A DNA stretch of 57,406 bases. Origin: a virus (taxonomy: Duplodnaviria; Caudoviricetes). This document shows, piece by piece, positions 1-57,406 of the stretch. Below the pieces are notes generated by a model. It made no database searches and was not told the origin of the DNA. It saw only the letters and a list, made by a program, of their open reading frames with translations. Location of the stretch: the IMG/VR virus record IMGVR_UViG_3300027668_000001, positions 1 to 57,406 of that record; one strand, written 5' to 3'. Positions within the stretch are counted from its first letter, which is position 1, and the number at the start of each line of letters is the position of its first letter. Made by a program: the position numbers and the translations under genes.

Positions 1-127
1 AGACCTTGCACAAGATCAAAGACAAATCTCACTCTTTAGAAGTTTCAACTAAGTCTTTTTGTTTCAGCAATCGTAATGGTTGCTGTTTCATAAACACTTA
101 ACCTATATCTAGAAAGGATATATTATG
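1..127. repeat. Terminal overlap identical to 57280..57406 (circular assembly)
   Basis: The first 127 nt equal the last 127 nt, and ORF 56978..57331 runs into the overlap. The length is typical of an assembler k-mer overlap. Confidence 0.95.
50..127 (+). repeat. Early intergenic repeat, copy A (stop codon to start codon)
   Basis: TAAGTCTTTTTGTTTCAGCAATCGTAATGGTTGCTGTTTCATAAACACTTAACCTATATCTAGAAAGGATATATTATG; near-identical at 497..574 and 56898..56980. Confidence 0.95.
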
Positions 128-499
128 TTTATAGTAACTACACAGACTTTAGAGAACTACGGCGCTGTAGATTCAGATGGTAAGTTCGAAAACGGTAACG
201 CATATTGGAAGTTCAAGGGTGGTAACTACTACCAAGTTGAGGACTTGGATCGTCCACAGGACGCAATGGCATTCGTAGCCGCATTGCTCATGGGGGAGAA
301 CGACCTAGTAAACAAAGAGTTTCCACAAGAAGTGGTAAGGTTCACCCAGTGGATAGATGACCAGCCAGACGATGCAGGCGAGGAGCACTCCATCAGGGAT
401 TATTACCTATCAGTGGTCAAGAGAGTGTCACCCAAATGGTATCAAACCGGATACTATATTGAAACAGGTGACGATGGTTGCTCTTCCATAAACACTTAA
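125..499 (+). CDS. Early hypothetical protein (conserved marine phage type, ENYG...YWKFKGG)
   Basis: 124-aa ORF with an SD (AAAGGA) supplied by the repeat. Confidence 0.85.
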   Translation: MFIVTTQTLENYGAVDSDGKFENGNAYWKFKGGNYYQVEDLDRPQDAMAFVAALLMGENDLVNKEFPQEVVRFTQWIDDQPDDAGEEHSIRDYYLSVVKRVSPKWYQTGYYIETGDDGCSSINT

Positions 500-574
500 G
501 TCTTTTTGCTTCAGCAATCGTAATGGTTGCTGTTTCATAAACACTTAACCTATATCTTGAAAGGATATATTATG
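497..574 (+). repeat. Early intergenic repeat, copy B
   Basis: Near-identical to 50..127. Confidence 0.95.
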
Positions 575-1060
575 ACTAAACTACTAAAGTCTGCACGGAT
601 AAATGCTTACCATGCTTTTATTGCTGCTTACAAAACTAAACTTAAAGCCGAAGATGCGACTCATGATGATGATGCTGATTACGATGAAGCCTTTGATGCT
701 TATGAGAATGCTGAGAATGCTTTACAAACTGCTTCCGATACTTATAATGCTAGTCTGGATGCTTATGAAGATGATGTTATGTACAAACATGAACGTGGTC
801 GTTACAATGAGCGTGCAACTGATGATCAATACTGGTTCAATCTGGCGTACAGCGGGTTCTCATGTTATGTCTGGACCGAAGAACCAGTAAACACTGACTT
901 CACGATGTCAGTAACTAAACCATTCTCCTTCAAGGATGATGAAACCTTCAACCTGTCATACCACACTGGACCAAAGAAAATCCCAGACATAATATTAGGT
1001 TGGGAAAATGCTGGTTATGTGGTGACCGCTATTGATGAAAGGATATACAATGGCCGATAA
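572..1060 (+). CDS. Early acidic hypothetical protein
   Basis: Start moved to ATG 572, which follows the repeat's SD; D/E/A-rich N-terminal half. Confidence 0.8.
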   Translation: MTKLLKSARINAYHAFIAAYKTKLKAEDATHDDDADYDEAFDAYENAENALQTASDTYNASLDAYEDDVMYKHERGRYNERATDDQYWFNLAYSGFSCYVWTEEPVNTDFTMSVTKPFSFKDDETFNLSYHTGPKKIPDIILGWENAGYVVTAIDERIYNGR

Positions 1061-1532
1061 CGAAATAGTACGTGAAACATTCCATGAGCTGTACAAAGAA
1101 AATCAGCTCTTCTATACAGGAACATACGTAGAGTGTCTAGCAATACTAACAGAGTCTATGGATGATGACATAGCTCAAATATTTAAAGTAACAATCAAAG
1201 AGGAGGAATTGATGAAAATTACTGTTGGTAAACCTAAGCGTTGGGATAAGTCTCAAGTCCTAGAATTGTTTGATAACTCACCTGATCTAACGTTAGGAGA
1301 ACTATCTTATAGGTCTAAGTGGACAGTCAGAGAAATTCTAAACGTCTTAACTGAAGATCTGGATGGCGGTGATAACTGGACCGAAGAAGAAGTAGAGTCT
1401 GCTGAAGAATACGTTGCGTTCAGAGTAGAATATTCTAAAGAATACGCTGAGGTTGAGATGTTGGATAAACATGGCAGTGGTAACTACGCAGATGATACAG
1501 CTTTAGAGGAGGCTGATCTATGGCATCAGTAA
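1050..1532 (+). CDS. Early acidic hypothetical protein (possible internal start at 1212)
   Basis: AAAGGATATACAATG start; in-frame ATG 1212 is preceded by AGGAGG. Confidence 0.75.
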   Translation: MADNEIVRETFHELYKENQLFYTGTYVECLAILTESMDDDIAQIFKVTIKEEELMKITVGKPKRWDKSQVLELFDNSPDLTLGELSYRSKWTVREILNVLTEDLDGGDNWTEEEVESAEEYVAFRVEYSKEYAEVEMLDKHGSGNYADDTALEEADLWHQ

Positions 1533-1756
1533 GAATAGGACTGGATGGTGGGTACGAGGTATCCATCATTCAAGATGGTAATAAAAGAGTCGAATGTGCT
1601 CTTATAAACCCAGAGGGTGATATAACACCATTCTCTTCACAACTCTACCAAGAGCCAGAGGATGTTCATCGTGGACTTACTATAACTAAACTCATATCCC
1701 TACTGTCTAGGGCTAACAACTATGCATTGGAAGGATCATTTAAATGCAACAGATAA
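1520..1756 (+). CDS. Hypothetical protein
   Basis: 78-aa ORF with GGAGG SD, overlapping its neighbours. Confidence 0.75.
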   Translation: MASVRIGLDGGYEVSIIQDGNKRVECALINPEGDITPFSSQLYQEPEDVHRGLTITKLISLLSRANNYALEGSFKCNR

Positions 1757-1860
1757 CAAAACACAAAGCCATAGAAACAACTATGCGCAAATACCCAGCT
1801 ATGGATAAAGCCACAGCAACTCACTATGTCGAAGAGGTACTAGGGTACTTCAAAGATTAA
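1744..1860 (+). CDS. Small hypothetical protein (38 aa, MQQITKHKAIE...)
   Basis: Translated by hand; AAGGA SD; fills the gap between genes. Confidence 0.6.
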   Translation: MQQITKHKAIETTMRKYPAMDKATATHYVEEVLGYFKD

Positions 1861-1928
1861 CATACATAGATCTGAGGGATTTCACTAAGAGATCCCTCTA
1901 ACCTATAGATGTAACAAAGGAGAAACTA

Positions 1929-2036
1929 ATGTTGACTAATGTAATAGCAGTTGTGTTACTAGTTGTAACCATTGCATGTCTGGTATGGTACGCCCATAGC
2001 TGGTACAAAGTAATGGTGGACTATGATGTTGACTAG
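1929..2036 (+). CDS. Small membrane peptide (35 aa, MLTNVIAVVLLVVTIACLVWY...)
   Basis: Translated by hand; AAAGGAG SD; one hydrophobic segment. Confidence 0.65.
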   Translation: MLTNVIAVVLLVVTIACLVWYAHSWYKVMVDYDVD

Positions 2037-2196
2037 CAGAACAATCTCAGCTCCCATTCAGAAAAGCATATCGGTAGTACTGATGCTGTTATCTTTGGGA
2101 GTTATTCTAGTATCCATCTCAGGATTCTTACAATCAACTAGTGTACATGATGCAGCGCACGACCAAAGACACGCTATGTCATTCCCCTGCCACTAA
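2023..2196 (+). CDS. cbtB: CbtB-domain protein (putative cobalt transporter subunit), 57 aa
   Basis: Hand translation MMLTSRTISAPIQKSISVVLMLLSLGVILVSISGFLQSTSVHDAAHDQRHAMSFPCH: one TM helix plus the HxAAHDxRHxxxFPCH C-terminal signature. Confidence 0.85.
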   Translation: MMLTSRTISAPIQKSISVVLMLLSLGVILVSISGFLQSTSVHDAAHDQRHAMSFPCH

Positions 2197-2200
2197 AAGT

Positions 2201-2223
2201 AATCGACCCACAGGGGGTCAATT
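2201..2223 (+). promoter_or_regulatory. Conserved hairpin element (putative virion-RNAP promoter)
   Basis: AATCGACCC-ACAGG-GGGTCAATT, upstream of the SSB gene. Confidence 0.65.
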
Positions 2224-2267
2224 TAAAAAGAGGGATACTCTCTCATAACCCACGTAAAGGAAATATA

Positions 2268-2789
2268 ATGATTACTCTTTCTAAACCACGGAACTTCATG
2301 ATCACTAACGCCGAAGCCTATTACCCTAAGCTGGAAACACCTCAGATTGGTAAAGGCACAGTCAATGGTCGGCCTTTCACTACACCATTGCAGTTTGAAA
2401 TTCAGCTACGAGCTAAAGACGCAGCCACTCTACAGCTATGGAAAGATAACCATCTGCCTGTGAGAGAGAACAAAGACGGTGTGTCTAGCTTAACCATTCG
2501 ACGCCGTGCTCTAAAAGCAGATGGCAGCGACAATGGTAAGCCTCGTGTAGTTGGTAACGATAAGCAACCAATGGACGCTAAAATCATTGGCAATGGTTCA
2601 ACAGTTAATGTTATCGTATGGCAAGCGCCTTATGGTGACAATAACGAATCAATATTCAATTCTCTCACAGCTGTACAAGTGACTGAGCTTATTGAATACA
2701 GCGGCAGTGACATCGACTTTGATGTGCTTGGTGAAATGTCACCTACTGTTTCTGGTGAGAAAGATGAAGACTTAGAGGCAATGTTCTAA
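2268..2789 (+). CDS. Putative single-stranded DNA-binding protein (gp2.5-like)
   Basis: IGNGSTVNV and LTAVQV motifs; acidic C-terminal tail ending in F. Confidence 0.7.
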   Translation: MITLSKPRNFMITNAEAYYPKLETPQIGKGTVNGRPFTTPLQFEIQLRAKDAATLQLWKDNHLPVRENKDGVSSLTIRRRALKADGSDNGKPRVVGNDKQPMDAKIIGNGSTVNVIVWQAPYGDNNESIFNSLTAVQVTELIEYSGSDIDFDVLGEMSPTVSGEKDEDLEAMF

Positions 2790-2953
2790 TGTCAGTTTTC
2801 TTACTAGCATGTGCTAATCTCTATTTAGTTATGGTGTTTAGTATCGCAGCGGTGGAGATTACATCTGATGTGATCATCCACTTAGCTCCACAGGAATCAA
2901 TCGCTGTTGAAACTATAGACCCGATGAATCCTAATTCAATTCCAGATGCATAA
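2789..2953 (+). CDS. Small membrane protein (54 aa)
   Basis: TAATG coupling to the SSB stop; hydrophobic N-terminus MSVFLLACANLYLVMVFSIAAV. Confidence 0.5.
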   Translation: MSVFLLACANLYLVMVFSIAAVEITSDVIIHLAPQESIAVETIDPMNPNSIPDA

Positions 2954-2961
2954 CTCCAAGG

Positions 2962-2984
2962 AATCCGACCACAGGGGCCGGATT
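2962..2984 (+). promoter_or_regulatory. Conserved hairpin element (putative virion-RNAP promoter)
   Basis: AATCCGACC-ACAGG-GGCCGGATT followed by TAAAAAGA. Confidence 0.65.
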
Positions 2985-3117
2985 TAAAAAGATAATCCCT
3001 GTCCATAACTGGATATTTGCTTATAATCATAAAGATAGCTAATTAAGATTATCAAAACACCTAAGTATGTGTATAAACTACTTACATAATTCTAATACAA
3101 CACTAAGATGTGTTGTC

Positions 3118-3293
3118 TGTTCCAACTGTTGAGTTTGGGTTCTTTAATCCTTTCAAGCTCAAGCTCCGGTTGGAACAACTAATACAAGTGACTCCGATCC
3201 GAACTCCTTGCTGAAGTTCTCGTTGAAGTCCTTGTACCCCTGACTGTTGAGATTCAGTGACCCTTAAAGTCGCGCGGTGATCTCCAGTCAGGG
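3118..3293 (+). ncRNA. Candidate structured RNA with three consecutive long stem-loops
   Basis: Stems at 3118-3177, 3183-3236 and 3238-3293, with G-U pairs on the plus strand; no ORF. Confidence 0.5.
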
Positions 3294-3376
3294 TTCAAAG
3301 TTTTTAAATAGAATCCCTTACGGGATGCTGTTTTTAATAGGAGTCTCTAAAACCCAGAGGTTTTAAAGATTCCTAA

Positions 3377-3439
3377 GAGATCCTAATGGATCTCGTTTAG
3401 GATTCCTCCAGGAATCCTTAGTGACCCTAAGGGGTCACT
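3377..3439. repeat. Cluster of three short perfect inverted repeats
   Basis: GAGATCC/GGATCTC, AGGATTCCT/AGGAATCCT, AGTGACCC/GGGTCACT. Confidence 0.8.
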
Positions 3440-3587
3440 GTGATTTTTGGATGGTCCGACAAGACTTTTTCAAACAAGAGGCATTTAAAAATATCTATTT
3501 TATTCGGTGTGTGGATAGTTGGTTACATTACGGTTGCAACTACCAGAAAAACAACTTAACTAAAATTAGTCATGAAAGGCTATAACA

Positions 3588-3803
3588 ATGACAACAGTAA
3601 ATCCAATCGGTCGTAACAACTTGCAATTTCGTCGTGTAACAAAACGTTATGGTAAGCCAGTAGGTTCATTCTCAGGTCACCAAGGTTACCTCTCAGTAGC
3701 TCGTGATGTTGAGACAGGTCAGTTTGTGTCCCGTTCTAAACTATCAGAATCTACAATAGATCGTATTCGTAAAGTTATCAAAGTACGTGGCTTCAACAAA
3801 TAG
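3588..3803 (+). CDS. Small basic hypothetical protein
   Basis: 71 aa, R/K-rich, GAAAGG SD. Confidence 0.8.
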   Translation: MTTVNPIGRNNLQFRRVTKRYGKPVGSFSGHQGYLSVARDVETGQFVSRSKLSESTIDRIRKVIKVRGFNK

Positions 3804-3815
3804 GAGAATTAGAAA

Positions 3816-4001
3816 TTGGATAAAGCAAATATCTTTTGGACAGCAGAAGGGGAAGTGGTTATAGAAATTATGGAAAGAGCATTGATACTATCACGTGTAG
3901 AAGCAGAGGTACTGTTCACAGACCTAGGTCACACACTCAGAGATATGCACGACTGTATGGACAATAACGCAGAGGACACTGGTGAACAACCAGATGGCTG
4001 A
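3816..4001 (+). CDS. Hypothetical protein
   Basis: TTG start with AGGAG SD. Confidence 0.65.
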   Translation: MDKANIFWTAEGEVVIEIMERALILSRVEAEVLFTDLGHTLRDMHDCMDNNAEDTGEQPDG

Positions 4002-4239
4002 TATACTCCCATTCAAATTAAAACCAATCGGTCTTGATGGTGCAAAAATGAAAGAAGATACCTTCAGACGAGTAGATGAATTATTCAACATAACTATGTG
4101 GATAGGCACAGACGAACAATACGAGATAGACATGTTTAGCAACGAAGATTACTCTGATCAAGAAATCTTTGAAGGAATAGAATGTCTATATGCTAAATTC
4201 GGAATTGAACATGGGTTCTTTTCAGAAGAAGAAGACTAA
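3994..4239 (+). CDS. Acidic hypothetical protein
   Basis: ATG 3994 overlaps the end of the upstream gene. Confidence 0.7.
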   Translation: MADILPFKLKPIGLDGAKMKEDTFRRVDELFNITMWIGTDEQYEIDMFSNEDYSDQEIFEGIECLYAKFGIEHGFFSEEED

Positions 4240-4257
4240 CCTTAAAGGGGAAGAGTT

Positions 4258-4680
4258 ATGATCTCAGAAGTATATTATAATCTAAGAAAGAAACTCTTCT
4301 CCATTAAGCAGAAGGGTAAAGTAAAATACCACAACGATAACGTAGTAATATACAAGGCTAAATTTGTAGTGCAAAACGGTGGTAGGTTACGTGTGTTACG
4401 TACAAAACAGAAGAATGTCCATGCATTTGTTCGTGGACAATTCGTAGGTAATGTCTGTCTTGACTTTGATGGTGAAATGAAAAGGGCCTTCTATAATCCA
4501 TACATCTTAAAGCAATTCATAGAGTTTGATAGTTTATTAGAAGATGAACACAAACCTGTAGTGGAAGCAGAATACGCATGGTTAACAATGAATGAAGGTT
4601 ATCCTGTAATAAAATACATCCCATATGAAAGCAAAGCACATGACAAAACCAGCAGTACACATCTCAATAATGACAGGTAA
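4258..4680 (+). CDS. Conserved phage hypothetical protein
   Basis: VYYNL...KNVHAFVRG...YNPY motif pattern. Confidence 0.8.
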   Translation: MISEVYYNLRKKLFSIKQKGKVKYHNDNVVIYKAKFVVQNGGRLRVLRTKQKNVHAFVRGQFVGNVCLDFDGEMKRAFYNPYILKQFIEFDSLLEDEHKPVVEAEYAWLTMNEGYPVIKYIPYESKAHDKTSSTHLNNDR

Positions 4681-5269
4681 ACTCCAAGGTCTAAAAGCAA
4701 TCAGTACAAACACCAAGACAAATGAGTACTGCATAGATCAACACAAGAAAGCCATAGACAATAAGACAGATAATATATGCGGAGATTGTTACAGCCACAA
4801 AATGCTAGATGGTTTCCGTAAGAACATGGCACCTGCCCTTCAAAGAAACAGTGACATCCTATCATCAAGACCATTAGAACCACATGAGATACCAAGGATT
4901 ATAGACAGCATCTTCAGATTCAATGCGCATGGTGAGATAATAAACATGCAACACTTAGATAATCTGATGCGTATAGTTCTAGATAATCCTTGGTGTCGCT
5001 TTGCCTTGTGGACTAAACGAACAGACTTTGTATTCCGCTGGATGAAAACATATGGTAAACCAAAGAACCTAAATCTAATCTATAGTAACCCTAAGAAAAG
5101 TATGATTATGTCAAAGCCTCCTAGGTACTTTGATAAAACATTCAACAATGTCTTAACCGATGAGTTCACAGAGCGACAGAACTGCACTGGTCAAAAGTGT
5201 CAAGACTGTCGTTTATGCTATGAAATCAATGATGTAGATACAATTGTAGAAAAAGTAAAGAAATACTAA
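4625..5269 (+). CDS. Cys-rich GP88-like protein
   Basis: CxxCY, FRFNAHGE, LWTK and C-terminal CxxxxCxxCxxC motifs. Confidence 0.6.
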   Translation: MKAKHMTKPAVHISIMTGKLQGLKAISTNTKTNEYCIDQHKKAIDNKTDNICGDCYSHKMLDGFRKNMAPALQRNSDILSSRPLEPHEIPRIIDSIFRFNAHGEIINMQHLDNLMRIVLDNPWCRFALWTKRTDFVFRWMKTYGKPKNLNLIYSNPKKSMIMSKPPRYFDKTFNNVLTDEFTERQNCTGQKCQDCRLCYEINDVDTIVEKVKKY

Positions 5270-5550
5270 TGGAAAATAAAATAGACAACTCAGATGTAAT
5301 AGCACTAGCTGCTGAAATTACAGAATACATAGTTTACGAACTGGTGTATGGTGGACCAATAAAAATTCAAGAAGAGAATGGTGATGAACGTTATACAGAC
5401 GAAGCACAAGAAGTATTCAATGATCACTATGGTGAAATAAAAGACATTATAGAGAAAGGGCTAGGACTGTCAGAACCAGAGAAACCAGAGCAAGAATCTA
5501 TACAAGATCTTCTTAATAAATTAACCTTAAAAAACTACTTAAAGGGATAA
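5269..5550 (+). CDS. Acidic hypothetical protein
   Basis: 93-aa ORF, translationally coupled. Confidence 0.75.
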   Translation: MENKIDNSDVIALAAEITEYIVYELVYGGPIKIQEENGDERYTDEAQEVFNDHYGEIKDIIEKGLGLSEPEKPEQESIQDLLNKLTLKNYLKG

Positions 5551-5552
5551 CC

Positions 5553-5867
5553 ATGACAATCTATATGAATCAATACCAAGATAAAGCTAAAGAAACTGCA
5601 ATTTTCCCACAAAGACAAGGGATTACCTACTTGGCATTAGGTTTATGTGGAGAAGCTGGGGAAGTTGCAAATAAAATAAAGAAATGTATACGTGATGGTG
5701 CATCATATGATGGCATTGCAGCAGAACTCGGAGATGTACTCTGGTATGTCGCAGTACTTGCAGAATACCTCGGAGAAGACCTAAACACAATTGCAGCAGG
5801 TAACCTTAAGAAACTAAGTGACCGTGCCTCTAAGGGTACTCTACAGGGCTCAGGTGATAACAGATGA
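5553..5867 (+). CDS. mazG: MazG-like nucleotide pyrophosphohydrolase
   Basis: LGLCGEAGEVANKIKK...ELGDVLWY...GSGDNR. Confidence 0.9.
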   Translation: MTIYMNQYQDKAKETAIFPQRQGITYLALGLCGEAGEVANKIKKCIRDGASYDGIAAELGDVLWYVAVLAEYLGEDLNTIAAGNLKKLSDRASKGTLQGSGDNR

Positions 5868-5926
5868 TGCTACTAGCCTTTCTGGCCTGCATCCTCATAG
5901 TTCTCATGGCAGCAATGATGAAATGA
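5864..5926 (+). CDS. 20-aa hydrophobic peptide (MMLLAFLACILIVLMAAMMK)
   Basis: ATGA overlaps with both mazG and the methyltransferase. Confidence 0.5.
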   Translation: MMLLAFLACILIVLMAAMMK

Positions 5927-6654
5927 CTAAAAACATTGTAATAAGTTTGTACGACTTCACAGGTGAAGCACTCAAACCTTGGGCAGCAGCAGGTTACACT
6001 TGCTATGCCTTCGATATACAGCATGACCCACATGAAACAACAACTAGATATTCTCAGATTAATGCTAAAGGTTCTATTGAGTACGTACACGCTGATCTAC
6101 ATAACCCTGAAACCTTAAACAATATTCAAAACTATTTTGTCTACGAGAATGTAGTATTCGGCATGGCCTTCCCAGTATGCACTGACATGGCTGTATCTGG
6201 TGCGGCTCACTTCAAGCGTAAGGCAGAGGCAAACCCAAACTTTCAGATTGAGGCAGTAAGTCATGCCAAGGAATGTGCCAAGTTATTTAACAGTATGCGT
6301 ATTCCATACTTTATAGAAAACCCTGTCAGTGTACTGGCAACCAAATGGCGTAAGCCTGACTATAGATTTCATCCTTACGAGTATGGTGGATACATACCTG
6401 ACAATCAAGCAGAGCACCCACGCTGGCCTGAATACATAGCAGCCAAAGATGCGTATCATAAAAAGACATGCCTGTGGACAGGAGGAGACTTCATTATGCC
6501 TCCAACTTTACCAGTAGAACCTGAGGAAGGACACAGCAGACAGCACAGGAAGCTGGGTGGTAAGTCACAACGTACCAAAGATATACGCTCAGCCACACCA
6601 CGTGGCTTTGCTATAGCAATCTATGAGATAAATAGAGAGGACTGGTGTACATAA
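5923..6654 (+). CDS. DNA cytosine methyltransferase (phage Dcm-like)
   Basis: ISLYD/AFDI SAM-binding region, FPVCT catalytic motif, IENP motif and RSATP tail. Confidence 0.75.
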   Translation: MTKNIVISLYDFTGEALKPWAAAGYTCYAFDIQHDPHETTTRYSQINAKGSIEYVHADLHNPETLNNIQNYFVYENVVFGMAFPVCTDMAVSGAAHFKRKAEANPNFQIEAVSHAKECAKLFNSMRIPYFIENPVSVLATKWRKPDYRFHPYEYGGYIPDNQAEHPRWPEYIAAKDAYHKKTCLWTGGDFIMPPTLPVEPEEGHSRQHRKLGGKSQRTKDIRSATPRGFAIAIYEINREDWCT

Positions 6655-6656
6655 TA

Positions 6657-6902
6657 ATGCCATTCACAATAGAGGAAAAACCTTGGACCACTGAGATAGT
6701 TATCATGGATGATTCAGGAGATGATATTGACCTCGCAATAATCATAGAAAACGTAGGGGAATACGAAGGCTATGTATCTATGAGACAATTCAATGAAGAC
6801 ATAGGATGTTATGATGTAATAACCATGTCACCCTTAATGTTCAAAGATCTTATGAAATCCTTTGATTCCCCAGAGGGTTTCCACGGACTTCTATGGAAAT
6901 AA
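6657..6902 (+). CDS. Acidic hypothetical protein
   Basis: ORF immediately before the terminator. Confidence 0.7.
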   Translation: MPFTIEEKPWTTEIVIMDDSGDDIDLAIIIENVGEYEGYVSMRQFNEDIGCYDVITMSPLMFKDLMKSFDSPEGFHGLLWK

Positions 6903-6954
6903 AAAAAAGAACCCAGAGACTCTCACAGAGAATCTTTGGGTTCTTATAATTTTT
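6901..6954. terminator. Bidirectional intrinsic terminator
   Basis: AAGAACCCAGAGA...TCTTTGGGTTCTT stem with an A-run on the left and T-rich sequence on the right, between convergent genes. Confidence 0.8.
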
Positions 6955-6958
6955 CAAT

Positions 6959-7008
6959 AACCGACAAGCCGCACTAACTTGTTTTTTTGTAAACCGACAA
7001 GCCGCACT
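6959..7008 (+). repeat. 17-bp direct repeat AACCGACAAGCCGCACT x2
   Basis: Copies at 6959-6975 and 6992-7008, each followed by a T-rich run. Confidence 0.9.
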
Positions 7009-7037
7009 GGCATTTTCTTTCAGGTTCTATCAGAACC

Positions 7038-7430
7038 TCACACTATCCTAAGTGCTCGTATCTTGCTGTCGAGTTCTTCATCAGATAAACTCTCAGCGCC
7101 TATCTCCTCAATCTGAAGCTCCCTACGCTGTAGCTTAGGCTGCTCATACTCTGCAATCTTTGATGCAAGATCACTAGCAGTATCAAAGTCTTCTTTGTCT
7201 AAAGATTTAAACATAAGTATCTTTAAGACATCTAGAGAGTTCATATCGATATGGTCTAGTACATCTTCTTTGTACTGACGCCAATCTTTCATGCTCATCT
7301 TTAAGGCTTCTCTAGCATCTCTTGCTGCTTTACGAGAAGCTGCTGATTTCAATTGCATCTCCTTAGCATTTTCTTTAGTGAATGAAGGTGCTAAATTTTT
7401 AAGGCTGTTTGGATGAACCTCTCTAGTCAT
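7038..7430 (-). CDS. Putative terminase small subunit / DNA-packaging protein
   Basis: HPNSLKNL N-terminal motif; helical; has its own late-type promoter; no terS next to terL. Confidence 0.5.
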   Translation of the reverse strand: MTREVHPNSLKNLAPSFTKENAKEMQLKSAASRKAARDAREALKMSMKDWRQYKEDVLDHIDMNSLDVLKILMFKSLDKEDFDTASDLASKIAEYEQPKLQRRELQIEEIGAESLSDEELDSKIRALRIV

Positions 7431-7457
7431 AGTAATTACCTCTTATTATACTTTATT

Positions 7458-7480
7458 AATCCGACCACGGGGGTCGGATT
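7458..7480 (+). promoter_or_regulatory. Conserved hairpin element (putative virion-RNAP promoter) heading the replication operon
   Basis: AATCCGACC-ACGGG-GGTCGGATT, perfect 9-bp stem. Confidence 0.65.
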
Positions 7481-7504
7481 TTAGAAGAGGAATAACTCTC
7501 TTCT

Positions 7505-7518
7505 CTATAAGGAACTTA
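7505..7518 (-). promoter_or_regulatory. Late phage-RNAP promoter TAAGTTCCTTATAG
   Basis: Exact 14-mer shared with four other intergenic sites; upstream of 7038..7430. Confidence 0.8.
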
Positions 7519-7533
7519 AAGAAAGGGCATAAA

Positions 7534-7779
7534 ATGTCAGATATTATTAACAATCCTACACACTACACAAAGTACAAAATACAACCTATCACATTTATCA
7601 TGGAGAATGACTTACCATTTCATGTAGGTAACATTATTAAATATGTTATGAGAGCTGGTCATAAGATCTATGAGGGTGAGGACGGGGTTGGATCAGAGAT
7701 AACAGACCTACGTAAAGTCATCAGGTATGCAGAGATACGTATTGAACAACTTGATAAAAACATGAAGGACTATATCTAA
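7534..7779 (+). CDS. DUF3310 / T7 gp1.7-like protein
   Basis: INNPTHY...GNIIKYVMRAGHK...DLRK. Confidence 0.8.
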   Translation: MSDIINNPTHYTKYKIQPITFIMENDLPFHVGNIIKYVMRAGHKIYEGEDGVGSEITDLRKVIRYAEIRIEQLDKNMKDYI

Positions 7780-7970
7780 TGGGTAAATATAAAAACATAG
7801 AGACAAACATAGATGAAATCATAAGGCTTACATACCTACTGGGAGACTTCAGTACCCACAAAGAGTTCACTGAGATTGTCTATGCTAAATGCTTGGACCA
7901 AAACATACCCTCAGCAAACATCAATTATGCAGATAAACGAATAGGAGAAGTACTAGGTGACCTTATATAA
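7779..7970 (+). CDS. Hypothetical protein
   Basis: Coupled 63-aa ORF. Confidence 0.7.
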   Translation: MGKYKNIETNIDEIIRLTYLLGDFSTHKEFTEIVYAKCLDQNIPSANINYADKRIGEVLGDLI

Positions 7971-8169
7971 TAAAATAAAAGAAACTTTACGTAAACGTGT
8001 GAACATGAATCAGACAATCAATCAACTTCACAACCTATCTGATACAGAACTAAAAGACATTGGTATATATCGTGGTCAAATTGAGGAGATAGCTAGGGGT
8101 ATTATCGATTTCCACCGGACAGTACGAGATGGAAACCTATTAACTTCACCTGATAAAGACGAGGAATAA
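7957..8169 (+). CDS. DUF1127 domain small protein
   Basis: TINQLHNLSDTELKDIGIYRGQI matches the LxxLsDxxLxDIGlxRxxI pattern. Confidence 0.85.
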   Translation: MTLYNKIKETLRKRVNMNQTINQLHNLSDTELKDIGIYRGQIEEIARGIIDFHRTVRDGNLLTSPDKDEE

Positions 8170-8172
8170 ATA

Positions 8173-8358
8173 ATGACAGCACTATGGGTACTCCTTTGGC
8201 TACAAGTAGAAACACCAGTGGGTGTCAACTACTTTCAATTAGGATCTTATGAGAGCTTACAGAAATGTAACTCTGCATTAGAAAGGGGTAAGGTTATGAT
8301 AACAACTATAGACACTCAGGTAGTGTGTGTGGAGATTGGAGTAAACTCGGATGATTAA
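8173..8358 (+). CDS. Small hypothetical protein
   Basis: Hydrophobic N-terminus, two Cys, GAGGA SD. Confidence 0.7.
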   Translation: MTALWVLLWLQVETPVGVNYFQLGSYESLQKCNSALERGKVMITTIDTQVVCVEIGVNSDD

Positions 8359-9010
8359 TGTAACATTCATAGATAGTATGGGTACTGACCTATCTGTAGT
8401 AAATGCAGCGCGCACAAGTTTTGGGAAAAAGAGCCAATGGCACTACCCAAATGATGATGACACTCAGAGAACACTTAGTGATCGTGATACAAAGTTGGTA
8501 AGGTATCTTGCAAGTCATAAACACACCTCACCATTCGGACATTGCTTCGCGTCTTTTCACATTAAGTCAAGTGTTGTGGTAGCCAGACAGCTAGTCAAGC
8601 ATAAATTTTTAAGATGGAATGAAATATCTAGGCGATACGTTGCAGATGAGCCACAGTATGACATACCTAAGCTTCGTAAAGCCACTAAAGATAAGAAGCA
8701 AGGGTCAGGAGATTTAATTAATAACCCCATGTTAGATGCAGTAATACAACAGTCTTACATTGAGTCCACTAAACAGTACAAATATCTACTTGCAATGGGT
8801 GTCTGTGAGGAGCAAGCGAGAGGCATACTGCCCCTCAATCACTTCACTGAATGGTACTGGTCAGGAAGTCTTGATGCCTTTGCTGACATGTGCAACCTCA
8901 GATGTTCAGGTGATACACAGGAAGAGACTAGGTTAGTAGCTAATGGTATCTGTAATATTATGAAAAAGTTATTCCCTGTATCTTGGTTTGCATTGAGGTT
9001 AGAGAAATAA
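8351..9010 (+). CDS. thyX: FAD-dependent thymidylate synthase
   Basis: VNAARTSF, HTSPF, ARQLVKH, NEISRRY, EQARGILP. Confidence 0.95.
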   Translation: MINVTFIDSMGTDLSVVNAARTSFGKKSQWHYPNDDDTQRTLSDRDTKLVRYLASHKHTSPFGHCFASFHIKSSVVVARQLVKHKFLRWNEISRRYVADEPQYDIPKLRKATKDKKQGSGDLINNPMLDAVIQQSYIESTKQYKYLLAMGVCEEQARGILPLNHFTEWYWSGSLDAFADMCNLRCSGDTQEETRLVANGICNIMKKLFPVSWFALRLEK

Positions 9011-9013
9011 TTA

Positions 9014-9235
9014 ATGTATGAAGTATATAGCATAACTAACTGTCCATTCTGTGAGAGAGCTAAAGAACTCCTCAGAGAAAACAAAGAAGGCTTTACAGAA
9101 TACGCTATCGACATACAAACTGAACTGGGTAAGTCGGTAATGAAACGATCAATGATGAAAACAGTTCCTATTATATACCACAATGATATATTTATTGGTG
9201 GATATAATGATCTTAAGATGTACTTAAACAAATAA
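9014..9235 (+). CDS. grx: Glutaredoxin
   Basis: CPFC, TVP and IGGY motifs. Confidence 0.92.
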   Translation: MYEVYSITNCPFCERAKELLRENKEGFTEYAIDIQTELGKSVMKRSMMKTVPIIYHNDIFIGGYNDLKMYLNK

Positions 9236-9249
9236 GGAAAGGACGCAAC

Positions 9250-11088
9250 ATGCGTTTATGCTATGATATAGAATGTAATGGTCTCACTCCGGATACTATC
9301 TGGATGATTGTTGCACAGAATTTAGATAATAATCAGATCTACAAGTTCTCTGATCACGATAACCTACATGGTTCTATTGCTGATGGTGCTGCACTACTGC
9401 AGAACGCAGAGATACTGGTAGGTCATAACATTATTGGTTTTGATAATGTAGTGATGGATAAGATATGTGGTACTACACTCAATGAGAAACGCTGTCATGA
9501 TACTTGGGTTATGTCTCAGGTGTTGCGATACAAACGAGCACACAAGCATGGTCTTGCTGGTTGGGGTGAACACCTAGGCAACAATAAGATTTCATATGAA
9601 GGTGGTTGGGATGCTTACTCACGTGAGATGCTCCGCTACTGTGTACAAGATGTTCGTGTGAATGTTGATGTGTACTATGAGTTACTTACAGAGTACAAGA
9701 AGGTTGCTAAATTTAATCCTAAGATTAAGTTAGGTATGAAAGCTGAACATGAGACAGCAAAGTTCAATGCCTTCTGTAAGAACAAGGGTTGGTACTTCGA
9801 TATGGAAGAAGCTATGACTCTAGTAGGTATCATGCAACAACGTATGGCTGAAATATCTAACACCATTGAACCTCAGATGGGAACTAAGGTTGTTTACATT
9901 GACAAAGAACCTAAGTCCCCTAAATACAACAAGAATGGAAAGTACAATGCGACTACTGCCAAGCTGCTTAGCGAATATTTTGGAACGGAAGTTGCGGTCA
10001 CAGACACCCATCTCGCAGGACCAACTTTCAAATTCCAACGAACAACTAAGGAACAAGCTAAACTGGGATCTCAAGAAGCGGTTAAAGATTGGCTCATCAC
10101 TATCGGATGGAAACCAGACGATTACAACCGAAAGAAAATCGGAAGAGAATGGGTAACTACTGGACCTAAACTCACAACATCCTCATTGGCTAAGCTTGGG
10201 GAAGTTGGTATGATGGTTGATGAGTACTATGTACTACGTCACAAGGCTTCTCTTATGGAGGGCTGGGTGGAAAAGGTAGAAGGTTCTGAGGACAAGAGAC
10301 TTCATGGTAACATGTGGACTATCGGTACACCTACCTTCAGAGTACGTCATGAGGTAATTGCAAACCTTCCGGGTATTGAAACACCTTGGGGTAAAGAGAT
10401 ACGTGGGATGCTTAAGCCTGATCCCGGATACGTTATTGTTGGTGCAGACAGTGCTGGTAATCAGTTACGTGGTCTTTGTCATTACGTAGATAACGATGAG
10501 TTCACTAAGGAAGTACGATATGGTGACCAACACCAGCGCAATGCTGATGCACTTGGTTGTTCTAGACCCATAGCCAAAGGCTATCTGTACGCTTACCTCT
10601 TTGGAGCAGGTGATGCTAAGCTGGGTCAAGTATTATCCGGTAAGTCCAATAGCGAAGTAGGCCGTAAGTCACGTGTTGATTTCTCTAAGGGCATCAAAGG
10701 CTTAGAAGAACTTAAGAAGAAACTCTTAAACATCTGGAACAAAACATCTAACCAACAAGGTGATGGATGGTTCCCTGCACTTGATGGACGCCCAGTGTTC
10801 TGTGGGTCTGGTCATCAAACTCTTAACTACTTACTCCAAGCTGCTGAAGGTGTTACCTGTAAGGCATCACTGATGTGGGCATGGGATAAGATACGTGAAG
10901 AGAAACTACGTGCCGAACCTCGTCTGTTCTACCATGATGAGATGGCATTCCAATCACACCCTGACGATGCTAAACGTGTTGGGGAAATACTAACAGAGTC
11001 CTTTTCTGCTGGTCCAAAGATGTTCGATGTAACATGCATGGATGGTGGTGAGTACATAATAGGAGAAAGCTACGCAGATGTTCACTGA
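9250..11088 (+). CDS. polA: DNA polymerase, family A (T7-like)
   Basis: DIE, GHNIIGFD and YCVQD exonuclease motifs; GADSAG, RxxAKxxxYAYLFG and HDE polymerase motifs. Confidence 0.95.
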   Translation: MRLCYDIECNGLTPDTIWMIVAQNLDNNQIYKFSDHDNLHGSIADGAALLQNAEILVGHNIIGFDNVVMDKICGTTLNEKRCHDTWVMSQVLRYKRAHKHGLAGWGEHLGNNKISYEGGWDAYSREMLRYCVQDVRVNVDVYYELLTEYKKVAKFNPKIKLGMKAEHETAKFNAFCKNKGWYFDMEEAMTLVGIMQQRMAEISNTIEPQMGTKVVYIDKEPKSPKYNKNGKYNATTAKLLSEYFGTEVAVTDTHLAGPTFKFQRTTKEQAKLGSQEAVKDWLITIGWKPDDYNRKKIGREWVTTGPKLTTSSLAKLGEVGMMVDEYYVLRHKASLMEGWVEKVEGSEDKRLHGNMWTIGTPTFRVRHEVIANLPGIETPWGKEIRGMLKPDPGYVIVGADSAGNQLRGLCHYVDNDEFTKEVRYGDQHQRNADALGCSRPIAKGYLYAYLFGAGDAKLGQVLSGKSNSEVGRKSRVDFSKGIKGLEELKKKLLNIWNKTSNQQGDGWFPALDGRPVFCGSGHQTLNYLLQAAEGVTCKASLMWAWDKIREEKLRAEPRLFYHDEMAFQSHPDDAKRVGEILTESFSAGPKMFDVTCMDGGEYIIGESYADVH

Positions 11089-11827
11089 TAATGCAGTAAT
11101 ACTGGTAGACTCAGACTCAATCTACTTTAGGATGGCTTGTGTAACAACCAAACAAAAAGAGATTCGTGTGGGAATTGATAGCACTATGAGAGAGATCCAA
11201 CGTAACTGTGGGTCTGATAGTTTTCTCGTAGCAATTAAAGGGAGGGGTAATTTCCGAAAGGAGATGTACCCTCTCTACAAAGGAACCCGAAGGGAGATAG
11301 AACCTAGCGTTAAAGAAGCGTTGAACTATGGACACAAATACATGGTTGAGAAGTACCAAGCTGTTGAAGCTGACTACATGGAAGCTGATGATCTTGTTGC
11401 TATCTGGGCTGCTGAATGCAGAGATGTAAACCAAGAGTATACAGTTGTAGGTATTGACAAAGATCTTTTACAGATACCTGGAACACATTACAACTTTGTA
11501 AAGAAAGTAATCACAGAGGTTGATGAAGACACTGCTAACTTAAAGCTTATGCTTCAATGCCTTACTGGTGATAGGTCTGATAACATACCTGGAATTAAAG
11601 GGATTGGACCTAAGAAGGCAGAGAAGATACTACATGGAGTTCCTATGCACCGCAGGTGGAATAGGGTAAGGGCTGCTTGGAGAACAAATGGATCCGGAGA
11701 TCCTGATATTTCCAAACGACTATTAACAATGGTAACATCTTGGGAAGAATTAGATGACATTAAAAAACAAATTGAAGAGCATAAGTCGAAAGAACAAACG
11801 TCAGTTCATCGGGATACTGAAGACTGA
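11078..11827 (+). CDS. 5'-3' exonuclease (T7 gp6-like)
   Basis: EADD, DKDL, GDRSDNIPGIKGIGPKKA. Confidence 0.92.
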   Translation: MFTDNAVILVDSDSIYFRMACVTTKQKEIRVGIDSTMREIQRNCGSDSFLVAIKGRGNFRKEMYPLYKGTRREIEPSVKEALNYGHKYMVEKYQAVEADYMEADDLVAIWAAECRDVNQEYTVVGIDKDLLQIPGTHYNFVKKVITEVDEDTANLKLMLQCLTGDRSDNIPGIKGIGPKKAEKILHGVPMHRRWNRVRAAWRTNGSGDPDISKRLLTMVTSWEELDDIKKQIEEHKSKEQTSVHRDTED

Positions 11828-12107
11828 CATTGGTTGTGTTGATTGTGGTTACAATGAACATCCAGATGCTCTAGGCTTTGATCACCTTCCTAAGTATGAG
11901 AAGCTTCACGATGTATCACGAATGGTATCTTGGGATAAAGATATCGGTGACATCCTTAATGAAGTCTTTAAAACAGAAGTGGTGTGCCATAACTGTCATG
12001 CTATTAGAACAGCAGAGAGGCGCAATGGAAAACCTATTCCAGATAAAACCACTGTCAGCAAACAGAATGTTTGTAAGGAAAGGCAGGATAACCTACAAGA
12101 CAGCTGA
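11754..12107 (+). CDS. HNH-like endonuclease
   Basis: CVDCG...FDH...VVCHNCH. Confidence 0.75.
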   Translation: MTLKNKLKSISRKNKRQFIGILKTDIGCVDCGYNEHPDALGFDHLPKYEKLHDVSRMVSWDKDIGDILNEVFKTEVVCHNCHAIRTAERRNGKPIPDKTTVSKQNVCKERQDNLQDS

Positions 12108-12423
12108 CTATAAGAGGTTTCAAGAGGAGATGGCAGTCATACTTATGGGTGAGACATGGGAGTTTAAAGACAACCCTGTCCACTTCATTGTGTATGCTGG
12201 CCTCTCTAACAAAGCCTCTGACTTAGATAATATAATTAAACCTTTACTTGATACCTATCAAAATATATTCGAGGAGTTCAATGATAAAACGGTACAAGGA
12301 ATTATCCTTCAAAGAGACAGAGTTAAACGAGGAAGAGAATACCTCTGGGTTCGAGTTGCAAAAGCAGAAGAACTTGAAGTGGGATTCGAAGCATTCGAAG
12401 ACTCGACAGAAAAAGAATCGTAA
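12025..12423 (+). CDS. RusA-like Holliday junction resolvase
   Basis: PLSAN N-terminal motif and DLDNIIKPLLD; GAGAGG SD before ATG 12025. Confidence 0.8.
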   Translation: MENLFQIKPLSANRMFVRKGRITYKTADYKRFQEEMAVILMGETWEFKDNPVHFIVYAGLSNKASDLDNIIKPLLDTYQNIFEEFNDKTVQGIILQRDRVKRGREYLWVRVAKAEELEVGFEAFEDSTEKES

Positions 12424-12453
12424 TCGTGATATAAAAACCGAAAGGGATTTCTG

Positions 12454-14094
12454 GTGAAAACTAACTGTGATAAATGTGGCAGCTCAAATGCCAATGAAAT
12501 ATACAATGATGATAACCCAAGAACCCATTGCTTTTCATGTGGAACAACTGTATTTTTAAATGAAAGAAACCAAATGGAACTAATAAGAAAACAAATGGAA
12601 CTAATGGATCAAGACGATTTCCTCATCAACTCATCTATGATTGACGAGGTAAGCTCATACAATAGCTACCCAATGACTAGTCGTGGGATCTCTCAGGGTG
12701 TGGTTGATCATTTCAATGTCAAGATGTCTGTAGATATCAATGGCAAACCTCAATCACATTTCTACCCTTACACTGTTGGAGGAGAGCTGGCTGCATACAA
12801 AGAGCGTAAGCTCCCTAAAGAGTTTCGTACTCATGGAGACTTTAAGAATGTCGAATTGTTTGGACAACAGCAAGCAACTGGAGGATTTACGCTGGTCATC
12901 TGCGAAGGAGAAGTCGATGCACTCAGCGTGGCACAGGCGTACAAAGAGAAGTATGGAAGAACGTATTCTGTGGTTGCTGTACCTTCTTCATCTGCTACCT
13001 CTTGTGCTCTTGCTCAAAGGGATTGGATAAACTCCTTCAAGACTGTCGTAATTATGATGGATCAAGATGAAGCTGGCAAGAAGATGTCTGACTTCCTAGG
13101 TAAGATGATTAAGCCGGGTAAGGCTAAAGTCGCAAAGCTACCAGAGAATGACGCAAATGCTACATTACTTAAGCATGGTTGGAAGACTCTGTTAGAGTGT
13201 GTGTGGAATGCACAAAGTTGGAACCCCTCAGGTATCGTTACAGGTAAACCTATTTGGGAACAGTTCATTCAACGACAGAATGTAGAGTGTGTACCCTACC
13301 CTGATTGTTTGAATGGTTTAAATGATAAACTAAAAGGAATTAGGCATGGTGAGATTACTCTATTCACTTCTGGAACTGGGAGTGGTAAGTCTACTATTAT
13401 CAAAGAGATTATATTGGATCTCCTCTCGAAAACAGAAGACCGCATTGGGCTTGTCAGTTTGGAAGAGAGCGTTGGAGATACGGCAGAGAAGTTCATTGGC
13501 ATGGTTCTCAAGAAGTCTCTTAATGAGGATACACCTCCAGATGAAGACGAACTTAGACAGGGTTTTGATGAAGTCTTTGGAGACGAAAGACTAGTATTAC
13601 TAGACCACCAAGGATCAGTAGGTGATGATAGTCTTATAGATAAGATTGAGTACATGGCACTGATGGGTTGTAAGTATTTAGTACTAGACCACATAACTAT
13701 TGCTGTGTCTGAGGGAAGTGATGGGTTGTCTGGTAACGAAGCCATTGACAAGTTCATGTCTGACCTACTTAAGATTGTTAAGAAGCACAACATCTGGCTT
13801 GGGTTGATCTCACACTTACGTAAAGCACAAGGTGGTAAAGCATTCGAGGATGGTAACATTGCATCCATCGATGACATCAAGGGCTCTGGTTCTATCAAAC
13901 AGATATCATTTGATATCATTGCATTCTCTAGGAACCTAACAGCAGATGATGAGTATGAACGTAACACTGTTAAATTCAGAGTCTTAAAGTCTAGATTCAC
14001 AGGTAAGACAGGTGATGCTGGTTCTGCTACCTACGATGCACAAACTACCCGACTTCAAAATAAAGAGGTTGGTTTTGATTATTTAACTTCATAG
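12454..14094 (+). CDS. DNA primase/helicase (T7 gp4-like)
   Basis: CxxC...CxxC zinc finger, EGEVD TOPRIM, DQD, SGTGSGKS Walker A, LDHI, LKSRFTG. Confidence 0.95.
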   Translation: MKTNCDKCGSSNANEIYNDDNPRTHCFSCGTTVFLNERNQMELIRKQMELMDQDDFLINSSMIDEVSSYNSYPMTSRGISQGVVDHFNVKMSVDINGKPQSHFYPYTVGGELAAYKERKLPKEFRTHGDFKNVELFGQQQATGGFTLVICEGEVDALSVAQAYKEKYGRTYSVVAVPSSSATSCALAQRDWINSFKTVVIMMDQDEAGKKMSDFLGKMIKPGKAKVAKLPENDANATLLKHGWKTLLECVWNAQSWNPSGIVTGKPIWEQFIQRQNVECVPYPDCLNGLNDKLKGIRHGEITLFTSGTGSGKSTIIKEIILDLLSKTEDRIGLVSLEESVGDTAEKFIGMVLKKSLNEDTPPDEDELRQGFDEVFGDERLVLLDHQGSVGDDSLIDKIEYMALMGCKYLVLDHITIAVSEGSDGLSGNEAIDKFMSDLLKIVKKHNIWLGLISHLRKAQGGKAFEDGNIASIDDIKGSGSIKQISFDIIAFSRNLTADDEYERNTVKFRVLKSRFTGKTGDAGSATYDAQTTRLQNKEVGFDYLTS

Positions 14095-14102
14095 GAGAAT
14101 AC

Positions 14103-16397
14103 ATGTCAGCAATCCAAGAGATAGTTGATTACCTTGTCAATAGGGTAGATGGTGTCAGTCCTGCACGTCGAAGACCCCATCTTGCTGGGCTCTTAATGAG
14201 ATTGTCTGGAAATTATAGTGAACGTATGGAAAGGTATGTTATTAAAAGCATATCGATACTCCAAATGCAATTCACTAAGGACACCAGCTCAAGCCCAGCT
14301 GGCACAACCACACTCACTAATGCATCTACTAAGGTAGGTCAGAGTATTGGTAAAGAACTAGACCGAGAGCCCCTCCCGTGGGGCTCTGTGGTGTCCATAG
14401 GAGACCTGTTTATAGAAGCCTTATACAACCTAGGGTTTGTAGACTTATCCTATGCTAAGACCCGTGACAGCTGCCACGTGGTGTCTGCATCACATAGGTG
14501 GTACGAGTTAGGTGTGATCCCAGATAAAGGTGGGAGCTTTCCCTTAGCCTCTACAAGTACCATAAGACCAAGGAATATATCTGGTATGATCCAGAAGATA
14601 AATGGTGTGGAAAGACCAGTCATAAAGGGGCGGGTAGAAGGAGATCCAATAGACCCCTATGCACCTTGGGTACAAGCACTTAACAAACTACAACAGACTG
14701 CTTGGAAGATAAACAAACCAGTCTACAATGCAATGATTGAGAACAAAGAGTTGTTCCTATCTACTGATCCTATCAAAGACAATGATGCTAAGGAGCTAAA
14801 GCGTAGGAGTAAGATGGTAGAGTGGGCATTCATCTCAGAGAAAGCACGTAAGCTATCAGAGCTAGATGAGTTCTACCAGTACCTAGATGTGGACTATCGT
14901 GGTAGGTTCTATTACTGTGAAAGCTTTATGAACTTCCAAGGATCAGATCTAGCTAGGGGATTGTTCAAGTTTGAACACGCAAAGCCAATGACTGCAAGTG
15001 GGTTACAGTGGTTAGCTATACACACAGCCTCTGTCTTCAACATGTCTTACAGCATCGATGAGATACCTGAGTGGTGTACTGCTGACTACAAGACACACCT
15101 TGAGGGTGAGGATTTAGATAACATCTCTGTTGACAAGATGACACTAGAAGATCGCATCAGTTGGACCAACGAGTACATGGATGAGATAGTCGAAGCAGGT
15201 AAACACTCACAGTTCTCTGAGGAAGCTGAGAAGAAAGTGTCTTTCCTTGCTGCATGTGTTGAGTGGTATGAATTTGACTGTGCTTACAAAGACAATCGTA
15301 TCCACATGACAAGCCTACCAATCCCTATTGATGGTAGTAACAATGGTTGGCAACACCTCGGAGCAATCTCTAAGGATGAGAAAACTGGTGAGCTAGTAGG
15401 TCTTATCCCCTCAGAGATACAGAAAGACTTCTATGTGAAGACTGCTAAGGAGACTATAGATCTGTGTAAAGATGATCGACTCAATAGTATCTTGTCTAGT
15501 ATGCCAATGAAAAGAATACGCAAGGGGATATCTAAGCGTGGCTCTATGACTAGGGCATACTCAGCAGGCTCTAAGAAGATCGCTGAGAACATGTTCTTTG
15601 ATTGTAAGTCAGAGGACTACCATACAGAGTACGGCATCACACAAGATGACTGTACTAAGTTATCTAAACTGCTGATCAAAGCAATTGATAAGGTATGTCC
15701 AGGACCCCTAGCTACTATGAGTTACCTACAGAACCTAGCGATGTACCAATTAGGTACACATGTGAAGGTAGACTCAGAGGGATACGAAGCTAACACTGAG
15801 TACAGAAACCTATCTAAGATCCGTGATACCCTCATGAAAAAGAACTTCAAGACTGATGAGGATCTCTATGAGCTTAACGATGTTGTAATTAAACTTAAAG
15901 AATTTACAACAAGACTTAAGCATGGGAAGGGTAAAGATAGGATTGAATGGAGCACACCTTCAGGTTTCCATGTGATCTATGAGAAATGGATCATGCAAGA
16001 TAGGAAAGCCAGAGGACGTATCAAAGGGTATGGTAACAAGACCGGACAGGTTACACACGTAGCCCTTGTGCCTACACGTATGCCAGACAGAAGAGGTTTC
16101 ATCTGTGGTATGTCACCCAACTACATACATTCTATGGATGCTAGTCACATGGCTTTAGTTATCTCTGAGTGGGATGGTTCCTTTGCAGCTGTACACGACA
16201 GCTTCAGTACACATGCTGGTGATGTGGATAAACTACTAGACTTAACTAAACAAGTATTCATACGCATGTATGACTACGATAATTACTTTGAGGTTATACG
16301 TAACTTCATAACAGATGCTGAAGACGATGTGGAACAACCTACATTGGGCAGCTTAGATATAAAGGAGATTGAAAACAGTGACTACTTCTTCACGTAA
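14103..16397 (+). CDS. Single-subunit T7-like RNA polymerase (late RNAP)
   Basis: DYRGR, DGSNNG, RKGISKRGSMTRAY, PNYIHSMDA, VHDSF. Confidence 0.95.
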   Translation: MSAIQEIVDYLVNRVDGVSPARRRPHLAGLLMRLSGNYSERMERYVIKSISILQMQFTKDTSSSPAGTTTLTNASTKVGQSIGKELDREPLPWGSVVSIGDLFIEALYNLGFVDLSYAKTRDSCHVVSASHRWYELGVIPDKGGSFPLASTSTIRPRNISGMIQKINGVERPVIKGRVEGDPIDPYAPWVQALNKLQQTAWKINKPVYNAMIENKELFLSTDPIKDNDAKELKRRSKMVEWAFISEKARKLSELDEFYQYLDVDYRGRFYYCESFMNFQGSDLARGLFKFEHAKPMTASGLQWLAIHTASVFNMSYSIDEIPEWCTADYKTHLEGEDLDNISVDKMTLEDRISWTNEYMDEIVEAGKHSQFSEEAEKKVSFLAACVEWYEFDCAYKDNRIHMTSLPIPIDGSNNGWQHLGAISKDEKTGELVGLIPSEIQKDFYVKTAKETIDLCKDDRLNSILSSMPMKRIRKGISKRGSMTRAYSAGSKKIAENMFFDCKSEDYHTEYGITQDDCTKLSKLLIKAIDKVCPGPLATMSYLQNLAMYQLGTHVKVDSEGYEANTEYRNLSKIRDTLMKKNFKTDEDLYELNDVVIKLKEFTTRLKHGKGKDRIEWSTPSGFHVIYEKWIMQDRKARGRIKGYGNKTGQVTHVALVPTRMPDRRGFICGMSPNYIHSMDASHMALVISEWDGSFAAVHDSFSTHAGDVDKLLDLTKQVFIRMYDYDNYFEVIRNFITDAEDDVEQPTLGSLDIKEIENSDYFFT

Positions 16398-16659
16398 ATC
16401 ATATAATCATTTAGCACTACGAGGTGTTCAAGTAGATGATGATGAATTTATCTCTGATTGGAACACTAACCCACTGACAAAGGTAGCCCTTGACCCAGAG
16501 CTAGCTTACACAAAGGATCTCATGCCAATCATAATGGATATTGGTATCGAAGAAGACTTGAGTGGTGGTGTGATAAACGATAAACAAGCACGACAACGTA
16601 AGCAAGAACAGATGAAAGAGTACCGAGAGCTTCTTGCAAAGAAAGGTATGCTTAAATAA
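16369..16659 (+). CDS. Hypothetical protein
   Basis: TTG start with AAGGAG SD; last plus-strand gene. Confidence 0.75.
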   Translation: MKTVTTSSRKSYNHLALRGVQVDDDEFISDWNTNPLTKVALDPELAYTKDLMPIIMDIGIEEDLSGGVINDKQARQRKQEQMKEYRELLAKKGMLK

Positions 16660-16663
16660 AATT

Positions 16664-16712
16664 AAAAAGCCCCCAAGAAAACCTTAATGGTTCTCTTGGG
16701 GGCTTTATTTTT
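16664..16712. terminator. Bidirectional intrinsic terminator between the two genome arms
   Basis: AAAGCCCCCAAGA/TCTTGGGGGCTTT stem flanked by A and T runs. Confidence 0.9.
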
Positions 16713-16714
16713 AT

Positions 16715-19700
16715 TTAGTGTGCATAGTACTGCAATGGAATACGTCTACCGCTTTCGGTTTTGTAACCATTCATTAGTATTTCCTTTTTCAAATCTTTCT
16801 TTGCCTGATTAGTTGAGGAAATAACTTTAGGAAGTCTACTAATTAGGTTCAATTCATTACGAAGAAGACCTTTAAAAGTTTTTAGTTGTTGAACAGTAGG
16901 TTCATTAGGTGGGTTGAATGGATCGTACCCAACTTTTTTCATCTCTAAAACAACCACTTTGGACATACGAATCTTATCGTCCCGCAGCTGCGCTTCTGTC
17001 CTAACTTTATCAGAAGTGTTTGTCAGTTTGCTCATACGTCCCCAGAGATTAGCCATGTACAGATTACCACTGGCAGCAGTAGATACCTTAAGCATCCAAT
17101 CCATATAGACCCTCTCATTAACTGTGAGTTTATCGTCAGGATTCCTACCTTTCATCTTCTCTTCAAAACGTTTAGTTGCCTTAGTCAGGGAGTCACGTGC
17201 CTGTTCTAAGTAACTCCATTCAAGAGTTGCATCCATCCAGTTAAGATTAATCTCTTCTAGTGCAACGTCATAACCATTAGCATCTACTTTAAAAGCATCA
17301 TAGATAGTTAAGAGGTATGCATTACCATTAGATGCCTTGTTCATCCTATCCCAAGACTTGCCAGAGGCAGTCATTGCTACGGTAGCAGCATCGACAGCTT
17401 GAATAGGTGCAACAACAGATCCACCATAGGCAAACTCACCGGGAGTACCTTCAATAGAACCATCTGAGTTTGTCCTATTTCGAACAGCTGATGCTGTAGT
17501 TTCAGTTTCATAGTGAGCAACGTTTGTCTTAACCATCTCACCAGTCTGAGGAGATCTCCTCTTAAAGGTGCTCATAGAAGCTTCATCATAACCTGTAGAG
17601 GATTCACCACCAATATTGATGGCCATACCTGTTGGACCATAAATAATAAAAGGTTCATTCATAGCAGCATGTAGTGAAGCCGCAGCCCTCATAATAGATC
17701 TAGCTTCTCTGGAAGCAGGTGTCATAATCCCTTCAAGTGATACACTATATTTCTCTAAGAGAACTTTAGCTAAGTCTCTACGTGACATAGTAGAATCTAC
17801 AATAGAAAGACTTGGAGCATAAGAACTTTCAGGGTCTTCAAGAAGTTTCTGATTCATAACCTCTAAGACTTCTTCAATGTCAGTTACAAAACTTTCAATC
17901 TCCTTACCATAACCATAAGTCATGATTGTTAACTTAGCTAAATCTCTATTGTTAAACACAGCACGTGCAACATCATTCAGTTGTGGGAATAAATCCTCAC
18001 TGATGTTTGACCATCCACTATCTATACTCTCATTGGCTAATCCCATAAGTCTATCACGGATATCACCATCATCTAAGAGTGTTGTTCTGTTCCCCCTAGC
18101 CCTGAGGACACCAGTGTAGTAAGCCATATTGATCTCACCCATTTGCATACCCTGACTTGCAGGACCATTGGTCTTACCATCCATATAAGCATTGACATAA
18201 CTAATAAATTGTTTATCCTTGGGGTAGTTCCTTTTAAAGTCAACGTACTTAGCGAAGTCTATCAATGTGTCCATAAGAAGTGGGCCATCTTCTTTCTTAT
18301 CTTTAATCATCTTGATAATCATACTATCATAATCACTATTTGGATCAAGGCTAAGCTGATTGAACTGTGGGAATTGTGGAGAATCTAAGGGAACACCATT
18401 AGCAATGGCCTCAGACACAGCTTCATACTGTGCATCAGTCATTTCTAATGCTTGTTGAAGACGTTTACCATACCCATACAGTTCAGACTCTCTGGCTTTA
18501 AGCATAACTTCTCTTTGACGAGGTAAGAAAGTATCACCAGCATCTGTTATTGTATTGCCTGCAGAGTCTTTAACTTTAGACAATAAGATCATGGCATACA
18601 TCTGACGTAGGTTCTTCTCTTGCCTGTTTCCAGGTCTAATAATAGCCCCTACAGGTGCTCTTGTAGCAAATCGAACAGCCTTAGATGTCACTGGGTTGAA
18701 GAAAGATTGCTGAGGTGTCAGCCTCCCCTGAAAACCTTGAACATTATAAGTAAGGTAGTTAATACCATTACGATCTTGGGCTAATGCTTGGACTTCCTGT
18801 GCTAATTTATCCATCAAATTGTTGATGTTCTCTTGTGGAATATAAAGATCTTCATTTAGTTGTGGATTATTTTCCATCCTACGTTCCTGCATCTTAGCAG
18901 CAGCATTAAATTTGTTCATCCTTGATTGACCAACATTGTTGATCTCAGCCTGCCAAGTAGTGTGGTCATTGGACAAGAGTGTAGATAACGCAGTAGAATA
19001 TAAGATCTTCATACGTTGCTTATCAACCACATGGCCTACCTGACCTAAGTTATTAATAGCTTCTTCAATAATCTTACCCATCTTCTGACCAGAATTACCA
19101 CCAGACACTGCCCTAACTACATTCTTACCAACATCAGTATCAACCATTTGGTTAGGTGTTTTCTGAGGTCTCACTATTTGACGAGGGAAAAGTTTCTTAC
19201 GATCAATTTCACCTTCTTTAATAGCTGCCTCACCTTCTGCAGAAAGTGTATATACTATTTGCCGAGTCTTTGGATCAGTAGCGGTTGTAACCAGTGTTGG
19301 GTTAGAGTCTGCCCATAATTGTTTGAACGCAGCACCAAGTGTCTCAGCCTCCTTACGGTTCAGTTTATCTGGTGAAGCTAATGCTTGAACCATAGGATCA
19401 GTCTCAGGCACACCCTGACTTATCATAGCCTGCCTATTCCTACGCTGATACTCAAGATGTATCCTGTTACCTATCTGCCCGTTACCTTCAGCAAGTGTAA
19501 GCGTTTGGTTTACACCTTCCTTAGGTACAGATGTGTCTCCCATTGCCTCTGAAACAGGGTCAACAGTGCTTTCCATATTACCACCAAAAACATCCTCAAC
19601 AATAGCAGAAGCAATTTGAGTATACATTGGATTAGGTATCTTCATACCACTCTCAGATTCTATAATTGCATCTGCCCTACTAATAGCAGCTACGATATTA

Positions 19701-20218
19701 CCATCAGCGGTCTCAGCAATGGCATCTGCAAGTACTGGACCTGATACAGGAGATTCACCCTTAGTCAGTGGGTAAGCTGCATTTCCAAGGGCTGTTAAGT
19801 TTAACCCAAGATTACCATTATTTACATTATCAACAAGAGTCTTTGCACGAGATCTAAGATTACCACCAGCTTCAGATTGGGCTGCGATAGATAACTTCTG
19901 TCGCATAACAGGGGGTGTGACCCGTCTATACCTTTGGTTACCAGTCTGAGCATTGGTAGCCATGTCAGGAACTAAGAATCTGTCATCATTACTTTGTTGT
20001 TCTGGGTTAATTAAATCAGGCGCTAACCCAGATGCAGCCTGTGTGATCTCTGCAATTTGTTCTGGAGTAGTGTTAGCAATATCTTGTAGGATGCCTGATG
20101 AGGCAGGTGAAGATGCAGGTTGTTGAGGGGCTACCTCTTCCTCCTGCCTAACAAATCGATCTTCTAAAGATTGAGAGGGGAGCTCAGCACTCCCCCCTTT
20201 AATTATTGGTATCGCCAT
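16715..20218 (-). CDS. Second single-subunit RNA polymerase, putative virion-encapsidated RNAP
   Basis: In order: FQGRL, MDGKTNG (motif A), RDLAKLTIMTYGYG (motif B), IQAVDA, TIYDAF (motif C); last gene of the internal virion protein block; no Cys in 1167 aa. Confidence 0.8.
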   Translation of the reverse strand: MAIPIIKGGSAELPSQSLEDRFVRQEEEVAPQQPASSPASSGILQDIANTTPEQIAEITQAASGLAPDLINPEQQSNDDRFLVPDMATNAQTGNQRYRRVTPPVMRQKLSIAAQSEAGGNLRSRAKTLVDNVNNGNLGLNLTALGNAAYPLTKGESPVSGPVLADAIAETADGNIVAAISRADAIIESESGMKIPNPMYTQIASAIVEDVFGGNMESTVDPVSEAMGDTSVPKEGVNQTLTLAEGNGQIGNRIHLEYQRRNRQAMISQGVPETDPMVQALASPDKLNRKEAETLGAAFKQLWADSNPTLVTTATDPKTRQIVYTLSAEGEAAIKEGEIDRKKLFPRQIVRPQKTPNQMVDTDVGKNVVRAVSGGNSGQKMGKIIEEAINNLGQVGHVVDKQRMKILYSTALSTLLSNDHTTWQAEINNVGQSRMNKFNAAAKMQERRMENNPQLNEDLYIPQENINNLMDKLAQEVQALAQDRNGINYLTYNVQGFQGRLTPQQSFFNPVTSKAVRFATRAPVGAIIRPGNRQEKNLRQMYAMILLSKVKDSAGNTITDAGDTFLPRQREVMLKARESELYGYGKRLQQALEMTDAQYEAVSEAIANGVPLDSPQFPQFNQLSLDPNSDYDSMIIKMIKDKKEDGPLLMDTLIDFAKYVDFKRNYPKDKQFISYVNAYMDGKTNGPASQGMQMGEINMAYYTGVLRARGNRTTLLDDGDIRDRLMGLANESIDSGWSNISEDLFPQLNDVARAVFNNRDLAKLTIMTYGYGKEIESFVTDIEEVLEVMNQKLLEDPESSYAPSLSIVDSTMSRRDLAKVLLEKYSVSLEGIMTPASREARSIMRAAASLHAAMNEPFIIYGPTGMAINIGGESSTGYDEASMSTFKRRSPQTGEMVKTNVAHYETETTASAVRNRTNSDGSIEGTPGEFAYGGSVVAPIQAVDAATVAMTASGKSWDRMNKASNGNAYLLTIYDAFKVDANGYDVALEEINLNWMDATLEWSYLEQARDSLTKATKRFEEKMKGRNPDDKLTVNERVYMDWMLKVSTAASGNLYMANLWGRMSKLTNTSDKVRTEAQLRDDKIRMSKVVVLEMKKVGYDPFNPPNEPTVQQLKTFKGLLRNELNLISRLPKVISSTNQAKKDLKKEILMNGYKTESGRRIPLQYYAH

Positions 20219-20220
20219 TA

Positions 20221-23200
20221 CTAATTCTCCTTGTTGTCCTTATAGTTCCAACCACCACCAGTCATTAGACTAGCTAGTCTTTTATTAGTATCTGTAAAAG
20301 GTCCAATTCCAGGGGCTGATTTTAAACCCTGATATAAAGAACGTTCAAAGTCACCCTTAGCTGCATTCAAAGTTGCATCACCGAGCCTACCAACGTACCC
20401 AACAGTTGGGCTTTCACCTGTGGCTTGATTGTATAACCAACCACCAAGACCCTCAGAGCGTTGACCATAGATAGGTGCAAAGATATCAACAATCCTTTCA
20501 CCTGTGCCAAGCAAACCAGAAGACATGACACCACGGCGAATGTACTCAGGTGTGTCCAAGTATGGATTACCAAGTGTACCTTCGTCATCATCATCGTCAT
20601 CAAACTTTATCTCATCTTTCATAGCCTGTGAGAAGAACCCTAAGGCAATCATAGTAGACATGAGAACAAAGGTGTTGTACTTCATTGCTGGAGTGCCACG
20701 TTTGATATAGTCATTCCACATACGAGGTATATGGTTTGCTGTAAAGGTAGAAATGAAACCTTGGAACTGTGTAAACAAAGCAAACCTTGGATCTTGATAG
20801 AGCAAAGGACGATTAGCTGCACTTGGAAGGGCTACTGCTTGGTTAATAAAGTTGTAGGTAGCTTCCTTCATTGTTTGATTCCATGCATCCATCTCTTTAG
20901 CACTTAAAGGTAATCCTTTTTCAATAGCATTCATCATAGGAATGAATTGTTCTATAGGTATTCCCAAGCTTCTTAGCTTTTGCTCAGCCTCTTGGGCCTC
21001 ACGAGTAGGGCCTTGAGATACAATCTCCCCATCCTTAGTGACATACTCTGTTACAGTAGTTTTCTTCTTAGTCTTTTTATCAACAGTAGTAGTTGTTCTT
21101 GCCTCGTTCCTTTGATATAATATTTTAGAGTTAATAGATATAAAATCATAGGCCATACTTGCACGAACAGCACGAGTATAGTCAGTCCATTGAGTCAAAC
21201 CAATAGCCCTAAAGAAAGCTTCCATAACATTCTTACGATTGTCTGAAACCTCACTGACACCTGTGGTTGTTGCAGCGCCTACTTCCCAAGCATAGAAACC
21301 AGTTTCTCTAAGAAGCTTTTGACCTTCACTACCATTGTTCTGTTGAAGTATACCTTCATCAGTGCTGGATTCAACCTTCTTTAGATTAGGCAATAACCCC
21401 GCCACTGCTTCTTGAGCAATGTTCCTAATGCTTCCATTCTTACCAAAGATTTGTTCCTTAGTGAGCGCCCCTTGTGTCATAGCCATTTCAGGCAGTGAGG
21501 AAAATGTTGCAAGTGGAAGTGCGGATAGTGTCATCCAGAACATTACATTCTTCTGGAACCTCATAAGCTTTTTACCAGCTTGGGTAGTCGGCCTGTTGTA
21601 GTTACCTGACACAGCCTCTAAGATATTCTTAACCTCAGAAGCTACACGATTAACCTCTTCCTCAGGCACACCCTCGGCCTGCATCTTGTTCAAGAGTTTA
21701 GATATAATCTCTCCATCCTTACCAACATACTTCATTTGAGTTACGTAACGAGCCGCAGTCTTACTTGCATTAGCAACGTTAGCGAAGATGTCTTTCTCAT
21801 AGAACTGATCAAACTTTTCATTCTGAGATAGACCAAACTTCCTACGCTTGTGTGATGGTGGGTTGAGAGATCCTACATTACTGATAATAGCATCCGCAGA
21901 GTCCAGATCGTAGACGTTTGGGTTGTCTCTGATCTCATCTGTAATCCTTAAAGCTAGGTCAGGAGTGATTCCATACTCAGATATTAAAAGATTTTTAAAC
22001 TTCTCTGGATCCTTAGACACAGCAGCCTTATCAATTGACTTGTACTTAAGGAGGTAACCTTTAATATCTCCCAAATCAGCACCAGCATCTAATTGGTTTT
22101 GACGGAGTTCCTTACCAAGAGTCATCAATTGATTACCCAAGTCAATAATTACCTGCCTGTTCTCAGTGTCCTTTGGTACAAGATTCTGATTAAAGTTACC
22201 TCGTTTATCGATAGCTCCCCTCAACACTTTGTAAGTCATGTCACTTACCCTAGCTCTATCAGAAGACTTAAACACTCCTGCAATAGATCGAAGACCCAAT
22301 CTCTTATAGTAAGCTTTTGGGTCATGCACTTGGTTCTTGTAGTAAGTTACAAGATGGTGTTGTGCAGCTTCGATACCAGAACCACCATGTAAAGGAGTCA
22401 GTGTCCCACCTAAGATAGATGCCAATGCACGAGCAGACCTAGACTTATCTAGTGTAGCTTTTGGAATTGCATTTGTAACAGCAGCTTGCCAAAGATTAGA
22501 AACATTCATTACAGATGTAGATGCACGTTCCATAAATGTTTTCTGACCAGTTGTTTGCTTGTGCTTATCTCCTCTTTGATTAACGTTGGGACCGAGGTTG
22601 TCAGAGGCATCCACTTCTTTCTGAACATCTGACAGTAGTTGGGGTGTAGTTCTTACAGTCCCACCGTGATTTGCCTTCTCTTCTTCTATGTATCTTTCAT
22701 TGTCTGATTGAGATATTGGTTCTCCAAAACGAGCAGCTGCATCCATCCAAGTTATCTGATCTTTAACTGTACCGGGAATAGAAAAGGCACCACCTAAGGC
22801 AGTGCCAGCAATAGCAGCATTAGCTAAACGTTCTTTAAACTCTTCGTAGTCAAACACTTTATCTGAACCTTGAACAGCAGCAAGATAGCCAATAGCTTCT
22901 TGACCAACTTCAGTCAGTCCCTCAGATACAGAACCAACACCTACAGTTCCTAAAGCTCTCATAGAAGCCTGCTTAGCTGTTATCTGAGCCTTTGCAATCC
23001 TCTGTGCTTCATTGGCAAACTGACCAATGGCAGAGTCTGCTTCTGCTTTAACAAGTATCTTAGCATCTAGTAAACTTATTCCACGAGATTTAGCAAGTGC
23101 CTTTGGTATCTCTTCTCGTATAGTTTGTATTGGGTTTTTTCCTATACCTCCAATACCTTTAAGACCTAACCTATCAAGGACAGCTTGAGCTATGCCAGAA

Positions 23201-24309
23201 CCAATTGCAATGGTAGCTGACTTACTATCGTTATCACCTTCCATGTCATTCCAAGTTTGACCTGCATACATGAATGATGGGATAGCTACAGCACCTGAGA
23301 CAGCAAGAGCAGTACCTATAACAGGGGCAAGTACAGTTCCAGCAAGAGCCGAACCAGCAGTGATTGCCATATAAGGAAGAGACAAAGCCATTGTGTTCCC
23401 AAGGTACTCAATGAAACCTCCAATGTTATCAATATCTTTGTAGTTGTTAGTCGTATATCCAAACTCAGCCAGCTTACCTTGCTGCCTACGTACACCAGCT
23501 TCACCCCATCTTTCAAGACCCTCAGCTCCAGTAGAAGAACCAAACAGATTAGCAATACCATACGCACTCTCACCTACACTGATCCACCCTTGTTCCCAAG
23601 AGTCGCTGATAGGGTTGAGAGATTTGTTGTCAAGTGAGACACCAGGTCTTCGGATATCTACATCACGATAAAAATACTTATTCATTTCGCTTGTAGCTTG
23701 ATCCCTAGACATTCCTTGGGTCATGAAGTAACTGATGTAAGAAGCTCTTTCTTTTTCATCTACAAGGGTTTGTTTAAAGCCTAAAGACTTGGCACCTTGA
23801 GATCTCTCAGCAATCTCAATATCAACTGCAGCTTTATCAAATGCAGAAGGTTCGTATGTACCCTCGAAAATAGCCCTGTCCCTAGCAGCTGTTGTGGCTG
23901 TCTTTTGAATCCTATCAGAGTCTGTTGAGTACTCTGTTAGATCCATTGCACCTGAACTCATTAACATGCCTGAGAAAGTTTCCCCAACATCATTGACAAG
24001 ATCAACCATCTGACGAGTACCACCAGAATCCATCATAGGGGAACCGTCTGAATTGAACACAGGTTTTATGTTATTAAACCCCTGTTCATTAGCTAGTCGG
24101 GAGATAATGCCAGTGGTTTCTTTACCACCAGCAGTACCTTCCTTAACTTCCCCAGTGTATAAGATCTTAGACACCTCGGCAGCATCATAACCACGAAGAC
24201 GATAGTTGGGACCATCTGGGTTATCCAATGTGTCACCATCGATGAAGTGAGTACCAGTACCTGCTAAAGTATTAGGCTTAAAGTTACTAATATCATCTAA
24301 TATTCCCAT
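20221..24309 (-). CDS. Large internal virion (ejection) protein with N-terminal thermonuclease-like motif
   Basis: IDGDT and RLRGYDAAE at the N-terminus; hydrophobic Ala/Gly segment; gene position. Confidence 0.7.
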   Translation of the reverse strand: MGILDDISNFKPNTLAGTGTHFIDGDTLDNPDGPNYRLRGYDAAEVSKILYTGEVKEGTAGGKETTGIISRLANEQGFNNIKPVFNSDGSPMMDSGGTRQMVDLVNDVGETFSGMLMSSGAMDLTEYSTDSDRIQKTATTAARDRAIFEGTYEPSAFDKAAVDIEIAERSQGAKSLGFKQTLVDEKERASYISYFMTQGMSRDQATSEMNKYFYRDVDIRRPGVSLDNKSLNPISDSWEQGWISVGESAYGIANLFGSSTGAEGLERWGEAGVRRQQGKLAEFGYTTNNYKDIDNIGGFIEYLGNTMALSLPYMAITAGSALAGTVLAPVIGTALAVSGAVAIPSFMYAGQTWNDMEGDNDSKSATIAIGSGIAQAVLDRLGLKGIGGIGKNPIQTIREEIPKALAKSRGISLLDAKILVKAEADSAIGQFANEAQRIAKAQITAKQASMRALGTVGVGSVSEGLTEVGQEAIGYLAAVQGSDKVFDYEEFKERLANAAIAGTALGGAFSIPGTVKDQITWMDAAARFGEPISQSDNERYIEEEKANHGGTVRTTPQLLSDVQKEVDASDNLGPNVNQRGDKHKQTTGQKTFMERASTSVMNVSNLWQAAVTNAIPKATLDKSRSARALASILGGTLTPLHGGSGIEAAQHHLVTYYKNQVHDPKAYYKRLGLRSIAGVFKSSDRARVSDMTYKVLRGAIDKRGNFNQNLVPKDTENRQVIIDLGNQLMTLGKELRQNQLDAGADLGDIKGYLLKYKSIDKAAVSKDPEKFKNLLISEYGITPDLALRITDEIRDNPNVYDLDSADAIISNVGSLNPPSHKRRKFGLSQNEKFDQFYEKDIFANVANASKTAARYVTQMKYVGKDGEIISKLLNKMQAEGVPEEEVNRVASEVKNILEAVSGNYNRPTTQAGKKLMRFQKNVMFWMTLSALPLATFSSLPEMAMTQGALTKEQIFGKNGSIRNIAQEAVAGLLPNLKKVESSTDEGILQQNNGSEGQKLLRETGFYAWEVGAATTTGVSEVSDNRKNVMEAFFRAIGLTQWTDYTRAVRASMAYDFISINSKILYQRNEARTTTTVDKKTKKKTTVTEYVTKDGEIVSQGPTREAQEAEQKLRSLGIPIEQFIPMMNAIEKGLPLSAKEMDAWNQTMKEATYNFINQAVALPSAANRPLLYQDPRFALFTQFQGFISTFTANHIPRMWNDYIKRGTPAMKYNTFVLMSTMIALGFFSQAMKDEIKFDDDDDDEGTLGNPYLDTPEYIRRGVMSSGLLGTGERIVDIFAPIYGQRSEGLGGWLYNQATGESPTVGYVGRLGDATLNAAKGDFERSLYQGLKSAPGIGPFTDTNKRLASLMTGGGWNYKDNKEN

Positions 24310-24330
24310 TACATATCTCCTTGTGTTAAA

Positions 24331-27300
24331 TTATGCTATTAGTCCATTCACCATACTCTTCATGACATACTGCATTAACCCACTTACACCAATAGCAGCA
24401 CCTGTGTCAATGTGGCCTTGCCTTAATTCAGGGTCTAGATCTCGCCAATCGTTGTAAGTATCTGTAGTCATTAGCCAAGATGAAACCTGAGTATCATTCA
24501 TGCCAGCTAATTCTTCTTGACCTTCACGAGCTGCCGCATCCTTAAGAGTCTTTATGAAAGTTGTAATATTTGCTATAGGAACTGGTTTATCAAAAGTAAC
24601 CTTACCCTCACTATTCTTTGAAGGTAAGAAGAAGTTTTGTGCATCAGTAGTATTAGATTCTACCCAAGCTCTTGAGAAATAGTTACTTAATCCAGAGATT
24701 TTCTTACCAGACTTAGTATCAATCAATGCTTCATTGTAAGCCTTTTCTACAAGCTCTTCCATCTGCTCTAGTTCCATACCATTCTCAATAGCAAACACAA
24801 CAGCTTCCCTTCCAATTTTTGCTTTTGGAATGCCCAGATATGATTGACCAGTCACAATAGCACCAGCACTGTCTCTCTTTGGATTATTAGTATCTAGTTG
24901 TCCTACAAACGTTGATATCTTATCTCTTATCGATTTCTTGTATGTCTGATTGGCTTGTGTATTAGGGGCAAACCTACCATCGTTGGTAAGTGTACTTAGA
25001 TTAACCTGCTTATTGCCATCAAACCAATAATTACCATCACCTACTTTTTTTTGAATTAAAGTAATTTCCCTACCTGTTCGCCTATCATACATGGTCATTG
25101 GCTGAGCACTAGTGGGAACGGCAGGGAGACCTTTAGTTACAAGATCACCAAAGTCCATTGATTTCTTAAATATTGCAAGACTTTCCTTAGTATGTGTATC
25201 TGCAATAGCAACCTTATTATAGGTACTTTCCTTAGCATCTACCCTAGCAATGTAGTTCTTACCTGCAAAGGCAAGAGCTTGATTACCACTAAGACCAGTA
25301 GCACGACCACCAAGGTACATAACAGCAGCCCTAGCAAGTTCTTTACTGTCAAACAGATTCCCAAAGACACCTTTGAGCATAGCCATAGCACCTGTTACTT
25401 CAGGATTTTTAACTTTGTCAGCTAATAATTTAGCAGCAGCCGCTTCAGCAGCCGCTTTTTCTGCTGGAGTTAATACAGGATTTTCTTTTTCTAAGTTTGT
25501 AACAATGTTTTCAACATCAGCTATAGGGTTTTTAACAGTAGTTTCTACAGTTGTATTATCAGCAGGGTTGACATAAGGTACGATATTATCACGTTCCTGT
25601 TCTATCCTAATAACATCAGAGTTCTTCCTAGTTAGTTGCATCTCAGCTCTTTTTTCAGCCTCTTGCGCCTTTGCAAGTTCCAACTTATTAGCTTCAGCTT
25701 GAGCTTTAGCATCTGCCAGTTGTTGAATTGCCTGCTGACTTCCAGGGTTTAATCTTATGTACTCTTCAAGATTTGTAATGACGTTTAGAGTAGTTTCCAA
25801 AGTATCTCTCGCAGAGTAAACCTGCTTTTCTACTATATCAAGAGGGCCTCGTTCAAGAGTCTCTCGCATAATACGGTCCATGTAGAGATTGTCTCCACCT
25901 GTACTCATATCACTCTGGTCAGTCGCAGCTTCAATTTCGTTTAACCGGATTTGATTAATTGCTTGATCATCCCCGTCAGTAGCAAGACGTTCTAATTCAG
26001 TTCTAGTCATACTCTTATAGTTCTTATTCACTACAGGGGGTATGTCATTATCCAAACTAGGAATATTTTCTCTAGTTTCTTGGTACAGAGTGCCGTAGTT
26101 TGGAGGGATATTGTAACCAGTCAACTCCTCTAAGCTTGTCATTGATGGTGTAAATGCCCCTGAAATAAGATTAGATACCTTGCTGTGTTCAGGTGATCCA
26201 ACCTCTAGCCTTTCACGAAGATCCATTAATCTTTTCTGTGCTTCAGACCTACGATATTTATCTGGGTCATTACCAATGAAGTCATTACCAATGACATTAC
26301 CACCCATAGGTATATTATTACCCATCATCCTAGGAACATCTTGAATAGATGCTGGAAGGTTGTAACTCATCAACTCATCTAGGCTTATCATCGATGGGCT
26401 TAATGCCTTTGTAATAATATCAGATATCTTGATGTGTTCAGGTGATCCAACAGGTAAACTTTCACGCAGATCCATTAACCTTTGTTGTTCTACAGTCCTA
26501 CGAGAAATAGCATCACCAGTCTGACCATACCCTGAAGCACCTAAAGTACCAAATCCTGTCTCCCTAGGATCACTAATCACTTGTCTATCCTGACCATTAG
26601 TGAAGATATTACCTTGACCAAATGTCTCATTACCTAAGCCTGAGCCCGGTCTTGGTACACTGTAATTCAATTGCTTGAATGGAAATTCCTTCCTAGCCTC
26701 TTCAACACTATCAGAAGATCCTTCAAGTAATGATTGATCACTGTTAGGGATTGGGAGGTATGAGAGGTCTGGTGGAGGTGTGTTCATCCATTCAGGTCCA
26801 GCCACTGGAGGAGAGTTGGGGATTGGGAGATATGAGAGGTCTAATGGAGGTGCAACAACTGGCTCCGGAGGGGCTTGCCTCTGAGGCATCTTATCAATTA
26901 GAAGTTGCGATTGATCAAACTTAGTAAGAGCATCACGCTCATTCCTTTTAAACCAAGCGTTATCAACATCCTCTTGAAGATTACGCCGAGCCATTTGATC
27001 TATAGATAACCCGCCTGTATTTAAGTGGATAGGGCCACCCATATTTTTCTCGTCAGTATAACCAGCAGTATAACCACTACTAGGAAAGTTAGAGATACCT
27101 CCCGCTCCCATGTCTGAAAGCCTTGGACTATCTTGTACCCCTCTAGGAGTAGGTACACCAATAAACCTTGGATCAGGAACACTTACCTGATTTGCAATCA
27201 TTACATTCGGATCAAGTCCAGCATACATGTCTTGAGATGGCATCATCTGATTATCACGAGCTGCATTAGCAAGTTCCTGTTCTATCCTAATAACATCAGA

Positions 27301-28362
27301 GTTTTGAGGTTGGGGAGGTGCTGCTTGCATCTGTGGTATTAAATTAGGTGCCATACCAGTCTGGCCATACCCTGAAGAGCCTCCAAGTTCCCTCTGATCA
27401 TAGTTCTGTTGTGGTTCAGGAGAGGTTGGACGTGACTGTGGACGTAATGATGTGTCAGGGGCCATTGGACGTGACTGTGGACGTAGTGATGTGTCAGGTG
27501 CTGCAAGAGGTGGGGTGACAGGTGCCTCAGGTTGTTGAGTCTCCGGACGTGACTGTGGACGGGGTGATGTGTTAACGGTAGCTTGGTTTAAAAGTTCTCT
27601 CTTTGGATTTGGATCTCCAGAAAGTTCATGGTACCTATTTATCCAACCCGCACCATGTTTATCCCAAGTATCAAATGTTTCAAACTTATCTAAGAGTTTG
27701 TTTTTAAAATCTATAGGAGAAAAAGAGTGATTCAAAGGTAGATCATCTGAATATTTATTAATATATCCCATAGTCGTTGGTCCCATAATACCATCTACTT
27801 GGTCTGAGGGCATACCTAACATTTCTTGCATGATCTTTAAACCATGACCACCACTATTAAATATAGAATGGAAATAAATTTCTTGCAATTCTGGAGGAAC
27901 TTTAGCTACCTGATATTTATCATAGTAGTTTTTTACTAAGATCCCTTTAGCCTGTTCCTTAGTAAGTGCTTTCATATCAGCTGCGGTTGGGGTTCTTCCT
28001 AAATAAATTTTAAGTTCTGGAGCAGCAATTCCAAAGTTAGTACCTACAAAAGGTTCGTTGCCTAACTTACCTGCCTTACCATTTGTATAGTTACCATTGT
28101 CATTTACGTCTTTAGAGTAACCAGCTTCTGCTTTAAACACTGACGAAATAAGATCTTCTTTACTTTTAGCAGTACCACCATCATTGTAATGTTGAATACT
28201 ACCACCCATGTTTTTCATTGCACGATGCTGTAAACCTGCGCTATTCATCTGCTCTATCACAGGAGCAAACATAGTTGATGCTTCCTTATTGAGGACAAAT
28301 TCTCCGGGTGTTAGCATCGCAGGTACAGTATCCCGATTAGTCGGATCTGTTTTATCAATCAT
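24331..28362 (-). CDS. Internal virion protein with GH108-like peptidoglycan hydrolase domain
   Basis: DTVPAMLTPGEFV; EAGYSKDVND...TNFGI; VDGIMGPTT; GWINR; start at 28362 has an AGGAG SD. Confidence 0.75.
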   Translation of the reverse strand: MIDKTDPTNRDTVPAMLTPGEFVLNKEASTMFAPVIEQMNSAGLQHRAMKNMGGSIQHYNDGGTAKSKEDLISSVFKAEAGYSKDVNDNGNYTNGKAGKLGNEPFVGTNFGIAAPELKIYLGRTPTAADMKALTKEQAKGILVKNYYDKYQVAKVPPELQEIYFHSIFNSGGHGLKIMQEMLGMPSDQVDGIMGPTTMGYINKYSDDLPLNHSFSPIDFKNKLLDKFETFDTWDKHGAGWINRYHELSGDPNPKRELLNQATVNTSPRPQSRPETQQPEAPVTPPLAAPDTSLRPQSRPMAPDTSLRPQSRPTSPEPQQNYDQRELGGSSGYGQTGMAPNLIPQMQAAPPQPQNSDVIRIEQELANAARDNQMMPSQDMYAGLDPNVMIANQVSVPDPRFIGVPTPRGVQDSPRLSDMGAGGISNFPSSGYTAGYTDEKNMGGPIHLNTGGLSIDQMARRNLQEDVDNAWFKRNERDALTKFDQSQLLIDKMPQRQAPPEPVVAPPLDLSYLPIPNSPPVAGPEWMNTPPPDLSYLPIPNSDQSLLEGSSDSVEEARKEFPFKQLNYSVPRPGSGLGNETFGQGNIFTNGQDRQVISDPRETGFGTLGASGYGQTGDAISRRTVEQQRLMDLRESLPVGSPEHIKISDIITKALSPSMISLDELMSYNLPASIQDVPRMMGNNIPMGGNVIGNDFIGNDPDKYRRSEAQKRLMDLRERLEVGSPEHSKVSNLISGAFTPSMTSLEELTGYNIPPNYGTLYQETRENIPSLDNDIPPVVNKNYKSMTRTELERLATDGDDQAINQIRLNEIEAATDQSDMSTGGDNLYMDRIMRETLERGPLDIVEKQVYSARDTLETTLNVITNLEEYIRLNPGSQQAIQQLADAKAQAEANKLELAKAQEAEKRAEMQLTRKNSDVIRIEQERDNIVPYVNPADNTTVETTVKNPIADVENIVTNLEKENPVLTPAEKAAAEAAAAKLLADKVKNPEVTGAMAMLKGVFGNLFDSKELARAAVMYLGGRATGLSGNQALAFAGKNYIARVDAKESTYNKVAIADTHTKESLAIFKKSMDFGDLVTKGLPAVPTSAQPMTMYDRRTGREITLIQKKVGDGNYWFDGNKQVNLSTLTNDGRFAPNTQANQTYKKSIRDKISTFVGQLDTNNPKRDSAGAIVTGQSYLGIPKAKIGREAVVFAIENGMELEQMEELVEKAYNEALIDTKSGKKISGLSNYFSRAWVESNTTDAQNFFLPSKNSEGKVTFDKPVPIANITTFIKTLKDAAAREGQEELAGMNDTQVSSWLMTTDTYNDWRDLDPELRQGHIDTGAAIGVSGLMQYVMKSMVNGLIA

Positions 28363-28381
28363 ATCATTCTCCTGATAGTGG

Positions 28382-29734
28382 TTACTTCTTTTGTTTTGGA
28401 TAAGGGACTTTACCCCCTTTGTTAAATACTCCAAAGAGTTTTCCTAACCCAAGACCAATGCCTACAGGTCCAAGAGCTGCCATCATAGCAGAGCCTCCTG
28501 CAGCTGCGGTGGCAGCAGTTCCAGCCGCTGCGTTACCTCCCATCATAGTTCCCAGAGAACCCATGAGACCTTTTTTAGCTGCGAGAGCACCAAGACCATT
28601 AGAGATCCCATTATTAACAGCACCCATAGCAACCTCTTCACCAATACCACTTAAAGGTCCAGCTTGTTGAGGGGCAATCTCAGCTTGCATCATTTGACGT
28701 TGACGTATCTCGTCTTCACGAAGACCAGTGTTAGCTACTGAAATACCACCTGTGTTGTAACCTATAGGGCCTCCCATGTTACGTGCTGGTGGGTTGTTAC
28801 CAATATTATTATAACTAACCTTACCACCTGTATTTCCAACAGTACCATACCAACCAGCTGAGGCATTATAATCTTTATTATTAGCATGGTGAGCGTTTGC
28901 CATCATTGACGCCATGTGAAGATCTTGGTCTTTATCATTATTGTGATATCCAAGAGTCGGAGTTGGATCGTAGGTGCTTATAGGTGCTGTTGCTAGGTTA
29001 GATGCTACAGTTGCTCCAGGAATTAATTTAAGAATGGGGGCTTTATTAACGGCATTTTTTATCCCACTAGTAATACCTCCATAGATATCCTTAACACCTC
29101 CAAAGAATCCAGTAGTAGGATCATTTGCATTGTAACCACCACTTACATTTTTAAAACCTGCTGAAGCCATAGATGCTGCAGCATATTCTTCTGGTGTCAT
29201 AGTCTTCTTATCTTCAGCGGTGGGTGCAGGATTAGCTGCAGCCAGATCCGCATTGTAACCTGGATTTTCTGTTACATCAATCGTAGAAATAGTCCCATCT
29301 GGATTAACCTTACCATACACGGATTCTGAACCAAACGTTGCAAAAGCATTATTTACATTTTCATGTGCTACATCCTTATGACCACCATAAGTAGTATAAT
29401 TACCCCCACCAGAACTACCAGCCAAAGGGGCTATGTTAGCTGTGTTCATTTCGTCTGCCTTTTTAAGACTAGCTGCTTGAACTTCAGAGGATAGACCAGA
29501 GGCTGCTAATGCTTGCCGTAATTTACGGCGAGAGTCTGCAAGTGTGTGGTAATCAGGGACACCGGATGCATTACTACCAGCTCCATAACTCAATGGACCA
29601 GAAGTGTTACCGCTTGAATTACCACTCAAGTAGTTCTGAATAGCTGGTGCTGCATAACCCCCCTGAGGTATCCCAGTGTTGACTGCAGGTTGAACTACAC
29701 CACCTTCTTGATACTTTTGAATTATATGTTTCAT
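28382..29734 (-). CDS. Putative internal virion protein (Gly/Ala/Asn-rich)
   Basis: 450 aa; gene position; recurring [YF]xxGG motifs. Confidence 0.65.
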   Translation of the reverse strand: MKHIIQKYQEGGVVQPAVNTGIPQGGYAAPAIQNYLSGNSSGNTSGPLSYGAGSNASGVPDYHTLADSRRKLRQALAASGLSSEVQAASLKKADEMNTANIAPLAGSSGGGNYTTYGGHKDVAHENVNNAFATFGSESVYGKVNPDGTISTIDVTENPGYNADLAAANPAPTAEDKKTMTPEEYAAASMASAGFKNVSGGYNANDPTTGFFGGVKDIYGGITSGIKNAVNKAPILKLIPGATVASNLATAPISTYDPTPTLGYHNNDKDQDLHMASMMANAHHANNKDYNASAGWYGTVGNTGGKVSYNNIGNNPPARNMGGPIGYNTGGISVANTGLREDEIRQRQMMQAEIAPQQAGPLSGIGEEVAMGAVNNGISNGLGALAAKKGLMGSLGTMMGGNAAAGTAATAAAGGSAMMAALGPVGIGLGLGKLFGVFNKGGKVPYPKQKK

Positions 29735-30429
29735 TACTTACCACCCCCACCACCTGATTGGGTACTTGTGCTCCCTATAGCAGGAGAGCCGTACAAACCA
29801 AACAGTCGTTGAATACCTTGATAGGCTGCATCACCTTCGTTTTGATTCTGCTGTTGAATAGCTGAACCAACACCGCCAAGCATAGAGGCACCTGCGCCGA
29901 ATTGATTCTGAAGACCAGTGCCAGCATTCAATACTCCACCTGCCCCAGACAAAGCTGCTGAACGGCGATTGGCAAGCTCAGCTGCAGCCATATCTCCACC
30001 CACTTTCATAGCAGATGTGTCCATAGACTGTTGTGCTCTAGCACTACCAAGATTACCTGACTGACTAAACTGACCTCTCTGTTGACCAATTACGTCACTA
30101 ACAGCGGTACCAATACTATCTTTGAGCGCAGTTGTTTGTTTACCTAGAGCGTCAGCTCCAAACATACCAGTTCCAGCTGCTGCGTTACGATAGGCTTCAG
30201 TAGCCCCGTAGCTATCGGCAGCAATCTTATCGTATACACCACCTGTACCACCTAATTCTTTTTGTTTCTTCATAGCAGCAAGCTGTTCTGGAGTAAATCC
30301 TGCAACATTTTCATAGGCACCTGAACCATATAAATCTACTGCACTACCTAAGCTATCCTCAACATAGGGCTGAGCATAATCTGGTAACCCTGTTGTACTA
30401 GTTGTTGTGTTTCCACCACCACCTGACAT
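29734..30429 (-). CDS. Putative internal virion protein
   Basis: MSGGGG start and GGGGK end; Q/A/G-rich. Confidence 0.65.
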   Translation of the reverse strand: MSGGGGNTTTSTTGLPDYAQPYVEDSLGSAVDLYGSGAYENVAGFTPEQLAAMKKQKELGGTGGVYDKIAADSYGATEAYRNAAAGTGMFGADALGKQTTALKDSIGTAVSDVIGQQRGQFSQSGNLGSARAQQSMDTSAMKVGGDMAAAELANRRSAALSGAGGVLNAGTGLQNQFGAGASMLGGVGSAIQQQNQNEGDAAYQGIQRLFGLYGSPAIGSTSTQSGGGGGK

Positions 30430-30430
30430 A

Positions 30431-30826
30431 TTAAACCTCCTTGGTGAGCGTTATAAACGGCTCACGGTATCCATATTGTTTTAGGGCGCGAACCCAACCC
30501 TTTCGCCCATAGACTACAGTTCTTTTGCAATCATTGAAACGTGCGAAATCTTCTAGTACTTTTAGTATCTCAGGGCCATGAGAGAACCAACCAAAAGATG
30601 TGCAGGCAACTACAGCTAACTGTCGTTTACCTTCTATTTCTTCAAAGCGAGTTATACAAACTTCACCCTCTTCTCTTACCCAGCACTGTCCAACAGCACC
30701 GAGGCATTGTAAAAAGAGTCCGTGAGATGTCACAACCCCAGCTCCATGAACCAATGCTTCTTCAACTAAGGGCCTCAACTTGTTCCATTGTTCTGCCAAC
30801 TCAGGACCACTTAATAGTTTTATCAT
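30431..30826 (-). CDS. Conserved hypothetical protein (GNAT-like; T7 gp13 position)
   Basis: FARxxDC...GRKGWxR motif; lies between tail and internal virion genes. Confidence 0.55.
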   Translation of the reverse strand: MIKLLSGPELAEQWNKLRPLVEEALVHGAGVVTSHGLFLQCLGAVGQCWVREEGEVCITRFEEIEGKRQLAVVACTSFGWFSHGPEILKVLEDFARFNDCKRTVVYGRKGWVRALKQYGYREPFITLTKEV

Positions 30827-32043
30827 TTCTTTAACTCCGTAGTTTCAAGGAATCTGTTTTGCACAGTCGGACTTGAAGGGGAACCCCCATTAAGTTTTAC
30901 ATGCACTGTGATAACCCTAGTACCTGCAGAAGGTGTTAGTGTCATAGCAATGGTTATCATCTGTTCGTGATATGTATGTGTAGTACCATCTGTAAAGAAA
31001 CCAGCGGCTGCATTAAATACACGTTGAGATACTCCATCAAGTCTTATATCAAACTGAACTAAGTTAGCTCCGTCTAGACCACAATTAAATAGAATAGATG
31101 TAAGGTCACCACTAGAGGTAATACTTAAAGTTTCTAATAACTGATATGTTGAAGTTGGTATTAAACTAGCACCAGTAAATGTAGCAAACTTATTAGACAC
31201 AGCATTATCAGTTATCTGTCCTGTGCCAACTACATTGCTGTTAAGTTGAGCAGCAGATGTTATGATACCTGTGGAGGCTAACTTATTCCCAACGATACTA
31301 CCTGCAGCTACATTATCACCATCGATATTAGTTACAGTATTACCATCTAGTGTAAAGTCACCAGATTCAAATGTTACAACCCCTGAGAAAGAAACAACTA
31401 CTCTAGATATTCCACCAGTAGCTGCGCTAGTTGTGGCTGATCCTGTATCATCTGTAAATATAAAATCAGAAAAATAAATCAAAGTAGTTGAAGTTGCACT
31501 AGCTGTTGGGGCAGTCTCTGACCACCCTGAAGTTAATGAGGATAGTGCGAGGGTTGCCCATGTCACTGTAGCAGTTGGGGGACTAGGTGTTCCGGTTGAA
31601 GACGGGAAGTACACCCTCCTAGAGAGCGCCCTAGGTGCTGGAGCACCATCATTACCATCCTCAGACAACAGAGCCACAGTGTTCCAAGTGTTTGCATCAG
31701 TTATTGTAGCTTCTAGGGTTGATACATATCTAAATGTAATCCAAAGATACTTACCACCTGATGCTGGGATTGACCCCACCCATCCATTGTTAGCTACAAT
31801 AGTTACACTCCCAATGTTTGTATAGTTATACGAGACACTGGAAGGTCTAGTTGGAGCTGTCTCTGTTGTAGTTCTTTGATACAGATAGATAGCAGTGTTA
31901 CCTGTCGGTCCAGATGAGCTGGTTGAAGATGATGATCCTTGAGTTCCTGGCAAAGCACTACCCATATTAAGAGCTTGTGTTATTTGATTTGTCCAAGAGT
32001 CTAGGGTAGCATCTCCGGTAAAGGGTGGTCTGATAATTGCCAT
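30823..32043 (-). CDS. Tail-associated protein
   Basis: Ser/Thr-rich 406 aa in the tail module. Confidence 0.6.
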   Translation of the reverse strand: MAIIRPPFTGDATLDSWTNQITQALNMGSALPGTQGSSSSTSSSGPTGNTAIYLYQRTTTETAPTRPSSVSYNYTNIGSVTIVANNGWVGSIPASGGKYLWITFRYVSTLEATITDANTWNTVALLSEDGNDGAPAPRALSRRVYFPSSTGTPSPPTATVTWATLALSSLTSGWSETAPTASATSTTLIYFSDFIFTDDTGSATTSAATGGISRVVVSFSGVVTFESGDFTLDGNTVTNIDGDNVAAGSIVGNKLASTGIITSAAQLNSNVVGTGQITDNAVSNKFATFTGASLIPTSTYQLLETLSITSSGDLTSILFNCGLDGANLVQFDIRLDGVSQRVFNAAAGFFTDGTTHTYHEQMITIAMTLTPSAGTRVITVHVKLNGGSPSSPTVQNRFLETTELKK

Positions 32044-33797
32044 TATCGACTACCTCCTTTACTCGCTTGAATCTGATAGCCTGTGAGAGTCCAATCAAGA
32101 GTGATCTCACTGCTTTGACTTTCAATTCTATAGTTTAAAAATCTACCATTAAACCTGACGTCTGCTTTGTATTCAAGAGCACTGTCAAAAGTTATTGCAT
32201 CATTAGCTGAGAAGTCAATTGCCTCACCAACCTTATCAATGCCATCATACTTGATACTCACTTTAGAAGGACCATCAAATAACAGGGCCATACTAGATAC
32301 ACTCTCAGTGTCAAACTCAGGGGTAATTGCCAAGCGTTTACGTTCTACTAGAGCATTGGGTAAAAACGAAGTACCATCCACACCAACTAGTTTTGTAGGG
32401 CTTCCGAGAAGTAGGTCTCCTCTGCTTGAAGACACAGCATTTGTACCTGTAGGTAAGTCTCTCTTAGTCCACACATTGTTGCGATAGTTCCAAACATATA
32501 TAGTTGAGGTATTCCAAAACCAAATCTCATCATACTTATTAAACCTAACAGATTTAATTGTTGAGTTATTACGGAAAAAGTTTCTTACACGACCATCAGA
32601 AATAGATGCAATAGATCCAGGATGTCCTTCAAACTTATAACAATCATCACTTCCATATACAATGTGCGTACCATCTACTTCAATTACACCATCTGTATTA
32701 TGTACACCATAGTTATCAGTCACTGTAGCAATTTGAAAAGGAATAACAGTAGAGTCGGTTCGCTGCATAGAGTGTATAGATGAGTCTGTATATACGTACA
32801 TCACACCTTGTAGCTCTGCAAGATCTTGAATAGTTCCTGTAGAAGCTAAGATAAATTCATCTGCAGTATTAGCCCCTCTCTTAAAGGGGTTCCAATTCTG
32901 AGGTAGAAATCCTGGACCTGCAACATCAGAGGTTCTGACAGTACCTGTAAGGGTACGACCTCCTGTTTCTTTGAGGTTACCTGCAACTATCAAGTTACCA
33001 TAAGATCTAACAACACCTGCTGTAACAGTAGATACAGGGGTGGTTGTTACAAAGACATTGTAAACAGTGCCACCAGATGATGTGTCTGGAGTGAAGTTAA
33101 AAAAGTTGTTTGCGTAATCAACACCAGAAATTGTACCAATGTTAACCAATGTAGCGTCCGGAGATACAACACCTGAAGAGTTTATAGTAACTGTTTCAGT
33201 GTGTATAGGTGAAGATGTGTTACGAGGGAGCGAAGTAATCTTAATAGAGATTGAGTTACCTGCTCCTGGATTTACAAACACAGTGTTTTTAACTTCTACA
33301 GATCCTGAAGAACCATCATGCTCAAAGGAAGTCATTTCTTCTTCAACAGCATAAGAATCCCATCCGGGAAGAGGTGTCACTCCCGCTGTATCATCTTGTA
33401 GAAACACAGGGGTAGAGTTAGTATTGTTAAAGATGATATGATAACCACCATTAAACAAAGTATGCTGCCAACTCCCACCAGTTACCCCAGTGTTGACACC
33501 ACCCTGTCCAGCCACAACAGAGAAGCTATCATTGTATACTGTAAAAGTTGTATTCGTATTATCATCTGAAATAACTACATACCTATCTCCAAGTGTTGAA
33601 GGCCAGAATGCAACGTACTTAACATTAGTAAGAGATGTAAGCTTATCAACATCGGATGGGAACCTTTTTACAGCCCCACCACTAAAACGAACATTCTTAA
33701 CATCTGAAAAGACATTAGGTGGTAGCGACACTGCTGGAGCATCTTCTACTAGACCTGCTGATGCTAGATCTGTAATCGGTATAATCTGTAGTGGCAT
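32043..33797 (-). CDS. Tail nozzle / stabilisation protein (tail tubular B-like)
   Basis: 584 aa, beta-rich, NVRF N-terminal motif, gene position. Confidence 0.6.
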   Translation of the reverse strand: MPLQIIPITDLASAGLVEDAPAVSLPPNVFSDVKNVRFSGGAVKRFPSDVDKLTSLTNVKYVAFWPSTLGDRYVVISDDNTNTTFTVYNDSFSVVAGQGGVNTGVTGGSWQHTLFNGGYHIIFNNTNSTPVFLQDDTAGVTPLPGWDSYAVEEEMTSFEHDGSSGSVEVKNTVFVNPGAGNSISIKITSLPRNTSSPIHTETVTINSSGVVSPDATLVNIGTISGVDYANNFFNFTPDTSSGGTVYNVFVTTTPVSTVTAGVVRSYGNLIVAGNLKETGGRTLTGTVRTSDVAGPGFLPQNWNPFKRGANTADEFILASTGTIQDLAELQGVMYVYTDSSIHSMQRTDSTVIPFQIATVTDNYGVHNTDGVIEVDGTHIVYGSDDCYKFEGHPGSIASISDGRVRNFFRNNSTIKSVRFNKYDEIWFWNTSTIYVWNYRNNVWTKRDLPTGTNAVSSSRGDLLLGSPTKLVGVDGTSFLPNALVERKRLAITPEFDTESVSSMALLFDGPSKVSIKYDGIDKVGEAIDFSANDAITFDSALEYKADVRFNGRFLNYRIESQSSEITLDWTLTGYQIQASKGGSR

Positions 33798-33824
33798 CGC
33801 TACCTCCTGTTTTAATCTAATAAC

Positions 33825-35576
33825 TCACGAGCACTCTCGCTGTCCAGTAGTCGGATCAAAAAAACACGCCTCTGCTTTCTTTCCATCCGCCTCTGAAGGG
33901 ATTTCAATCTGGCCCTCTGTTTCCGCTTCCGCTTCCACGGTCTCATTGAAGATTCCGTAGCGTTTTCCTGTGATCCTAAATGTAGTACAGCCCTTGGCTC
34001 CCTCTTTCCATGCCGTTTCGTAAACACGTTTGAAATCATCATAGCTGACATCACCTCCTACATTGCAGGTTTTAGAACAAGCACTATCAATGTAGTGCTG
34101 AGCCAAAGTTAAAACAGCTAAGTGTTCATAAACTGAAATATCATCTGCCTTTCGTCCTTCGACTCCTCGTGCAAAAGCATAGTCCTTAACGTTGTCATAA
34201 CGTGGTCCGTCAAAAGTCTGGATGGTACGCTCGTATGAATGTGAAAAGACTGGCTCGATTCCTCCACTGACATTATCTGCCACGAGGGAGATTGTCCCAG
34301 TAGGCGCAATAGATGTGAGGTGGCTGTTCCTAATACCATGCTTTCGGATCTCCTTCTGAACAAATGCTGGGAGTGTACGAATAAAGTTACCCTTCAGGTA
34401 CTCTTCACGATAGAGAGGGAATGCTCCTTTCTCTTCTGCAAGTTTTGCTGATGCGTAGTAGGTGTTGTCTCTGAGACATGCGAAGACTTTTTCCATCCAT
34501 CGGAGGAACGGTTTAGACCCATACTCATATCCAAGCATCTCGCCTGCATTAGCAAGACCTGTAACGCCGAGTCCCATTCTCCGCTTATTCTTCGCTTCAT
34601 CTTCTTGTTCCTTCAGTGGGTAAATAGTACGATCAACAACATTATCCATAGCACGAACAACGTGAGGGATGTCTTCTTTGAATTGAGCAAAGTCAAATGT
34701 ATATTTACCATTCTTATTAATTAAATACTTAGTGCAGTTAAAAGAGCCTAGAAGACAGGCACCATAGGGAGGAAGAGGCTGTTCACCACATGGGTTAGTT
34801 GCACTAATGTCCTCACAGTAGTATAAGTTATTCATCTCTTGGATACGATCAATAAATAAGACACCGGGTTCAGCCCAATCCCATGTAGACTCCATTGCTA
34901 GATCCCAGATCTCCTTAGCAGAGACTGTTTCATGTACAATACCATCAAAGATTAGGTTAAAGCTGTCATCCTCTTTAGAGAGAGCTTCCATAAATTTATC
35001 AGTAATGCCTAGTGATATATTAAAACCAGTAAGCTTATCAGAATTACGTTTAGAAGTAATGAAGTCAACAATATCGGGATGGTCAATACGTAAGACACCC
35101 ATCTGTGCGCCTCGTCTGTGGCCACTACTACTAATGGTTTGACACACTGCATCAAATATAGACATAAAAGAAATAGGCCCACTAGCTTGGCTCTCCAATG
35201 ATTTAATTTGAGTACCTCTAGGGCGTACTTTAGAGAAATCATATCCTATACCACCCCCTCTTCGCATTGTCTCTGCTGCTTCTTTAGCACGATCCATAAT
35301 AGAATCCATACTATCTTTAATTTCACCTGATACAAAACAGTTGTAAGCAGTGACAAGCTTACCAGCACCCATTGCAGACTGCACTCGACCAGCTGGAAGA
35401 AACCTTTGCAGTCCAATGATATTCTCTAGTAACCACTGGTGCTCTACACTATCACACAGTGCTCGTGCAATGCGCTTAATTTTACCATCAAAGGTCTCTC
35501 CCTTTTGTCTGTACTTCATTTCATCTAATTCTTGAGACAAGGGAGTAGATGGACCCTCATAAGTAATATTGCGCAT
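33825..35576 (-). CDS. nrdJ: Class II (adenosylcobalamin-dependent) ribonucleotide reductase
   Basis: NCF, GGGIG, RRGAQMG, TNPCGEQPL, IAPTGTIS, KGCTTFR and C-terminal Cys pair; no R2 subunit in the genome. Confidence 0.9.
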   Translation of the reverse strand: MRNITYEGPSTPLSQELDEMKYRQKGETFDGKIKRIARALCDSVEHQWLLENIIGLQRFLPAGRVQSAMGAGKLVTAYNCFVSGEIKDSMDSIMDRAKEAAETMRRGGGIGYDFSKVRPRGTQIKSLESQASGPISFMSIFDAVCQTISSSGHRRGAQMGVLRIDHPDIVDFITSKRNSDKLTGFNISLGITDKFMEALSKEDDSFNLIFDGIVHETVSAKEIWDLAMESTWDWAEPGVLFIDRIQEMNNLYYCEDISATNPCGEQPLPPYGACLLGSFNCTKYLINKNGKYTFDFAQFKEDIPHVVRAMDNVVDRTIYPLKEQEDEAKNKRRMGLGVTGLANAGEMLGYEYGSKPFLRWMEKVFACLRDNTYYASAKLAEEKGAFPLYREEYLKGNFIRTLPAFVQKEIRKHGIRNSHLTSIAPTGTISLVADNVSGGIEPVFSHSYERTIQTFDGPRYDNVKDYAFARGVEGRKADDISVYEHLAVLTLAQHYIDSACSKTCNVGGDVSYDDFKRVYETAWKEGAKGCTTFRITGKRYGIFNETVEAEAETEGQIEIPSEADGKKAEACFFDPTTGQRECS

Positions 35577-35635
35577 GTATATCCTCGTGATATTGTTATA
35601 TGTTAATTAATCCGAAGGGGGATCCTTAGACCCCC

Positions 35636-35655
35636 CTATAAGGAACTTAGAGAAT
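35636..35655 (-). promoter_or_regulatory. Late phage-RNAP promoter upstream of nrdJ
   Basis: ATTCTCTAAGTTCCTTATAGGGGGG on the minus strand. Confidence 0.8.
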
Positions 35656-35659
35656 TTCA

Positions 35660-35986
35660 CTAAGGTTTAGTGGGCCAAGTAACAGTTGGGAATCCAGCCT
35701 GAGTTGGGACATCTCTAAGAGCCTGACGGTATGCTGTCATATCAGATGACATTGTGAGGTCACTTGCAGAAGTCCAATCTGTTTCCATAAGCTTTTTATT
35801 TCTTTCAGATCGAACTAAAGATTTATTATCTTCAAGTACAAGAGCGGCTACTGCATCCGCATCATAGGTCTGACCCATAGAAAGATGTGTTGCATCAGGC
35901 CAACCAGTGCAGAAGTCAGGTATATCTAAGTCGTTCACAGTGATAATGTTTGTAACTATATTGTCTACTATTTGTGCTAATTGCAT
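35660..35986 (-). CDS. Tail fibre assembly chaperone
   Basis: RSERNKKLMETDWT...YRQALRDVP...WP. Confidence 0.8.
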   Translation of the reverse strand: MQLAQIVDNIVTNIITVNDLDIPDFCTGWPDATHLSMGQTYDADAVAALVLEDNKSLVRSERNKKLMETDWTSASDLTMSSDMTAYRQALRDVPTQAGFPTVTWPTKP

Positions 35987-35996
35987 TTAATATCTC

Positions 35997-37211
35997 CTAT
36001 AACGAACCAAATTGTGTAATAATACAAAAACCATTACCCCCAGCAGCACCATACATGTAAGTAGAGGTTAGGGACAGACCAGCAGGTGCTCCGCATCCAG
36101 TAAATCCCGGAATTGATCTAACCTCTACATTAGAGAGACTGGAGTATATTGAAGGTGATCTGAAAGCTTGTGAGCTACCTGTAAATTGGTTTATGAATCC
36201 GCCCTCATAAAACGGCGTTGGAATTACTTCTAGTATCTGTTTACTCGAACAGAATGCTAGATAGGCAGCAGCATTGTAGTTAGAAGTGGCTGGGATTCCA
36301 AGGGGAGCACTATTTTTTACGTCCCCACTTCCGTTAGCTGTTAAACTAAAAGCACCCGGATGCTGACTAAAACCATTACCTGCACCTAAATTACCATCAG
36401 CCCTAGATATTCCACCAGTGAAGTTAACATCTCCACCAGATGCTGTACCACCAGCATTACTAGTTTGAACCCGTGGAGTGCTGCTCCCTGAAGAAGAAGA
36501 GAAAATACTAACAGTTCCTGAACCACCCCCATTAGCAGCCATGTTTACGGTTACGTTCCCTGAGCCAATGGCACTACCAGTGCAAGTGGAGTTGCCTCCT
36601 GCACCACCAGTACGTGTTCTAGTCTCATTATATCTAACCCTTTCATTTGAAGCAATAGTACCGCCTGCACCAATAGTAATCGCCAGTTGGTCACCAATTT
36701 CCATTTCTACTTTCAGTTTAGAATAACCCCCACCAGCACCGCCTGTCATAGAGCATACAGAACTACTGCCGTTGTTGGACCCAATAGCACAACCGCCGCC
36801 AGCACCTACAAGTTGAATAATATAAGTACCCGCTGCTGTGGCTGTAAATGTACCAGATGACTCAAATGAAGAGCTTACTATATTATTAACTCCAGATGCA
36901 GCCATTGCTGCCCAAGTTAAACCACCAGAAGCACTGGCTTGTGCTGTGAGGGCGTACCCATCTACTGCAGTGTTAGATATATTAATCTTGGCTTCCGTCA
37001 CAGCTTCATTTGCAAGCTTAGGTGTTGTTATAGACCCATCTGTATTGGCCTCAATAGCGTAGTAGGCTAGAGCTGACCATGCCGCTGTACCATTACCCGC
37101 CTTTATTTTCTTAGTATCTGTTTCTAATGCTAACTCACCTTGTGCAAGGACGGGGTTAGCCGATGTCCAGTTAGCAGCCGTATCACGGCGTATTTGAATC
37201 TTATCAGCCAC
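35997..37211 (-). CDS. Gly-rich tail fibre protein
   Basis: IQIRRDTAANW...NPVLAQGE N-terminal module and Gly-rich domain; likely GTG start after GGAGG. Confidence 0.75.
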   Translation of the reverse strand: MADKIQIRRDTAANWTSANPVLAQGELALETDTKKIKAGNGTAAWSALAYYAIEANTDGSITTPKLANEAVTEAKINISNTAVDGYALTAQASASGGLTWAAMAASGVNNIVSSSFESSGTFTATAAGTYIIQLVGAGGGCAIGSNNGSSSVCSMTGGAGGGYSKLKVEMEIGDQLAITIGAGGTIASNERVRYNETRTRTGGAGGNSTCTGSAIGSGNVTVNMAANGGGSGTVSIFSSSSGSSTPRVQTSNAGGTASGGDVNFTGGISRADGNLGAGNGFSQHPGAFSLTANGSGDVKNSAPLGIPATSNYNAAAYLAFCSSKQILEVIPTPFYEGGFINQFTGSSQAFRSPSIYSSLSNVEVRSIPGFTGCGAPAGLSLTSTYMYGAAGGNGFCIITQFGSL

Positions 37212-37542
37212 TTGCCGATCCTCCATTTATAGTTTGAGCAGCGGTATAAACACTGTTGGCAAAACCGCCATCTACTAGATTTACTGGTACTGCTGATTCG
37301 AATGTAGTGTAAGCTACTGCTTCCATCACATCATTGAGAGCAGCCCCAGTGGCTAGGATAATATCCGAACCATTGGTAGCTGTGAAATCAACCGCTGCGA
37401 GTTTTACCCCATTAAGAAACACATCAAGAAATCCAGGCGAGTATCCTCCCGTTGGGAAACTGGTCTGCCCTGCTGTACAATCAAATGCATCTCTTGTCTG
37501 TGTAGCCTGCGGGACTGGCTGTATGCCTATATATCCTGACAT
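37204..37542 (-). CDS. Tail fibre-associated protein
   Basis: MSGYIG start and DVFLNGVKL...DFTATNG module shared with 39068..40462. Confidence 0.7.
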   Translation of the reverse strand: MSGYIGIQPVPQATQTRDAFDCTAGQTSFPTGGYSPGFLDVFLNGVKLAAVDFTATNGSDIILATGAALNDVMEAVAYTTFESAVPVNLVDGGFANSVYTAAQTINGGSASG

Positions 37543-37555
37543 TCTATTCTCCTAT

Positions 37556-38755
37556 TTAGATTATTTCTTCGCCTATAAGATTAACTGTGGTTCCACCATC
37601 TAATGTAAAAAACTCATAGGTTATTCTCTTGTCAGTAATTGTTGTAGGGGGAGTTTGAACAACTGACGAAGGCAGCGTAACAGTGGTGTATGCCCCTACT
37701 GTGGTAAACTCACGAATAATAAAGGATGAATCTACAACGTAAATGTGGCTACCATCTGGTCTAAAGAATATAGAAGTAATACCACTACCATATCCAATGT
37801 TGTCTTCGCTGGTAGAGGTAGCGGTGGAGATGTCCCAAGCTGTACTAAGGGTGAACTTGTGCGTGTCTGTGCTAGCGTTACCCGCCACAAACATAAAGAG
37901 ACCATCTGTGCTCATGTCAAGAGCCCAAGGTTGGTTTGTCTGAGCGCCTACATAAGCAAACTTATTAGCATAAGAACCTGTAGATATATCCCAAGCTGTA
38001 CTAAGGGTGTACTGAAACACCTTGTAAGTTCGAGATTCCGATACGAAAACCTTAGTGCCGTCTGTGCTAAAAGCTATACCAGTGGGGCCAAGGCTTTGAG
38101 AAGCAATGCTCAGGCTCTTATTAGCATAAGAACCTGTAGAAACGTCATAAGCGGTAGAGAGTGTGTACTGGCATATATTATCCGATGATCCGCTATCTAA
38201 CACGTACAGTTTAGTACCATCAGAACTCAATCGCAAACCAGCTGGCTCTGCCGTAGTAGCAGTTACACTCAAGCTCTTAGAGGTATAGTAGGCTGTCGAT
38301 ATATCCCAAGCTGGACTGAGGGTGTACTGGTACACTCTGTCGTTAGCGTGGCCTACAATGTACATCTTAGTCCCGTCTGGGCTAAAGGCTATAGCTTGGT
38401 AAGAAGTTTCTTGGGTAGAAGTATAAGTCTTGTTTGTTCGTACAGAGTTTTCAATACCATATCCTGTTAGCATATTGCCTTTAAAGCTATACTTCCAGTT
38501 AGCATTAGTCGGAACAGAAGCAAAGCTAACCGTTGTGTTGACTGTGAGTGTCCCTTGATCAAAGAAGTTAAACGTACCCACATTCAACGAAGGCGTAGCA
38601 CCCGTAACTGATGTAGGTTTAAATGTACCTACTCCAGTTAAAGATGATCCATCACCTGTAAAGGTTGTTGCTACTATGGTTCCATCAACAGTGGCAGTTG
38701 TCCCAGAGACCGAAGTCAGATGGGCTAGTTCAGAAAGTTCTCTTGCTTTGGTCAT
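37556..38755 (-). CDS. Tail fibre / receptor-binding protein with beta-propeller repeats
   Basis: Repeated FSxDGTKxY...QYTLSTAWDIST blades. Confidence 0.75.
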   Translation of the reverse strand: MTKARELSELAHLTSVSGTTATVDGTIVATTFTGDGSSLTGVGTFKPTSVTGATPSLNVGTFNFFDQGTLTVNTTVSFASVPTNANWKYSFKGNMLTGYGIENSVRTNKTYTSTQETSYQAIAFSPDGTKMYIVGHANDRVYQYTLSPAWDISTAYYTSKSLSVTATTAEPAGLRLSSDGTKLYVLDSGSSDNICQYTLSTAYDVSTGSYANKSLSIASQSLGPTGIAFSTDGTKVFVSESRTYKVFQYTLSTAWDISTGSYANKFAYVGAQTNQPWALDMSTDGLFMFVAGNASTDTHKFTLSTAWDISTATSTSEDNIGYGSGITSIFFRPDGSHIYVVDSSFIIREFTTVGAYTTVTLPSSVVQTPPTTITDKRITYEFFTLDGGTTVNLIGEEII

Positions 38756-38774
38756 AATTTATCCTCTTTACTCA

Positions 38775-39053
38775 TTATACTACCTCCCATAAACAGGTAC
38801 CTTCATTCAACGTCCAACTAGCGTCTGGTTGTGGTGCGTAGAAAGCATCCCGTTCACTATCATAGGTATGACCAATGCCAGCATAATTCTTGCGAAGGGG
38901 TGTTTCTCCGTTTGCATGAACACCGCCAAAAGTGTTGTAAGATGTTTGTATCCAAGAGCCGGGGCTACTGTCTGAGAATGTATCAAAGAAATCAGCCTCT
39001 GCCACGATTACTTGTTCCACCAAGCCGTTATTTACTTTTGCGTAATGCGCCAT
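38775..39053 (-). CDS. Tail fibre-associated hypothetical protein
   Basis: MAHYA...WIQTSYN...RKNYAGIG...YD...DAF pattern. Confidence 0.7.
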   Translation of the reverse strand: MAHYAKVNNGLVEQVIVAEADFFDTFSDSSPGSWIQTSYNTFGGVHANGETPLRKNYAGIGHTYDSERDAFYAPQPDASWTLNEGTCLWEVV

Positions 39054-39067
39054 GTTTTATTCTCCTA

Positions 39068-40462
39068 TTAAGTTAGGTAGCGAATGATTACGGTACCTGA
39101 TCCGCCAGCTGCGCCGTTTTGATTAGTTCCACCTGAGGGCTGGCCACAGCCGCCGCCGCCACCGCCGCCAGAGTTGGCTGTTCCAGCAACTGATTGAACA
39201 GTAAAAAGCCCACCATTGCCTCCACCGCCAGCCTGTACATTAACGCCTGCACTAAACCTTAACCCGCCGCCGCCGCCACTTGCTCTGTAAGTAGATGTCC
39301 CATTTATAGATGAAGCTATGCCAATCCCACCCATGTAAGTCTGAGCATCTTGACCAGCACCACCGCCGTGACCACCACGGCCAGCACTAGCACCTTTGAT
39401 CCCCCTATTACCTTGCCCTGCAGTTCCATTGAGAGGAACATTTACACCTTGATAGTTGCCGCCAGCTGAACCACCACCTAGACCTGGATAGCCATTACCT
39501 GCGCCTTTGCCCCCACCAATTGCAGTAACTGCGGATGCTAAAGTTATTGAAGAGTTACTACCACTTGCATTGCTGCTACCACCCCCTGCGCCACCGGCGC
39601 CTACAACTACTGACATATTCCCTGCTGTTATGTTTATGGTATTGATTGGAATAGATGGCCCACCAGATTGTTCACCTACTACAGAGGATAAATAACCACC
39701 TGCACCACCCCCTGCGCCATCGTCAAAACCGCCGCCGCCGCCACCTGCAACCACAACATACTGAAGAACTCTGTTACCTGATGAAACTGCAAATGTACCA
39801 GAAGATGTAAACGTATGTATCGTGTAAGAACCAGAAGTTGTTTTAGTCCCTCCTGTTGCAACAAAGGGGCCAACCCCACCAGTACCATCACCCACATTAA
39901 TCCAAACATTACCATTAGCAGTCGCGTCTTTAAGGATATACATTTCACCAGAAGTCCTATTAGCCCAGATGTGACCTACGCCAGACGATGGGTTAGTGTT
40001 GAGAGCAGGGCCAGACGTTGAGACAGTTGTGTCTGATAACCCAGAAAAAGTAGCAACTAATCCTGTAAGATTTGCACCACTAATAGCAGGCAAAGCCCCT
40101 GTTAGCTGTGCTGCGGCTATGTTACCTGTAAGCTTAGTTGCATCAAGGTTACTTGTAGGTTTTAGAAATGTAGCATCAGCCTGTGCAGTTGTGTAAGTAC
40201 CTAGGACAGTAAAATCCTCATGGGAAAGAACAACAACTTGATCTCCATTCTTTGCAGCAGCTGTCAGTGTAATACTTGTACCATTAGTAGCTGTGTAGTC
40301 TGTACCATCAACAAGGCGTATACCATTATGGAATACGTTTACTCTGTGTATTGAATAGGTAACTCCTGTGAGAGAAGTCGTTGTTGTTGTTATTGCAAAT
40401 GTCTTTTTAGATACTGCTTTAGAAGAAATAACTGAGGCTTTAGAGCCTATGTATCCTGCCAT
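39068..40462 (-). CDS. Gly-rich tail fibre protein
   Basis: YTIHTFTSSGTF, VVAGGGGGG and GGSGTVIIRY Gly-rich domain. Confidence 0.75.
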   Translation of the reverse strand: MAGYIGSKASVISSKAVSKKTFAITTTTTSLTGVTYSIHRVNVFHNGIRLVDGTDYTATNGTSITLTAAAKNGDQVVVLSHEDFTVLGTYTTAQADATFLKPTSNLDATKLTGNIAAAQLTGALPAISGANLTGLVATFSGLSDTTVSTSGPALNTNPSSGVGHIWANRTSGEMYILKDATANGNVWINVGDGTGGVGPFVATGGTKTTSGSYTIHTFTSSGTFAVSSGNRVLQYVVVAGGGGGGFDDGAGGGAGGYLSSVVGEQSGGPSIPINTINITAGNMSVVVGAGGAGGGSSNASGSNSSITLASAVTAIGGGKGAGNGYPGLGGGSAGGNYQGVNVPLNGTAGQGNRGIKGASAGRGGHGGGAGQDAQTYMGGIGIASSINGTSTYRASGGGGGLRFSAGVNVQAGGGGNGGLFTVQSVAGTANSGGGGGGGCGQPSGGTNQNGAAGGSGTVIIRYLT

Positions 40463-41937
40463 TAGATTATCTCCTCTGCTATTAAGTTCACTGTTGATCC
40501 ACTGTTTGTTGTTATAAAAGTGTATGTCACTCTGTCACTAATCAAAACAGCTGAAGGAGTACCTACAACAGATGATGGAAGAGTAAGTGTCAGAGCCACA
40601 CCTAAGTTGTAGTCAAATACTCTGTCATCAGTATGGCCTACCACATACATATGAGTTCCATCAGGCTTTATGAACACTGCTGTAGGGGCAGTTTCTTGAG
40701 AAGATACTGAGAATAACTGCAAGAAAGATGCTGTGGAGATATCGTAAGCTGTACTTAAATTGTACTCATTGATGTCATCCCCAACCTGACCCACCACATA
40801 CAACTTAGTGCCATCTTCTTTAAAGAAGAGGTTTTGAGGATTAGTATCTTGACCAGATACAGACATTGTTTTTGAGTAAACAGCAGTACTAATTTCCCAA
40901 GTTGTACTTAGATTGTATTCGTACACCGCATCATTAATAGAACCAAGAACGTACATCTTAGTACCATCGGATTTTAAGCTTATACCTTCTGGTCTACTGT
41001 CTTGGCTACCCGTGACAAATAGGTAAGAAGCACCATTAAAAAGTCCTGCCGAGGTAATATCCCACGCAACGCTTAATTCCCATTGTAACACCGAACCGCC
41101 GTATGAGTTACCTGAAGTGTACATCCTAGTACCATCTGACGAGAAGAATAAACCTCTATTTACTGTTTCTATTGATGATAAAGCTTTAGTTGATTTGTGA
41201 ATAATAGTAGAGACATCCCAAGCTGGACTTAGGCTATACTCAAAAATCGCATCATCAGTATCATCAAGAACGTACATCTTAGTACCATCTGGTTTGAAGA
41301 ATATTGCTTCAGCAGATGATACTGTAGAAGCAATGTTACCACTATTATTACTGTAAACAGCCTTAGAGATATCGAAACCATTTAGGTTAGCTGTCTTAAA
41401 TCTGTATTTCCACTCTGCAGTAGTTGGTACACTAGAAAAATTAACCGAAGTATTAGCTGTTAACGTCCCACTATCAAAGTAGTTATTAGTTCCTACATCT
41501 AAAGATGCGGAATTAGTTACTGATATCGTATTACCCATACCATTCCCATGAACGGTACAGTAATACCGCAAAGCCTCTGGAGCATTAGCTGCAACAGTGA
41601 GTGTAACTTTAGCATTTGCTGCTCCAGGAGTTCCAGTAACCACAACCCCAGTAGAGTATGAGCTACCGGCAGCGTCTTTAAAACGTAGTGGGTGTCCAGT
41701 GTTTGTACTATCAGACAGATCAAAGATGTAGATATATGTTCGAGATAATGTTAATTTAGGGTACACTATCGTGTTAAGGTAATACCTATTAGCTCCTCCG
41801 TAAGATCCAACAGTTACAGTATAAGTTGTAGTGACTGCAGTTCCTGCATCTGGGGCAGTTAATCTGGGGTTAAAAGGGGGAGCCGCTGGAGGTATACCAT
41901 CCTGCGAGATGACAACTAGTTCTGATTGTTTACTCAT
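40462..41937 (-). CDS. Tail fibre / receptor-binding protein with cupredoxin-like and beta-propeller domains
   Basis: GHPLRF...YYCTVHGNGMG; FKPDGTKMY blades; paralogue of 37556..38755. Confidence 0.75.
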   Translation of the reverse strand: MSKQSELVVISQDGIPPAAPPFNPRLTAPDAGTAVTTTYTVTVGSYGGANRYYLNTIVYPKLTLSRTYIYIFDLSDSTNTGHPLRFKDAAGSSYSTGVVVTGTPGAANAKVTLTVAANAPEALRYYCTVHGNGMGNTISVTNSASLDVGTNNYFDSGTLTANTSVNFSSVPTTAEWKYRFKTANLNGFDISKAVYSNNSGNIASTVSSAEAIFFKPDGTKMYVLDDTDDAIFEYSLSPAWDVSTIIHKSTKALSSIETVNRGLFFSSDGTRMYTSGNSYGGSVLQWELSVAWDITSAGLFNGASYLFVTGSQDSRPEGISLKSDGTKMYVLGSINDAVYEYNLSTTWEISTAVYSKTMSVSGQDTNPQNLFFKEDGTKLYVVGQVGDDINEYNLSTAYDISTASFLQLFSVSSQETAPTAVFIKPDGTHMYVVGHTDDRVFDYNLGVALTLTLPSSVVGTPSAVLISDRVTYTFITTNSGSTVNLIAEEII

Positions 41938-42245
41938 TAGGTTTGCTCCAATACGCTTACGATCACATCACAGGAGGCAGCAGTGTTACTTGTTACAATC
42001 ACTGTGTCTGTGGTCTCTAAGATAACTTTACCATCTAGAACTGAAAGAGCTGCCCCAGAAGGTATAGGTGTTCCCTTGATAAGATATACACCTGAAATTT
42101 GAACATCTACATCTATTTGAGATGCAGTTTTATTAGCCAAGTTACACCCAATCATAACTGAAGTAGTTGCTGATGGGACTGTGTAAGTTGTAGTGGCACC
42201 TGTACCTACAGATGCACTTGTGTAATTTTTAAATGTGTTTGCCAT
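41937..42245 (-). CDS. Small virion protein
   Basis: 102-aa beta-rich ORF in the tail module. Confidence 0.7.
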   Translation of the reverse strand: MANTFKNYTSASVGTGATTTYTVPSATTSVMIGCNLANKTASQIDVDVQISGVYLIKGTPIPSGAALSVLDGKVILETTDTVIVTSNTAASCDVIVSVLEQT

Positions 42246-42252
42246 TTTTGAT

Positions 42253-43581
42253 TTATCCCAATGCTATTGCTAAAGCTAACGAACTTGATTCTGCTGTGGA
42301 AAGGATAGTAGCTTTTGTATCCCCACCGAGTGTACCAGCATTAACATTTAAGTTGTCTACAAAAGTTTTTGTTACAACTGTAGCAGAAACGTCTGCATTT
42401 GTTGAGATACCATCTAGCTTACCACCATCTACAGAGACATCTCGTCCATCAAATGTAGAGTTGGTTAGAATAGCACCTGTCATAGTACCACCAGCTTTAG
42501 GTAGGGCTGCACCAGCCGCTGTACCTTGAGCCGCTGTGGCATAGTCAGAGGAGCTAAACGTTTTAACTTGTGAAGGATTAGCCAGCTCACTGTCCATCAA
42601 AGCACCAGCAGCAGTAACATTAGCAGTGTCTGTGACATCAGCAGATGCTTCAATGCCTGACATCTTAGTGTTTAAAGCTGTTGTGTACGATGCAGTGGTT
42701 GCATCAAGTATGGCAGTGTATGCTTGAACATTTGTTCCAATTGCCAAGCCAAGGTTTGTACGAGATGTTGACACATTGGTAACATCAGATAAGTTGTCAG
42801 CAGCAATTAGTGCTCCACTCAGTGAGGCATAGGCTGCAACCCATATTGATCCTGTGTATACTTTCATAATATTGCTTACTGTATTATAATATAAGGCACC
42901 AGCAACTAAGGCATTACCATCGTTATCTAGTGTAGGATCAGTTGTTTTAGTTCCAAGGAAGCGGTCATCAAAATTATCTAATGCTTCGAGAGCAGCATCC
43001 TTAGCCGCTTCAGACGCAGTAGCAGATATTGCACTAGCTGATGCAGATGATGCCGATTCAGTTGCCTTAGTCGCAGCAGTTGTTGCCGAACCACTCGCCG
43101 CTGTTGCAGATCCAGCTGCTAGGCCAGCTTGAGTTGTTGCAGTTGTTGCAGAAGTGCTTGCATTGTTTGCTTGCACAGTTGCCAATCCAACTTGTGTAGT
43201 TGCTAAGCCAACTTGTGTAGTTGCTAAGCCAACCTGATTAGTTGCCAGAGTGACTTGATTAGCTGCTAAAGTAACTTGTGCAGCACCATTAGTTGTTGCT
43301 AGGCCAGCTTGAGTTGTTGCGGTTGCTGCAGAGTTATTAGCTGCTGTCGCAGATGCTAACGCATCAGAAGCTTTAGTTGTTGCGGTTGCCGCTGAAGTAG
43401 CAGCACTTGTTTTGGACGCATCTGCATCATTCTGACTAACAAGAGCAGCCGCTGCCGAAACAGCAGCAGCTAAAGCATTTGTAGCAGATTCACTTATAGC
43501 AATTGCAGTGTCTTGCCCTGTGTCAAAACTACCACCATCATCTACAGGGGTCACTTGATTCCCTTGGTCTCTAAATCCCAT
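42253..43581 (-). CDS. Tail fibre protein
   Basis: Ala/Thr/Ser heptad repeats (QVGLATT), DNDGNAL..GALYYN, LAIALG end. Confidence 0.75.
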   Translation of the reverse strand: MGFRDQGNQVTPVDDGGSFDTGQDTAIAISESATNALAAAVSAAAALVSQNDADASKTSAATSAATATTKASDALASATAANNSAATATTQAGLATTNGAAQVTLAANQVTLATNQVGLATTQVGLATTQVGLATVQANNASTSATTATTQAGLAAGSATAASGSATTAATKATESASSASASAISATASEAAKDAALEALDNFDDRFLGTKTTDPTLDNDGNALVAGALYYNTVSNIMKVYTGSIWVAAYASLSGALIAADNLSDVTNVSTSRTNLGLAIGTNVQAYTAILDATTASYTTALNTKMSGIEASADVTDTANVTAAGALMDSELANPSQVKTFSSSDYATAAQGTAAGAALPKAGGTMTGAILTNSTFDGRDVSVDGGKLDGISTNADVSATVVTKTFVDNLNVNAGTLGGDTKATILSTAESSSLALAIALG

Positions 43582-43590
43582 AGTACCCTC

Positions 43591-44487
43591 CTAGAGTAAA
43601 TCACTATACGCGAATGACATTGAGAGGTTACCACCCCTGTTCCTTCGTGCTTTTTCTTCTTTATTTAATTCTAATACTTCTTGATCAAAGAGTAATTGGT
43701 ACTTCTGTATTTCTTCATTATCATTTAAATAGATAGAAGTTTCTAACAGTGATCCAAATAAGACAATCCTTTCATTCTCATCTCTTAGCCAATGGGGTGC
43801 CTCTTGGCCTATCCAGTATGTTGAATTTTCAGCTAACCGAGTATTGAAAAAGGCTTCTGTTTTATTTGCAGCAGCAGAGTAAGTAGTTGCTGTGCCTCCA
43901 ATATTCAGAGTTCCTAATCCTGCTTTCCAATTCAGATAAGTACCTGAGTATGTTGCATCTAGGGCAGCTAATCTTCGATAGTAATGTAACTCTATTACAT
44001 CACCACGACTGAAGTTACCATGTAATTTTATCTCATTGCCAATTCGAGTAAAGAAGTAGTAATCCCTTGAGCTACTAAGTCTATCATTAAATGTTCGTAT
44101 GTCTACTCTTTCATTGTAAACAATACCTGGATTTTTAGAAGTAGTGTCTGCATTTCTGATATACATAATTTCAATCAGATCAGCAGGTACAGTCATAGAG
44201 AGCACCTGACCACCAGCCCAAAAAGAACTGGGGGATATGTCTGGGGTTACACCAGAAGCTGAGGCTGCGGTTATCTCTGCCTGAGTACCATTAATATCAT
44301 AAAGCCTAGTAACCTCTAGTGGCGGCACACGTAGAGTTCTGTAAGCTTTATCTGCTGCGTAATTAAAACACCGTGTTACCACCGAGTTAGACAAAACAGA
44401 AACATCCCTGTTCGCCCAGGACCGAATCAATCCTGCGTTATCACCAGTGAAGTCACCAGATCCTACAAATTCTACGTATGTTGCCAT
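43591..44487 (-). CDS. Head-tail adaptor (tail tubular protein A-like)
   Basis: Gene position; ELHYY and LFGSLLE...YL motifs. Confidence 0.6.
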   Translation of the reverse strand: MATYVEFVGSGDFTGDNAGLIRSWANRDVSVLSNSVVTRCFNYAADKAYRTLRVPPLEVTRLYDINGTQAEITAASASGVTPDISPSSFWAGGQVLSMTVPADLIEIMYIRNADTTSKNPGIVYNERVDIRTFNDRLSSSRDYYFFTRIGNEIKLHGNFSRGDVIELHYYRRLAALDATYSGTYLNWKAGLGTLNIGGTATTYSAAANKTEAFFNTRLAENSTYWIGQEAPHWLRDENERIVLFGSLLETSIYLNDNEEIQKYQLLFDQEVLELNKEEKARRNRGGNLSMSFAYSDLL

Positions 44488-44498
44488 CTTAAATCTCC

Positions 44499-44834
44499 TT
44501 AATAAGACATGAGGTGGGAGTAGTTTTGCTTAAAGATAATCATAAATTTAGCCATCATATCCTTATCTTTCATCGTTGCCGAATCATGCAAATCAATACC
44601 CCATTTGTTTTTTATTTCAATGGCTACTATGTCAGGGACTGTAGCAAACTTTTTAAACCCTAAGTCTTTTTTATTAAACCCACTGTCTAAAAGATCACGA
44701 TCCCTCTTAGCCTGCTCTAGGAAAGGCTTCTCATCCTGATACATTTTCCATTGACTAGATCCATCATCTTCACATTGAATAGAACCTTGAATAGTATTAT
44801 GTTCTGTACTAGGTGTTACATCCCATCGTGCCAT
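44499..44834 (-). CDS. Hypothetical virion-module protein
   Basis: 111-aa ORF with SD. Confidence 0.7.
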   Translation of the reverse strand: MARWDVTPSTEHNTIQGSIQCEDDGSSQWKMYQDEKPFLEQAKRDRDLLDSGFNKKDLGFKKFATVPDIVAIEIKNKWGIDLHDSATMKDKDMMAKFMIIFKQNYSHLMSY

Positions 44835-44849
44835 GTACTCTTCCTCTTA

Positions 44850-45080
44850 TTAAATTGCAATCTTTACAAACCGACCAGACTTACCGATATACCCTAAGGA
44901 TGGGCCAGTAATAGCCACGTTGGCTGTAGAGTGTATGAAAAATGCTTTGTCTATTTGATATCCACCTGAACCAACTGCAGATGTTGTCCAAGCGCATCGG
45001 TCTGCTGGGAGATGTAATATATCCCCAACTAAATTATTTGAGAGTGTGTTTGCTGGGAGTGTCCCTTGAATCACCATCAT
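44850..45080 (-). CDS. Hypothetical protein downstream of the capsid gene
   Basis: AGGAGG SD. Confidence 0.7.
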   Translation of the reverse strand: MMVIQGTLPANTLSNNLVGDILHLPADRCAWTTSAVGSGGYQIDKAFFIHSTANVAITGPSLGYIGKSGRFVKIAI

Positions 45081-45102
45081 GTTCTATACCTCCTAATAGA
45101 AT

Positions 45103-45136
45103 AAAAATAGGGAAGGAGAAATAATCTCCCTCCCCT
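45103..45136 (-). terminator. Intrinsic terminator after the major capsid gene
   Basis: Minus strand GGGGAGGGAGA-TTATT-TCTCCTTCCC followed by TATTTTTATT; same position as T7 Tphi. Confidence 0.75.
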
Positions 45137-45144
45137 TAATGTAT

Positions 45145-46215
45145 TTACTGAAGTCCGTAAACTGCACCGCAGCCTTTTGGATTCTTAACTTCAAAAGACC
45201 ACTCTTCGACAAACATGCCAACAGTCGAGTCACCTTTCTGACCAACTTCTACTTCCTGCATTGGACGCAATGTTGCCATTGCAAACCACTGTGGGTCATA
45301 GATTAATGCGCAAGAGTCTGCAGTACTAAACTGTGTTGTTGTAGCGTCAGTAGTTGTATGTGCAAGGCCCATGATGTAGTTTGGAACTACCATCAAGTCA
45401 CCAAAGTCTGACATATAAACGTCTACTGATTGACGCAGCTTACCATCTTCATCGATATTCCGGCGAACACCTGTGTCACTGACCATGAGGTCAGAGAAGT
45501 CACGGCGAAGCTTTGGAGAAACCATGATACGGGTAGCTGAACCACCATTCTCATAGATCTTCTGCATAACACCATCGATGTCTGTGAGAGCCAAAGCAAC
45601 CTTTGTTTTTGCAGCAGCAACATCAATTACAGTTAGACCTGTGTTTGGTGCGGCTACGGCAGTGAAAGAGCCTTTAAAGACGCAAGTGTCACCACTGTTT
45701 ATGAATGCCTGATAACCAGCAGATTGACGAGCACCAGTAGTAGTCTGCTTGTTGTATGTGTTTACAAGATCAAACTCCATGTCACGGCGCATTTCTGTGC
45801 CACGCTTTTTCAACTGATATGCATACTCATCTGCTACACCAGCTTGATCGATTGCACGGCGAGATCCGGATACGGAAATCACTTTGCTGTTGATCTGAGT
45901 GTAGTTACCCAAGCGGGTCCGGAATGGGCCGACAGTTGTAGAAGCTGCACCATCACCAGCAGCAGGTGCAGTACCAGCCGCTAAGAAGTCTGCGCCTTCA
46001 GCTACACGAGAGTTACCTGGAGCTGTGAGCTCATCGGTCTGCCATTCGTGATAGATGTTAGTTGCTTTTGATTTGCCGATTGAAGACAAGAAAGGAGTCT
46101 CGTCACGTGTGATCATCGAAATGAAATTCGCTAGATCTTCACGGTTAGATACGTCTTTACCTGTGCCTGTAGCTCCACGAGCTGTTGTAATATTACGACC
46201 ACCTGTAGTTGCCAT
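45145..46215 (-). CDS. Major capsid protein (SU10/DUF5309 type)
   Basis: NREDL..ISMI...ETPF, HEWQTDEL, NYTQI, KRGTEMRRDME, YMSDFG. Confidence 0.9.
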   Translation of the reverse strand: MATTGGRNITTARGATGTGKDVSNREDLANFISMITRDETPFLSSIGKSKATNIYHEWQTDELTAPGNSRVAEGADFLAAGTAPAAGDGAASTTVGPFRTRLGNYTQINSKVISVSGSRRAIDQAGVADEYAYQLKKRGTEMRRDMEFDLVNTYNKQTTTGARQSAGYQAFINSGDTCVFKGSFTAVAAPNTGLTVIDVAAAKTKVALALTDIDGVMQKIYENGGSATRIMVSPKLRRDFSDLMVSDTGVRRNIDEDGKLRQSVDVYMSDFGDLMVVPNYIMGLAHTTTDATTTQFSTADSCALIYDPQWFAMATLRPMQEVEVGQKGDSTVGMFVEEWSFEVKNPKGCGAVYGLQ

Positions 46216-46241
46216 TTTTAAAATCCTCCTAGGATATTATA

Positions 46242-47333
46242 TTATTTAGTTAGAGAGTTGGAGGCGTATTGACGAAGGAAGTCCATTTGGTCATCTTTAG
46301 ATGAACCTTCTTTAAATGCACGAGCCTTCACCATCTTTTCTTTATCAGCTGCCTTTTTATTAGCAGCCGCTGGTTTCTTAGTTGGAACCTTCTTAGTTGG
46401 AACATCCTTGCGCTTTGCAGCACCTTTATTAATTCCATTCTTTAAACGGCGATAGTCATCAATGAATTTTACAACACTGGGATCTATAACCGAATTTAAA
46501 AGTTCGTCTGCAATACCATTCTCAAGAGCGAACTCTCGAATTTCAACTGCAACCTTTTCGCTAAAGTCGGGGATCATTTGTGGGATTACTTCTTGGAAGT
46601 GTTGCATCTTTGATGTAAACTCTTCTTGTTGAAGTTTTGATTTCTGTTCTTCAACAGTCTTCAAAAGATTCTCACGTGTGTTACGTGCAGCCCAGTATTT
46701 CTGCTGTGCTTGTTCACGCTTGTCTTTGAGATCACTTAGTTCGTAAGTGTCTCCATTCTCCCTAGCTTCTTTGATTTGGGCTTCAACATCATGGTATTCC
46801 TTAGCCAGTTTCTGTTCGTCCACTGTTAGCATTGCATTAGTAGCATCTGACATTTTTGAAATTTCAGATAGCTTAGCAACACGTTCTTCATCAATGGCCT
46901 TACGCGCCTCTCCGAGTTCACGACCCTTTTTAGAGAGTGAAGCATCTGTCTGATAGCCTTTAAGCAGATCAGCAAATGAGACTTCCATTTCTTCCCCATC
47001 AATCTTGACAGAGACCTTGGCATCTAAATCTAAATCATCAACAGTAAACACATTAGCTTCTTGGGTAGGGGCATCAGCGCCATCCTCATCTCCTGTCTCT
47101 TCTGCATCTTCCTCAGACTCTTCATCGCTAACGGCGGCATCTGCTACATCTGGGTCTTCCTCAGCAGTTGCCTCCGGATCCTCGTACTCGATCTCCTCTT
47201 CTGGTAGCGGTACAGAATCATCCCGAAGAAATTCGGTATTAGACAGTACGGCATCTAGGAGCTCTTGTTCGTTTGGACCAGCAGAACTGGGAACATCATC
47301 CTTTGTGGGTAGAGATTCAATTTGTTCTGACAT
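46242..47333 (-). CDS. Capsid scaffolding protein
   Basis: Acidic N-terminus, VKIDGEEMEV..DLLKGYQ, coiled coil; directly upstream of the capsid gene. Confidence 0.85.
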   Translation of the reverse strand: MSEQIESLPTKDDVPSSAGPNEQELLDAVLSNTEFLRDDSVPLPEEEIEYEDPEATAEEDPDVADAAVSDEESEEDAEETGDEDGADAPTQEANVFTVDDLDLDAKVSVKIDGEEMEVSFADLLKGYQTDASLSKKGRELGEARKAIDEERVAKLSEISKMSDATNAMLTVDEQKLAKEYHDVEAQIKEARENGDTYELSDLKDKREQAQQKYWAARNTRENLLKTVEEQKSKLQQEEFTSKMQHFQEVIPQMIPDFSEKVAVEIREFALENGIADELLNSVIDPSVVKFIDDYRRLKNGINKGAAKRKDVPTKKVPTKKPAAANKKAADKEKMVKARAFKEGSSKDDQMDFLRQYASNSLTK

Positions 47334-47339
47334 GTTTTA

Positions 47340-47546
47340 TTATCCTTTCTTTTTAACCGCAGGCTTAATAACCTTTGGTATGGATGTTTCTTTCTTAACG
47401 TCATATCGACTTATTAGGTCATACATCGCTACGAGTTGATTTGAATTTAGTTTAGCTTTACCTGGAGATCGCATAGAATCGTACTCCAACAAGTTAATCA
47501 TACTCTTTAGATTAGCCACTAATTCTTCATAATCAATTTTATTCAT
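47340..47546 (-). CDS. Hypothetical protein
   Basis: Coupled 68-aa ORF. Confidence 0.7.
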   Translation of the reverse strand: MNKIDYEELVANLKSMINLLEYDSMRSPGKAKLNSNQLVAMYDLISRYDVKKETSIPKVIKPAVKKKG

Positions 47547-47845
47547 TCTGTGTTGTCCTCAATGTATGGTACATTTTTTCCGTAGGTTTCAAAGTTAATT
47601 AGTTTTTGTTTAACATCCCCCAGAGAGAGGGCAGAGTTATAGATGAACTCTCTTGTCTTAACTTCATGTGGATCTGTTCCTAACCATGCGGTAAAGTACT
47701 GTACTAGTATTTCTCCGTAAGCTTCGTTGAAAAAACTTTCACGTTGCTCAGAGGAGAATTGCGCACGTACCAGTGCTTCTTTTGCTTGTAGATCCGGATG
47801 TATACCTTTCAGTCCCTTCTCGGCTGCGGCTTTATATTTATCCAT
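47543..47845 (-). CDS. Hypothetical head-module protein
   Basis: 100-aa ORF with SD. Confidence 0.75.
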   Translation of the reverse strand: MDKYKAAAEKGLKGIHPDLQAKEALVRAQFSSEQRESFFNEAYGEILVQYFTAWLGTDPHEVKTREFIYNSALSLGDVKQKLINFETYGKNVPYIEDNTE

Positions 47846-47857
47846 TATGTTTCCTTT

Positions 47858-48082
47858 TTAAGTTCTTTTCTTACCTGACGCTGTTGTAGACCATTTTACT
47901 TTCTTAGGTCCAGTCTTCTTAGCTGCTTCCTTTTTAGTTATCTTTGAAGCTACGCTCTTTGGGCGGCAGGCTGGGTATGCACGTTTAGGTTTTCCCTTTG
48001 CACTCTTACGACCACAGGGCTTTCCAGTTTTTACATCTACCCACTCTTCCCCAAACCACTTACCTAAACCACCTTTATTCAT
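47858..48082 (-). CDS. Lys-rich small protein
   Basis: WFGEEWVD...CGR...YPACRP. Confidence 0.75.
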   Translation of the reverse strand: MNKGGLGKWFGEEWVDVKTGKPCGRKSAKGKPKRAYPACRPKSVASKITKKEAAKKTGPKKVKWSTTASGKKRT

Positions 48083-48255
48083 GACTTAGATACTCTGTTG
48101 TCTGGGCCACTCCAACCACCACCACGTTTCTTGTACTCCTTAGAAGCCCAAGCATTTGCGTATGCGGATGGATATACTTTAAATTTCTTCTTTGCTGCAG
48201 ATTTAACTCTGGACCAAAGGGCTGGGTTATTTGGTTTAGGTGATTTTGCTGCCAT
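48079..48255 (-). CDS. Lys-rich small protein
   Basis: LWSRVK..AK.KF.VYPSAYAN...YKKRGG; start coupled to the upstream stop. Confidence 0.75.
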   Translation of the reverse strand: MAAKSPKPNNPALWSRVKSAAKKKFKVYPSAYANAWASKEYKKRGGGWSGPDNRVSKS

Positions 48256-48545
48256 TACCATTTCACCTTGTCGGCCCAATACGCAGCAGACATCTTACCT
48301 TTTGATATGTTCCTACCATGACGAGCTTTAAAGCTGGCACGTTTAGCTTTCATCTTATCAGACTCTCCCGCTTTAGGTGAACCCGCTGTGGATGCACCCT
48401 GTTCTCCAAACCGTATAGTCTTAATTGTTTCACCTTCTTTGGCAACAACAACATGTGACTTGGTTGCATGTGATGGGGTACGCTTAGGTTTATTATAACC
48501 TGATACACCCGCATTGGTTAATCTTGAATCTTTCTTCTTTGGCAT
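48255..48545 (-). CDS. Lys-rich small protein
   Basis: IRFG...RASFKARH...SAAYWA. Confidence 0.8.
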   Translation of the reverse strand: MPKKKDSRLTNAGVSGYNKPKRTPSHATKSHVVVAKEGETIKTIRFGEQGASTAGSPKAGESDKMKAKRASFKARHGRNISKGKMSAAYWADKVKW

Positions 48546-48554
48546 ACTACCTCC

Positions 48555-49004
48555 TTACAATGGGTTATCCACAAGTGAATCATAGGCTTTCCAGATATCA
48601 TCAACCTCTGTCTTTAAGGTGTTTATAGAATCATCTAACCCATCAGTTATTGTAGTACTCTTTTCAACTTGAGATCTTAGATCCAGCAAAACTTTCTGCT
48701 GCTCTAGGATGTTTTTCATCTGCGTACTAATTGTTGACAGTCTTGTGTTAAGACCCCTAACATCATTGTCTTGAACTGCTTGTTCCAATGCTTGTAAACG
48801 AGATCCTAATTCTCCAGCCTTCTCATCAAATGCTCCTGACTTAGAGACTACAGTTCTAATACCTGACTCTACTGCATAGAACCTTTGAAGTGTATCATAG
48901 CCATAGTATATGCCACCTGATAGTGAACCTAGTAGTGGTAGGGCGGCAGCTAAGTACCAACCCTTGAATGTGAAACCACCAACCTTTAACTCTGTATCTT
49001 CCAT
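48555..49004 (-). CDS. Membrane-anchored coiled-coil protein
   Basis: N-terminal TM helix followed by a coiled coil. Confidence 0.7.
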   Translation of the reverse strand: MEDTELKVGGFTFKGWYLAAALPLLGSLSGGIYYGYDTLQRFYAVESGIRTVVSKSGAFDEKAGELGSRLQALEQAVQDNDVRGLNTRLSTISTQMKNILEQQKVLLDLRSQVEKSTTITDGLDDSINTLKTEVDDIWKAYDSLVDNPL

Positions 49005-49005
49005 A

Positions 49006-49836
49006 TTACATTTCCTTTATAGGAGTGCCATTCTGTTGTATGTAAGTATTGGCCCCATAGATAGCAGTTGCATCCTTCATGTCATTGGTCAGATACCCTG
49101 TCCAACCTGTACCGGCCCCAGACCACGTAATCACAAACTCATCAACGGCTTGCGTGTATGTCACTGCTGTGTACTGTCCTGCGACTAGGTTGTTTGTTGC
49201 TGTGTATGCGTCAATGCTTTTAGTCAATTCGCTGTTGTTAGCAGCCGCCATGAAGGCACCCGCTTGTTGAGCGTACACTTCTACGTTAGTTACTGCTGTA
49301 TTATATGTTGCTACCTCTGCAGCACTAATAGTGTACTTATCGGTTTTCAACATATCTTGCAGTGCAACCTGTTCAGGCTTTGTGTCAGCATCTGCTGCTA
49401 TAGAGGAGACAGATGTTGCAGTAGCCAATAGACCAGTAGCTGTGGTTAGCAGGTCAACAGCCAATGTAAGTTGGTTCATTGAGGCTGTGTGCTCTTGTGT
49501 GAATAACTGCTCAGCATTAGTAGCAGTAGCATAATCATGGGCTACCACTTTATCCAAGGACACTTTGTAGGCTGCATACTGAGCAGCTGTAATCTTACCT
49601 CCATCAAGTGCATTGTCAATGACAACACGCCCCACTTTAGCGTAGCCAACAGCACCATTAGTTAGTTGACCAGATGCAAGTAACCTATTATTAATTAGGT
49701 CTATCGTTCCTTTCAGTTCTGTAATTTTCTGTTGTCCCGTCTGACTGTACGCTTCCGCTCCTAGTACTCCTGAACCGCTCACTAACAGAGCGAGAGTCCC
49801 CGCCGCTATTAGTGTCTTTTGCTTCAATGATCTCAT
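49006..49836 (-). CDS. Putative secreted protein
   Basis: Signal-peptide-like N-terminus; Ala/Thr-rich helical body. Confidence 0.7.
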   Translation of the reverse strand: MRSLKQKTLIAAGTLALLVSGSGVLGAEAYSQTGQQKITELKGTIDLINNRLLASGQLTNGAVGYAKVGRVVIDNALDGGKITAAQYAAYKVSLDKVVAHDYATATNAEQLFTQEHTASMNQLTLAVDLLTTATGLLATATSVSSIAADADTKPEQVALQDMLKTDKYTISAAEVATYNTAVTNVEVYAQQAGAFMAAANNSELTKSIDAYTATNNLVAGQYTAVTYTQAVDEFVITWSGAGTGWTGYLTNDMKDATAIYGANTYIQQNGTPIKEM

Positions 49837-50470
49837 CTGTTATATCCTCTCCAATTCTTAACAAGCTGTCCCAAAAACTTTTATTATTCTCATACCCTAC
49901 TATAAAATCAACAGGGCTATCTCTATATTTATCTATCGCTTTCTTACCCATTAACAGTTTACCTGTAACAACATCTAAGATGGGGCATGGGGTAGACGCG
50001 AGTATCATAGCCTTGAAGACTTTAGGGCTGTCACAAAGAACACTAATTGCTGAGACTTGTAAGCCTAACCCACCTATTTGTTGGGGTGTTCCTAGAAGCC
50101 TTGCATCTTTTCTTCGATTACAGCTTGGATCTTGAGCCATTCCGCCACTAGATAGACCTATAATACTTAGCTGTATACCTACAGATGTGGGTATTAAACA
50201 GCTATCATTACCACCAGCACCCATAACTGTTGGTGCTATTGATGACATAACTGGGGCAGGACTCCCTGCTCCTGTACCATTGTAGTTATTAGTTGCTGTA
50301 GAACTAGCATTGTTACTATCTATTGTGGAGTCTTGATAGTTATTACTAAAGTCTCCGGTAACATCATTCGCGTAAGCAATCGATGTCCAATAGATTATTA
50401 AGATCGGGATCCATACACATAAGTGTAAGAGCAGCCTTCTCCTTTCCGATAATTGATAATGTTTGTGCAT
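49691..50470 (-). CDS. Putative secreted Cys-containing protein (start uncertain)
   Basis: ILIIYWTSIAYA signal-like segment and four spaced Cys. Confidence 0.6.
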   Translation of the reverse strand: MHKHYQLSERRRLLLHLCVWIPILIIYWTSIAYANDVTGDFSNNYQDSTIDSNNASSTATNNYNGTGAGSPAPVMSSIAPTVMGAGGNDSCLIPTSVGIQLSIIGLSSGGMAQDPSCNRRKDARLLGTPQQIGGLGLQVSAISVLCDSPKVFKAMILASTPCPILDVVTGKLLMGKKAIDKYRDSPVDFIVGYENNKSFWDSLLRIGEDITDEIIEAKDTNSGGDSRSVSERFRSTRSGSVQSDGTTENYRTERNDRPN

Positions 50471-50579
50471 CCAAATTCCTCTGACATTTAGGTTGCCCAT
50501 CTGGACAGACCGAGGGGTATTCAATAACAACGGTGGTGCAACTGCAGAGGAAAACTGTTAATATAAACCTAATCACCAT
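50364..50579 (-). CDS. Putative lipoprotein
   Basis: MVIRFILTVFLCSC lipobox-like N-terminus. Confidence 0.5.
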   Translation of the reverse strand: MVIRFILTVFLCSCTTVVIEYPSVCPDGQPKCQRNLDAQTLSIIGKEKAALTLMCMDPDLNNLLDIDCLRE

Positions 50580-50841
50580 TTGCCATTTTCTCTACAGATT
50601 TACGAATAGACTTAATGTTTTCATCTATCCTAGCAGAGATTAGGGCTTGGTTGTGGACAAGAGTTTCTAAATTCTTTATTCTGATCTCATGCCTCACTAT
50701 ATCTCTCGTGTTGTTTTGTACATTATTATCTAGAGATGATACGTACCAGACCAAAGCAATTGTCTGCAATACCACACCAATAAGAAAAGACATCTGAGTA
50801 GCCTTAGTACTCAGTAAATCCCGATTGTCTGATGAACTCAT
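50569..50841 (-). CDS. Membrane protein, possible holin or spanin component
   Basis: One TM helix plus coiled coil. Confidence 0.6.
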   Translation of the reverse strand: MSSSDNRDLLSTKATQMSFLIGVVLQTIALVWYVSSLDNNVQNNTRDIVRHEIRIKNLETLVHNQALISARIDENIKSIRKSVEKMANGD

Positions 50842-51260
50842 TTAGTAAACCCCGCACCAAAATATAGACCAACAATTGCTGATACTATATGCGTATCTAA
50901 CGGAGTAATCACAAATCCAGTAGCTGACTGCCACTGCACTGTTCCATCACCACCAAATATCCAATTAATTATACCACCGTGAACTTCGGTATAACCTACT
51001 ATAACATTAACTTCTGGGTAAAAGACTGCTACCGCTTTCGGTAACACGATGATAGAGAAGACAGCAGCAAGGGCTATGAGCCTCCTTGTCCACGCAAAGT
51101 GAACATCTTTCTGCCCATGCTCCCTCGTCTGCTGCATACCACCAATCATCATCTTTTGTTGTTCAGCTTTATTCTTCGTACTTTGACCCCACATGGACAT
51201 GACACCGCCAAGTACGGTGGAGAAAAGCATTGTAATAAGTTCTAAAGGTAATCCAAACAT
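50838..51260 (-). CDS. Multi-pass membrane protein, holin candidate
   Basis: Three hydrophobic segments; IVGLYFG end. Confidence 0.6.
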   Translation of the reverse strand: MFGLPLELITMLFSTVLGGVMSMWGQSTKNKAEQQKMMIGGMQQTREHGQKDVHFAWTRRLIALAAVFSIIVLPKAVAVFYPEVNVIVGYTEVHGGIINWIFGGDGTVQWQSATGFVITPLDTHIVSAIVGLYFGAGFTK

Positions 51261-51278
51261 TTCTCCACCTCCTGTGGT

Positions 51279-53438
51279 TTATACTTCACCTGCAATCATT
51301 TTTCTTGCAAGGGCTGTTATCTGATTAAAGTCAGGCCGTTGTGGGGATTCAAGACCCTCTTTACGAGCTTTTATGTCAATCTCTGCCCACTGTTGGAAGT
51401 GCTTATCAATAGAGATAGCCAACTGTTTAGTGTTGTCATCCACAGTGTTTTTAGATTGTGCATTAGTAAATACTACATTGGCTTCTGCCAGTGATGTATC
51501 TGCTTCTAACTTACGCTGAGTAATCTCACCATCTTTCTGAGCTTTTTCAGATTGCTGTGTAACAGTTTCAACTGCTTTTTGTTTAAACTCATCTGTTGTA
51601 TAGTCTTCAAGATAATCATGACTATCAATACCCATAGACTCAATTATTTTTGTAGCTAACACAGCAGGTGCTTCCGGTCTGATTACAACACCTTGACCCT
51701 GACTGTTGAGAGCTGGGAGTACTTTACTACCAACCATCTCTAACTTCTTAATCGTGTTTGCGTTTGAGTTCTCACCAATATCTAGAAACACTTCAACATC
51801 CATACGTGATGGCAAGTTCATAATGTTGATATCAGAAAACACACCTTGGTAACTAAACTTAGATTGAGTCTTCAAAGATTTACGCATTGTCTTATAGACA
51901 CCTACACACAGACGTTTCATACCTGTCTCTGCAAACCTACGAGCAATATGCTGAATACGTTTCTGAGATGCAGACTGAACTGCAGCTACTTTTGATTCAC
52001 TATTACCAGACACATACAAGGAATCATTGAGACCTTGCGCAGCCTTAGACATACCCGTTGCTTGTTCCTTGATTGTTTGCAAGTGTGAAAGCAATGGGAC
52101 AGTACCTGAACTGATTGCCTCTGGGGGCATTGCAGCTACAGCACCATTAGGGTTACCGTTAGTTGGGATGATTTGTTTTGGTCTCATGTTTTGGAGAGCA
52201 GAGAAATCAACAACGTTTGGATCGGCAAGCTTTGGTGAGTAGTTTGTAAGGTATGTATTCTCAACAAACCCACGAAGGATTGCTGTAGCAGCGAGTGTGG
52301 ACGATCTTGTGAAGTCAGCTATAGATAAACCATAAAACTCATATGGGATATCAATAGGTGATAGACAAGCTATTGGTATCATATCTACATCACTTTCATA
52401 CAGTATTGTATCACCGACTGTTATGAAATGTTTAAGTTCAGCAACCCCGTCACCATCACGGTCAACGTTGATCCAGCACTCTGTAATAGTAACTTCCCGA
52501 TTAGCTTCAAGTGCAGTGATGTCATCATTCATCCTACCTTGTATAGTACTCTGACCTGTCACTAGCTTACGAGCTGCGATATCTTCAGAGTAACTACCAC
52601 CACCATCCCAAGAGGTGTAATCATCTAGATCATTCCATTCATCTTCATTAATACTATCTGCAACATCAGGCCACATCTTACGGATCTCTGAGCGAGTTAG
52701 TATTGTTTGGATACCTACGAAACTAGCATCATCAATTGATTTAGAATCACGAGAGATCCTGAAAGATTCTGGTGGAATGTTTTCAATCTTAACACGAGAG
52801 TTATCATTCTTACGGCGAATACGTACATCCACATAAACCAACTCAGCATCCTGCTGTCCGGTCTCCATGTTCAACTCACCTAATTCATTTTCATAATTTA
52901 GGTCACCAATGATCTCAACTCCTTCTTCAGCGAGGAGGACATCCAACTGGCCTTGAGAGATCTTTTCGTATTCTTCAAACTCGTAGTCGTAACCTTCTAC
53001 ATAGTCCCACCGAACGATACCATTCTTCCACAGTAATGCACTTTTTATCCAAGTTTGGATAATTTCCCAGCCATTATTCTGCTTAAAGATAGCATAGTTT
53101 GTAATCATAGAGGCATCCTTAGCACTCTTAAAAGAGCCAGGAGAGTTGTCATATGGTACAAATCTAGCCAATCTTCCGTTGTTTAGGAACAGATCAGACA
53201 GGATTGCAGTGTATGCTTCTACAGTTTCTGTAGTAGATGTGTCAACAATACTAGATACACCCTGCGGTGCTAGGTGATCTGCAGCAATACCTGCAAATTC
53301 ATATGTGGATCGTTGACGTTCCTTTGTCATGTCAGAGGAGTTTAACCATTCCCCTGTAGAGTTCATAACACCAGACTCAATTAAATTGATCAGGCTGTCA
53401 TCAGACACTTTCTCTTTATACTTATTACCAGACATCAT
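51279..53438 (-). CDS. Portal protein
   Basis: 719 aa; IENIPPESF, DRDGDGVAEL, EQATG; lies downstream of terL. Confidence 0.9.
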   Translation of the reverse strand: MMSGNKYKEKVSDDSLINLIESGVMNSTGEWLNSSDMTKERQRSTYEFAGIAADHLAPQGVSSIVDTSTTETVEAYTAILSDLFLNNGRLARFVPYDNSPGSFKSAKDASMITNYAIFKQNNGWEIIQTWIKSALLWKNGIVRWDYVEGYDYEFEEYEKISQGQLDVLLAEEGVEIIGDLNYENELGELNMETGQQDAELVYVDVRIRRKNDNSRVKIENIPPESFRISRDSKSIDDASFVGIQTILTRSEIRKMWPDVADSINEDEWNDLDDYTSWDGGGSYSEDIAARKLVTGQSTIQGRMNDDITALEANREVTITECWINVDRDGDGVAELKHFITVGDTILYESDVDMIPIACLSPIDIPYEFYGLSIADFTRSSTLAATAILRGFVENTYLTNYSPKLADPNVVDFSALQNMRPKQIIPTNGNPNGAVAAMPPEAISSGTVPLLSHLQTIKEQATGMSKAAQGLNDSLYVSGNSESKVAAVQSASQKRIQHIARRFAETGMKRLCVGVYKTMRKSLKTQSKFSYQGVFSDINIMNLPSRMDVEVFLDIGENSNANTIKKLEMVGSKVLPALNSQGQGVVIRPEAPAVLATKIIESMGIDSHDYLEDYTTDEFKQKAVETVTQQSEKAQKDGEITQRKLEADTSLAEANVVFTNAQSKNTVDDNTKQLAISIDKHFQQWAEIDIKARKEGLESPQRPDFNQITALARKMIAGEV

Positions 53439-53581
53439 AATGAACCCCTCCCTGTAAGAATCTTCTTGGTATTAGCTAACTCTGCGTAGTCGTAGTCTTT
53501 ACTACCAGCTTTGATAACAGCTTTCTTCTTACTAGGTTTAGGTTCTTTCTTTGGTTCAACTTGTGTTTCATTAAAGCGCAT
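53435..53581 (-). CDS. Lys-rich 48-aa protein (MRFNETQVEPKKEPK...)
   Basis: GGAGGG SD; ATGA overlap with the portal start. Confidence 0.65.
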   Translation of the reverse strand: MRFNETQVEPKKEPKPSKKKAVIKAGSKDYDYAELANTKKILTGRGSL

Positions 53582-53818
53582 AGTTCCCTCCGTGGGTCTA
53601 ACTAACTAACTTGGGACTATGCCCGATTATTATAATTTACAATAGAGACCCACCTCTTATATGGGAGGGGGCCTCTATTTGACGCCTGCCCAGTGTTCAG
53701 CTGTAGTTGGTTGATACCCAAACTACACGGTAGCGAAATTCCATCTGCAAAACAACGTAAAGACCTGAGGTCATGAGACCTCTGGCGTAGCACTTTGCGT
53801 TAGTGCCAGACGATTACT

Positions 53819-53893
53819 TTAGCACTCGCACTTAGTGCAAGGGCATTCACGATTCATTACTGCGCATAGTATGCGTTTCAAATACTTTCTCAT
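53819..53893 (-). CDS. 24-aa Cys-rich peptide MRKYLKRILCAVMNRECPCTKCEC
   Basis: ATGA coupling to the upstream ORF; AAGGTGG SD. Confidence 0.5.
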   Translation of the reverse strand: MRKYLKRILCAVMNRECPCTKCEC

Positions 53894-54057
53894 GTTGCCA
53901 CCTTCTTTGCAGCGGGAGATAAATCCTTCTTGTGAAATAGAAATTTACTACTCGCCGTGTGCTTAGCACCAGACATCATTTTACCCTTAGCATCTTTATG
54001 CGTTGGTCCTTTGCACTCTTTACCATTTTTATAGTAGTGCTTCATTCCTGCAGCCAT
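53890..54057 (-). CDS. Lys/His-rich 55-aa protein (MAAGMKHYYKNGK...)
   Basis: AGGAGG SD; first ORF after the late promoter. Confidence 0.7.
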   Translation of the reverse strand: MAAGMKHYYKNGKECKGPTHKDAKGKMMSGAKHTASSKFLFHKKDLSPAAKKVAT

Positions 54058-54137
54058 TTTAACCTCCTAAATTAGTTGGTGGTTTACCTGCCGCGACCAC
54101 CAGCGCGTTATGAGGACAATGCAGGAATACTTATTCT

Positions 54138-54157
54138 CTATAAGGAACTTAGAGAAT
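54138..54157 (-). promoter_or_regulatory. Late phage-RNAP promoter for the structural operon
   Basis: ATTCTCTAAGTTCCTTATAGAG on the minus strand. Confidence 0.8.
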
Positions 54158-54274
54158 CTTATGCATATCCATAGTATACTTCAAGAAATTCATCTTCATG
54201 GTTAAGGTAGACCATATCATGTGGGATACGACCTTGAACCCAATAATCTAACACCGCACTATAAAAAGCTTCTT

Positions 54275-55927
54275 CTAAATCCATTGAGTATTGTCCGGTT
54301 CCCAATCTGAGATCCTCTCCTTCCATGAAACATTCCTTGTGTTTAGACGATCCCAATGTGTACGTAATACCTCAGCACATATAGCTAGAGCAATGACAGT
54401 ATCGTCACAGCAGCCAGGAGCTGCCTCAGTCTTACCACTAGCTGTAGATATGTAGTCTTTAAGTTCCCTGATTACAATAGGTGAAGGTATCATTATATCT
54501 TCATTATCAATCAGGTTCTTTAGGTTACCAATGATTACAGGTTTAGATGCAGAGGTTGTTCTAAACCCTAGCCTTAGCCCTTCTTCATTAGACACATTAG
54601 CCATCTTTGTTTGTTTGTATAGGTTAAGATAACCCATCTGTTCTAGTTTCTGCAGTGTAGCAATACCCATAGAGTTGGATTCAACTGCTAAGAAAGCATT
54701 GTTATAGTATCTACCTAAGTAGAATAACAACTCACCCCACATACTTGGGTCAATTCGGTTGTTACGATACACTGCTACAATTTCATATTTATTATTCATA
54801 ACGATAGCAGCACTATAGTCTTGACCTACCCCCAAAGAGACATCAGCCCCAATGACATATGGCTCCTCCCACTTAGGATAGTCATAGATAGACAAGTTAC
54901 CTTCCCTATTATCATCAAACATCTTACTCGCTGGATCCCAATCACTACGCTTCTGCTCTGGCCTAGGAACTAGAGAGTTAAGTCTCTCAATATCAAAGAC
55001 ATTAGCACCCGATACAATGAAAGCCTCATCGGCTGTAGCTGGATACTCTTGTTGAAACTTTAACTTACCACCTTCTGCAATCTTCAACCTACGCCAATAC
55101 AGTTGATCTCGGTCTAACTCATAGTTTTCTACTAGAGTCTCCTCTTCTATTGTCAACTCCATACCCAGAGGTGCTGTACGCCTGTATTCAGGGGTTATAA
55201 ACCAAGGTAGGAAGATTGGTAGGTATTCATTCTCCCCAGCAACAGCCCCCTTCCAGAGCCTGTAGAACTCCCCTTGAGCACCATTGGCTGTAGACTCCAA
55301 GATAACCTCAGTTCCTGGTGCCTGGGAGATCCCCTGGAACAGACCGGCCAAAATCTTCTCATCATGTGTCCAAAATGCTACTTCTGATAGGTGAGCAATC
55401 GTTGGTGTAGTCCCACGACCAGCTTCCGGAGAACCCGCTGTATATAAACGATACGAGCCAATAGCATCTCTATCATTATAAGCTGGAGATTGTATTTTAA
55501 TTTCTTTAGCATTAGATGTTATCTCCTTAGGGACTAAATCCCCCTGCATATTACGTATTAAATTCTTAGACATACTAAATAATGCATCAGATGTAGCAGA
55601 ATCATGAGCCATAACTACGCTTCGGGAGTGCGGTGAGAAGTATGACTTCCAAAATACCCTCCCAGCACAGTAAGTACTGATGCCCTGTTGCCTAGCCTTA
55701 AGGATAATAACCCTAACCATGCCTGTAGTCGCTTGTTGTTCTGTGAGAGCCTCTGTAATACGCAGTTGACACTCATTGAATTCAAAAGGTATGAACCCTT
55801 TAGACGTATCCTTAGTAATAATCTGTATTTGTTCTTGAGCGAAAGAAGTAAAGTCATTCTCATACCCCTTTAGCTTGATCCTCTTCTCTTTTTCTTTAAG
55901 AAGAGTCATAACTTCCTTGTTATTCAT
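54275..55927 (-). CDS. terL: Terminase large subunit
   Basis: LKARQQGIST, HLSEVAFW, ESTANG, IGADV, DDTVIA. Confidence 0.95.
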   Translation of the reverse strand: MNNKEVMTLLKEKEKRIKLKGYENDFTSFAQEQIQIITKDTSKGFIPFEFNECQLRITEALTEQQATTGMVRVIILKARQQGISTYCAGRVFWKSYFSPHSRSVVMAHDSATSDALFSMSKNLIRNMQGDLVPKEITSNAKEIKIQSPAYNDRDAIGSYRLYTAGSPEAGRGTTPTIAHLSEVAFWTHDEKILAGLFQGISQAPGTEVILESTANGAQGEFYRLWKGAVAGENEYLPIFLPWFITPEYRRTAPLGMELTIEEETLVENYELDRDQLYWRRLKIAEGGKLKFQQEYPATADEAFIVSGANVFDIERLNSLVPRPEQKRSDWDPASKMFDDNREGNLSIYDYPKWEEPYVIGADVSLGVGQDYSAAIVMNNKYEIVAVYRNNRIDPSMWGELLFYLGRYYNNAFLAVESNSMGIATLQKLEQMGYLNLYKQTKMANVSNEEGLRLGFRTTSASKPVIIGNLKNLIDNEDIMIPSPIVIRELKDYISTASGKTEAAPGCCDDTVIALAICAEVLRTHWDRLNTRNVSWKERISDWEPDNTQWI

Positions 55928-55944
55928 CTGTGTCCCCTATGTAT

Positions 55945-55958
55945 CTATAAGGAACTTA
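55945..55958 (-). promoter_or_regulatory. Late phage-RNAP promoter upstream of terL
   Basis: TCTAAGTTCCTTATAGA on the minus strand. Confidence 0.8.
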
Positions 55959-56318
55959 GACAATCTGTAGTTATATTGTAGTATATTTTAGGATTCTGTG
56001 TGTATCTGTACAGATTGGAGTACCCCCTAGGTGCTTTGAGGTACATTGAGTGGCTTAGAGAGAGCCTGTAAGTATTGTTTTTATATTAAGTACCCTCATA
56101 TATCTCACAGTACCCCCTCAATCTCTCTAAGGTATCCCTGATGGGGATGGAGTCTCTGAGAGCCCTCAAGGGGTCTCTCATAGCCTCTAAGGTTCTCTCA
56201 GGTACTGTGAGGTACTCTGAGGTATCATAGCTCTGTGAGGTTCTCTGGTGGCATAGGCACTAGCGGGAGGATCGATGTACTGTGAGAACTTCGAGAGACT
56301 GTGGGGCAATGGCATCCT

Positions 56319-56343
56319 ATTCTCTAAGTTCCTTATAGGGAGA
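56319..56343 (+). promoter_or_regulatory. Late-type phage promoter in the non-coding end region
   Basis: ATTCTCTAAGTTCCTTATAGGGAGA; the 3' end TATAGGGAGA is identical to the T7 class III initiation region. Confidence 0.8.
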
Positions 56344-56529
56344 AGCTATCCAAGCCTGCCCCTATCCATTAGGTTACTATATATATCTATACTCTCTAAG
56401 TCTCTCTCAGCTCTATCTCAGTATCTCTCAGTGTCTCTCAGTACCTATCAGATAAGACCCAAGCTATGTGTTCTCTTGGTGTCTATTAGGTCTTGTAGAT
56501 GCTAAATGTCATTAGGTTGTAGAGTAAGT

Positions 56530-56552
56530 AATCAGTCCACAGGGGCCTGATT
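56530..56552 (+). promoter_or_regulatory. Conserved hairpin element (putative first virion-RNAP promoter)
   Basis: AATCAGTCC-ACAGG-GGCCTGATT upstream of the first early gene. Confidence 0.6.
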
Positions 56553-56558
56553 TGCAGA

Positions 56559-56676
56559 GGTGTTGTGGGGGTTTCCCTCTCTGCCCTCTCTGCTTTCTCT
56601 CTTGCCTCTCTGTCTCTCTGTCTCTTCCGCCCTCTGCCTGCTCCGCTTCTCTCTGGGGTTGGTCTGGGGGTGGGTC
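56559..56676 (+). other. 118-nt adenine-free, CT-rich tract flanked by G runs
   Basis: No A between 56558 and 56677. Confidence 0.9.
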
Positions 56677-56717
56677 AGACCGACAAGGCACCAACATATA
56701 TCTTGAAAGGATATACC

Positions 56718-56900
56718 ATGCTTATGACAAATACTGAAGTAATGAACACTATAGCACTCGCATATATAGCCAATGACCTTTGTGGTGAAAAGGATATATT
56801 CTGGACCGCAGACGGTGAGCCAATTGTGTATGTTCAGAACAACCACAGTGAATACTACCACTTCGAAGGTGGGTTCTACGACTGTGAAGATAGCTACTAA
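56718..56900 (+). CDS. First early hypothetical protein (60 aa)
   Basis: Preceded by the 3' part of the early repeat (TATATCTTGAAAGGATATACCATG). Confidence 0.75.
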   Translation: MLMTNTEVMNTIALAYIANDLCGEKDIFWTADGEPIVYVQNNHSEYYHFEGGFYDCEDSY

Positions 56901-56980
56901 GTCTTTTTGTTTCAGCAATCGTTATGGTTGCTGTTTCATAAACACTTAACCCAACCTATATCTTGAAAGGATATACCATG
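56898..56980 (+). repeat. Early intergenic repeat, copy C
   Basis: Near-identical to 50..127 with a 5-nt insertion. Confidence 0.95.
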
Positions 56981-57331
56981 AAATTCCCAACGTCAGATAA
57001 GATCATCCTTCGTGCTGCTAAGCGTCTAGCCATACTTGAGGCAGGTGACAAACTTGGCAACGATGTGTGGATCAACAATCCCAAAGCAGATGCTTTAGGT
57101 GATTTCTTTCTAACTTGCTCAAAGAGCGAACTAATACGAATAGTTAAACTATCTCGTGTATGCCCAGATTACGCCTATGAAGCTCTTGACATTACCTATT
57201 TCAACGATGCGGTAACTAAAGCCGATAACAAAGAAGGCGCATTCTTAGATTTCTATTCTAAATTCAACTTGGAACCTAGAGACCTTGCACAAGATCAAAG
57301 ACAAATCTCACTCTTTAGAAGTTTCAACTAA
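56978..57331 (+). CDS. Early hypothetical protein
   Basis: ATG 56978 sits at the end of repeat C; the stop is the first codon of repeat A. Confidence 0.8.
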   Translation: MKFPTSDKIILRAAKRLAILEAGDKLGNDVWINNPKADALGDFFLTCSKSELIRIVKLSRVCPDYAYEALDITYFNDAVTKADNKEGAFLDFYSKFNLEPRDLAQDQRQISLFRSFN

Positions 57332-57406
57332 GTCTTTTTGTTTCAGCAATCGTAATGGTTGCTGTTTCATAAACACTTAACCTATATCTAGAAAGGATAT
57401 ATTATG

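Follow-up and report, generated by a model that had tools for sequence, protein, structure and literature searches.

What function is served by four short inverted repeats that stand ahead of the plus-strand gene blocks of a marine tailed phage? The window analysed here is the whole 57,406-nucleotide stretch of DNA. The original prediction, made from these letters alone, held that the repeats form a new class of promoter with a five-nucleotide hairpin loop, which drives early, SSB and replication genes and is recognized by a virion RNA polymerase (RNAP) of 1167 amino acids. The nearest isolate is Roseobacter phage CRP-7, and the phage is a CRP-7-like marine podophage rather than a schitovirus.

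The hairpin elements and their genomic setting

The pattern AATnnnnCC-ACRGG-GGnnnnATT is present in four exact copies, all on the plus strand, at precisely the four positions first proposed, with zero mismatches to AATNNNNCCACRGGGGNNNNATT; additional copies of AATNNNNCCACRGGGGNNNNATT with two or fewer mismatches are absent from both strands of the window. Among 100 dinucleotide shuffles the pattern occurred 0.17 times on average and twice at most, none reaching four, and a backwards-pattern control gave no matches. A covariance model run with its filters off recovered only these four sites in the window (47.9–56.2 bits), the next match, at 17.2 bits, being site 3 read on the reverse strand. 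As originally claimed, all four hairpins are intergenic. Hairpin 1 begins 5 nt past the stop of ORF 2023–2196, and its conserved G lies 38 nt ahead of the ATG of a Gp2.5-like SSB gene; hairpin 2 begins 9 nt past the stop of ORF 2789–2953, and the roughly 600 nt downstream of it contain no good ORF. Hairpin 3 is located between the divergent starts at 7430 (minus) and 7534 (plus), ahead of a unit (7534–16659) encoding a nucleotide kinase, ThyX, DNA polymerase, exonuclease, primase-helicase and a 764-aa RNAP, and hairpin 4 is upstream of all plus-strand genes, at the head of the earliest plus-strand region.

The full element is 31 nt long and consists of a 9-bp stem with a constrained 5-nt loop, after which come a T, an A/T-rich run of four or five bases and, at +7, a G that is nearly invariant. 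The stem middles (CGAC/GTCA, CCGA/TCGG, CAGT/CCTG) and the three mismatches, C.A at site 2201, A.C at site 2962 and T.C at stem position 7 of site 56530, are as first described. The downstream part had been described as a T followed by a purine-rich stretch; the T stands (+1 in 45 of 48 unique family contexts), and the remainder is rather a fixed motif with A at +6 (45), G at +7 (44) and A at +8 (42). A second stem-loop, variable in sequence, starts 4–9 nt past the hairpin in most of 42 contexts, much like a 5'-terminal mRNA stem-loop.

Table 1. Predicted features of the window
Feature	Positions	Strand	Remarks
Hairpin element 1	2201–2231	+	hairpin 2201–2223, then TAAAAAGA; conserved G at 2230
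Hairpin element 2	2962–2992	+	hairpin 2962–2984, then TAAAAAGA; conserved G at 2991
Bidirectional intrinsic terminator	6907–6954		strong; A-run, long stem, T-run
TerS-like late ORF, 130 aa	7038–7430	-	inside early/middle region; kept in G001–G005
Hairpin element 3	7458–7488	+	perfect 9-bp stem 7458–7480, then TTAGAAGA; conserved G at 7487
T7-like promoter, 1 mismatch	7505–7520	-	points left into TerS-like ORF
T7-like single-subunit RNAP, 764 aa	14103–16397	+	canonical; PF00940 2.5e-54; T7 RNAP 1.6e-27
Bidirectional terminator	16666–16706		convergent junction of plus- and minus-strand gene blocks
Divergent RNAP-like protein, 1167 aa	16715–20218	-	last gene of late operon
Two giant virion/ejection-type proteins	20221–28434	-	1362 aa (phrog_6958, virion structural protein); 1367 aa (GH108 muramidase domain)
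T7-like promoter	35636–35651	-	at head of late (structural) unit
T7-like promoter	54138–54153	-	at head of late unit
T7-like promoter	55945–55960	-	directly upstream of large terminase gene 54275–55927
T7-like promoter TCTAAGTTCCTTATAG	56323–56338	+	then GGAGAAG; only plus-strand copy; 207 nt upstream of hairpin 4
Hairpin element 4	56530–56560	+	hairpin 56530–56552, then TGCAGAGG; conserved G (+7) at 56559

The genome also contains a T7-like promoter class, TCTAAGTTCCTTATAG, which the original prediction overlooked. Its five copies (0.92 expected) have counterparts at equivalent places in four genomes, and to judge from its placement the class heads the late genes. Its single plus-strand copy, at 56323, is placed like phiOL of T7; in all four hairpin-bearing genomes such a promoter lies 144–225 nt upstream of the first hairpin. 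At hairpin 3, two predicted starts cross, the leftward one at 7505 and the rightward one at 7487. The terminator at 6907–6954, between ORF 6645–6902 (plus) and the TerS-like ORF (minus), parts the hairpin 3 unit from upstream plus-strand transcription. Because this strong terminator and an opposite-strand gene precede hairpin 3, the 9-kb replication and RNAP unit would need a promoter at that place.

Stem, loop and strand across the family

In an alignment of 17 distinct 23-mers, pre-selected as members with at least seven of nine Watson-Crick pairs, 92.8% of stem cells pair and five of the nine stem pairs show compensatory double changes, in line with the compensatory variation originally noted. 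The covariation score is 0.361 compared to 0.138 ± 0.022 after shuffling, and none of 500 shuffles reached the observed value. An unfiltered scan of IMG/VR was bimodal, with three or four of the four free pairs formed in 86 of 141 matches and none to two in the other 55. These patterns point to selection on the stem structure. When the loop was left free and the stem fixed, ACRGG was found in 38 of 44 occurrences, with five one-base variants and one unrelated loop, which bears out the five-nucleotide loop and argues for selection on its sequence as well. The fixed parts are thus the stem ends (AAT/ATT and CC/GG) and the loop; at the four middle positions any pair will do.

The mismatches are strongly asymmetric. 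Seven of the 11 unpaired stem cells are C.A or A.C, that is, G.T on the minus strand, none of the 142 paired cells is G.T on the plus strand, and all wobble-compatible mismatches favour the template strand. The proposal that the template strand folds better holds for the type of mismatch and, by DNA folding, at three of the four sites (minus versus plus: -5.6 and -4.5, -6.7 and -5.2, -5.8 and -3.6), the strands being about equal at 7458 (-8.9 and -9.1). It does not extend to the energies of the family as a whole: with RNA parameters, the minus strand is better in four of 15 distinct members and the plus strand in 11, mostly by 0.6 kcal (perfect stems). The minus-strand energy advantage is not general; the asymmetry in mismatch type stands.

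Four strong hairpins occur in each of three related complete genomes (G001–G003), all on one (early) strand, with matching places and spacing, and hairpin 3 is kept in all nine close-clade loci with at least 7 kb of upstream sequence. Two more distant relatives (G004 and G005) have no detectable hairpin, and carry T7-like promoters at the place of hairpin 3 and ahead of SSB. That promoters occupy these places in the distant relatives, and that a terminator precedes hairpin 3, argues for a promoter role of the hairpins.

Candidate readers and alternative roles

The window encodes two candidate readers. The canonical 764-aa T7-like RNAP, overlooked as a rival reader in the original prediction, is specified by the last large gene of the plus-strand unit headed by hairpin 3. 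The 1167-aa protein has no matches in Pfam, PHROGs, NCBIfam or a PDB sequence search. Its proposed identity as an RNAP is nevertheless upheld by profile comparisons with controls, which indicate a remote, very divergent homologue of single-subunit RNAPs. The invariant R499, D680, K762, Y770, G771 and D974 of its family fit T/DxxGR and motifs A, B and C of these enzymes, and its ESM Atlas neighbours carry PF00940 (scores 0.95 and 0.94). Aligned by hhalign to a T7-like profile, the family yields E-values of 4.4e-4 (local) and 6e-7 (global), versus 0.31 and 0.51 for the reversed control; against an N4 mini-vRNAP profile the local E-value is 3.9e-5 (reversed control 0.72), with DGKTNGP aligned to DGVTNGP of N4, and in global mode N4 vRNAP gives a non-significant 0.58. 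For the DNA polymerase and primase controls the values were 0.35–0.99. The gene adjoins those of the two giant ejection-type proteins, a position equivalent to that of the N4 vRNAP gene (gp50).

We tentatively favour, with somewhat less than even confidence, the view that the hairpins are N4-style promoters of early and middle genes, most likely read by a virion-delivered 1167-aa RNAP. They would form a second, hairpin-dependent class driving the early and middle plus-strand units; since T7-like promoters make up a separate class, the hairpin class is left for another reader. Underwinding or melting of the DNA would let the template (minus) strand form the hairpin, as in N4 early promoters, a phage single-subunit RNAP would bind the folded form, and transcription would start at the conserved G after the 6-nt A/T-rich spacer. 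The likeliest reader, the 1167-aa enzyme, would be a late product that enters the virion together with the two giant ejection proteins and is delivered by injection. It would express the early and SSB genes along with the replication operon; the latter includes the 764-aa RNAP, which would then transcribe the late genes from the T7-like promoters.

The original interpretation is therefore partly supported: promoter-type signals do head the plus-strand units, but the link to the 1167-aa protein meets several objections. An RNAP and its promoter usually co-evolve, so the variability of this gene under an unchanged hairpin counts against it as the reader: at least seven lineages, at 35–63% identity, occur among backbones that share the same hairpin and have 764-aa RNAPs of 86–94% identity, the protein of this phage is 42–44% identical to those of G002 and G003, and the latter two are 37% identical to each other. 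A homologue is also kept in G004 and G005 (40% and 33–34% identity), which lack a detectable hairpin. The remoteness of the RNAP homology and the absence of a general minus-strand stability in the computed energies likewise weigh against this reading.

Alternatively, the hairpins might be promoters read by the 764-aa RNAP, alone or recruited by a single-strand-binding cofactor of the early module, leaving the 1167-aa enzyme with some different function or set of targets. Genomes in which the 764-aa RNAP is 86–94% identical are precisely those with an unchanged hairpin, and where identity falls to 56% the hairpin is missing; the hairpins belong to the early module, however, and would be expected to track it in any case. 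G004 and G005 drive the same units from T7-like promoters, which would be served by the 764-aa homologue, and in LUZ7 the middle promoters, which are GC-rich hairpins, appear to be used by RNAPII together with Drc (PMC9163698). We consider this reader unlikely: the genome has a clear T7-like duplex promoter without similarity to the hairpin upstream of position -5, and one specificity loop would hardly read both classes. Moreover, the 764-aa gene itself belongs to the hairpin 3 unit behind the strong terminator, so that its own synthesis could not be started without another polymerase.

The hairpins could instead act in RNA, as processing, stabilizing or attenuating stem-loops in long plus-strand transcripts from the 56323 T7-like promoter or host promoters. 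Plus-strand RNA could contain them, since a T7-like promoter precedes the first hairpin in all four genomes; hairpins 1 and 2 closely follow stop codons, and early mRNAs of T7 are cut at intergenic hairpins. The RNA-library data consist of sparse assembled contigs, one of which (2135–2291) spans hairpin 1 and favours this role; read-through or carried-over DNA would account for it, and the promoter reading gains nothing from it. However, none of the 11 mismatches is G.U on the plus strand and the seven C.A or A.C weaken plus-strand RNA, the stem is too short for RNase III, which requires about two helical turns, no U-run follows the hairpins, and Rfam has no match for them. A terminator scan of positions 1–17000, which include three of the hairpins, flagged none of them on the plus strand and, on the minus strand, site 1 alone. 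With a strong terminator ahead of hairpin 3 and a promoter at that place in both G004 and G005, an RNA role seems distinctly improbable. Least probable, and in our view very much so, is that the elements are duplex operators for a dimeric regulator, or host RNAP activator sites, switching early and middle units: they are 23-bp near-palindromes with fixed outer and inner bases upstream of genes, a reader's specificity would be conserved together with the early module, and host RNAP serves the early genes of many T7-like phages, yet half-sites require no compensatory changes such as those in five of nine pairs, the loop lacks symmetry and keeps a single orientation, accompanied by a spacer and G on one side only, mismatch types are biased by strand, and sigma-70-like sites are not enriched (40 found, 46.1 expected) and none lies consistently beside the hairpins.

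Relation to known phage promoters and terminators

The hairpins differ from intrinsic terminators, with which they share a stem-loop directly past stop codons at sites 1 and 2, in having only three or four T residues after the stem, a fixed loop and mismatches that weaken the plus-strand RNA; site 4 has no upstream plus-strand gene, and the two terminators of the phage itself look unlike them. With T7-type duplex promoters (T7, T3, SP6) they have in common an A/T-rich stretch just before a purine-rich start beginning with G, and a strictly oriented element of about 23–31 nt in few copies. Base pairing is needless in T7 promoters, however, and upstream of the A/T stretch the phage's own TCTAAGTTCCTTATAG has no resemblance to the hairpin.

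A precedent for a 764-aa reader is offered by the middle promoters of LUZ7 (PMC9163698). These GC-rich hairpins pair over 6 bp or more, have a loop of 3–4 nt, lie some 15 bp ahead of a start at G and serve a small T7-like RNAP. Their loops are shorter than the 5-nt loop found here, and RNAPII is a heterodimer, unlike the single 764-aa chain with a matching duplex promoter class in the genome.

The early promoters of N4 and other Schitoviridae come nearest. They are template-strand hairpins with a 3-nt loop and a 4–7 bp stem, and the G lies 11 nt from the loop centre in N4 (PMC4496689) and 13–14 nt in LUZ7 (PMC9163698). The 5-nt loop, 9-bp stem and conserved G 18 nt from the loop centre in this phage set it apart, and this geometry counts against the preferred N4-style reading. 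The 1167-aa candidate also has a gene of its own, whereas N4 vRNAP forms the middle of a protein of some 3500 aa, and late genes would depend on a T7-like RNAP here and use host RNAP in N4. Shared with these promoters are a short inverted repeat whose GC-rich core has the loop at its centre, a stem in which some positions are conserved and others vary as long as they pair, and few copies near the genome end holding the early genes. An active form on the template strand and an A/T spacer that sets the distance to a start at G (C in the template) would be common to both as well, and, as in N4, the gene of the reader, a very divergent T7-type RNAP, would stand last in a late operon, beside those for ejection proteins.

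Hairpin elements of the early strand

Four copies of a hairpin with a 9-bp stem and a 5-nt loop occur in the window exactly as originally predicted, all on the plus strand; shuffled sequences contain 0.17 copies on average, and none of 100 reached four. A covariance model built on these four sites and four orthologues, run with filters off, recovered the same four hairpins and nothing else in the window (47.9–56.2 bits, the next score being 17.2), and gave exactly four strong matches, on the early strand and at equivalent spacing, in each of three related complete genomes (G001, G002 and G003). Hairpin 3 is present in all nine close-clade loci that extend far enough upstream. The predicted hairpins are real, and they extend to a phage family.

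The window is a complete virus record of 57,406 bp with a direct terminal repeat of 127 bp and a G+C content of 41.6%. Megablast against the phage collection found no close DNA relative among phage records; the nearest isolate by protein is Roseobacter phage CRP-7, alike in architecture and with an RNA polymerase (RNAP) 35% identical, and IMG/VR contains many relatives with RNAP identities of about 93%, 87% or 56%. Searches of the window for Rfam families and tRNAs returned no match. The hairpin model found no match in two more distant relatives (G004 and G005), in CRP-7 or in 41 sources from the 56% clade, and when hairpins and k-mers were sought de novo in the distant clade, only other, lineage-specific repeats emerged. 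The early region of G004 (L106, about 21630–21700) carries a tandem repeat with three copies of GACACCTACAT, and G005 (L117, about 10190–10360 and about 11540–11670) carries two repeats, each some 27 nt in length, and, ahead of its SSB gene, two copies of a repeat of about 26 nt with a CACAC/GTGTG stem; these could be lineage-specific early signals.

The anatomy of the element was read from 17 distinct 23-mers, the rows having been chosen for at least seven of nine Watson-Crick pairs, a choice that favours covariation. The core CC-ACRGG-GG is identical in all of them, the fixed parts being the outer pairs (A/G-A-T with A-T-T/C), two loop-closing C-G pairs and the loop AC(A/G)GG, and double-sided changes occur in the outermost pair and in four inner pairs. 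In this preselected set, five of nine pairs covary and pairing holds in 92.8% of cells; the covariation score of 0.361 compares with 0.138 ± 0.022 for shuffled alignments (reached by 0 of 500), and shifting the stem partners abolishes pairing. A pattern scan of IMG/VR with unselected hits provides an independent check of stem pairing: their distribution is bimodal, with three or four of the four free pairs complementary in 86 of 141 hits and two or fewer in 55. The downstream motif is common to 32 of 36 unique well-paired IMG/VR contexts, and the remaining four resemble chance matches. Nor is the loop an artefact of the pattern, since 38 of 44 sequences keep ACRGG when the commonest stem is fixed and the loop left free (five have one-base variants and one an unrelated loop). 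Past the hairpin, an 8-nt extension is conserved across 48 unique contexts (T+1 in 45, A+6 in 45, G+7 in 44 and A+8 in 42). A second stem-loop starts 4–9 nt past the hairpin in most of 42 contexts, its sequence varying as it does in the 5'-terminal stem-loops of phage mRNAs.

It had also been claimed that two of the three stem mismatches become G·T wobbles on the minus strand, so that the template strand folds better. The asymmetry of mismatch types stands and is family-wide: among the 17 23-mers, seven of 11 unpaired cells are C·A or A·C, that is, G·T on the minus strand, the other four set pyrimidine against pyrimidine, in each case at stem position 7 in a genome's first element, and no paired cell is G·T on the plus strand. 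A general energetic advantage of the minus strand does not survive: DNA-parameter folding favours the minus strand for three of the four window sites, and RNA-parameter folding of 15 distinct members slightly favours the plus strand in 11 and the minus strand in four. Because the C·A and A·C cases come from about six separate sites or lineages (sign test, about 1 in 30–60), the template-strand bias is suggestive, not strong. RNA made leftward across the hairpin sites is unlikely, as the sole leftward promoter nearby, at 7520, runs into the bidirectional terminator that follows it; the bias is therefore most simply read as a hairpin formed by the template strand of the DNA.

Probable promoter role and the T7-like class

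That the hairpins are promoters is well supported by their context, and we consider it probable. Hairpin 4 has no plus-strand gene upstream, and hairpin 3 occupies the gap from which the TerS-like and nucleotide-kinase genes diverge. Upstream of hairpin 3 a strong bidirectional terminator (z = −5.3 for the region) closes the plus-strand unit, so that the 9-kb replication and RNAP unit that follows needs a start signal of its own, and hairpin 3 is the only conserved rightward element ahead of it. At the equivalent of hairpin 3 and ahead of the SSB gene, G004 and G005 have T7-like promoters pointing in the same direction, which cross the promoter of the TerS-like gene as hairpin 3 does in the window; it would seem that, in evolution, promoters of one type took the place of the other.

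Intrinsic terminators have a GC-rich stem followed by a U-run on the transcribed strand, a combination that the hairpin sites lack, and a terminator scan of 1–17000 listed none of the three sites in its range on the plus strand (site 1 was listed on the minus strand only). Sites resembling sigma-70 promoters are not enriched (40 against 46.1 expected), and one match at 9 of 12 positions was discounted because it overlaps both the ribosome site and the start codon of the TerS-like gene. In three RNA-library runs, 6–9% of the sampled words are present, all in assembled contigs that are blind to transcript ends and patchy in coverage; one such contig crosses hairpin 1 and counts neither for nor against any reading.

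A second motif class is found on the late strand, where intergenic regions have in common TCTAAGTTCCTTATAG followed by G or A, with five copies at one mismatch or fewer against 0.92 expected. The motif ends in TATAG, which in one copy is followed by GGAGAAG, and, set beside the T7 promoter consensus, it has the look of a T7-type promoter. The same five promoters stand at equivalent places in G001–G003, and the versions in G004 and G005 are GTATAAGTCCCTTTAG and TATATACCCCTTATAG, respectively. This class fits the 764-aa enzyme, whose sequence is matched by Pfam RNA_pol (2.5e-54) and by T7 RNAP (1.6e-27).

Several further features of the early region are recorded here in their own right. The predicted rightward start at hairpin 3 and the predicted leftward start of the TerS-like gene cross, and RNAs from the two would overlap as antisense along some 19 nt of their 5' ends; G004 keeps this crossing geometry using two T7-like promoters. 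Downstream of the rightward T7-like promoter, hairpin 4 is flanked by five tandem 10–11-nt repeats ending in TCTCAG or TATCAG and by a CT-rich array; these resemble the repeat arrays and phiOL promoter near the T7 left end, and the region may serve as an origin or in packaging. The roughly 600 nt that follow hairpin 2 contain many local stem-loops and a terminator-like hairpin, with no convincing ORF and no Rfam match in this stretch, which may be a non-coding RNA unit. The earliest region has a second class of hairpins with covarying stems and G·T wobbles on the plus strand, each about 30 nt ahead of an early ORF; it is also found in G002 near 41440 and in the distant CRP-7 (L001, 329–351 and 1130–1152). 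A small palindrome, TATATC-nn-GAAAGG-ATATA followed by ATG, surrounds the Shine-Dalgarno sequence of early ORFs and is conserved across early genes of CRP-7, G001 and the window phage, where its role could be that of a translational operator or of a stem-loop presenting the Shine-Dalgarno sequence.

Coordinates of genes, hairpins and other signals in the window
Feature	Position	Strand	Remarks
Rightward genes	1–16659 and 56530–57406	+	including small early ORFs, Gp2.5-like SSB, MazG, methyltransferase
Further rightward genes		+	nucleotide kinase, ThyX, DNA polymerase, exonuclease, primase-helicase, 764-aa T7-like RNA polymerase
Leftward genes	16715–55927	−	terminase, portal, capsid, tail, three giant proteins
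764-aa T7-like RNAP	14103–16397	+
1167-aa protein	16715–20218	−	divergent, RNAP-like
TerS-like ORF	7038–7430	−
Bidirectional terminator	6907–6954
Hairpin 1	2201–2223	+
Hairpin 2	2962–2984	+
Hairpin 3	7458–7480	+
Hairpin 4	56530–56552	+
T7-like promoters, four		−	ahead of terminase, two late units and the TerS-like ORF (7430–7038)
T7-like promoter, one	56323	+	207 nt ahead of hairpin 4
Predicted start, hairpin 3	7487	+
Predicted start, TerS-like gene	7505	−	T7-like promoter
Sigma-70-like match, discounted	7424–7452
RNA-library contig	2135–2291		crosses hairpin 1
Stem-loop-rich stretch	2985–3585		possible non-coding RNA unit
Terminator-like hairpin	3419–3450
Second hairpin class	66–92, 513–539, 56911–56937	+	loop (C/T)GTAATG
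Shine-Dalgarno palindrome	106–124, 553–571, 56959–56977
Repeats and CT-rich array	56400–56450, 56570–56650		flank hairpin 4

The 1167-aa protein and candidate readers of the hairpin

The 1167-aa protein matches no family in Pfam (also at E up to 10), PHROGs or NCBIfam; phmmer and hmmsearch against the PDB gave no RNAP, tblastn against 50,697 phage records gave no relative, and Pfam RNA_pol, sought as a bridge in eight distant members of its family, matched none of them. The family comprises 141 proteins by word search (with a Pfam domain in 0 of the 120 listed) and 404 representatives (50% clustering) at E up to 0.001, and the ESM Atlas places the protein near clusters bearing PF00940 (scores 0.95 and 0.94). 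The invariant residues of a 39-sequence alignment include R499 (QGFQGR), D680 (YMDGKTNG), K762, Y770, G771 and D974 (IYDAF), and R499, D680, K762/Y770/G771 and D974 correspond, in this order, to T/DxxGR and motifs A, B and C of T7 RNAP. These residues align with the motifs of a T7-like profile and with motif A of the N4 mini-vRNAP. With a profile of 39 sequences, E was 0.06, and hhalign to single sequences was not significant (T7, E = 0.12; N4, E = 0.05); it is the 81-sequence profile that provides the support, and for scale, the known relationship between the 764-aa family and N4 vRNAP is recovered at E = 0.0075 only.

Comparisons of the 81-sequence profile of the 1167-aa family
Compared with	Local E	Global	Remarks
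T7-like profile, 24 sequences	4.4e-4	6e-7	motifs aligned
Reversed T7-like profile	0.31	0.51	control
N4 mini-vRNAP profile, 10 sequences	3.9e-5	0.58	spans motif A, DGKTNGP against DGVTNGP
Reversed N4 profile	0.72	0.55	control
DNA polymerase family	0.47	0.51	control
Primase-helicase family	0.35	0.99	control

At the level of remote homology, these comparisons point to the 1167-aa protein as a single-subunit RNAP homologue with its catalytic residues intact, and the family has the appearance of a new branch among single-subunit RNA polymerases, unnamed by the standard libraries. The gene for the 1167-aa protein closes the late operon, adjoining those of a virion protein of 1362 aa and a muramidase-domain protein of 1367 aa, a placement from which we infer that the product is packaged and injected. 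At the same position in CRP-7, gp33 (L001, 17859–21566, minus strand) has weak collinear similarity (E = 0.023), and a pattern search of it found no catalytic motif patterns; CRP-7 may lack the second polymerase and may be a poor model for it.

The presence of two motif classes and two polymerases suggests one class for each, in which case the T7-like promoters would be used by the 764-aa enzyme and the hairpins by the 1167-aa enzyme. Moreover, the gene for the 764-aa enzyme lies behind both the terminator and hairpin 3, so some polymerase has to be present when infection starts; an injected RNAP would supply it, as in the N4 scheme. The link between hairpin and 1167-aa enzyme is plausible, and the full chain from hairpin promoters to this reader is the best single account, one that we hold tentatively and with rather less than even confidence.

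What counts against the 1167-aa enzyme as the reader is that a variable gene stands beside a fixed hairpin. By blastp, the window protein is 84% identical to that of G001, 42% to G002, 44% to G003, 40% to G004 and 34% to G005 (37% between G002 and G003), and at least seven lineages of the gene, at 35–63% identity, are found among contigs whose 764-aa RNAP is 86–94% identical. The hairpin is unchanged across genomes carrying these divergent lineages, and G004 and G005 retain the gene with no detectable hairpin. Residues at about 124–425 are somewhat better kept among the hairpin genomes than in comparison with G004 and G005, a difference confounded with relatedness. The backbones of those lineages (L007–L086) are 86–97% identical in T7-like RNAP, DNA polymerase and terminase, and the adjoining 1362-aa and 1367-aa proteins also diverge fast (56–58% and 34–38% in G002 and G003).

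There are two ways out. The 1167-aa enzyme could recognise shape and a few bases, the loop being kept partly for extrusion, a need described for N4 (PMC4496689). Alternatively, the reader may be conserved together with the early module. In LUZ7, a small T7-like RNAPII is able to use GC-rich hairpin promoters (PMC9163698), a precedent that makes the 764-aa enzyme, possibly aided by a single-strand-binding cofactor, the main rival. T7-type duplex promoters have one conserved 17–23 bp sequence per RNAP, and the hairpins show no upstream likeness to the T7-like consensus of this genome.

With the 1167-aa enzyme as the reader, a broader joint reading can be formulated, which we regard as speculative and, taken whole, unlikely: marine podophages outside the Schitoviridae, and widespread, would run a two-polymerase cascade free of host RNAP. 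A minimal 1167-aa RNAP, about one third of the size of that of N4, would be injected with the ejection proteins and would start at 31-nt template-strand hairpins of new geometry with G at +7; the T7-like RNAP would then take the duplex promoters of the late genes, and the injected enzyme would diversify at the pace of tail fibres with its promoter fixed. If the 1167-aa enzyme is injected, all phage genes would be transcribed without the host RNA polymerase. A fixed promoter beside a hypervariable polymerase gene presents a testable puzzle about recognition, and, if the joint reading is true, would mean that DNA shape plus few bases is mainly what is recognised. To our knowledge, DNA-hairpin promoters have so far been a hallmark of N4-like phages, and their use, in a different geometry, by unrelated, abundant marine phages would make them a recurrent solution rather than the oddity of a single family. 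Synthetic biology, too, would gain a useful orthogonal tool from a compact polymerase able to initiate on short hairpin templates of single-stranded DNA.

Comparison with N4-type systems

The loop of the N4 promoter hairpin is 3 nt, unlike that of the window hairpins, which have a 5-nt loop, a 9-bp stem and the conserved G 18 nt from the centre. The N4 and LUZ7 reports give a stem of 4–7 bp and a start 11–14 nt from the loop centre (PMC4496689, PMC9163698), and the former describes a scheme in which some stem bases are conserved and others variable, the hairpin is active on the template strand and an A-tract serves as the ruler leading to a G start (PMC4496689). Promoters of the N4 type direct initiation to a fixed G a short way past the hairpin, are used by an injected RNAP and depend on supercoiling and SSB. 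As in N4-type promoters, an inverted repeat in the window surrounds a conserved GC-rich core on the loop, and the variable stem bases count through pairing alone, as seen in an alignment preselected for pairing. The giant vRNAP of the Schitoviridae, about 3500 aa, has N- and C-terminal domains serving ejection and packaging and is present in virions; here the protein is 1167 aa, encoded by a separate gene that occupies the position of the vRNAP gene in N4. The portions of the CRP-7 paper available to us describe a single RNAP, ORF30 (PMC6918029), and in the literature searched we found no second RNAP or hairpin promoter described for phages of the CRP-7 type. On this comparison, the window element is a predicted promoter that would work like the early promoters of N4 but does not share the N4 geometry.

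What the first reader, a model, noticed from the sequence alone, without database searches (positions are those of the whole stretch)
16715..20218. A second, divergent single-subunit RNA polymerase hidden among the internal virion proteins
Seen: the 1167-aa last gene of the structural arm carries, in the correct order, FQGRL (DxxGR equivalent), MDGKTNG (motif A, about 18165-18184), RDLAKLTIMTYGYG (motif B, about 17907-17947), IQAVDA and TIYDAF (motif C, about 17291-17308). It has no cysteines. A conventional T7-like RNAP (14103..16397) lies tail-to-tail with it. Known: N4 packages a Cys-free virion RNAP of about 3500 aa whose catalytic core is about 1100 aa, whereas T7-like phages have one RNAP and use host RNAP early. 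Inference: this is a stand-alone mini virion RNAP injected with the DNA, which would make a T7-style genome independent of host RNAP. I cannot tell whether relatives have already been described.
Basis: partly seen in the sequence, partly recalled or inferred. Interest (0 to 1): 0.92.

Follow-up and report, generated by a model that had tools for sequence, protein, structure and literature searches.

The report
Small stand-alone N4-type virion RNA polymerase
A marine phage that already has a T7-type RNA polymerase also encodes, as the last of its injected virion proteins, a small free-standing relative of phage N4's giant injected RNA polymerase, so it may start infection without the host's polymerase.

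Summary
Window 16715-20218 (-) encodes a 1167-aa, cysteine-free protein with all five quoted motifs at the stated places. Pfam and sequence searches of solved structures do not recognise it. Its AlphaFold model (pLDDT 82, pTM 0.82) matches only single-subunit RNA polymerases: T7, mitochondrial and N4 mini-vRNAP, E down to 1e-15. Profile-profile comparison ties it to the N4 virion-RNAP polymerase domain (95-98% probability, P 3e-8 to 8e-13), not to T7-like RNAPs (P 0.17). N4's catalytic R424, D559, K670, Y678 and D951 map to R499, D680, K762, Y770 and D974, which are invariant in 199 of 199 full-length relatives.

Packaging and injection are inferred, not shown. The gene is the last of a cysteine-free ejection-protein operon, as gp50 is in N4. 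In 71 of 71 related viral loci it lies tail-to-tail with a T7-like RNAP.

The genome is a complete phage of about 57.3 kb of the CRP-7 type. My searches of the paper library found no description of this enzyme. This scan has flagged the same family before on other genomes. Verdict: a new variant of a known kind, of high interest.

The parts
16715..20218 (-). Gene for the 1167-aa, Cys-free, stand-alone N4-type RNA polymerase (P0001)
   Evidence: ORF and translation. AF2 model with pLDDT 82.4. Foldseek finds only ssRNAPs, E down to 9.4e-16. hhalign to the N4 vRNAP polymerase domain gives Prob 95-98%.
18719..18733 (-). T/DxxGR-type motif FQGRL. R499 corresponds to N4 mini-vRNAP R424.
   Evidence: Position. 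Mapping. R499 is invariant in 199/199.
18164..18184 (-). Motif A, MDGKTNG. D680 corresponds to N4 D559 and T7 D537. G685 lies at the place of T7 G542.
   Evidence: D680, G681 and G685 are invariant in 199/199.
17906..17947 (-). Motif B, RDLAKLTIMTYGYG. R758, K762 and Y770-G771 have the R-x3-K-x7-YG spacing of N4 R666, K670 and Y678.
   Evidence: K762 and Y770 are invariant in 199/199; G771 is conserved in 198/199.
17387..17404 (-). IQAVDA block. Q940 aligns with N4 Q934; D943 is invariant.
   Evidence: At position 940, Q in 187 and H in 12 of 199; D943 in 199/199.
17291..17308 (-). Motif C, TIYDAF. D974 corresponds to N4 D951.
   Evidence: D974 is invariant in 199/199.
16666..16706 (-). Terminator-like hairpin (18-bp stem, then a T-rich tail) starting 8 nt after the target's stop codon. 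It marks the end of the minus-strand late arm.
20216..20235 (-). Junction with the upstream gene: GGAG, the TAG stop of the 1362-aa gene, 2 nt, then the ATG of the target. This suggests tight translational coupling.
20221..24309 (-). 1362-aa, Cys-free virion protein directly upstream; probably an ejection protein
   Evidence: phrog_6958 'virion structural protein', E 1.8e-19. 0 Cys. A homologue lies upstream of the target in 53 of 71 related loci; the other 18 loci hold under 800 bases upstream.
24331..28434 (-). 1367-aa, Cys-free protein with a lysozyme domain near its N-terminus; resembles an internal virion protein
   Evidence: Pfam Glyco_hydro_108, aa 97-195, E 5.1e-13. phrog_315. 0 Cys.
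28382..30429 (-). 450-aa and 231-aa genes upstream; the 450-aa protein has no Cys. Probable smaller members of the ejection cassette.
   Evidence: The window's 450-aa protein has 0 Cys. The window's 231-aa protein was not counted on its own. Families: 6 of 10 (450-aa) and 17 of 18 (231-aa) members have 0 Cys. No family assignment.
14103..16397 (+). Conventional T7-like RNAP (764 aa, 10 Cys), convergent with the target
   Evidence: PF00940 at E 2.5e-54. phrog_414 at E 5.3e-99. Present convergently downstream of the target homologue in 71/71 loci.
56530..56552 (+). Hairpin element, copy 1, at the head of the plus-strand arm. Candidate promoter for the virion RNAP (inferred).
2201..2223 (+). Hairpin element, copy 2
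2962..2984 (+). Hairpin element, copy 3
7458..7480 (+). Hairpin element, copy 4, upstream of the replication and T7-like RNAP unit
   Evidence: Also found at the equivalent place in L008, L013 and L018.
35636..35649 (-). Nearest upstream copy of the linear motif TAAGTTCCTTATAG on the target's strand. Candidate late promoter of the unit that ends with the target.
   Evidence: 5 exact copies in the window against 0.79 expected:

Best explanation
The gene encodes a compact, free-standing homologue of the polymerase domain of phage N4's virion RNA polymerase (gp50 'mini-vRNAP').

The likely mechanism has four steps.
1. The gene is transcribed late, with the tail and ejection-protein genes.
2. The protein is packed into the capsid together with the cysteine-free internal virion proteins.
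3. It is expelled last through the tail channel into the host cytoplasm.
4. There it transcribes the first plus-strand (early and replication) units. It probably starts at the four conserved hairpin elements, and transcription may also help draw the DNA in.

One product of those units is the T7-like RNAP, which would then read the minus-strand late arm from linear TAAGTTCCTTATAG-type promoters.

Shown: the RNAP fold, the specific kinship to N4 vRNAP, an intact and invariant catalytic site, the lack of cysteine, the gene's position and its conserved pairing with a T7-like RNAP.

Inferred: catalytic activity, packaging, ejection, the promoter assignment and independence from host RNAP.
For: Fold:
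- The AF2 model has pLDDT 82.4 and pTM 0.82.
- Foldseek against the PDB gives 72 matches at E <= 1e-3. Every listed row (ranks 1-49) is a single-subunit RNAP: yeast mitochondrial 8atv at 9.4e-16, T7 3e2e at 5.1e-15 and N4 mini-vRNAP 3c3l at 8.7e-13 with TM 0.43/0.45.
- BFVD gives T7-like RNAPs and pieces of N4-like vRNAPs.

Kinship:
- hhalign of the 55-sequence family alignment against an 8-sequence N4-like vRNAP polymerase-domain alignment gives Prob 95.2%, P 2.9e-8 (local, 569 columns) and Prob 98.1%, P 7.5e-13 (global).
- Against a 21-sequence T7-like family, P is 0.17.
- Against the reversed N4 control, P is 0.79.

Active site:
- R499, D680, R758, K762 and D974 align with N4 R424, D559, R666, K670 and D951. 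These N4 catalytic residues are named in PMC2784036 (passage). Y770 matches N4 Y678 only in my ungapped reading of motif B; hhalign itself aligned Y768.
- R499, D680, K762, Y770 and D974 are invariant in 199/199 relatives.

Ejection-protein signature:
- The target has 0 Cys, as do the three proteins upstream; together that is 4346 aa. The phage's cytoplasmic enzymes have 1.3-2.2% Cys.
- 192 of 199 family members have 0 Cys and 7 have one.
- N4 gp50, gp51 and gp52 and T7 gp15 and gp16 also have 0 Cys.

Position:
- It is the last gene of the minus arm, coupled to the upstream virion protein and followed by a terminator-like hairpin.
- N4 gp50 holds the same place: after gp52 and gp51, and convergent with the replication arm. 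[quoted passage not shown]

Conservation: 71 of 71 IMG/VR loci with a homologue carry a T7-like RNAP convergent just downstream.

Promoter candidates:
- Four hairpins occur on the plus strand against 0.05 expected.
- Their stems covary across 64 instances in related phages, while 24 pattern matches in unrelated contigs mostly do not pair.
- Sigma-70-like sites are not enriched in 1-17000: 40 found against 46.1 +/- 7.4 expected.
Against: - No direct evidence of packaging, ejection or activity exists for this protein or any relative. The CRP-7 paper has no proteomics (0 occurrences of 'proteom' or 'mass spectrometry').
- The protein lacks the N- and C-terminal domains of N4 gp50, which in N4 serve ejection and encapsidation. 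The neighbouring large proteins show no significant similarity to them; the best P is 0.0033 over 62 columns among 60 comparisons.
- The rest of the genome is not N4-like by BLASTP; the best hit is the portal at E 0.054.
- Pfam PF00940 does not hit, and a sequence profile against the PDB finds no RNAP.
- The hairpins could be RNA-processing or regulatory sites. Their loop is conserved between genomes whose target proteins are only 44-46% identical, and its conservation tracks the conserved plus arm. So they do not by themselves point to this enzyme.
- In more divergent loci, my hairpin scan found no equivalent element.
Confidence: 0.7

Rival explanations
1. It is an active RNA polymerase that is not packaged. 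It works in the cytoplasm late in infection, for example by priming or activating DNA replication or transcribing a subset of genes. This would resemble N4 RNAPII rather than N4 vRNAP.
For: The fold and catalytic site are those of the main reading. N4 vRNAP is also said to be needed for DNA replication (PMC2784036, passage). No packaging data exist.
Against: - Cys is nearly absent in 199 relatives (192 with none), whereas the phage's cytoplasmic enzymes, including its other RNAP, have 1.3-2.2%.
- The gene closes the ejection-protein operon and is translationally coupled to a virion protein. It does not sit in the replication arm.
- Its specific kinship is to the packaged N4 enzyme.
Confidence: 0.12
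2. It is packaged and ejected, but its main job is mechanical or structural: pulling the genome in or forming part of the ejection channel. Early genes would be read mostly by host RNAP, as in T7.
For: It sits in the ejection cassette. In N4 the vRNAP is part of the ejectosome, and its transcription helps transport the genome into the cell (PMC4496689 and PMC13434306, passages). Some sigma-70-like sites do occur in the early region, for example at 721-748 with 11 of 12 matches.
Against: Sigma-70-like sites are no more frequent than in shuffled sequence. The invariant NTP-binding and catalytic residues imply real synthesis. The four hairpins sit in front of the plus-strand units.
Confidence: 0.1
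3. It is a catalytically dead RNAP-fold protein kept only as a structural internal virion protein.
For: The sequence has drifted far. Pfam does not match, and the gene evolves much faster than the replication genes: in L018 the target is 44% identical while the T7-like RNAP is 92%.
Against: Every catalytic residue tested is invariant in 199 of 199 members despite that fast divergence. This is the pattern of an active enzyme.
Confidence: 0.05
4. It is a right-hand polymerase of another kind, such as a family-A DNA polymerase or a primase-polymerase, and not an RNA polymerase.
For: Family-A DNA polymerases share the palm and fingers architecture. The sequence-profile search of the PDB gave only chance-level hits.
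Against: All listed structural matches are RNAPs and none is a DNA polymerase. Motif A has Gly (G685) where T7 RNAP has G542. The profile match is to N4 vRNAP along the whole domain. The phage has its own DNA polymerase at 9250-11088.
Confidence: 0.03

Closest known systems
Polymerase domain ('mini-vRNAP', residues 998-2103) of coliphage N4 virion RNA polymerase gp50 (Schitoviridae); structures 2PO4, 3C2P, 3C3L, 9PNQ
   Same: - Homologous by profile-profile comparison along almost the whole domain (Prob 95-98%).
- Same fold and the same catalytic residues.
- Nearly the same size as the mini-vRNAP: 1167 aa against 1106 aa.
- No cysteine.
- The gene is last in the ejection-protein operon and convergent with the replication arm.
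- Hairpin elements precede the early units. N4's early promoters are hairpins (PMC4496689, passages).
   Different: - It is a separate protein of about 1170 aa, not the middle third of a 3500-aa protein. It has no counterpart of the gp50 N- and C-terminal domains.
- No fused form of 2044-5000 aa was found among 5676 candidates, which is weak evidence.
- The host genome is about 57 kb, not N4-like in its core genes.
- The phage carries a full-length, one-chain T7-like RNAP instead of N4's two-subunit RNAPII.
- The hairpins here have 9-bp stems and 5-nt loops, against 5-7 bp stems and 3-nt loops in N4.
T7-like single-subunit RNA polymerases (Pfam PF00940; Autographiviridae gene 1) and mitochondrial RNAPs
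   Same: Same right-hand fold; these give the best Foldseek E-values. Motif A aligns with T7 D537 and G542. Motif B has the R-x3-K-x7-YG spacing.
   Different: - No significant sequence or profile similarity: Pfam gives none and hhalign gives P 0.17.
- T7-like RNAPs are Cys-containing cytoplasmic enzymes made early. T7 RNAP has 12 Cys and the window's own T7-like RNAP has 10.
Roseobacter phage CRP-7 (MK613349) gp33, annotated as a hypothetical protein
   Same: - CRP-7 is the closest cultured phage: portal 53% and T7-like RNAP 35% identical, with the same gene order.
- gp33 is at the same position, has 1235 aa and 0 Cys.
- Its family aligns colinearly with the target family through motifs B and C (P 0.012).
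- The model of a 1107-aa family member has N4 mini-vRNAP 2po4 as its best structural match (E 2e-3).
   Different: - It is too divergent for BLAST: tblastn of the target against 50,697 phage records found nothing.
- Its model is of low confidence (pLDDT 64, pTM 0.43), and no structural match reaches E 1e-3. That gp33 is an RNAP is therefore likely, not established.
- CRP-7 lacks the window's hairpin motif and instead repeats a linear motif three times.
T7 gp16 / 'IVP-D' internal virion proteins that carry cargo domains (Hardies et al. 2016, PMC4819975)
   Same: [quoted passage not shown] Here the RNAP sits at the end of a cassette whose 1367-aa member carries a lysozyme domain.
   Different: Here the polymerase is not embedded in an internal virion protein; it is a gene of its own. 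I could not show homology of the neighbours to T7 gp16 or to the N4 gp50 C-terminal domain.

Membership tests
Single-subunit (T7 / N4 / mitochondrial) DNA-dependent RNA polymerase superfamily | Right-hand polymerase fold of this class | tested here: met
   The AF2 model has pLDDT 82.4. Foldseek against the PDB gives 72 matches at E <= 1e-3, and all listed rows are ssRNAPs.
Single-subunit (T7 / N4 / mitochondrial) DNA-dependent RNA polymerase superfamily | T/DxxGR arginine; motif A and motif C aspartates; motif B Arg/Lys...Tyr-Gly | tested here: met
   R499, D680, K762, Y770 and D974 are invariant in 199/199. G771 is conserved in 198/199. Position 758 is R in 160 and K in 27 of 199. Mapping to the N4 residues.
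Single-subunit (T7 / N4 / mitochondrial) DNA-dependent RNA polymerase superfamily | Match to Pfam PF00940 (RNA_pol) | tested here: not met
   There is no PF00940 hit at E <= 1. The only sequence signal is phrog_414 'RNA polymerase' at E 0.0015. One related Atlas cluster of about 1216 aa has PF00940 on 88% of its members.
Single-subunit (T7 / N4 / mitochondrial) DNA-dependent RNA polymerase superfamily | Template-dependent RNA synthesis | not testable with these tools
   This needs purified protein.
N4-type virion RNA polymerase (Schitoviridae gp50) | Homology to the gp50 polymerase domain | tested here: met
   hhalign gives Prob 95.2% (P 2.9e-8, local) and 98.1% (P 7.5e-13, global). The reversed control gives P 0.79.
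N4-type virion RNA polymerase (Schitoviridae gp50) | Giant protein (2842-3820 aa in reference genomes, per PMC10654107) with N- and C-terminal domains flanking the polymerase | tested here: not met
   The target is 1167 aa and the alignment covers only the mini-vRNAP part. The neighbours show no significant match to the gp50 N- or C-terminal domains. The published screen discarded hits under 2500 aa (passage).
N4-type virion RNA polymerase (Schitoviridae gp50) | No cysteine residues | tested here: met
   The target has 0 of 1167. 192 of 199 relatives have none. N4 gp50 has 0 of 3500, and seven other N4-like vRNAP segments have 0.
N4-type virion RNA polymerase (Schitoviridae gp50) | Last gene of the ejection-protein operon, convergent with the replication genes | tested here: met
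   Window gene order. N4 gene order. Conserved in 71/71 loci.
N4-type virion RNA polymerase (Schitoviridae gp50) | Present in virions and injected | not testable with these tools
   No proteomics exist for CRP-7.
N4-type virion RNA polymerase (Schitoviridae gp50) | Hairpin promoters in front of early genes | tested here: inconclusive
   Four covarying hairpins lie in front of plus-strand units. Their use as promoters, and by which enzyme, is not shown.
Schitoviridae (the phage as a whole) | N4-like hallmark genes (portal, capsid, DNA polymerase and others) | tested here: not met
   BLASTP of six window proteins against seven N4 proteins gives nothing below E 0.05. The nearest cultured phage is the unclassified CRP-7.
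T7-like RNAP (Autographiviridae gene 1 type) | Sequence or profile similarity to the family | tested here: not met
   hhalign gives Prob 0.4%, P 0.17. Pfam gives none.

The most novel reading that the evidence does not exclude
This abundant group of marine phages runs its whole transcription programme on two single-subunit polymerases in relay and never needs host RNAP. An injected compact vRNAP would read hairpin promoters on the entering DNA. It would thereby make a T7-like RNAP, which then reads the late genes. This would be the single-subunit counterpart of the two multisubunit RNAPs of phiKZ-like jumbo phages. It would also be the unfused form of what N4 carries inside gp50.
Probability: 0.4. 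Interest if true: 0.88.

Novelty: new variant of a known kind. Interest (0 to 1): 0.78.

Why it matters
- A virion-packaged single-subunit RNAP has been treated as the hallmark of N4-like phages, where it is always buried in a protein of about 3500 aa. Published screens for such enzymes discarded anything under 2500 aa (PMC10654107, passage).
- Here the same enzyme type appears as a free protein of mini-vRNAP size. The family is large and wholly unannotated: 265 clusters at 50% identity. Its genomes are not N4-like and also carry a T7-like RNAP.
- If packaging is confirmed, the injected-polymerase strategy is much wider than Schitoviridae. It would also offer a natural minimal vRNAP for structural and biotechnological work.
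- It would make host-RNAP-independent infection testable in a cultured system, the roseophage CRP-7.
- It bears on how N4 gp50 arose, by fusion or by split of a cargo polymerase and an internal virion protein.

Tried and rejected
- Sequence-only recognition failed. Pfam gave two chance-level hits at E 0.11. phmmer against PDB chains gave 0 hits at E <= 10. The family profile against PDB chains had its best hit at E 0.088, to Cas12c1, and no RNAP among the 60 rows shown. hmmsearch of the family profile against T7 RNAP, N4 gp50, CRP-7 gp30 and gp33 found only gp33 under the inclusion threshold, weakly.
- The phage collection gave no match for the protein (tblastn, E <= 1e-3) or for 10 kb of DNA. 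That collection may leave out the window's own record.
I did not repeat it.
- I tested whether the 1362-, 1367-, 450-, 231-, 131- and 406-aa neighbours correspond to the N4 gp50 N- or C-terminal domains, N4 gp51-54 or T7 gp13-16. Sixty hhalign comparisons gave a best P of 0.0033, so there is nothing to claim. These were family profiles against single sequences, so sensitivity was low.
- I tried to map the N4 hairpin-recognition residues (W129, K114, R119, D901, R904) onto the target. The alignment confidence in those parts is too low to use.
- RNA evidence: three runs hold small shares (0.06-0.09) of window 1-9000. Laid on 1-20000, they gave only short assembled contigs. These cannot show starts, strand or level, and may be DNA carry-over. 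I use no claim of expression from them.
- I looked for equivalent hairpins in more divergent relatives. They were found only in close relatives (L008, L013, L018). The other loci either do not reach that far or have none by my scan.
- The fused-form search (2044-5000 aa) found none. The tool itself calls this weak evidence.
- Papers: I saw the search listing plus passages of PMC6918029, PMC10654107, PMC13434306, PMC4496689, PMC2784036, PMC4819975 and PMC10386132. I read no paper in full.
- The claim that this enzyme is not in print rests on the searches, in that library alone.
- I opened no supplements. The ORF tables of the CRP-7 paper and the supplementary lists of the N4-like screen could hold an annotation that I did not see.
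- The numbering T7 H784, the essential T7 C-terminus and the phiKZ comparison are recalled from memory and come from no call.

Full report
**What is there.** The window is a complete phage genome. Bases 1-127 repeat exactly at 57280-57406, which leaves about 57.3 kb of unique sequence.

A plus-strand arm holds small early genes, then a DNA polymerase (9250-11088), an exonuclease, a primase/helicase (12454-14094) and a T7-like RNAP (14103-16397; PF00940 at E 2.5e-54).

A minus-strand arm runs from the large terminase (54275-55927) through portal, scaffold, capsid and tail-fibre genes and a class II ribonucleotide reductase. It continues with a 231-aa, a 450-aa, a 1367-aa and a 1362-aa protein, and ends with the gene in question, 16715-20218, 1167 aa.

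The start codon follows the stop of the 1362-aa gene after 2 nt, with GGAG in front. A terminator-like hairpin with an 18-bp stem begins 8 nt after the stop.

**It is a single-subunit RNA polymerase.** Sequence methods barely see this:
- Pfam gives nothing.
- PHROGs gives only phrog_414 'RNA polymerase' at E 0.0015 over aa 655-866.
- phmmer and a family profile against PDB sequences find no polymerase.

An AlphaFold2 model built on a 55-sequence alignment is confident (mean pLDDT 82.4, pTM 0.82). Only residues 1-76, 94-119 and 216-237 are disordered.

Foldseek against the PDB gives 72 matches at E <= 1e-3. Every row listed (ranks 1-49) is a T7, mitochondrial or N4 RNA polymerase: 8atv at 9.4e-16, 3e2e at 5.1e-15 and N4 mini-vRNAP 3c3l at 8.7e-13. 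The viral model library gives T7-like RNAPs and pieces of N4-like virion RNAPs.

**It is kin to the N4 virion enzyme, not to T7.** I built two alignments:
- the polymerase domains of N4 and seven diverse Schitoviridae vRNAPs;
- 21 T7-like RNAPs, including T7, CRP-7 gp30 and the window's own enzyme.

Profile-profile results were as follows:

| Comparison | Result |
|---|---|
| Target family vs N4 set, local | Prob 95.2%, P 2.9e-8, 569 columns |
| Target family vs N4 set, global | Prob 98.1%, P 7.5e-13 |
| Target family vs T7 set | Prob 0.4%, P 0.17 |
| Target family vs column-reversed N4 control | P 0.79 |
| T7 set vs N4 set | P 0.02 |

With a permissive setting, the N4 alignment runs over target profile positions 24-1107 against N4 34-1106. 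The protein is therefore essentially a mini-vRNAP and little else.

In the alignment, R499 matches R424, D680 matches D559, R758 matches R666, K762 matches K670 and D974 matches D951. hhalign placed a two-residue gap in motif B and so paired Y768 with Y678. Without the gap, the invariant Y770-G771 falls on Y678-G679 with the K-x7-YG spacing, and I take that as the true equivalence. The N4 residue numbers are those given in PMC2784036 (passage).

**The catalytic site is under selection.** The family is large:
- 135 proteins at E <= 1e-3 among the 8000 candidates scored;
- 265 representatives at 50% identity in an exhaustive search, of which 156 are below 1e-30.

None carries any name but 'hypothetical protein'. 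From the 249 family proteins held, I dropped the 50 shorter than 1000 aa and aligned the other 199. R499, D680, G681, G685, K762, Y770, D943 and D974 are invariant in 199 of 199. G771 is conserved in 198. Position 940 is Q in 187 and H in 12.

This holds although the protein evolves fast. In locus L018 the T7-like RNAP, the primase and the DNA polymerase are 91-92% identical to the window's, while the target is 44% and the two large neighbours are 56% and 33%.

**Why I think it is packaged and injected (inferred).**
1. Cysteine. The target and the three proteins upstream have none in 4346 residues together, whereas the phage's RNAP, DNA polymerase, primase and reductase have 1.3-2.2%. Of the 199 relatives, 192 have none and 7 have one. 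The known ejected proteins N4 gp50, gp51 and gp52 and T7 gp15 and gp16 also have none, while N4 gp53 and gp54 have 4 and 3. PMC2784036 notes the same absence for roseophage vRNAPs and links it to entry into the host.
2. Company. The 1367-aa neighbour has a Glyco_hydro_108 lysozyme domain (E 5.1e-13). The 1362-aa neighbour matches a 'virion structural protein' PHROG (E 1.8e-19).
3. Place. In N4 the order is gp52, gp51, gp50, with gp50 last and convergent with the replication genes, and the vRNAP is the last protein expelled (PMC13434306, passages). The window has the same layout.
4. Timing. The only promoter-like motif on the target's strand upstream of it is the copy of TAAGTTCCTTATAG at 35636-35649. 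It is one of five exact copies, against 0.79 expected. The gene is therefore probably read with the late structural genes.

**Conserved partnership.** A scan of IMG/VR with the family alignment returned 71 loci.
- In 71 of 71, a homologue of the T7-like RNAP lies convergent just downstream.
- In 70 of 71, the primase/helicase follows. The remaining locus ends inside the RNAP.
- In 53 of 71, a homologue of the 1362-aa protein lies upstream. The other 18 hold under 800 bases upstream.

Two polymerases tail to tail is thus the rule for this phage group.

**What it may transcribe.** Four copies of a 23-nt hairpin lie on the plus strand at 56530, 2201, 2962 and 7458. Each has a 9-bp stem and a CAC(A/G)G-type loop and is followed by T and a purine run. 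With two mismatches allowed, four copies are found against 0.05 expected.

A scan of IMG/VR with the pattern gave 84 instances in 65 loci. Sixty of them lie in the 41 loci that share proteins with the window. Together with the window that makes 64 instances of 10 distinct sequences. All form 8 or 9 of 9 stem pairs, with C-G, T-A, A-T and G-C exchanges at stem positions 5 and 6. The 24 instances in unrelated contigs form 5-8 of 9, of which five are forced by the pattern.

The first copy heads the plus arm, with no plus-strand gene of 100 aa or more upstream in the ORF list (a 76-aa plus-strand ORF, 56275-56505, ends just before it). This speaks against a terminator. Sigma-70-like sites are not enriched in 1-17000 (40 against 46.1 +/- 7.4).

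N4 early promoters are hairpins with conserved loop and stem bases, followed by a run of A (PMC4496689, passages). The parallel is suggestive, but which enzyme, if any, starts at these elements is not shown. The loop is also conserved between genomes whose target proteins are only 44-46% identical. Another note of this scan (e1-6259162) raised the same idea. I tested only the structure and the distribution.

**The cultured relative.** The nearest cultured phage is Roseobacter phage CRP-7 (58,106 bp). Its portal is 53% and its T7-like RNAP 35% identical, and the gene order is the same. Its gp33 sits where the target sits, has 1235 aa and no cysteine, and is annotated as hypothetical. The paper on CRP-7 mentions only ORF30 as an RNAP and has no proteomics (passages).

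gp33 is too far from the target for BLAST. Its family (21 hits) aligns colinearly with the target family over 556 columns, through motifs B and C, at P 0.012.

A model of a 1107-aa member is weak (pLDDT 64.2, pTM 0.43). Its best PDB match is N4 mini-vRNAP 2po4 (E 2e-3), followed by mitochondrial, T7 and N4 RNAPs. No match reaches 1e-3. So gp33 is probably a further member, which would give an experimental handle, but this is not settled.

**What it is not.** The phage is not a Schitoviridae member by its core genes. The protein lacks the gp50 N- and C-terminal domains, and I found no sign that the neighbours replace them. No fused relative of 2044-5000 aa turned up, which is weak evidence.

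Hardies et al. describe the N4 polymerase as embedded in a homologue of T7 internal virion protein D (PMC4819975, abstract and passage). On that view, the window shows the cargo polymerase as a gene of its own, beside the internal virion proteins.

**Novelty and standing.** Searches of the paper library for CRP-7, vRNAP outside N4-like phages, second RNAPs and related terms found no description of this enzyme. The published metagenomic screen for N4-like vRNAPs removed hits below 2500 aa. The Atlas names the nearest clusters 'hypothetical protein'.

This scan has met the same family before in other genomes, and follow-up agents reached similar readings. I did not test those notes, and they are not independent evidence.

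I class it as a new variant of a known kind: the N4 strategy in a compact, unfused form, in a different phage lineage that also has a T7-like RNAP.

My confidence in each step:

| Claim | Confidence |
|---|---|
| It is an N4-related single-subunit RNAP | about 0.95 |
| It is catalytically active | about 0.85 |
| It is packaged, injected and reads early genes | about 0.7 |
| The phage needs no host RNAP at all | about 0.4 |

Noticed in passing
window 1-127 and 57280-57406: The two ends of the window are identical over 127 nt. The contig is therefore a complete genome, either circularly assembled or terminally redundant, with about 57,279 unique bases.
   Followed up: partly
L004-L074 compared with window 16715-28434: The ejection cassette, including the polymerase, diverges far faster than the replication arm. 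In L018 the T7-like RNAP, primase and DNA polymerase are 91-92% identical, while the target is 44% and the 1362- and 1367-aa proteins are 56% and 33%. The cause could be module exchange or an arms race with the host.
   Followed up: partly
window 7505-7518(-), 35636-35649(-), 54138-54151(-), 55945-55958(-), 56325-56338(+): There are five exact copies of TAAGTTCCTTATAG against 0.79 expected. Four sit just upstream of minus-strand genes, so this is a candidate promoter class for the T7-like RNAP. A separate note of this scan covers it (e1-6259163).
   Followed up: partly
window 1-600 and 56690-57000: The early region is built of repeated units of about 440 nt. Each holds a conserved stretch, AACCTATATCTTGAAAGGATATA..ATG, whose inverted repeat TATATC/GATATA encloses the ribosome-binding site (families D1 and D5).
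   Followed up: no
window 33825-35576 (-): A ribonucleotide reductase large-subunit gene (phrog_84, E 2.3e-128; 13 Cys) sits in the middle of the structural arm, between tail genes, with its own copy of the late motif in front.
   Followed up: no
window 7038-7430 (-): A lone minus-strand ORF of 130 aa lies inside the plus arm and is preceded by a late-type motif (7505-7518). It faces the fourth hairpin (7458-7480) about 25 nt away.
   Followed up: no
L001 (CRP-7) 2017-2044, 7138-7165, 14755-14782: CRP-7 has no copy of the window's hairpin. It repeats TATAGTCC..TATTAAAAGG three times in plus-arm intergenic gaps, including just upstream of its T7-like RNAP gene. This may be a different promoter type in the relative whose gp33 is most diverged.
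   Followed up: no
window 37730-38400 and 40850-41310 (-): The 399-aa and 491-aa tail-fibre-like genes share several internal repeats (families D2, D4, D6, D9 and D11). This suggests repeated beta-structure units or recombination between fibre genes.
   Followed up: no
P0001 residues 1163-1167: The C-terminal QYYAH is nearly invariant: Y1164 in 176 and H1167 in 181 of 199 members. A conserved free C-terminus recalls T7 RNAP, whose C-terminal residues reach the active site. That point is recalled from memory and was not tested.
   Followed up: no
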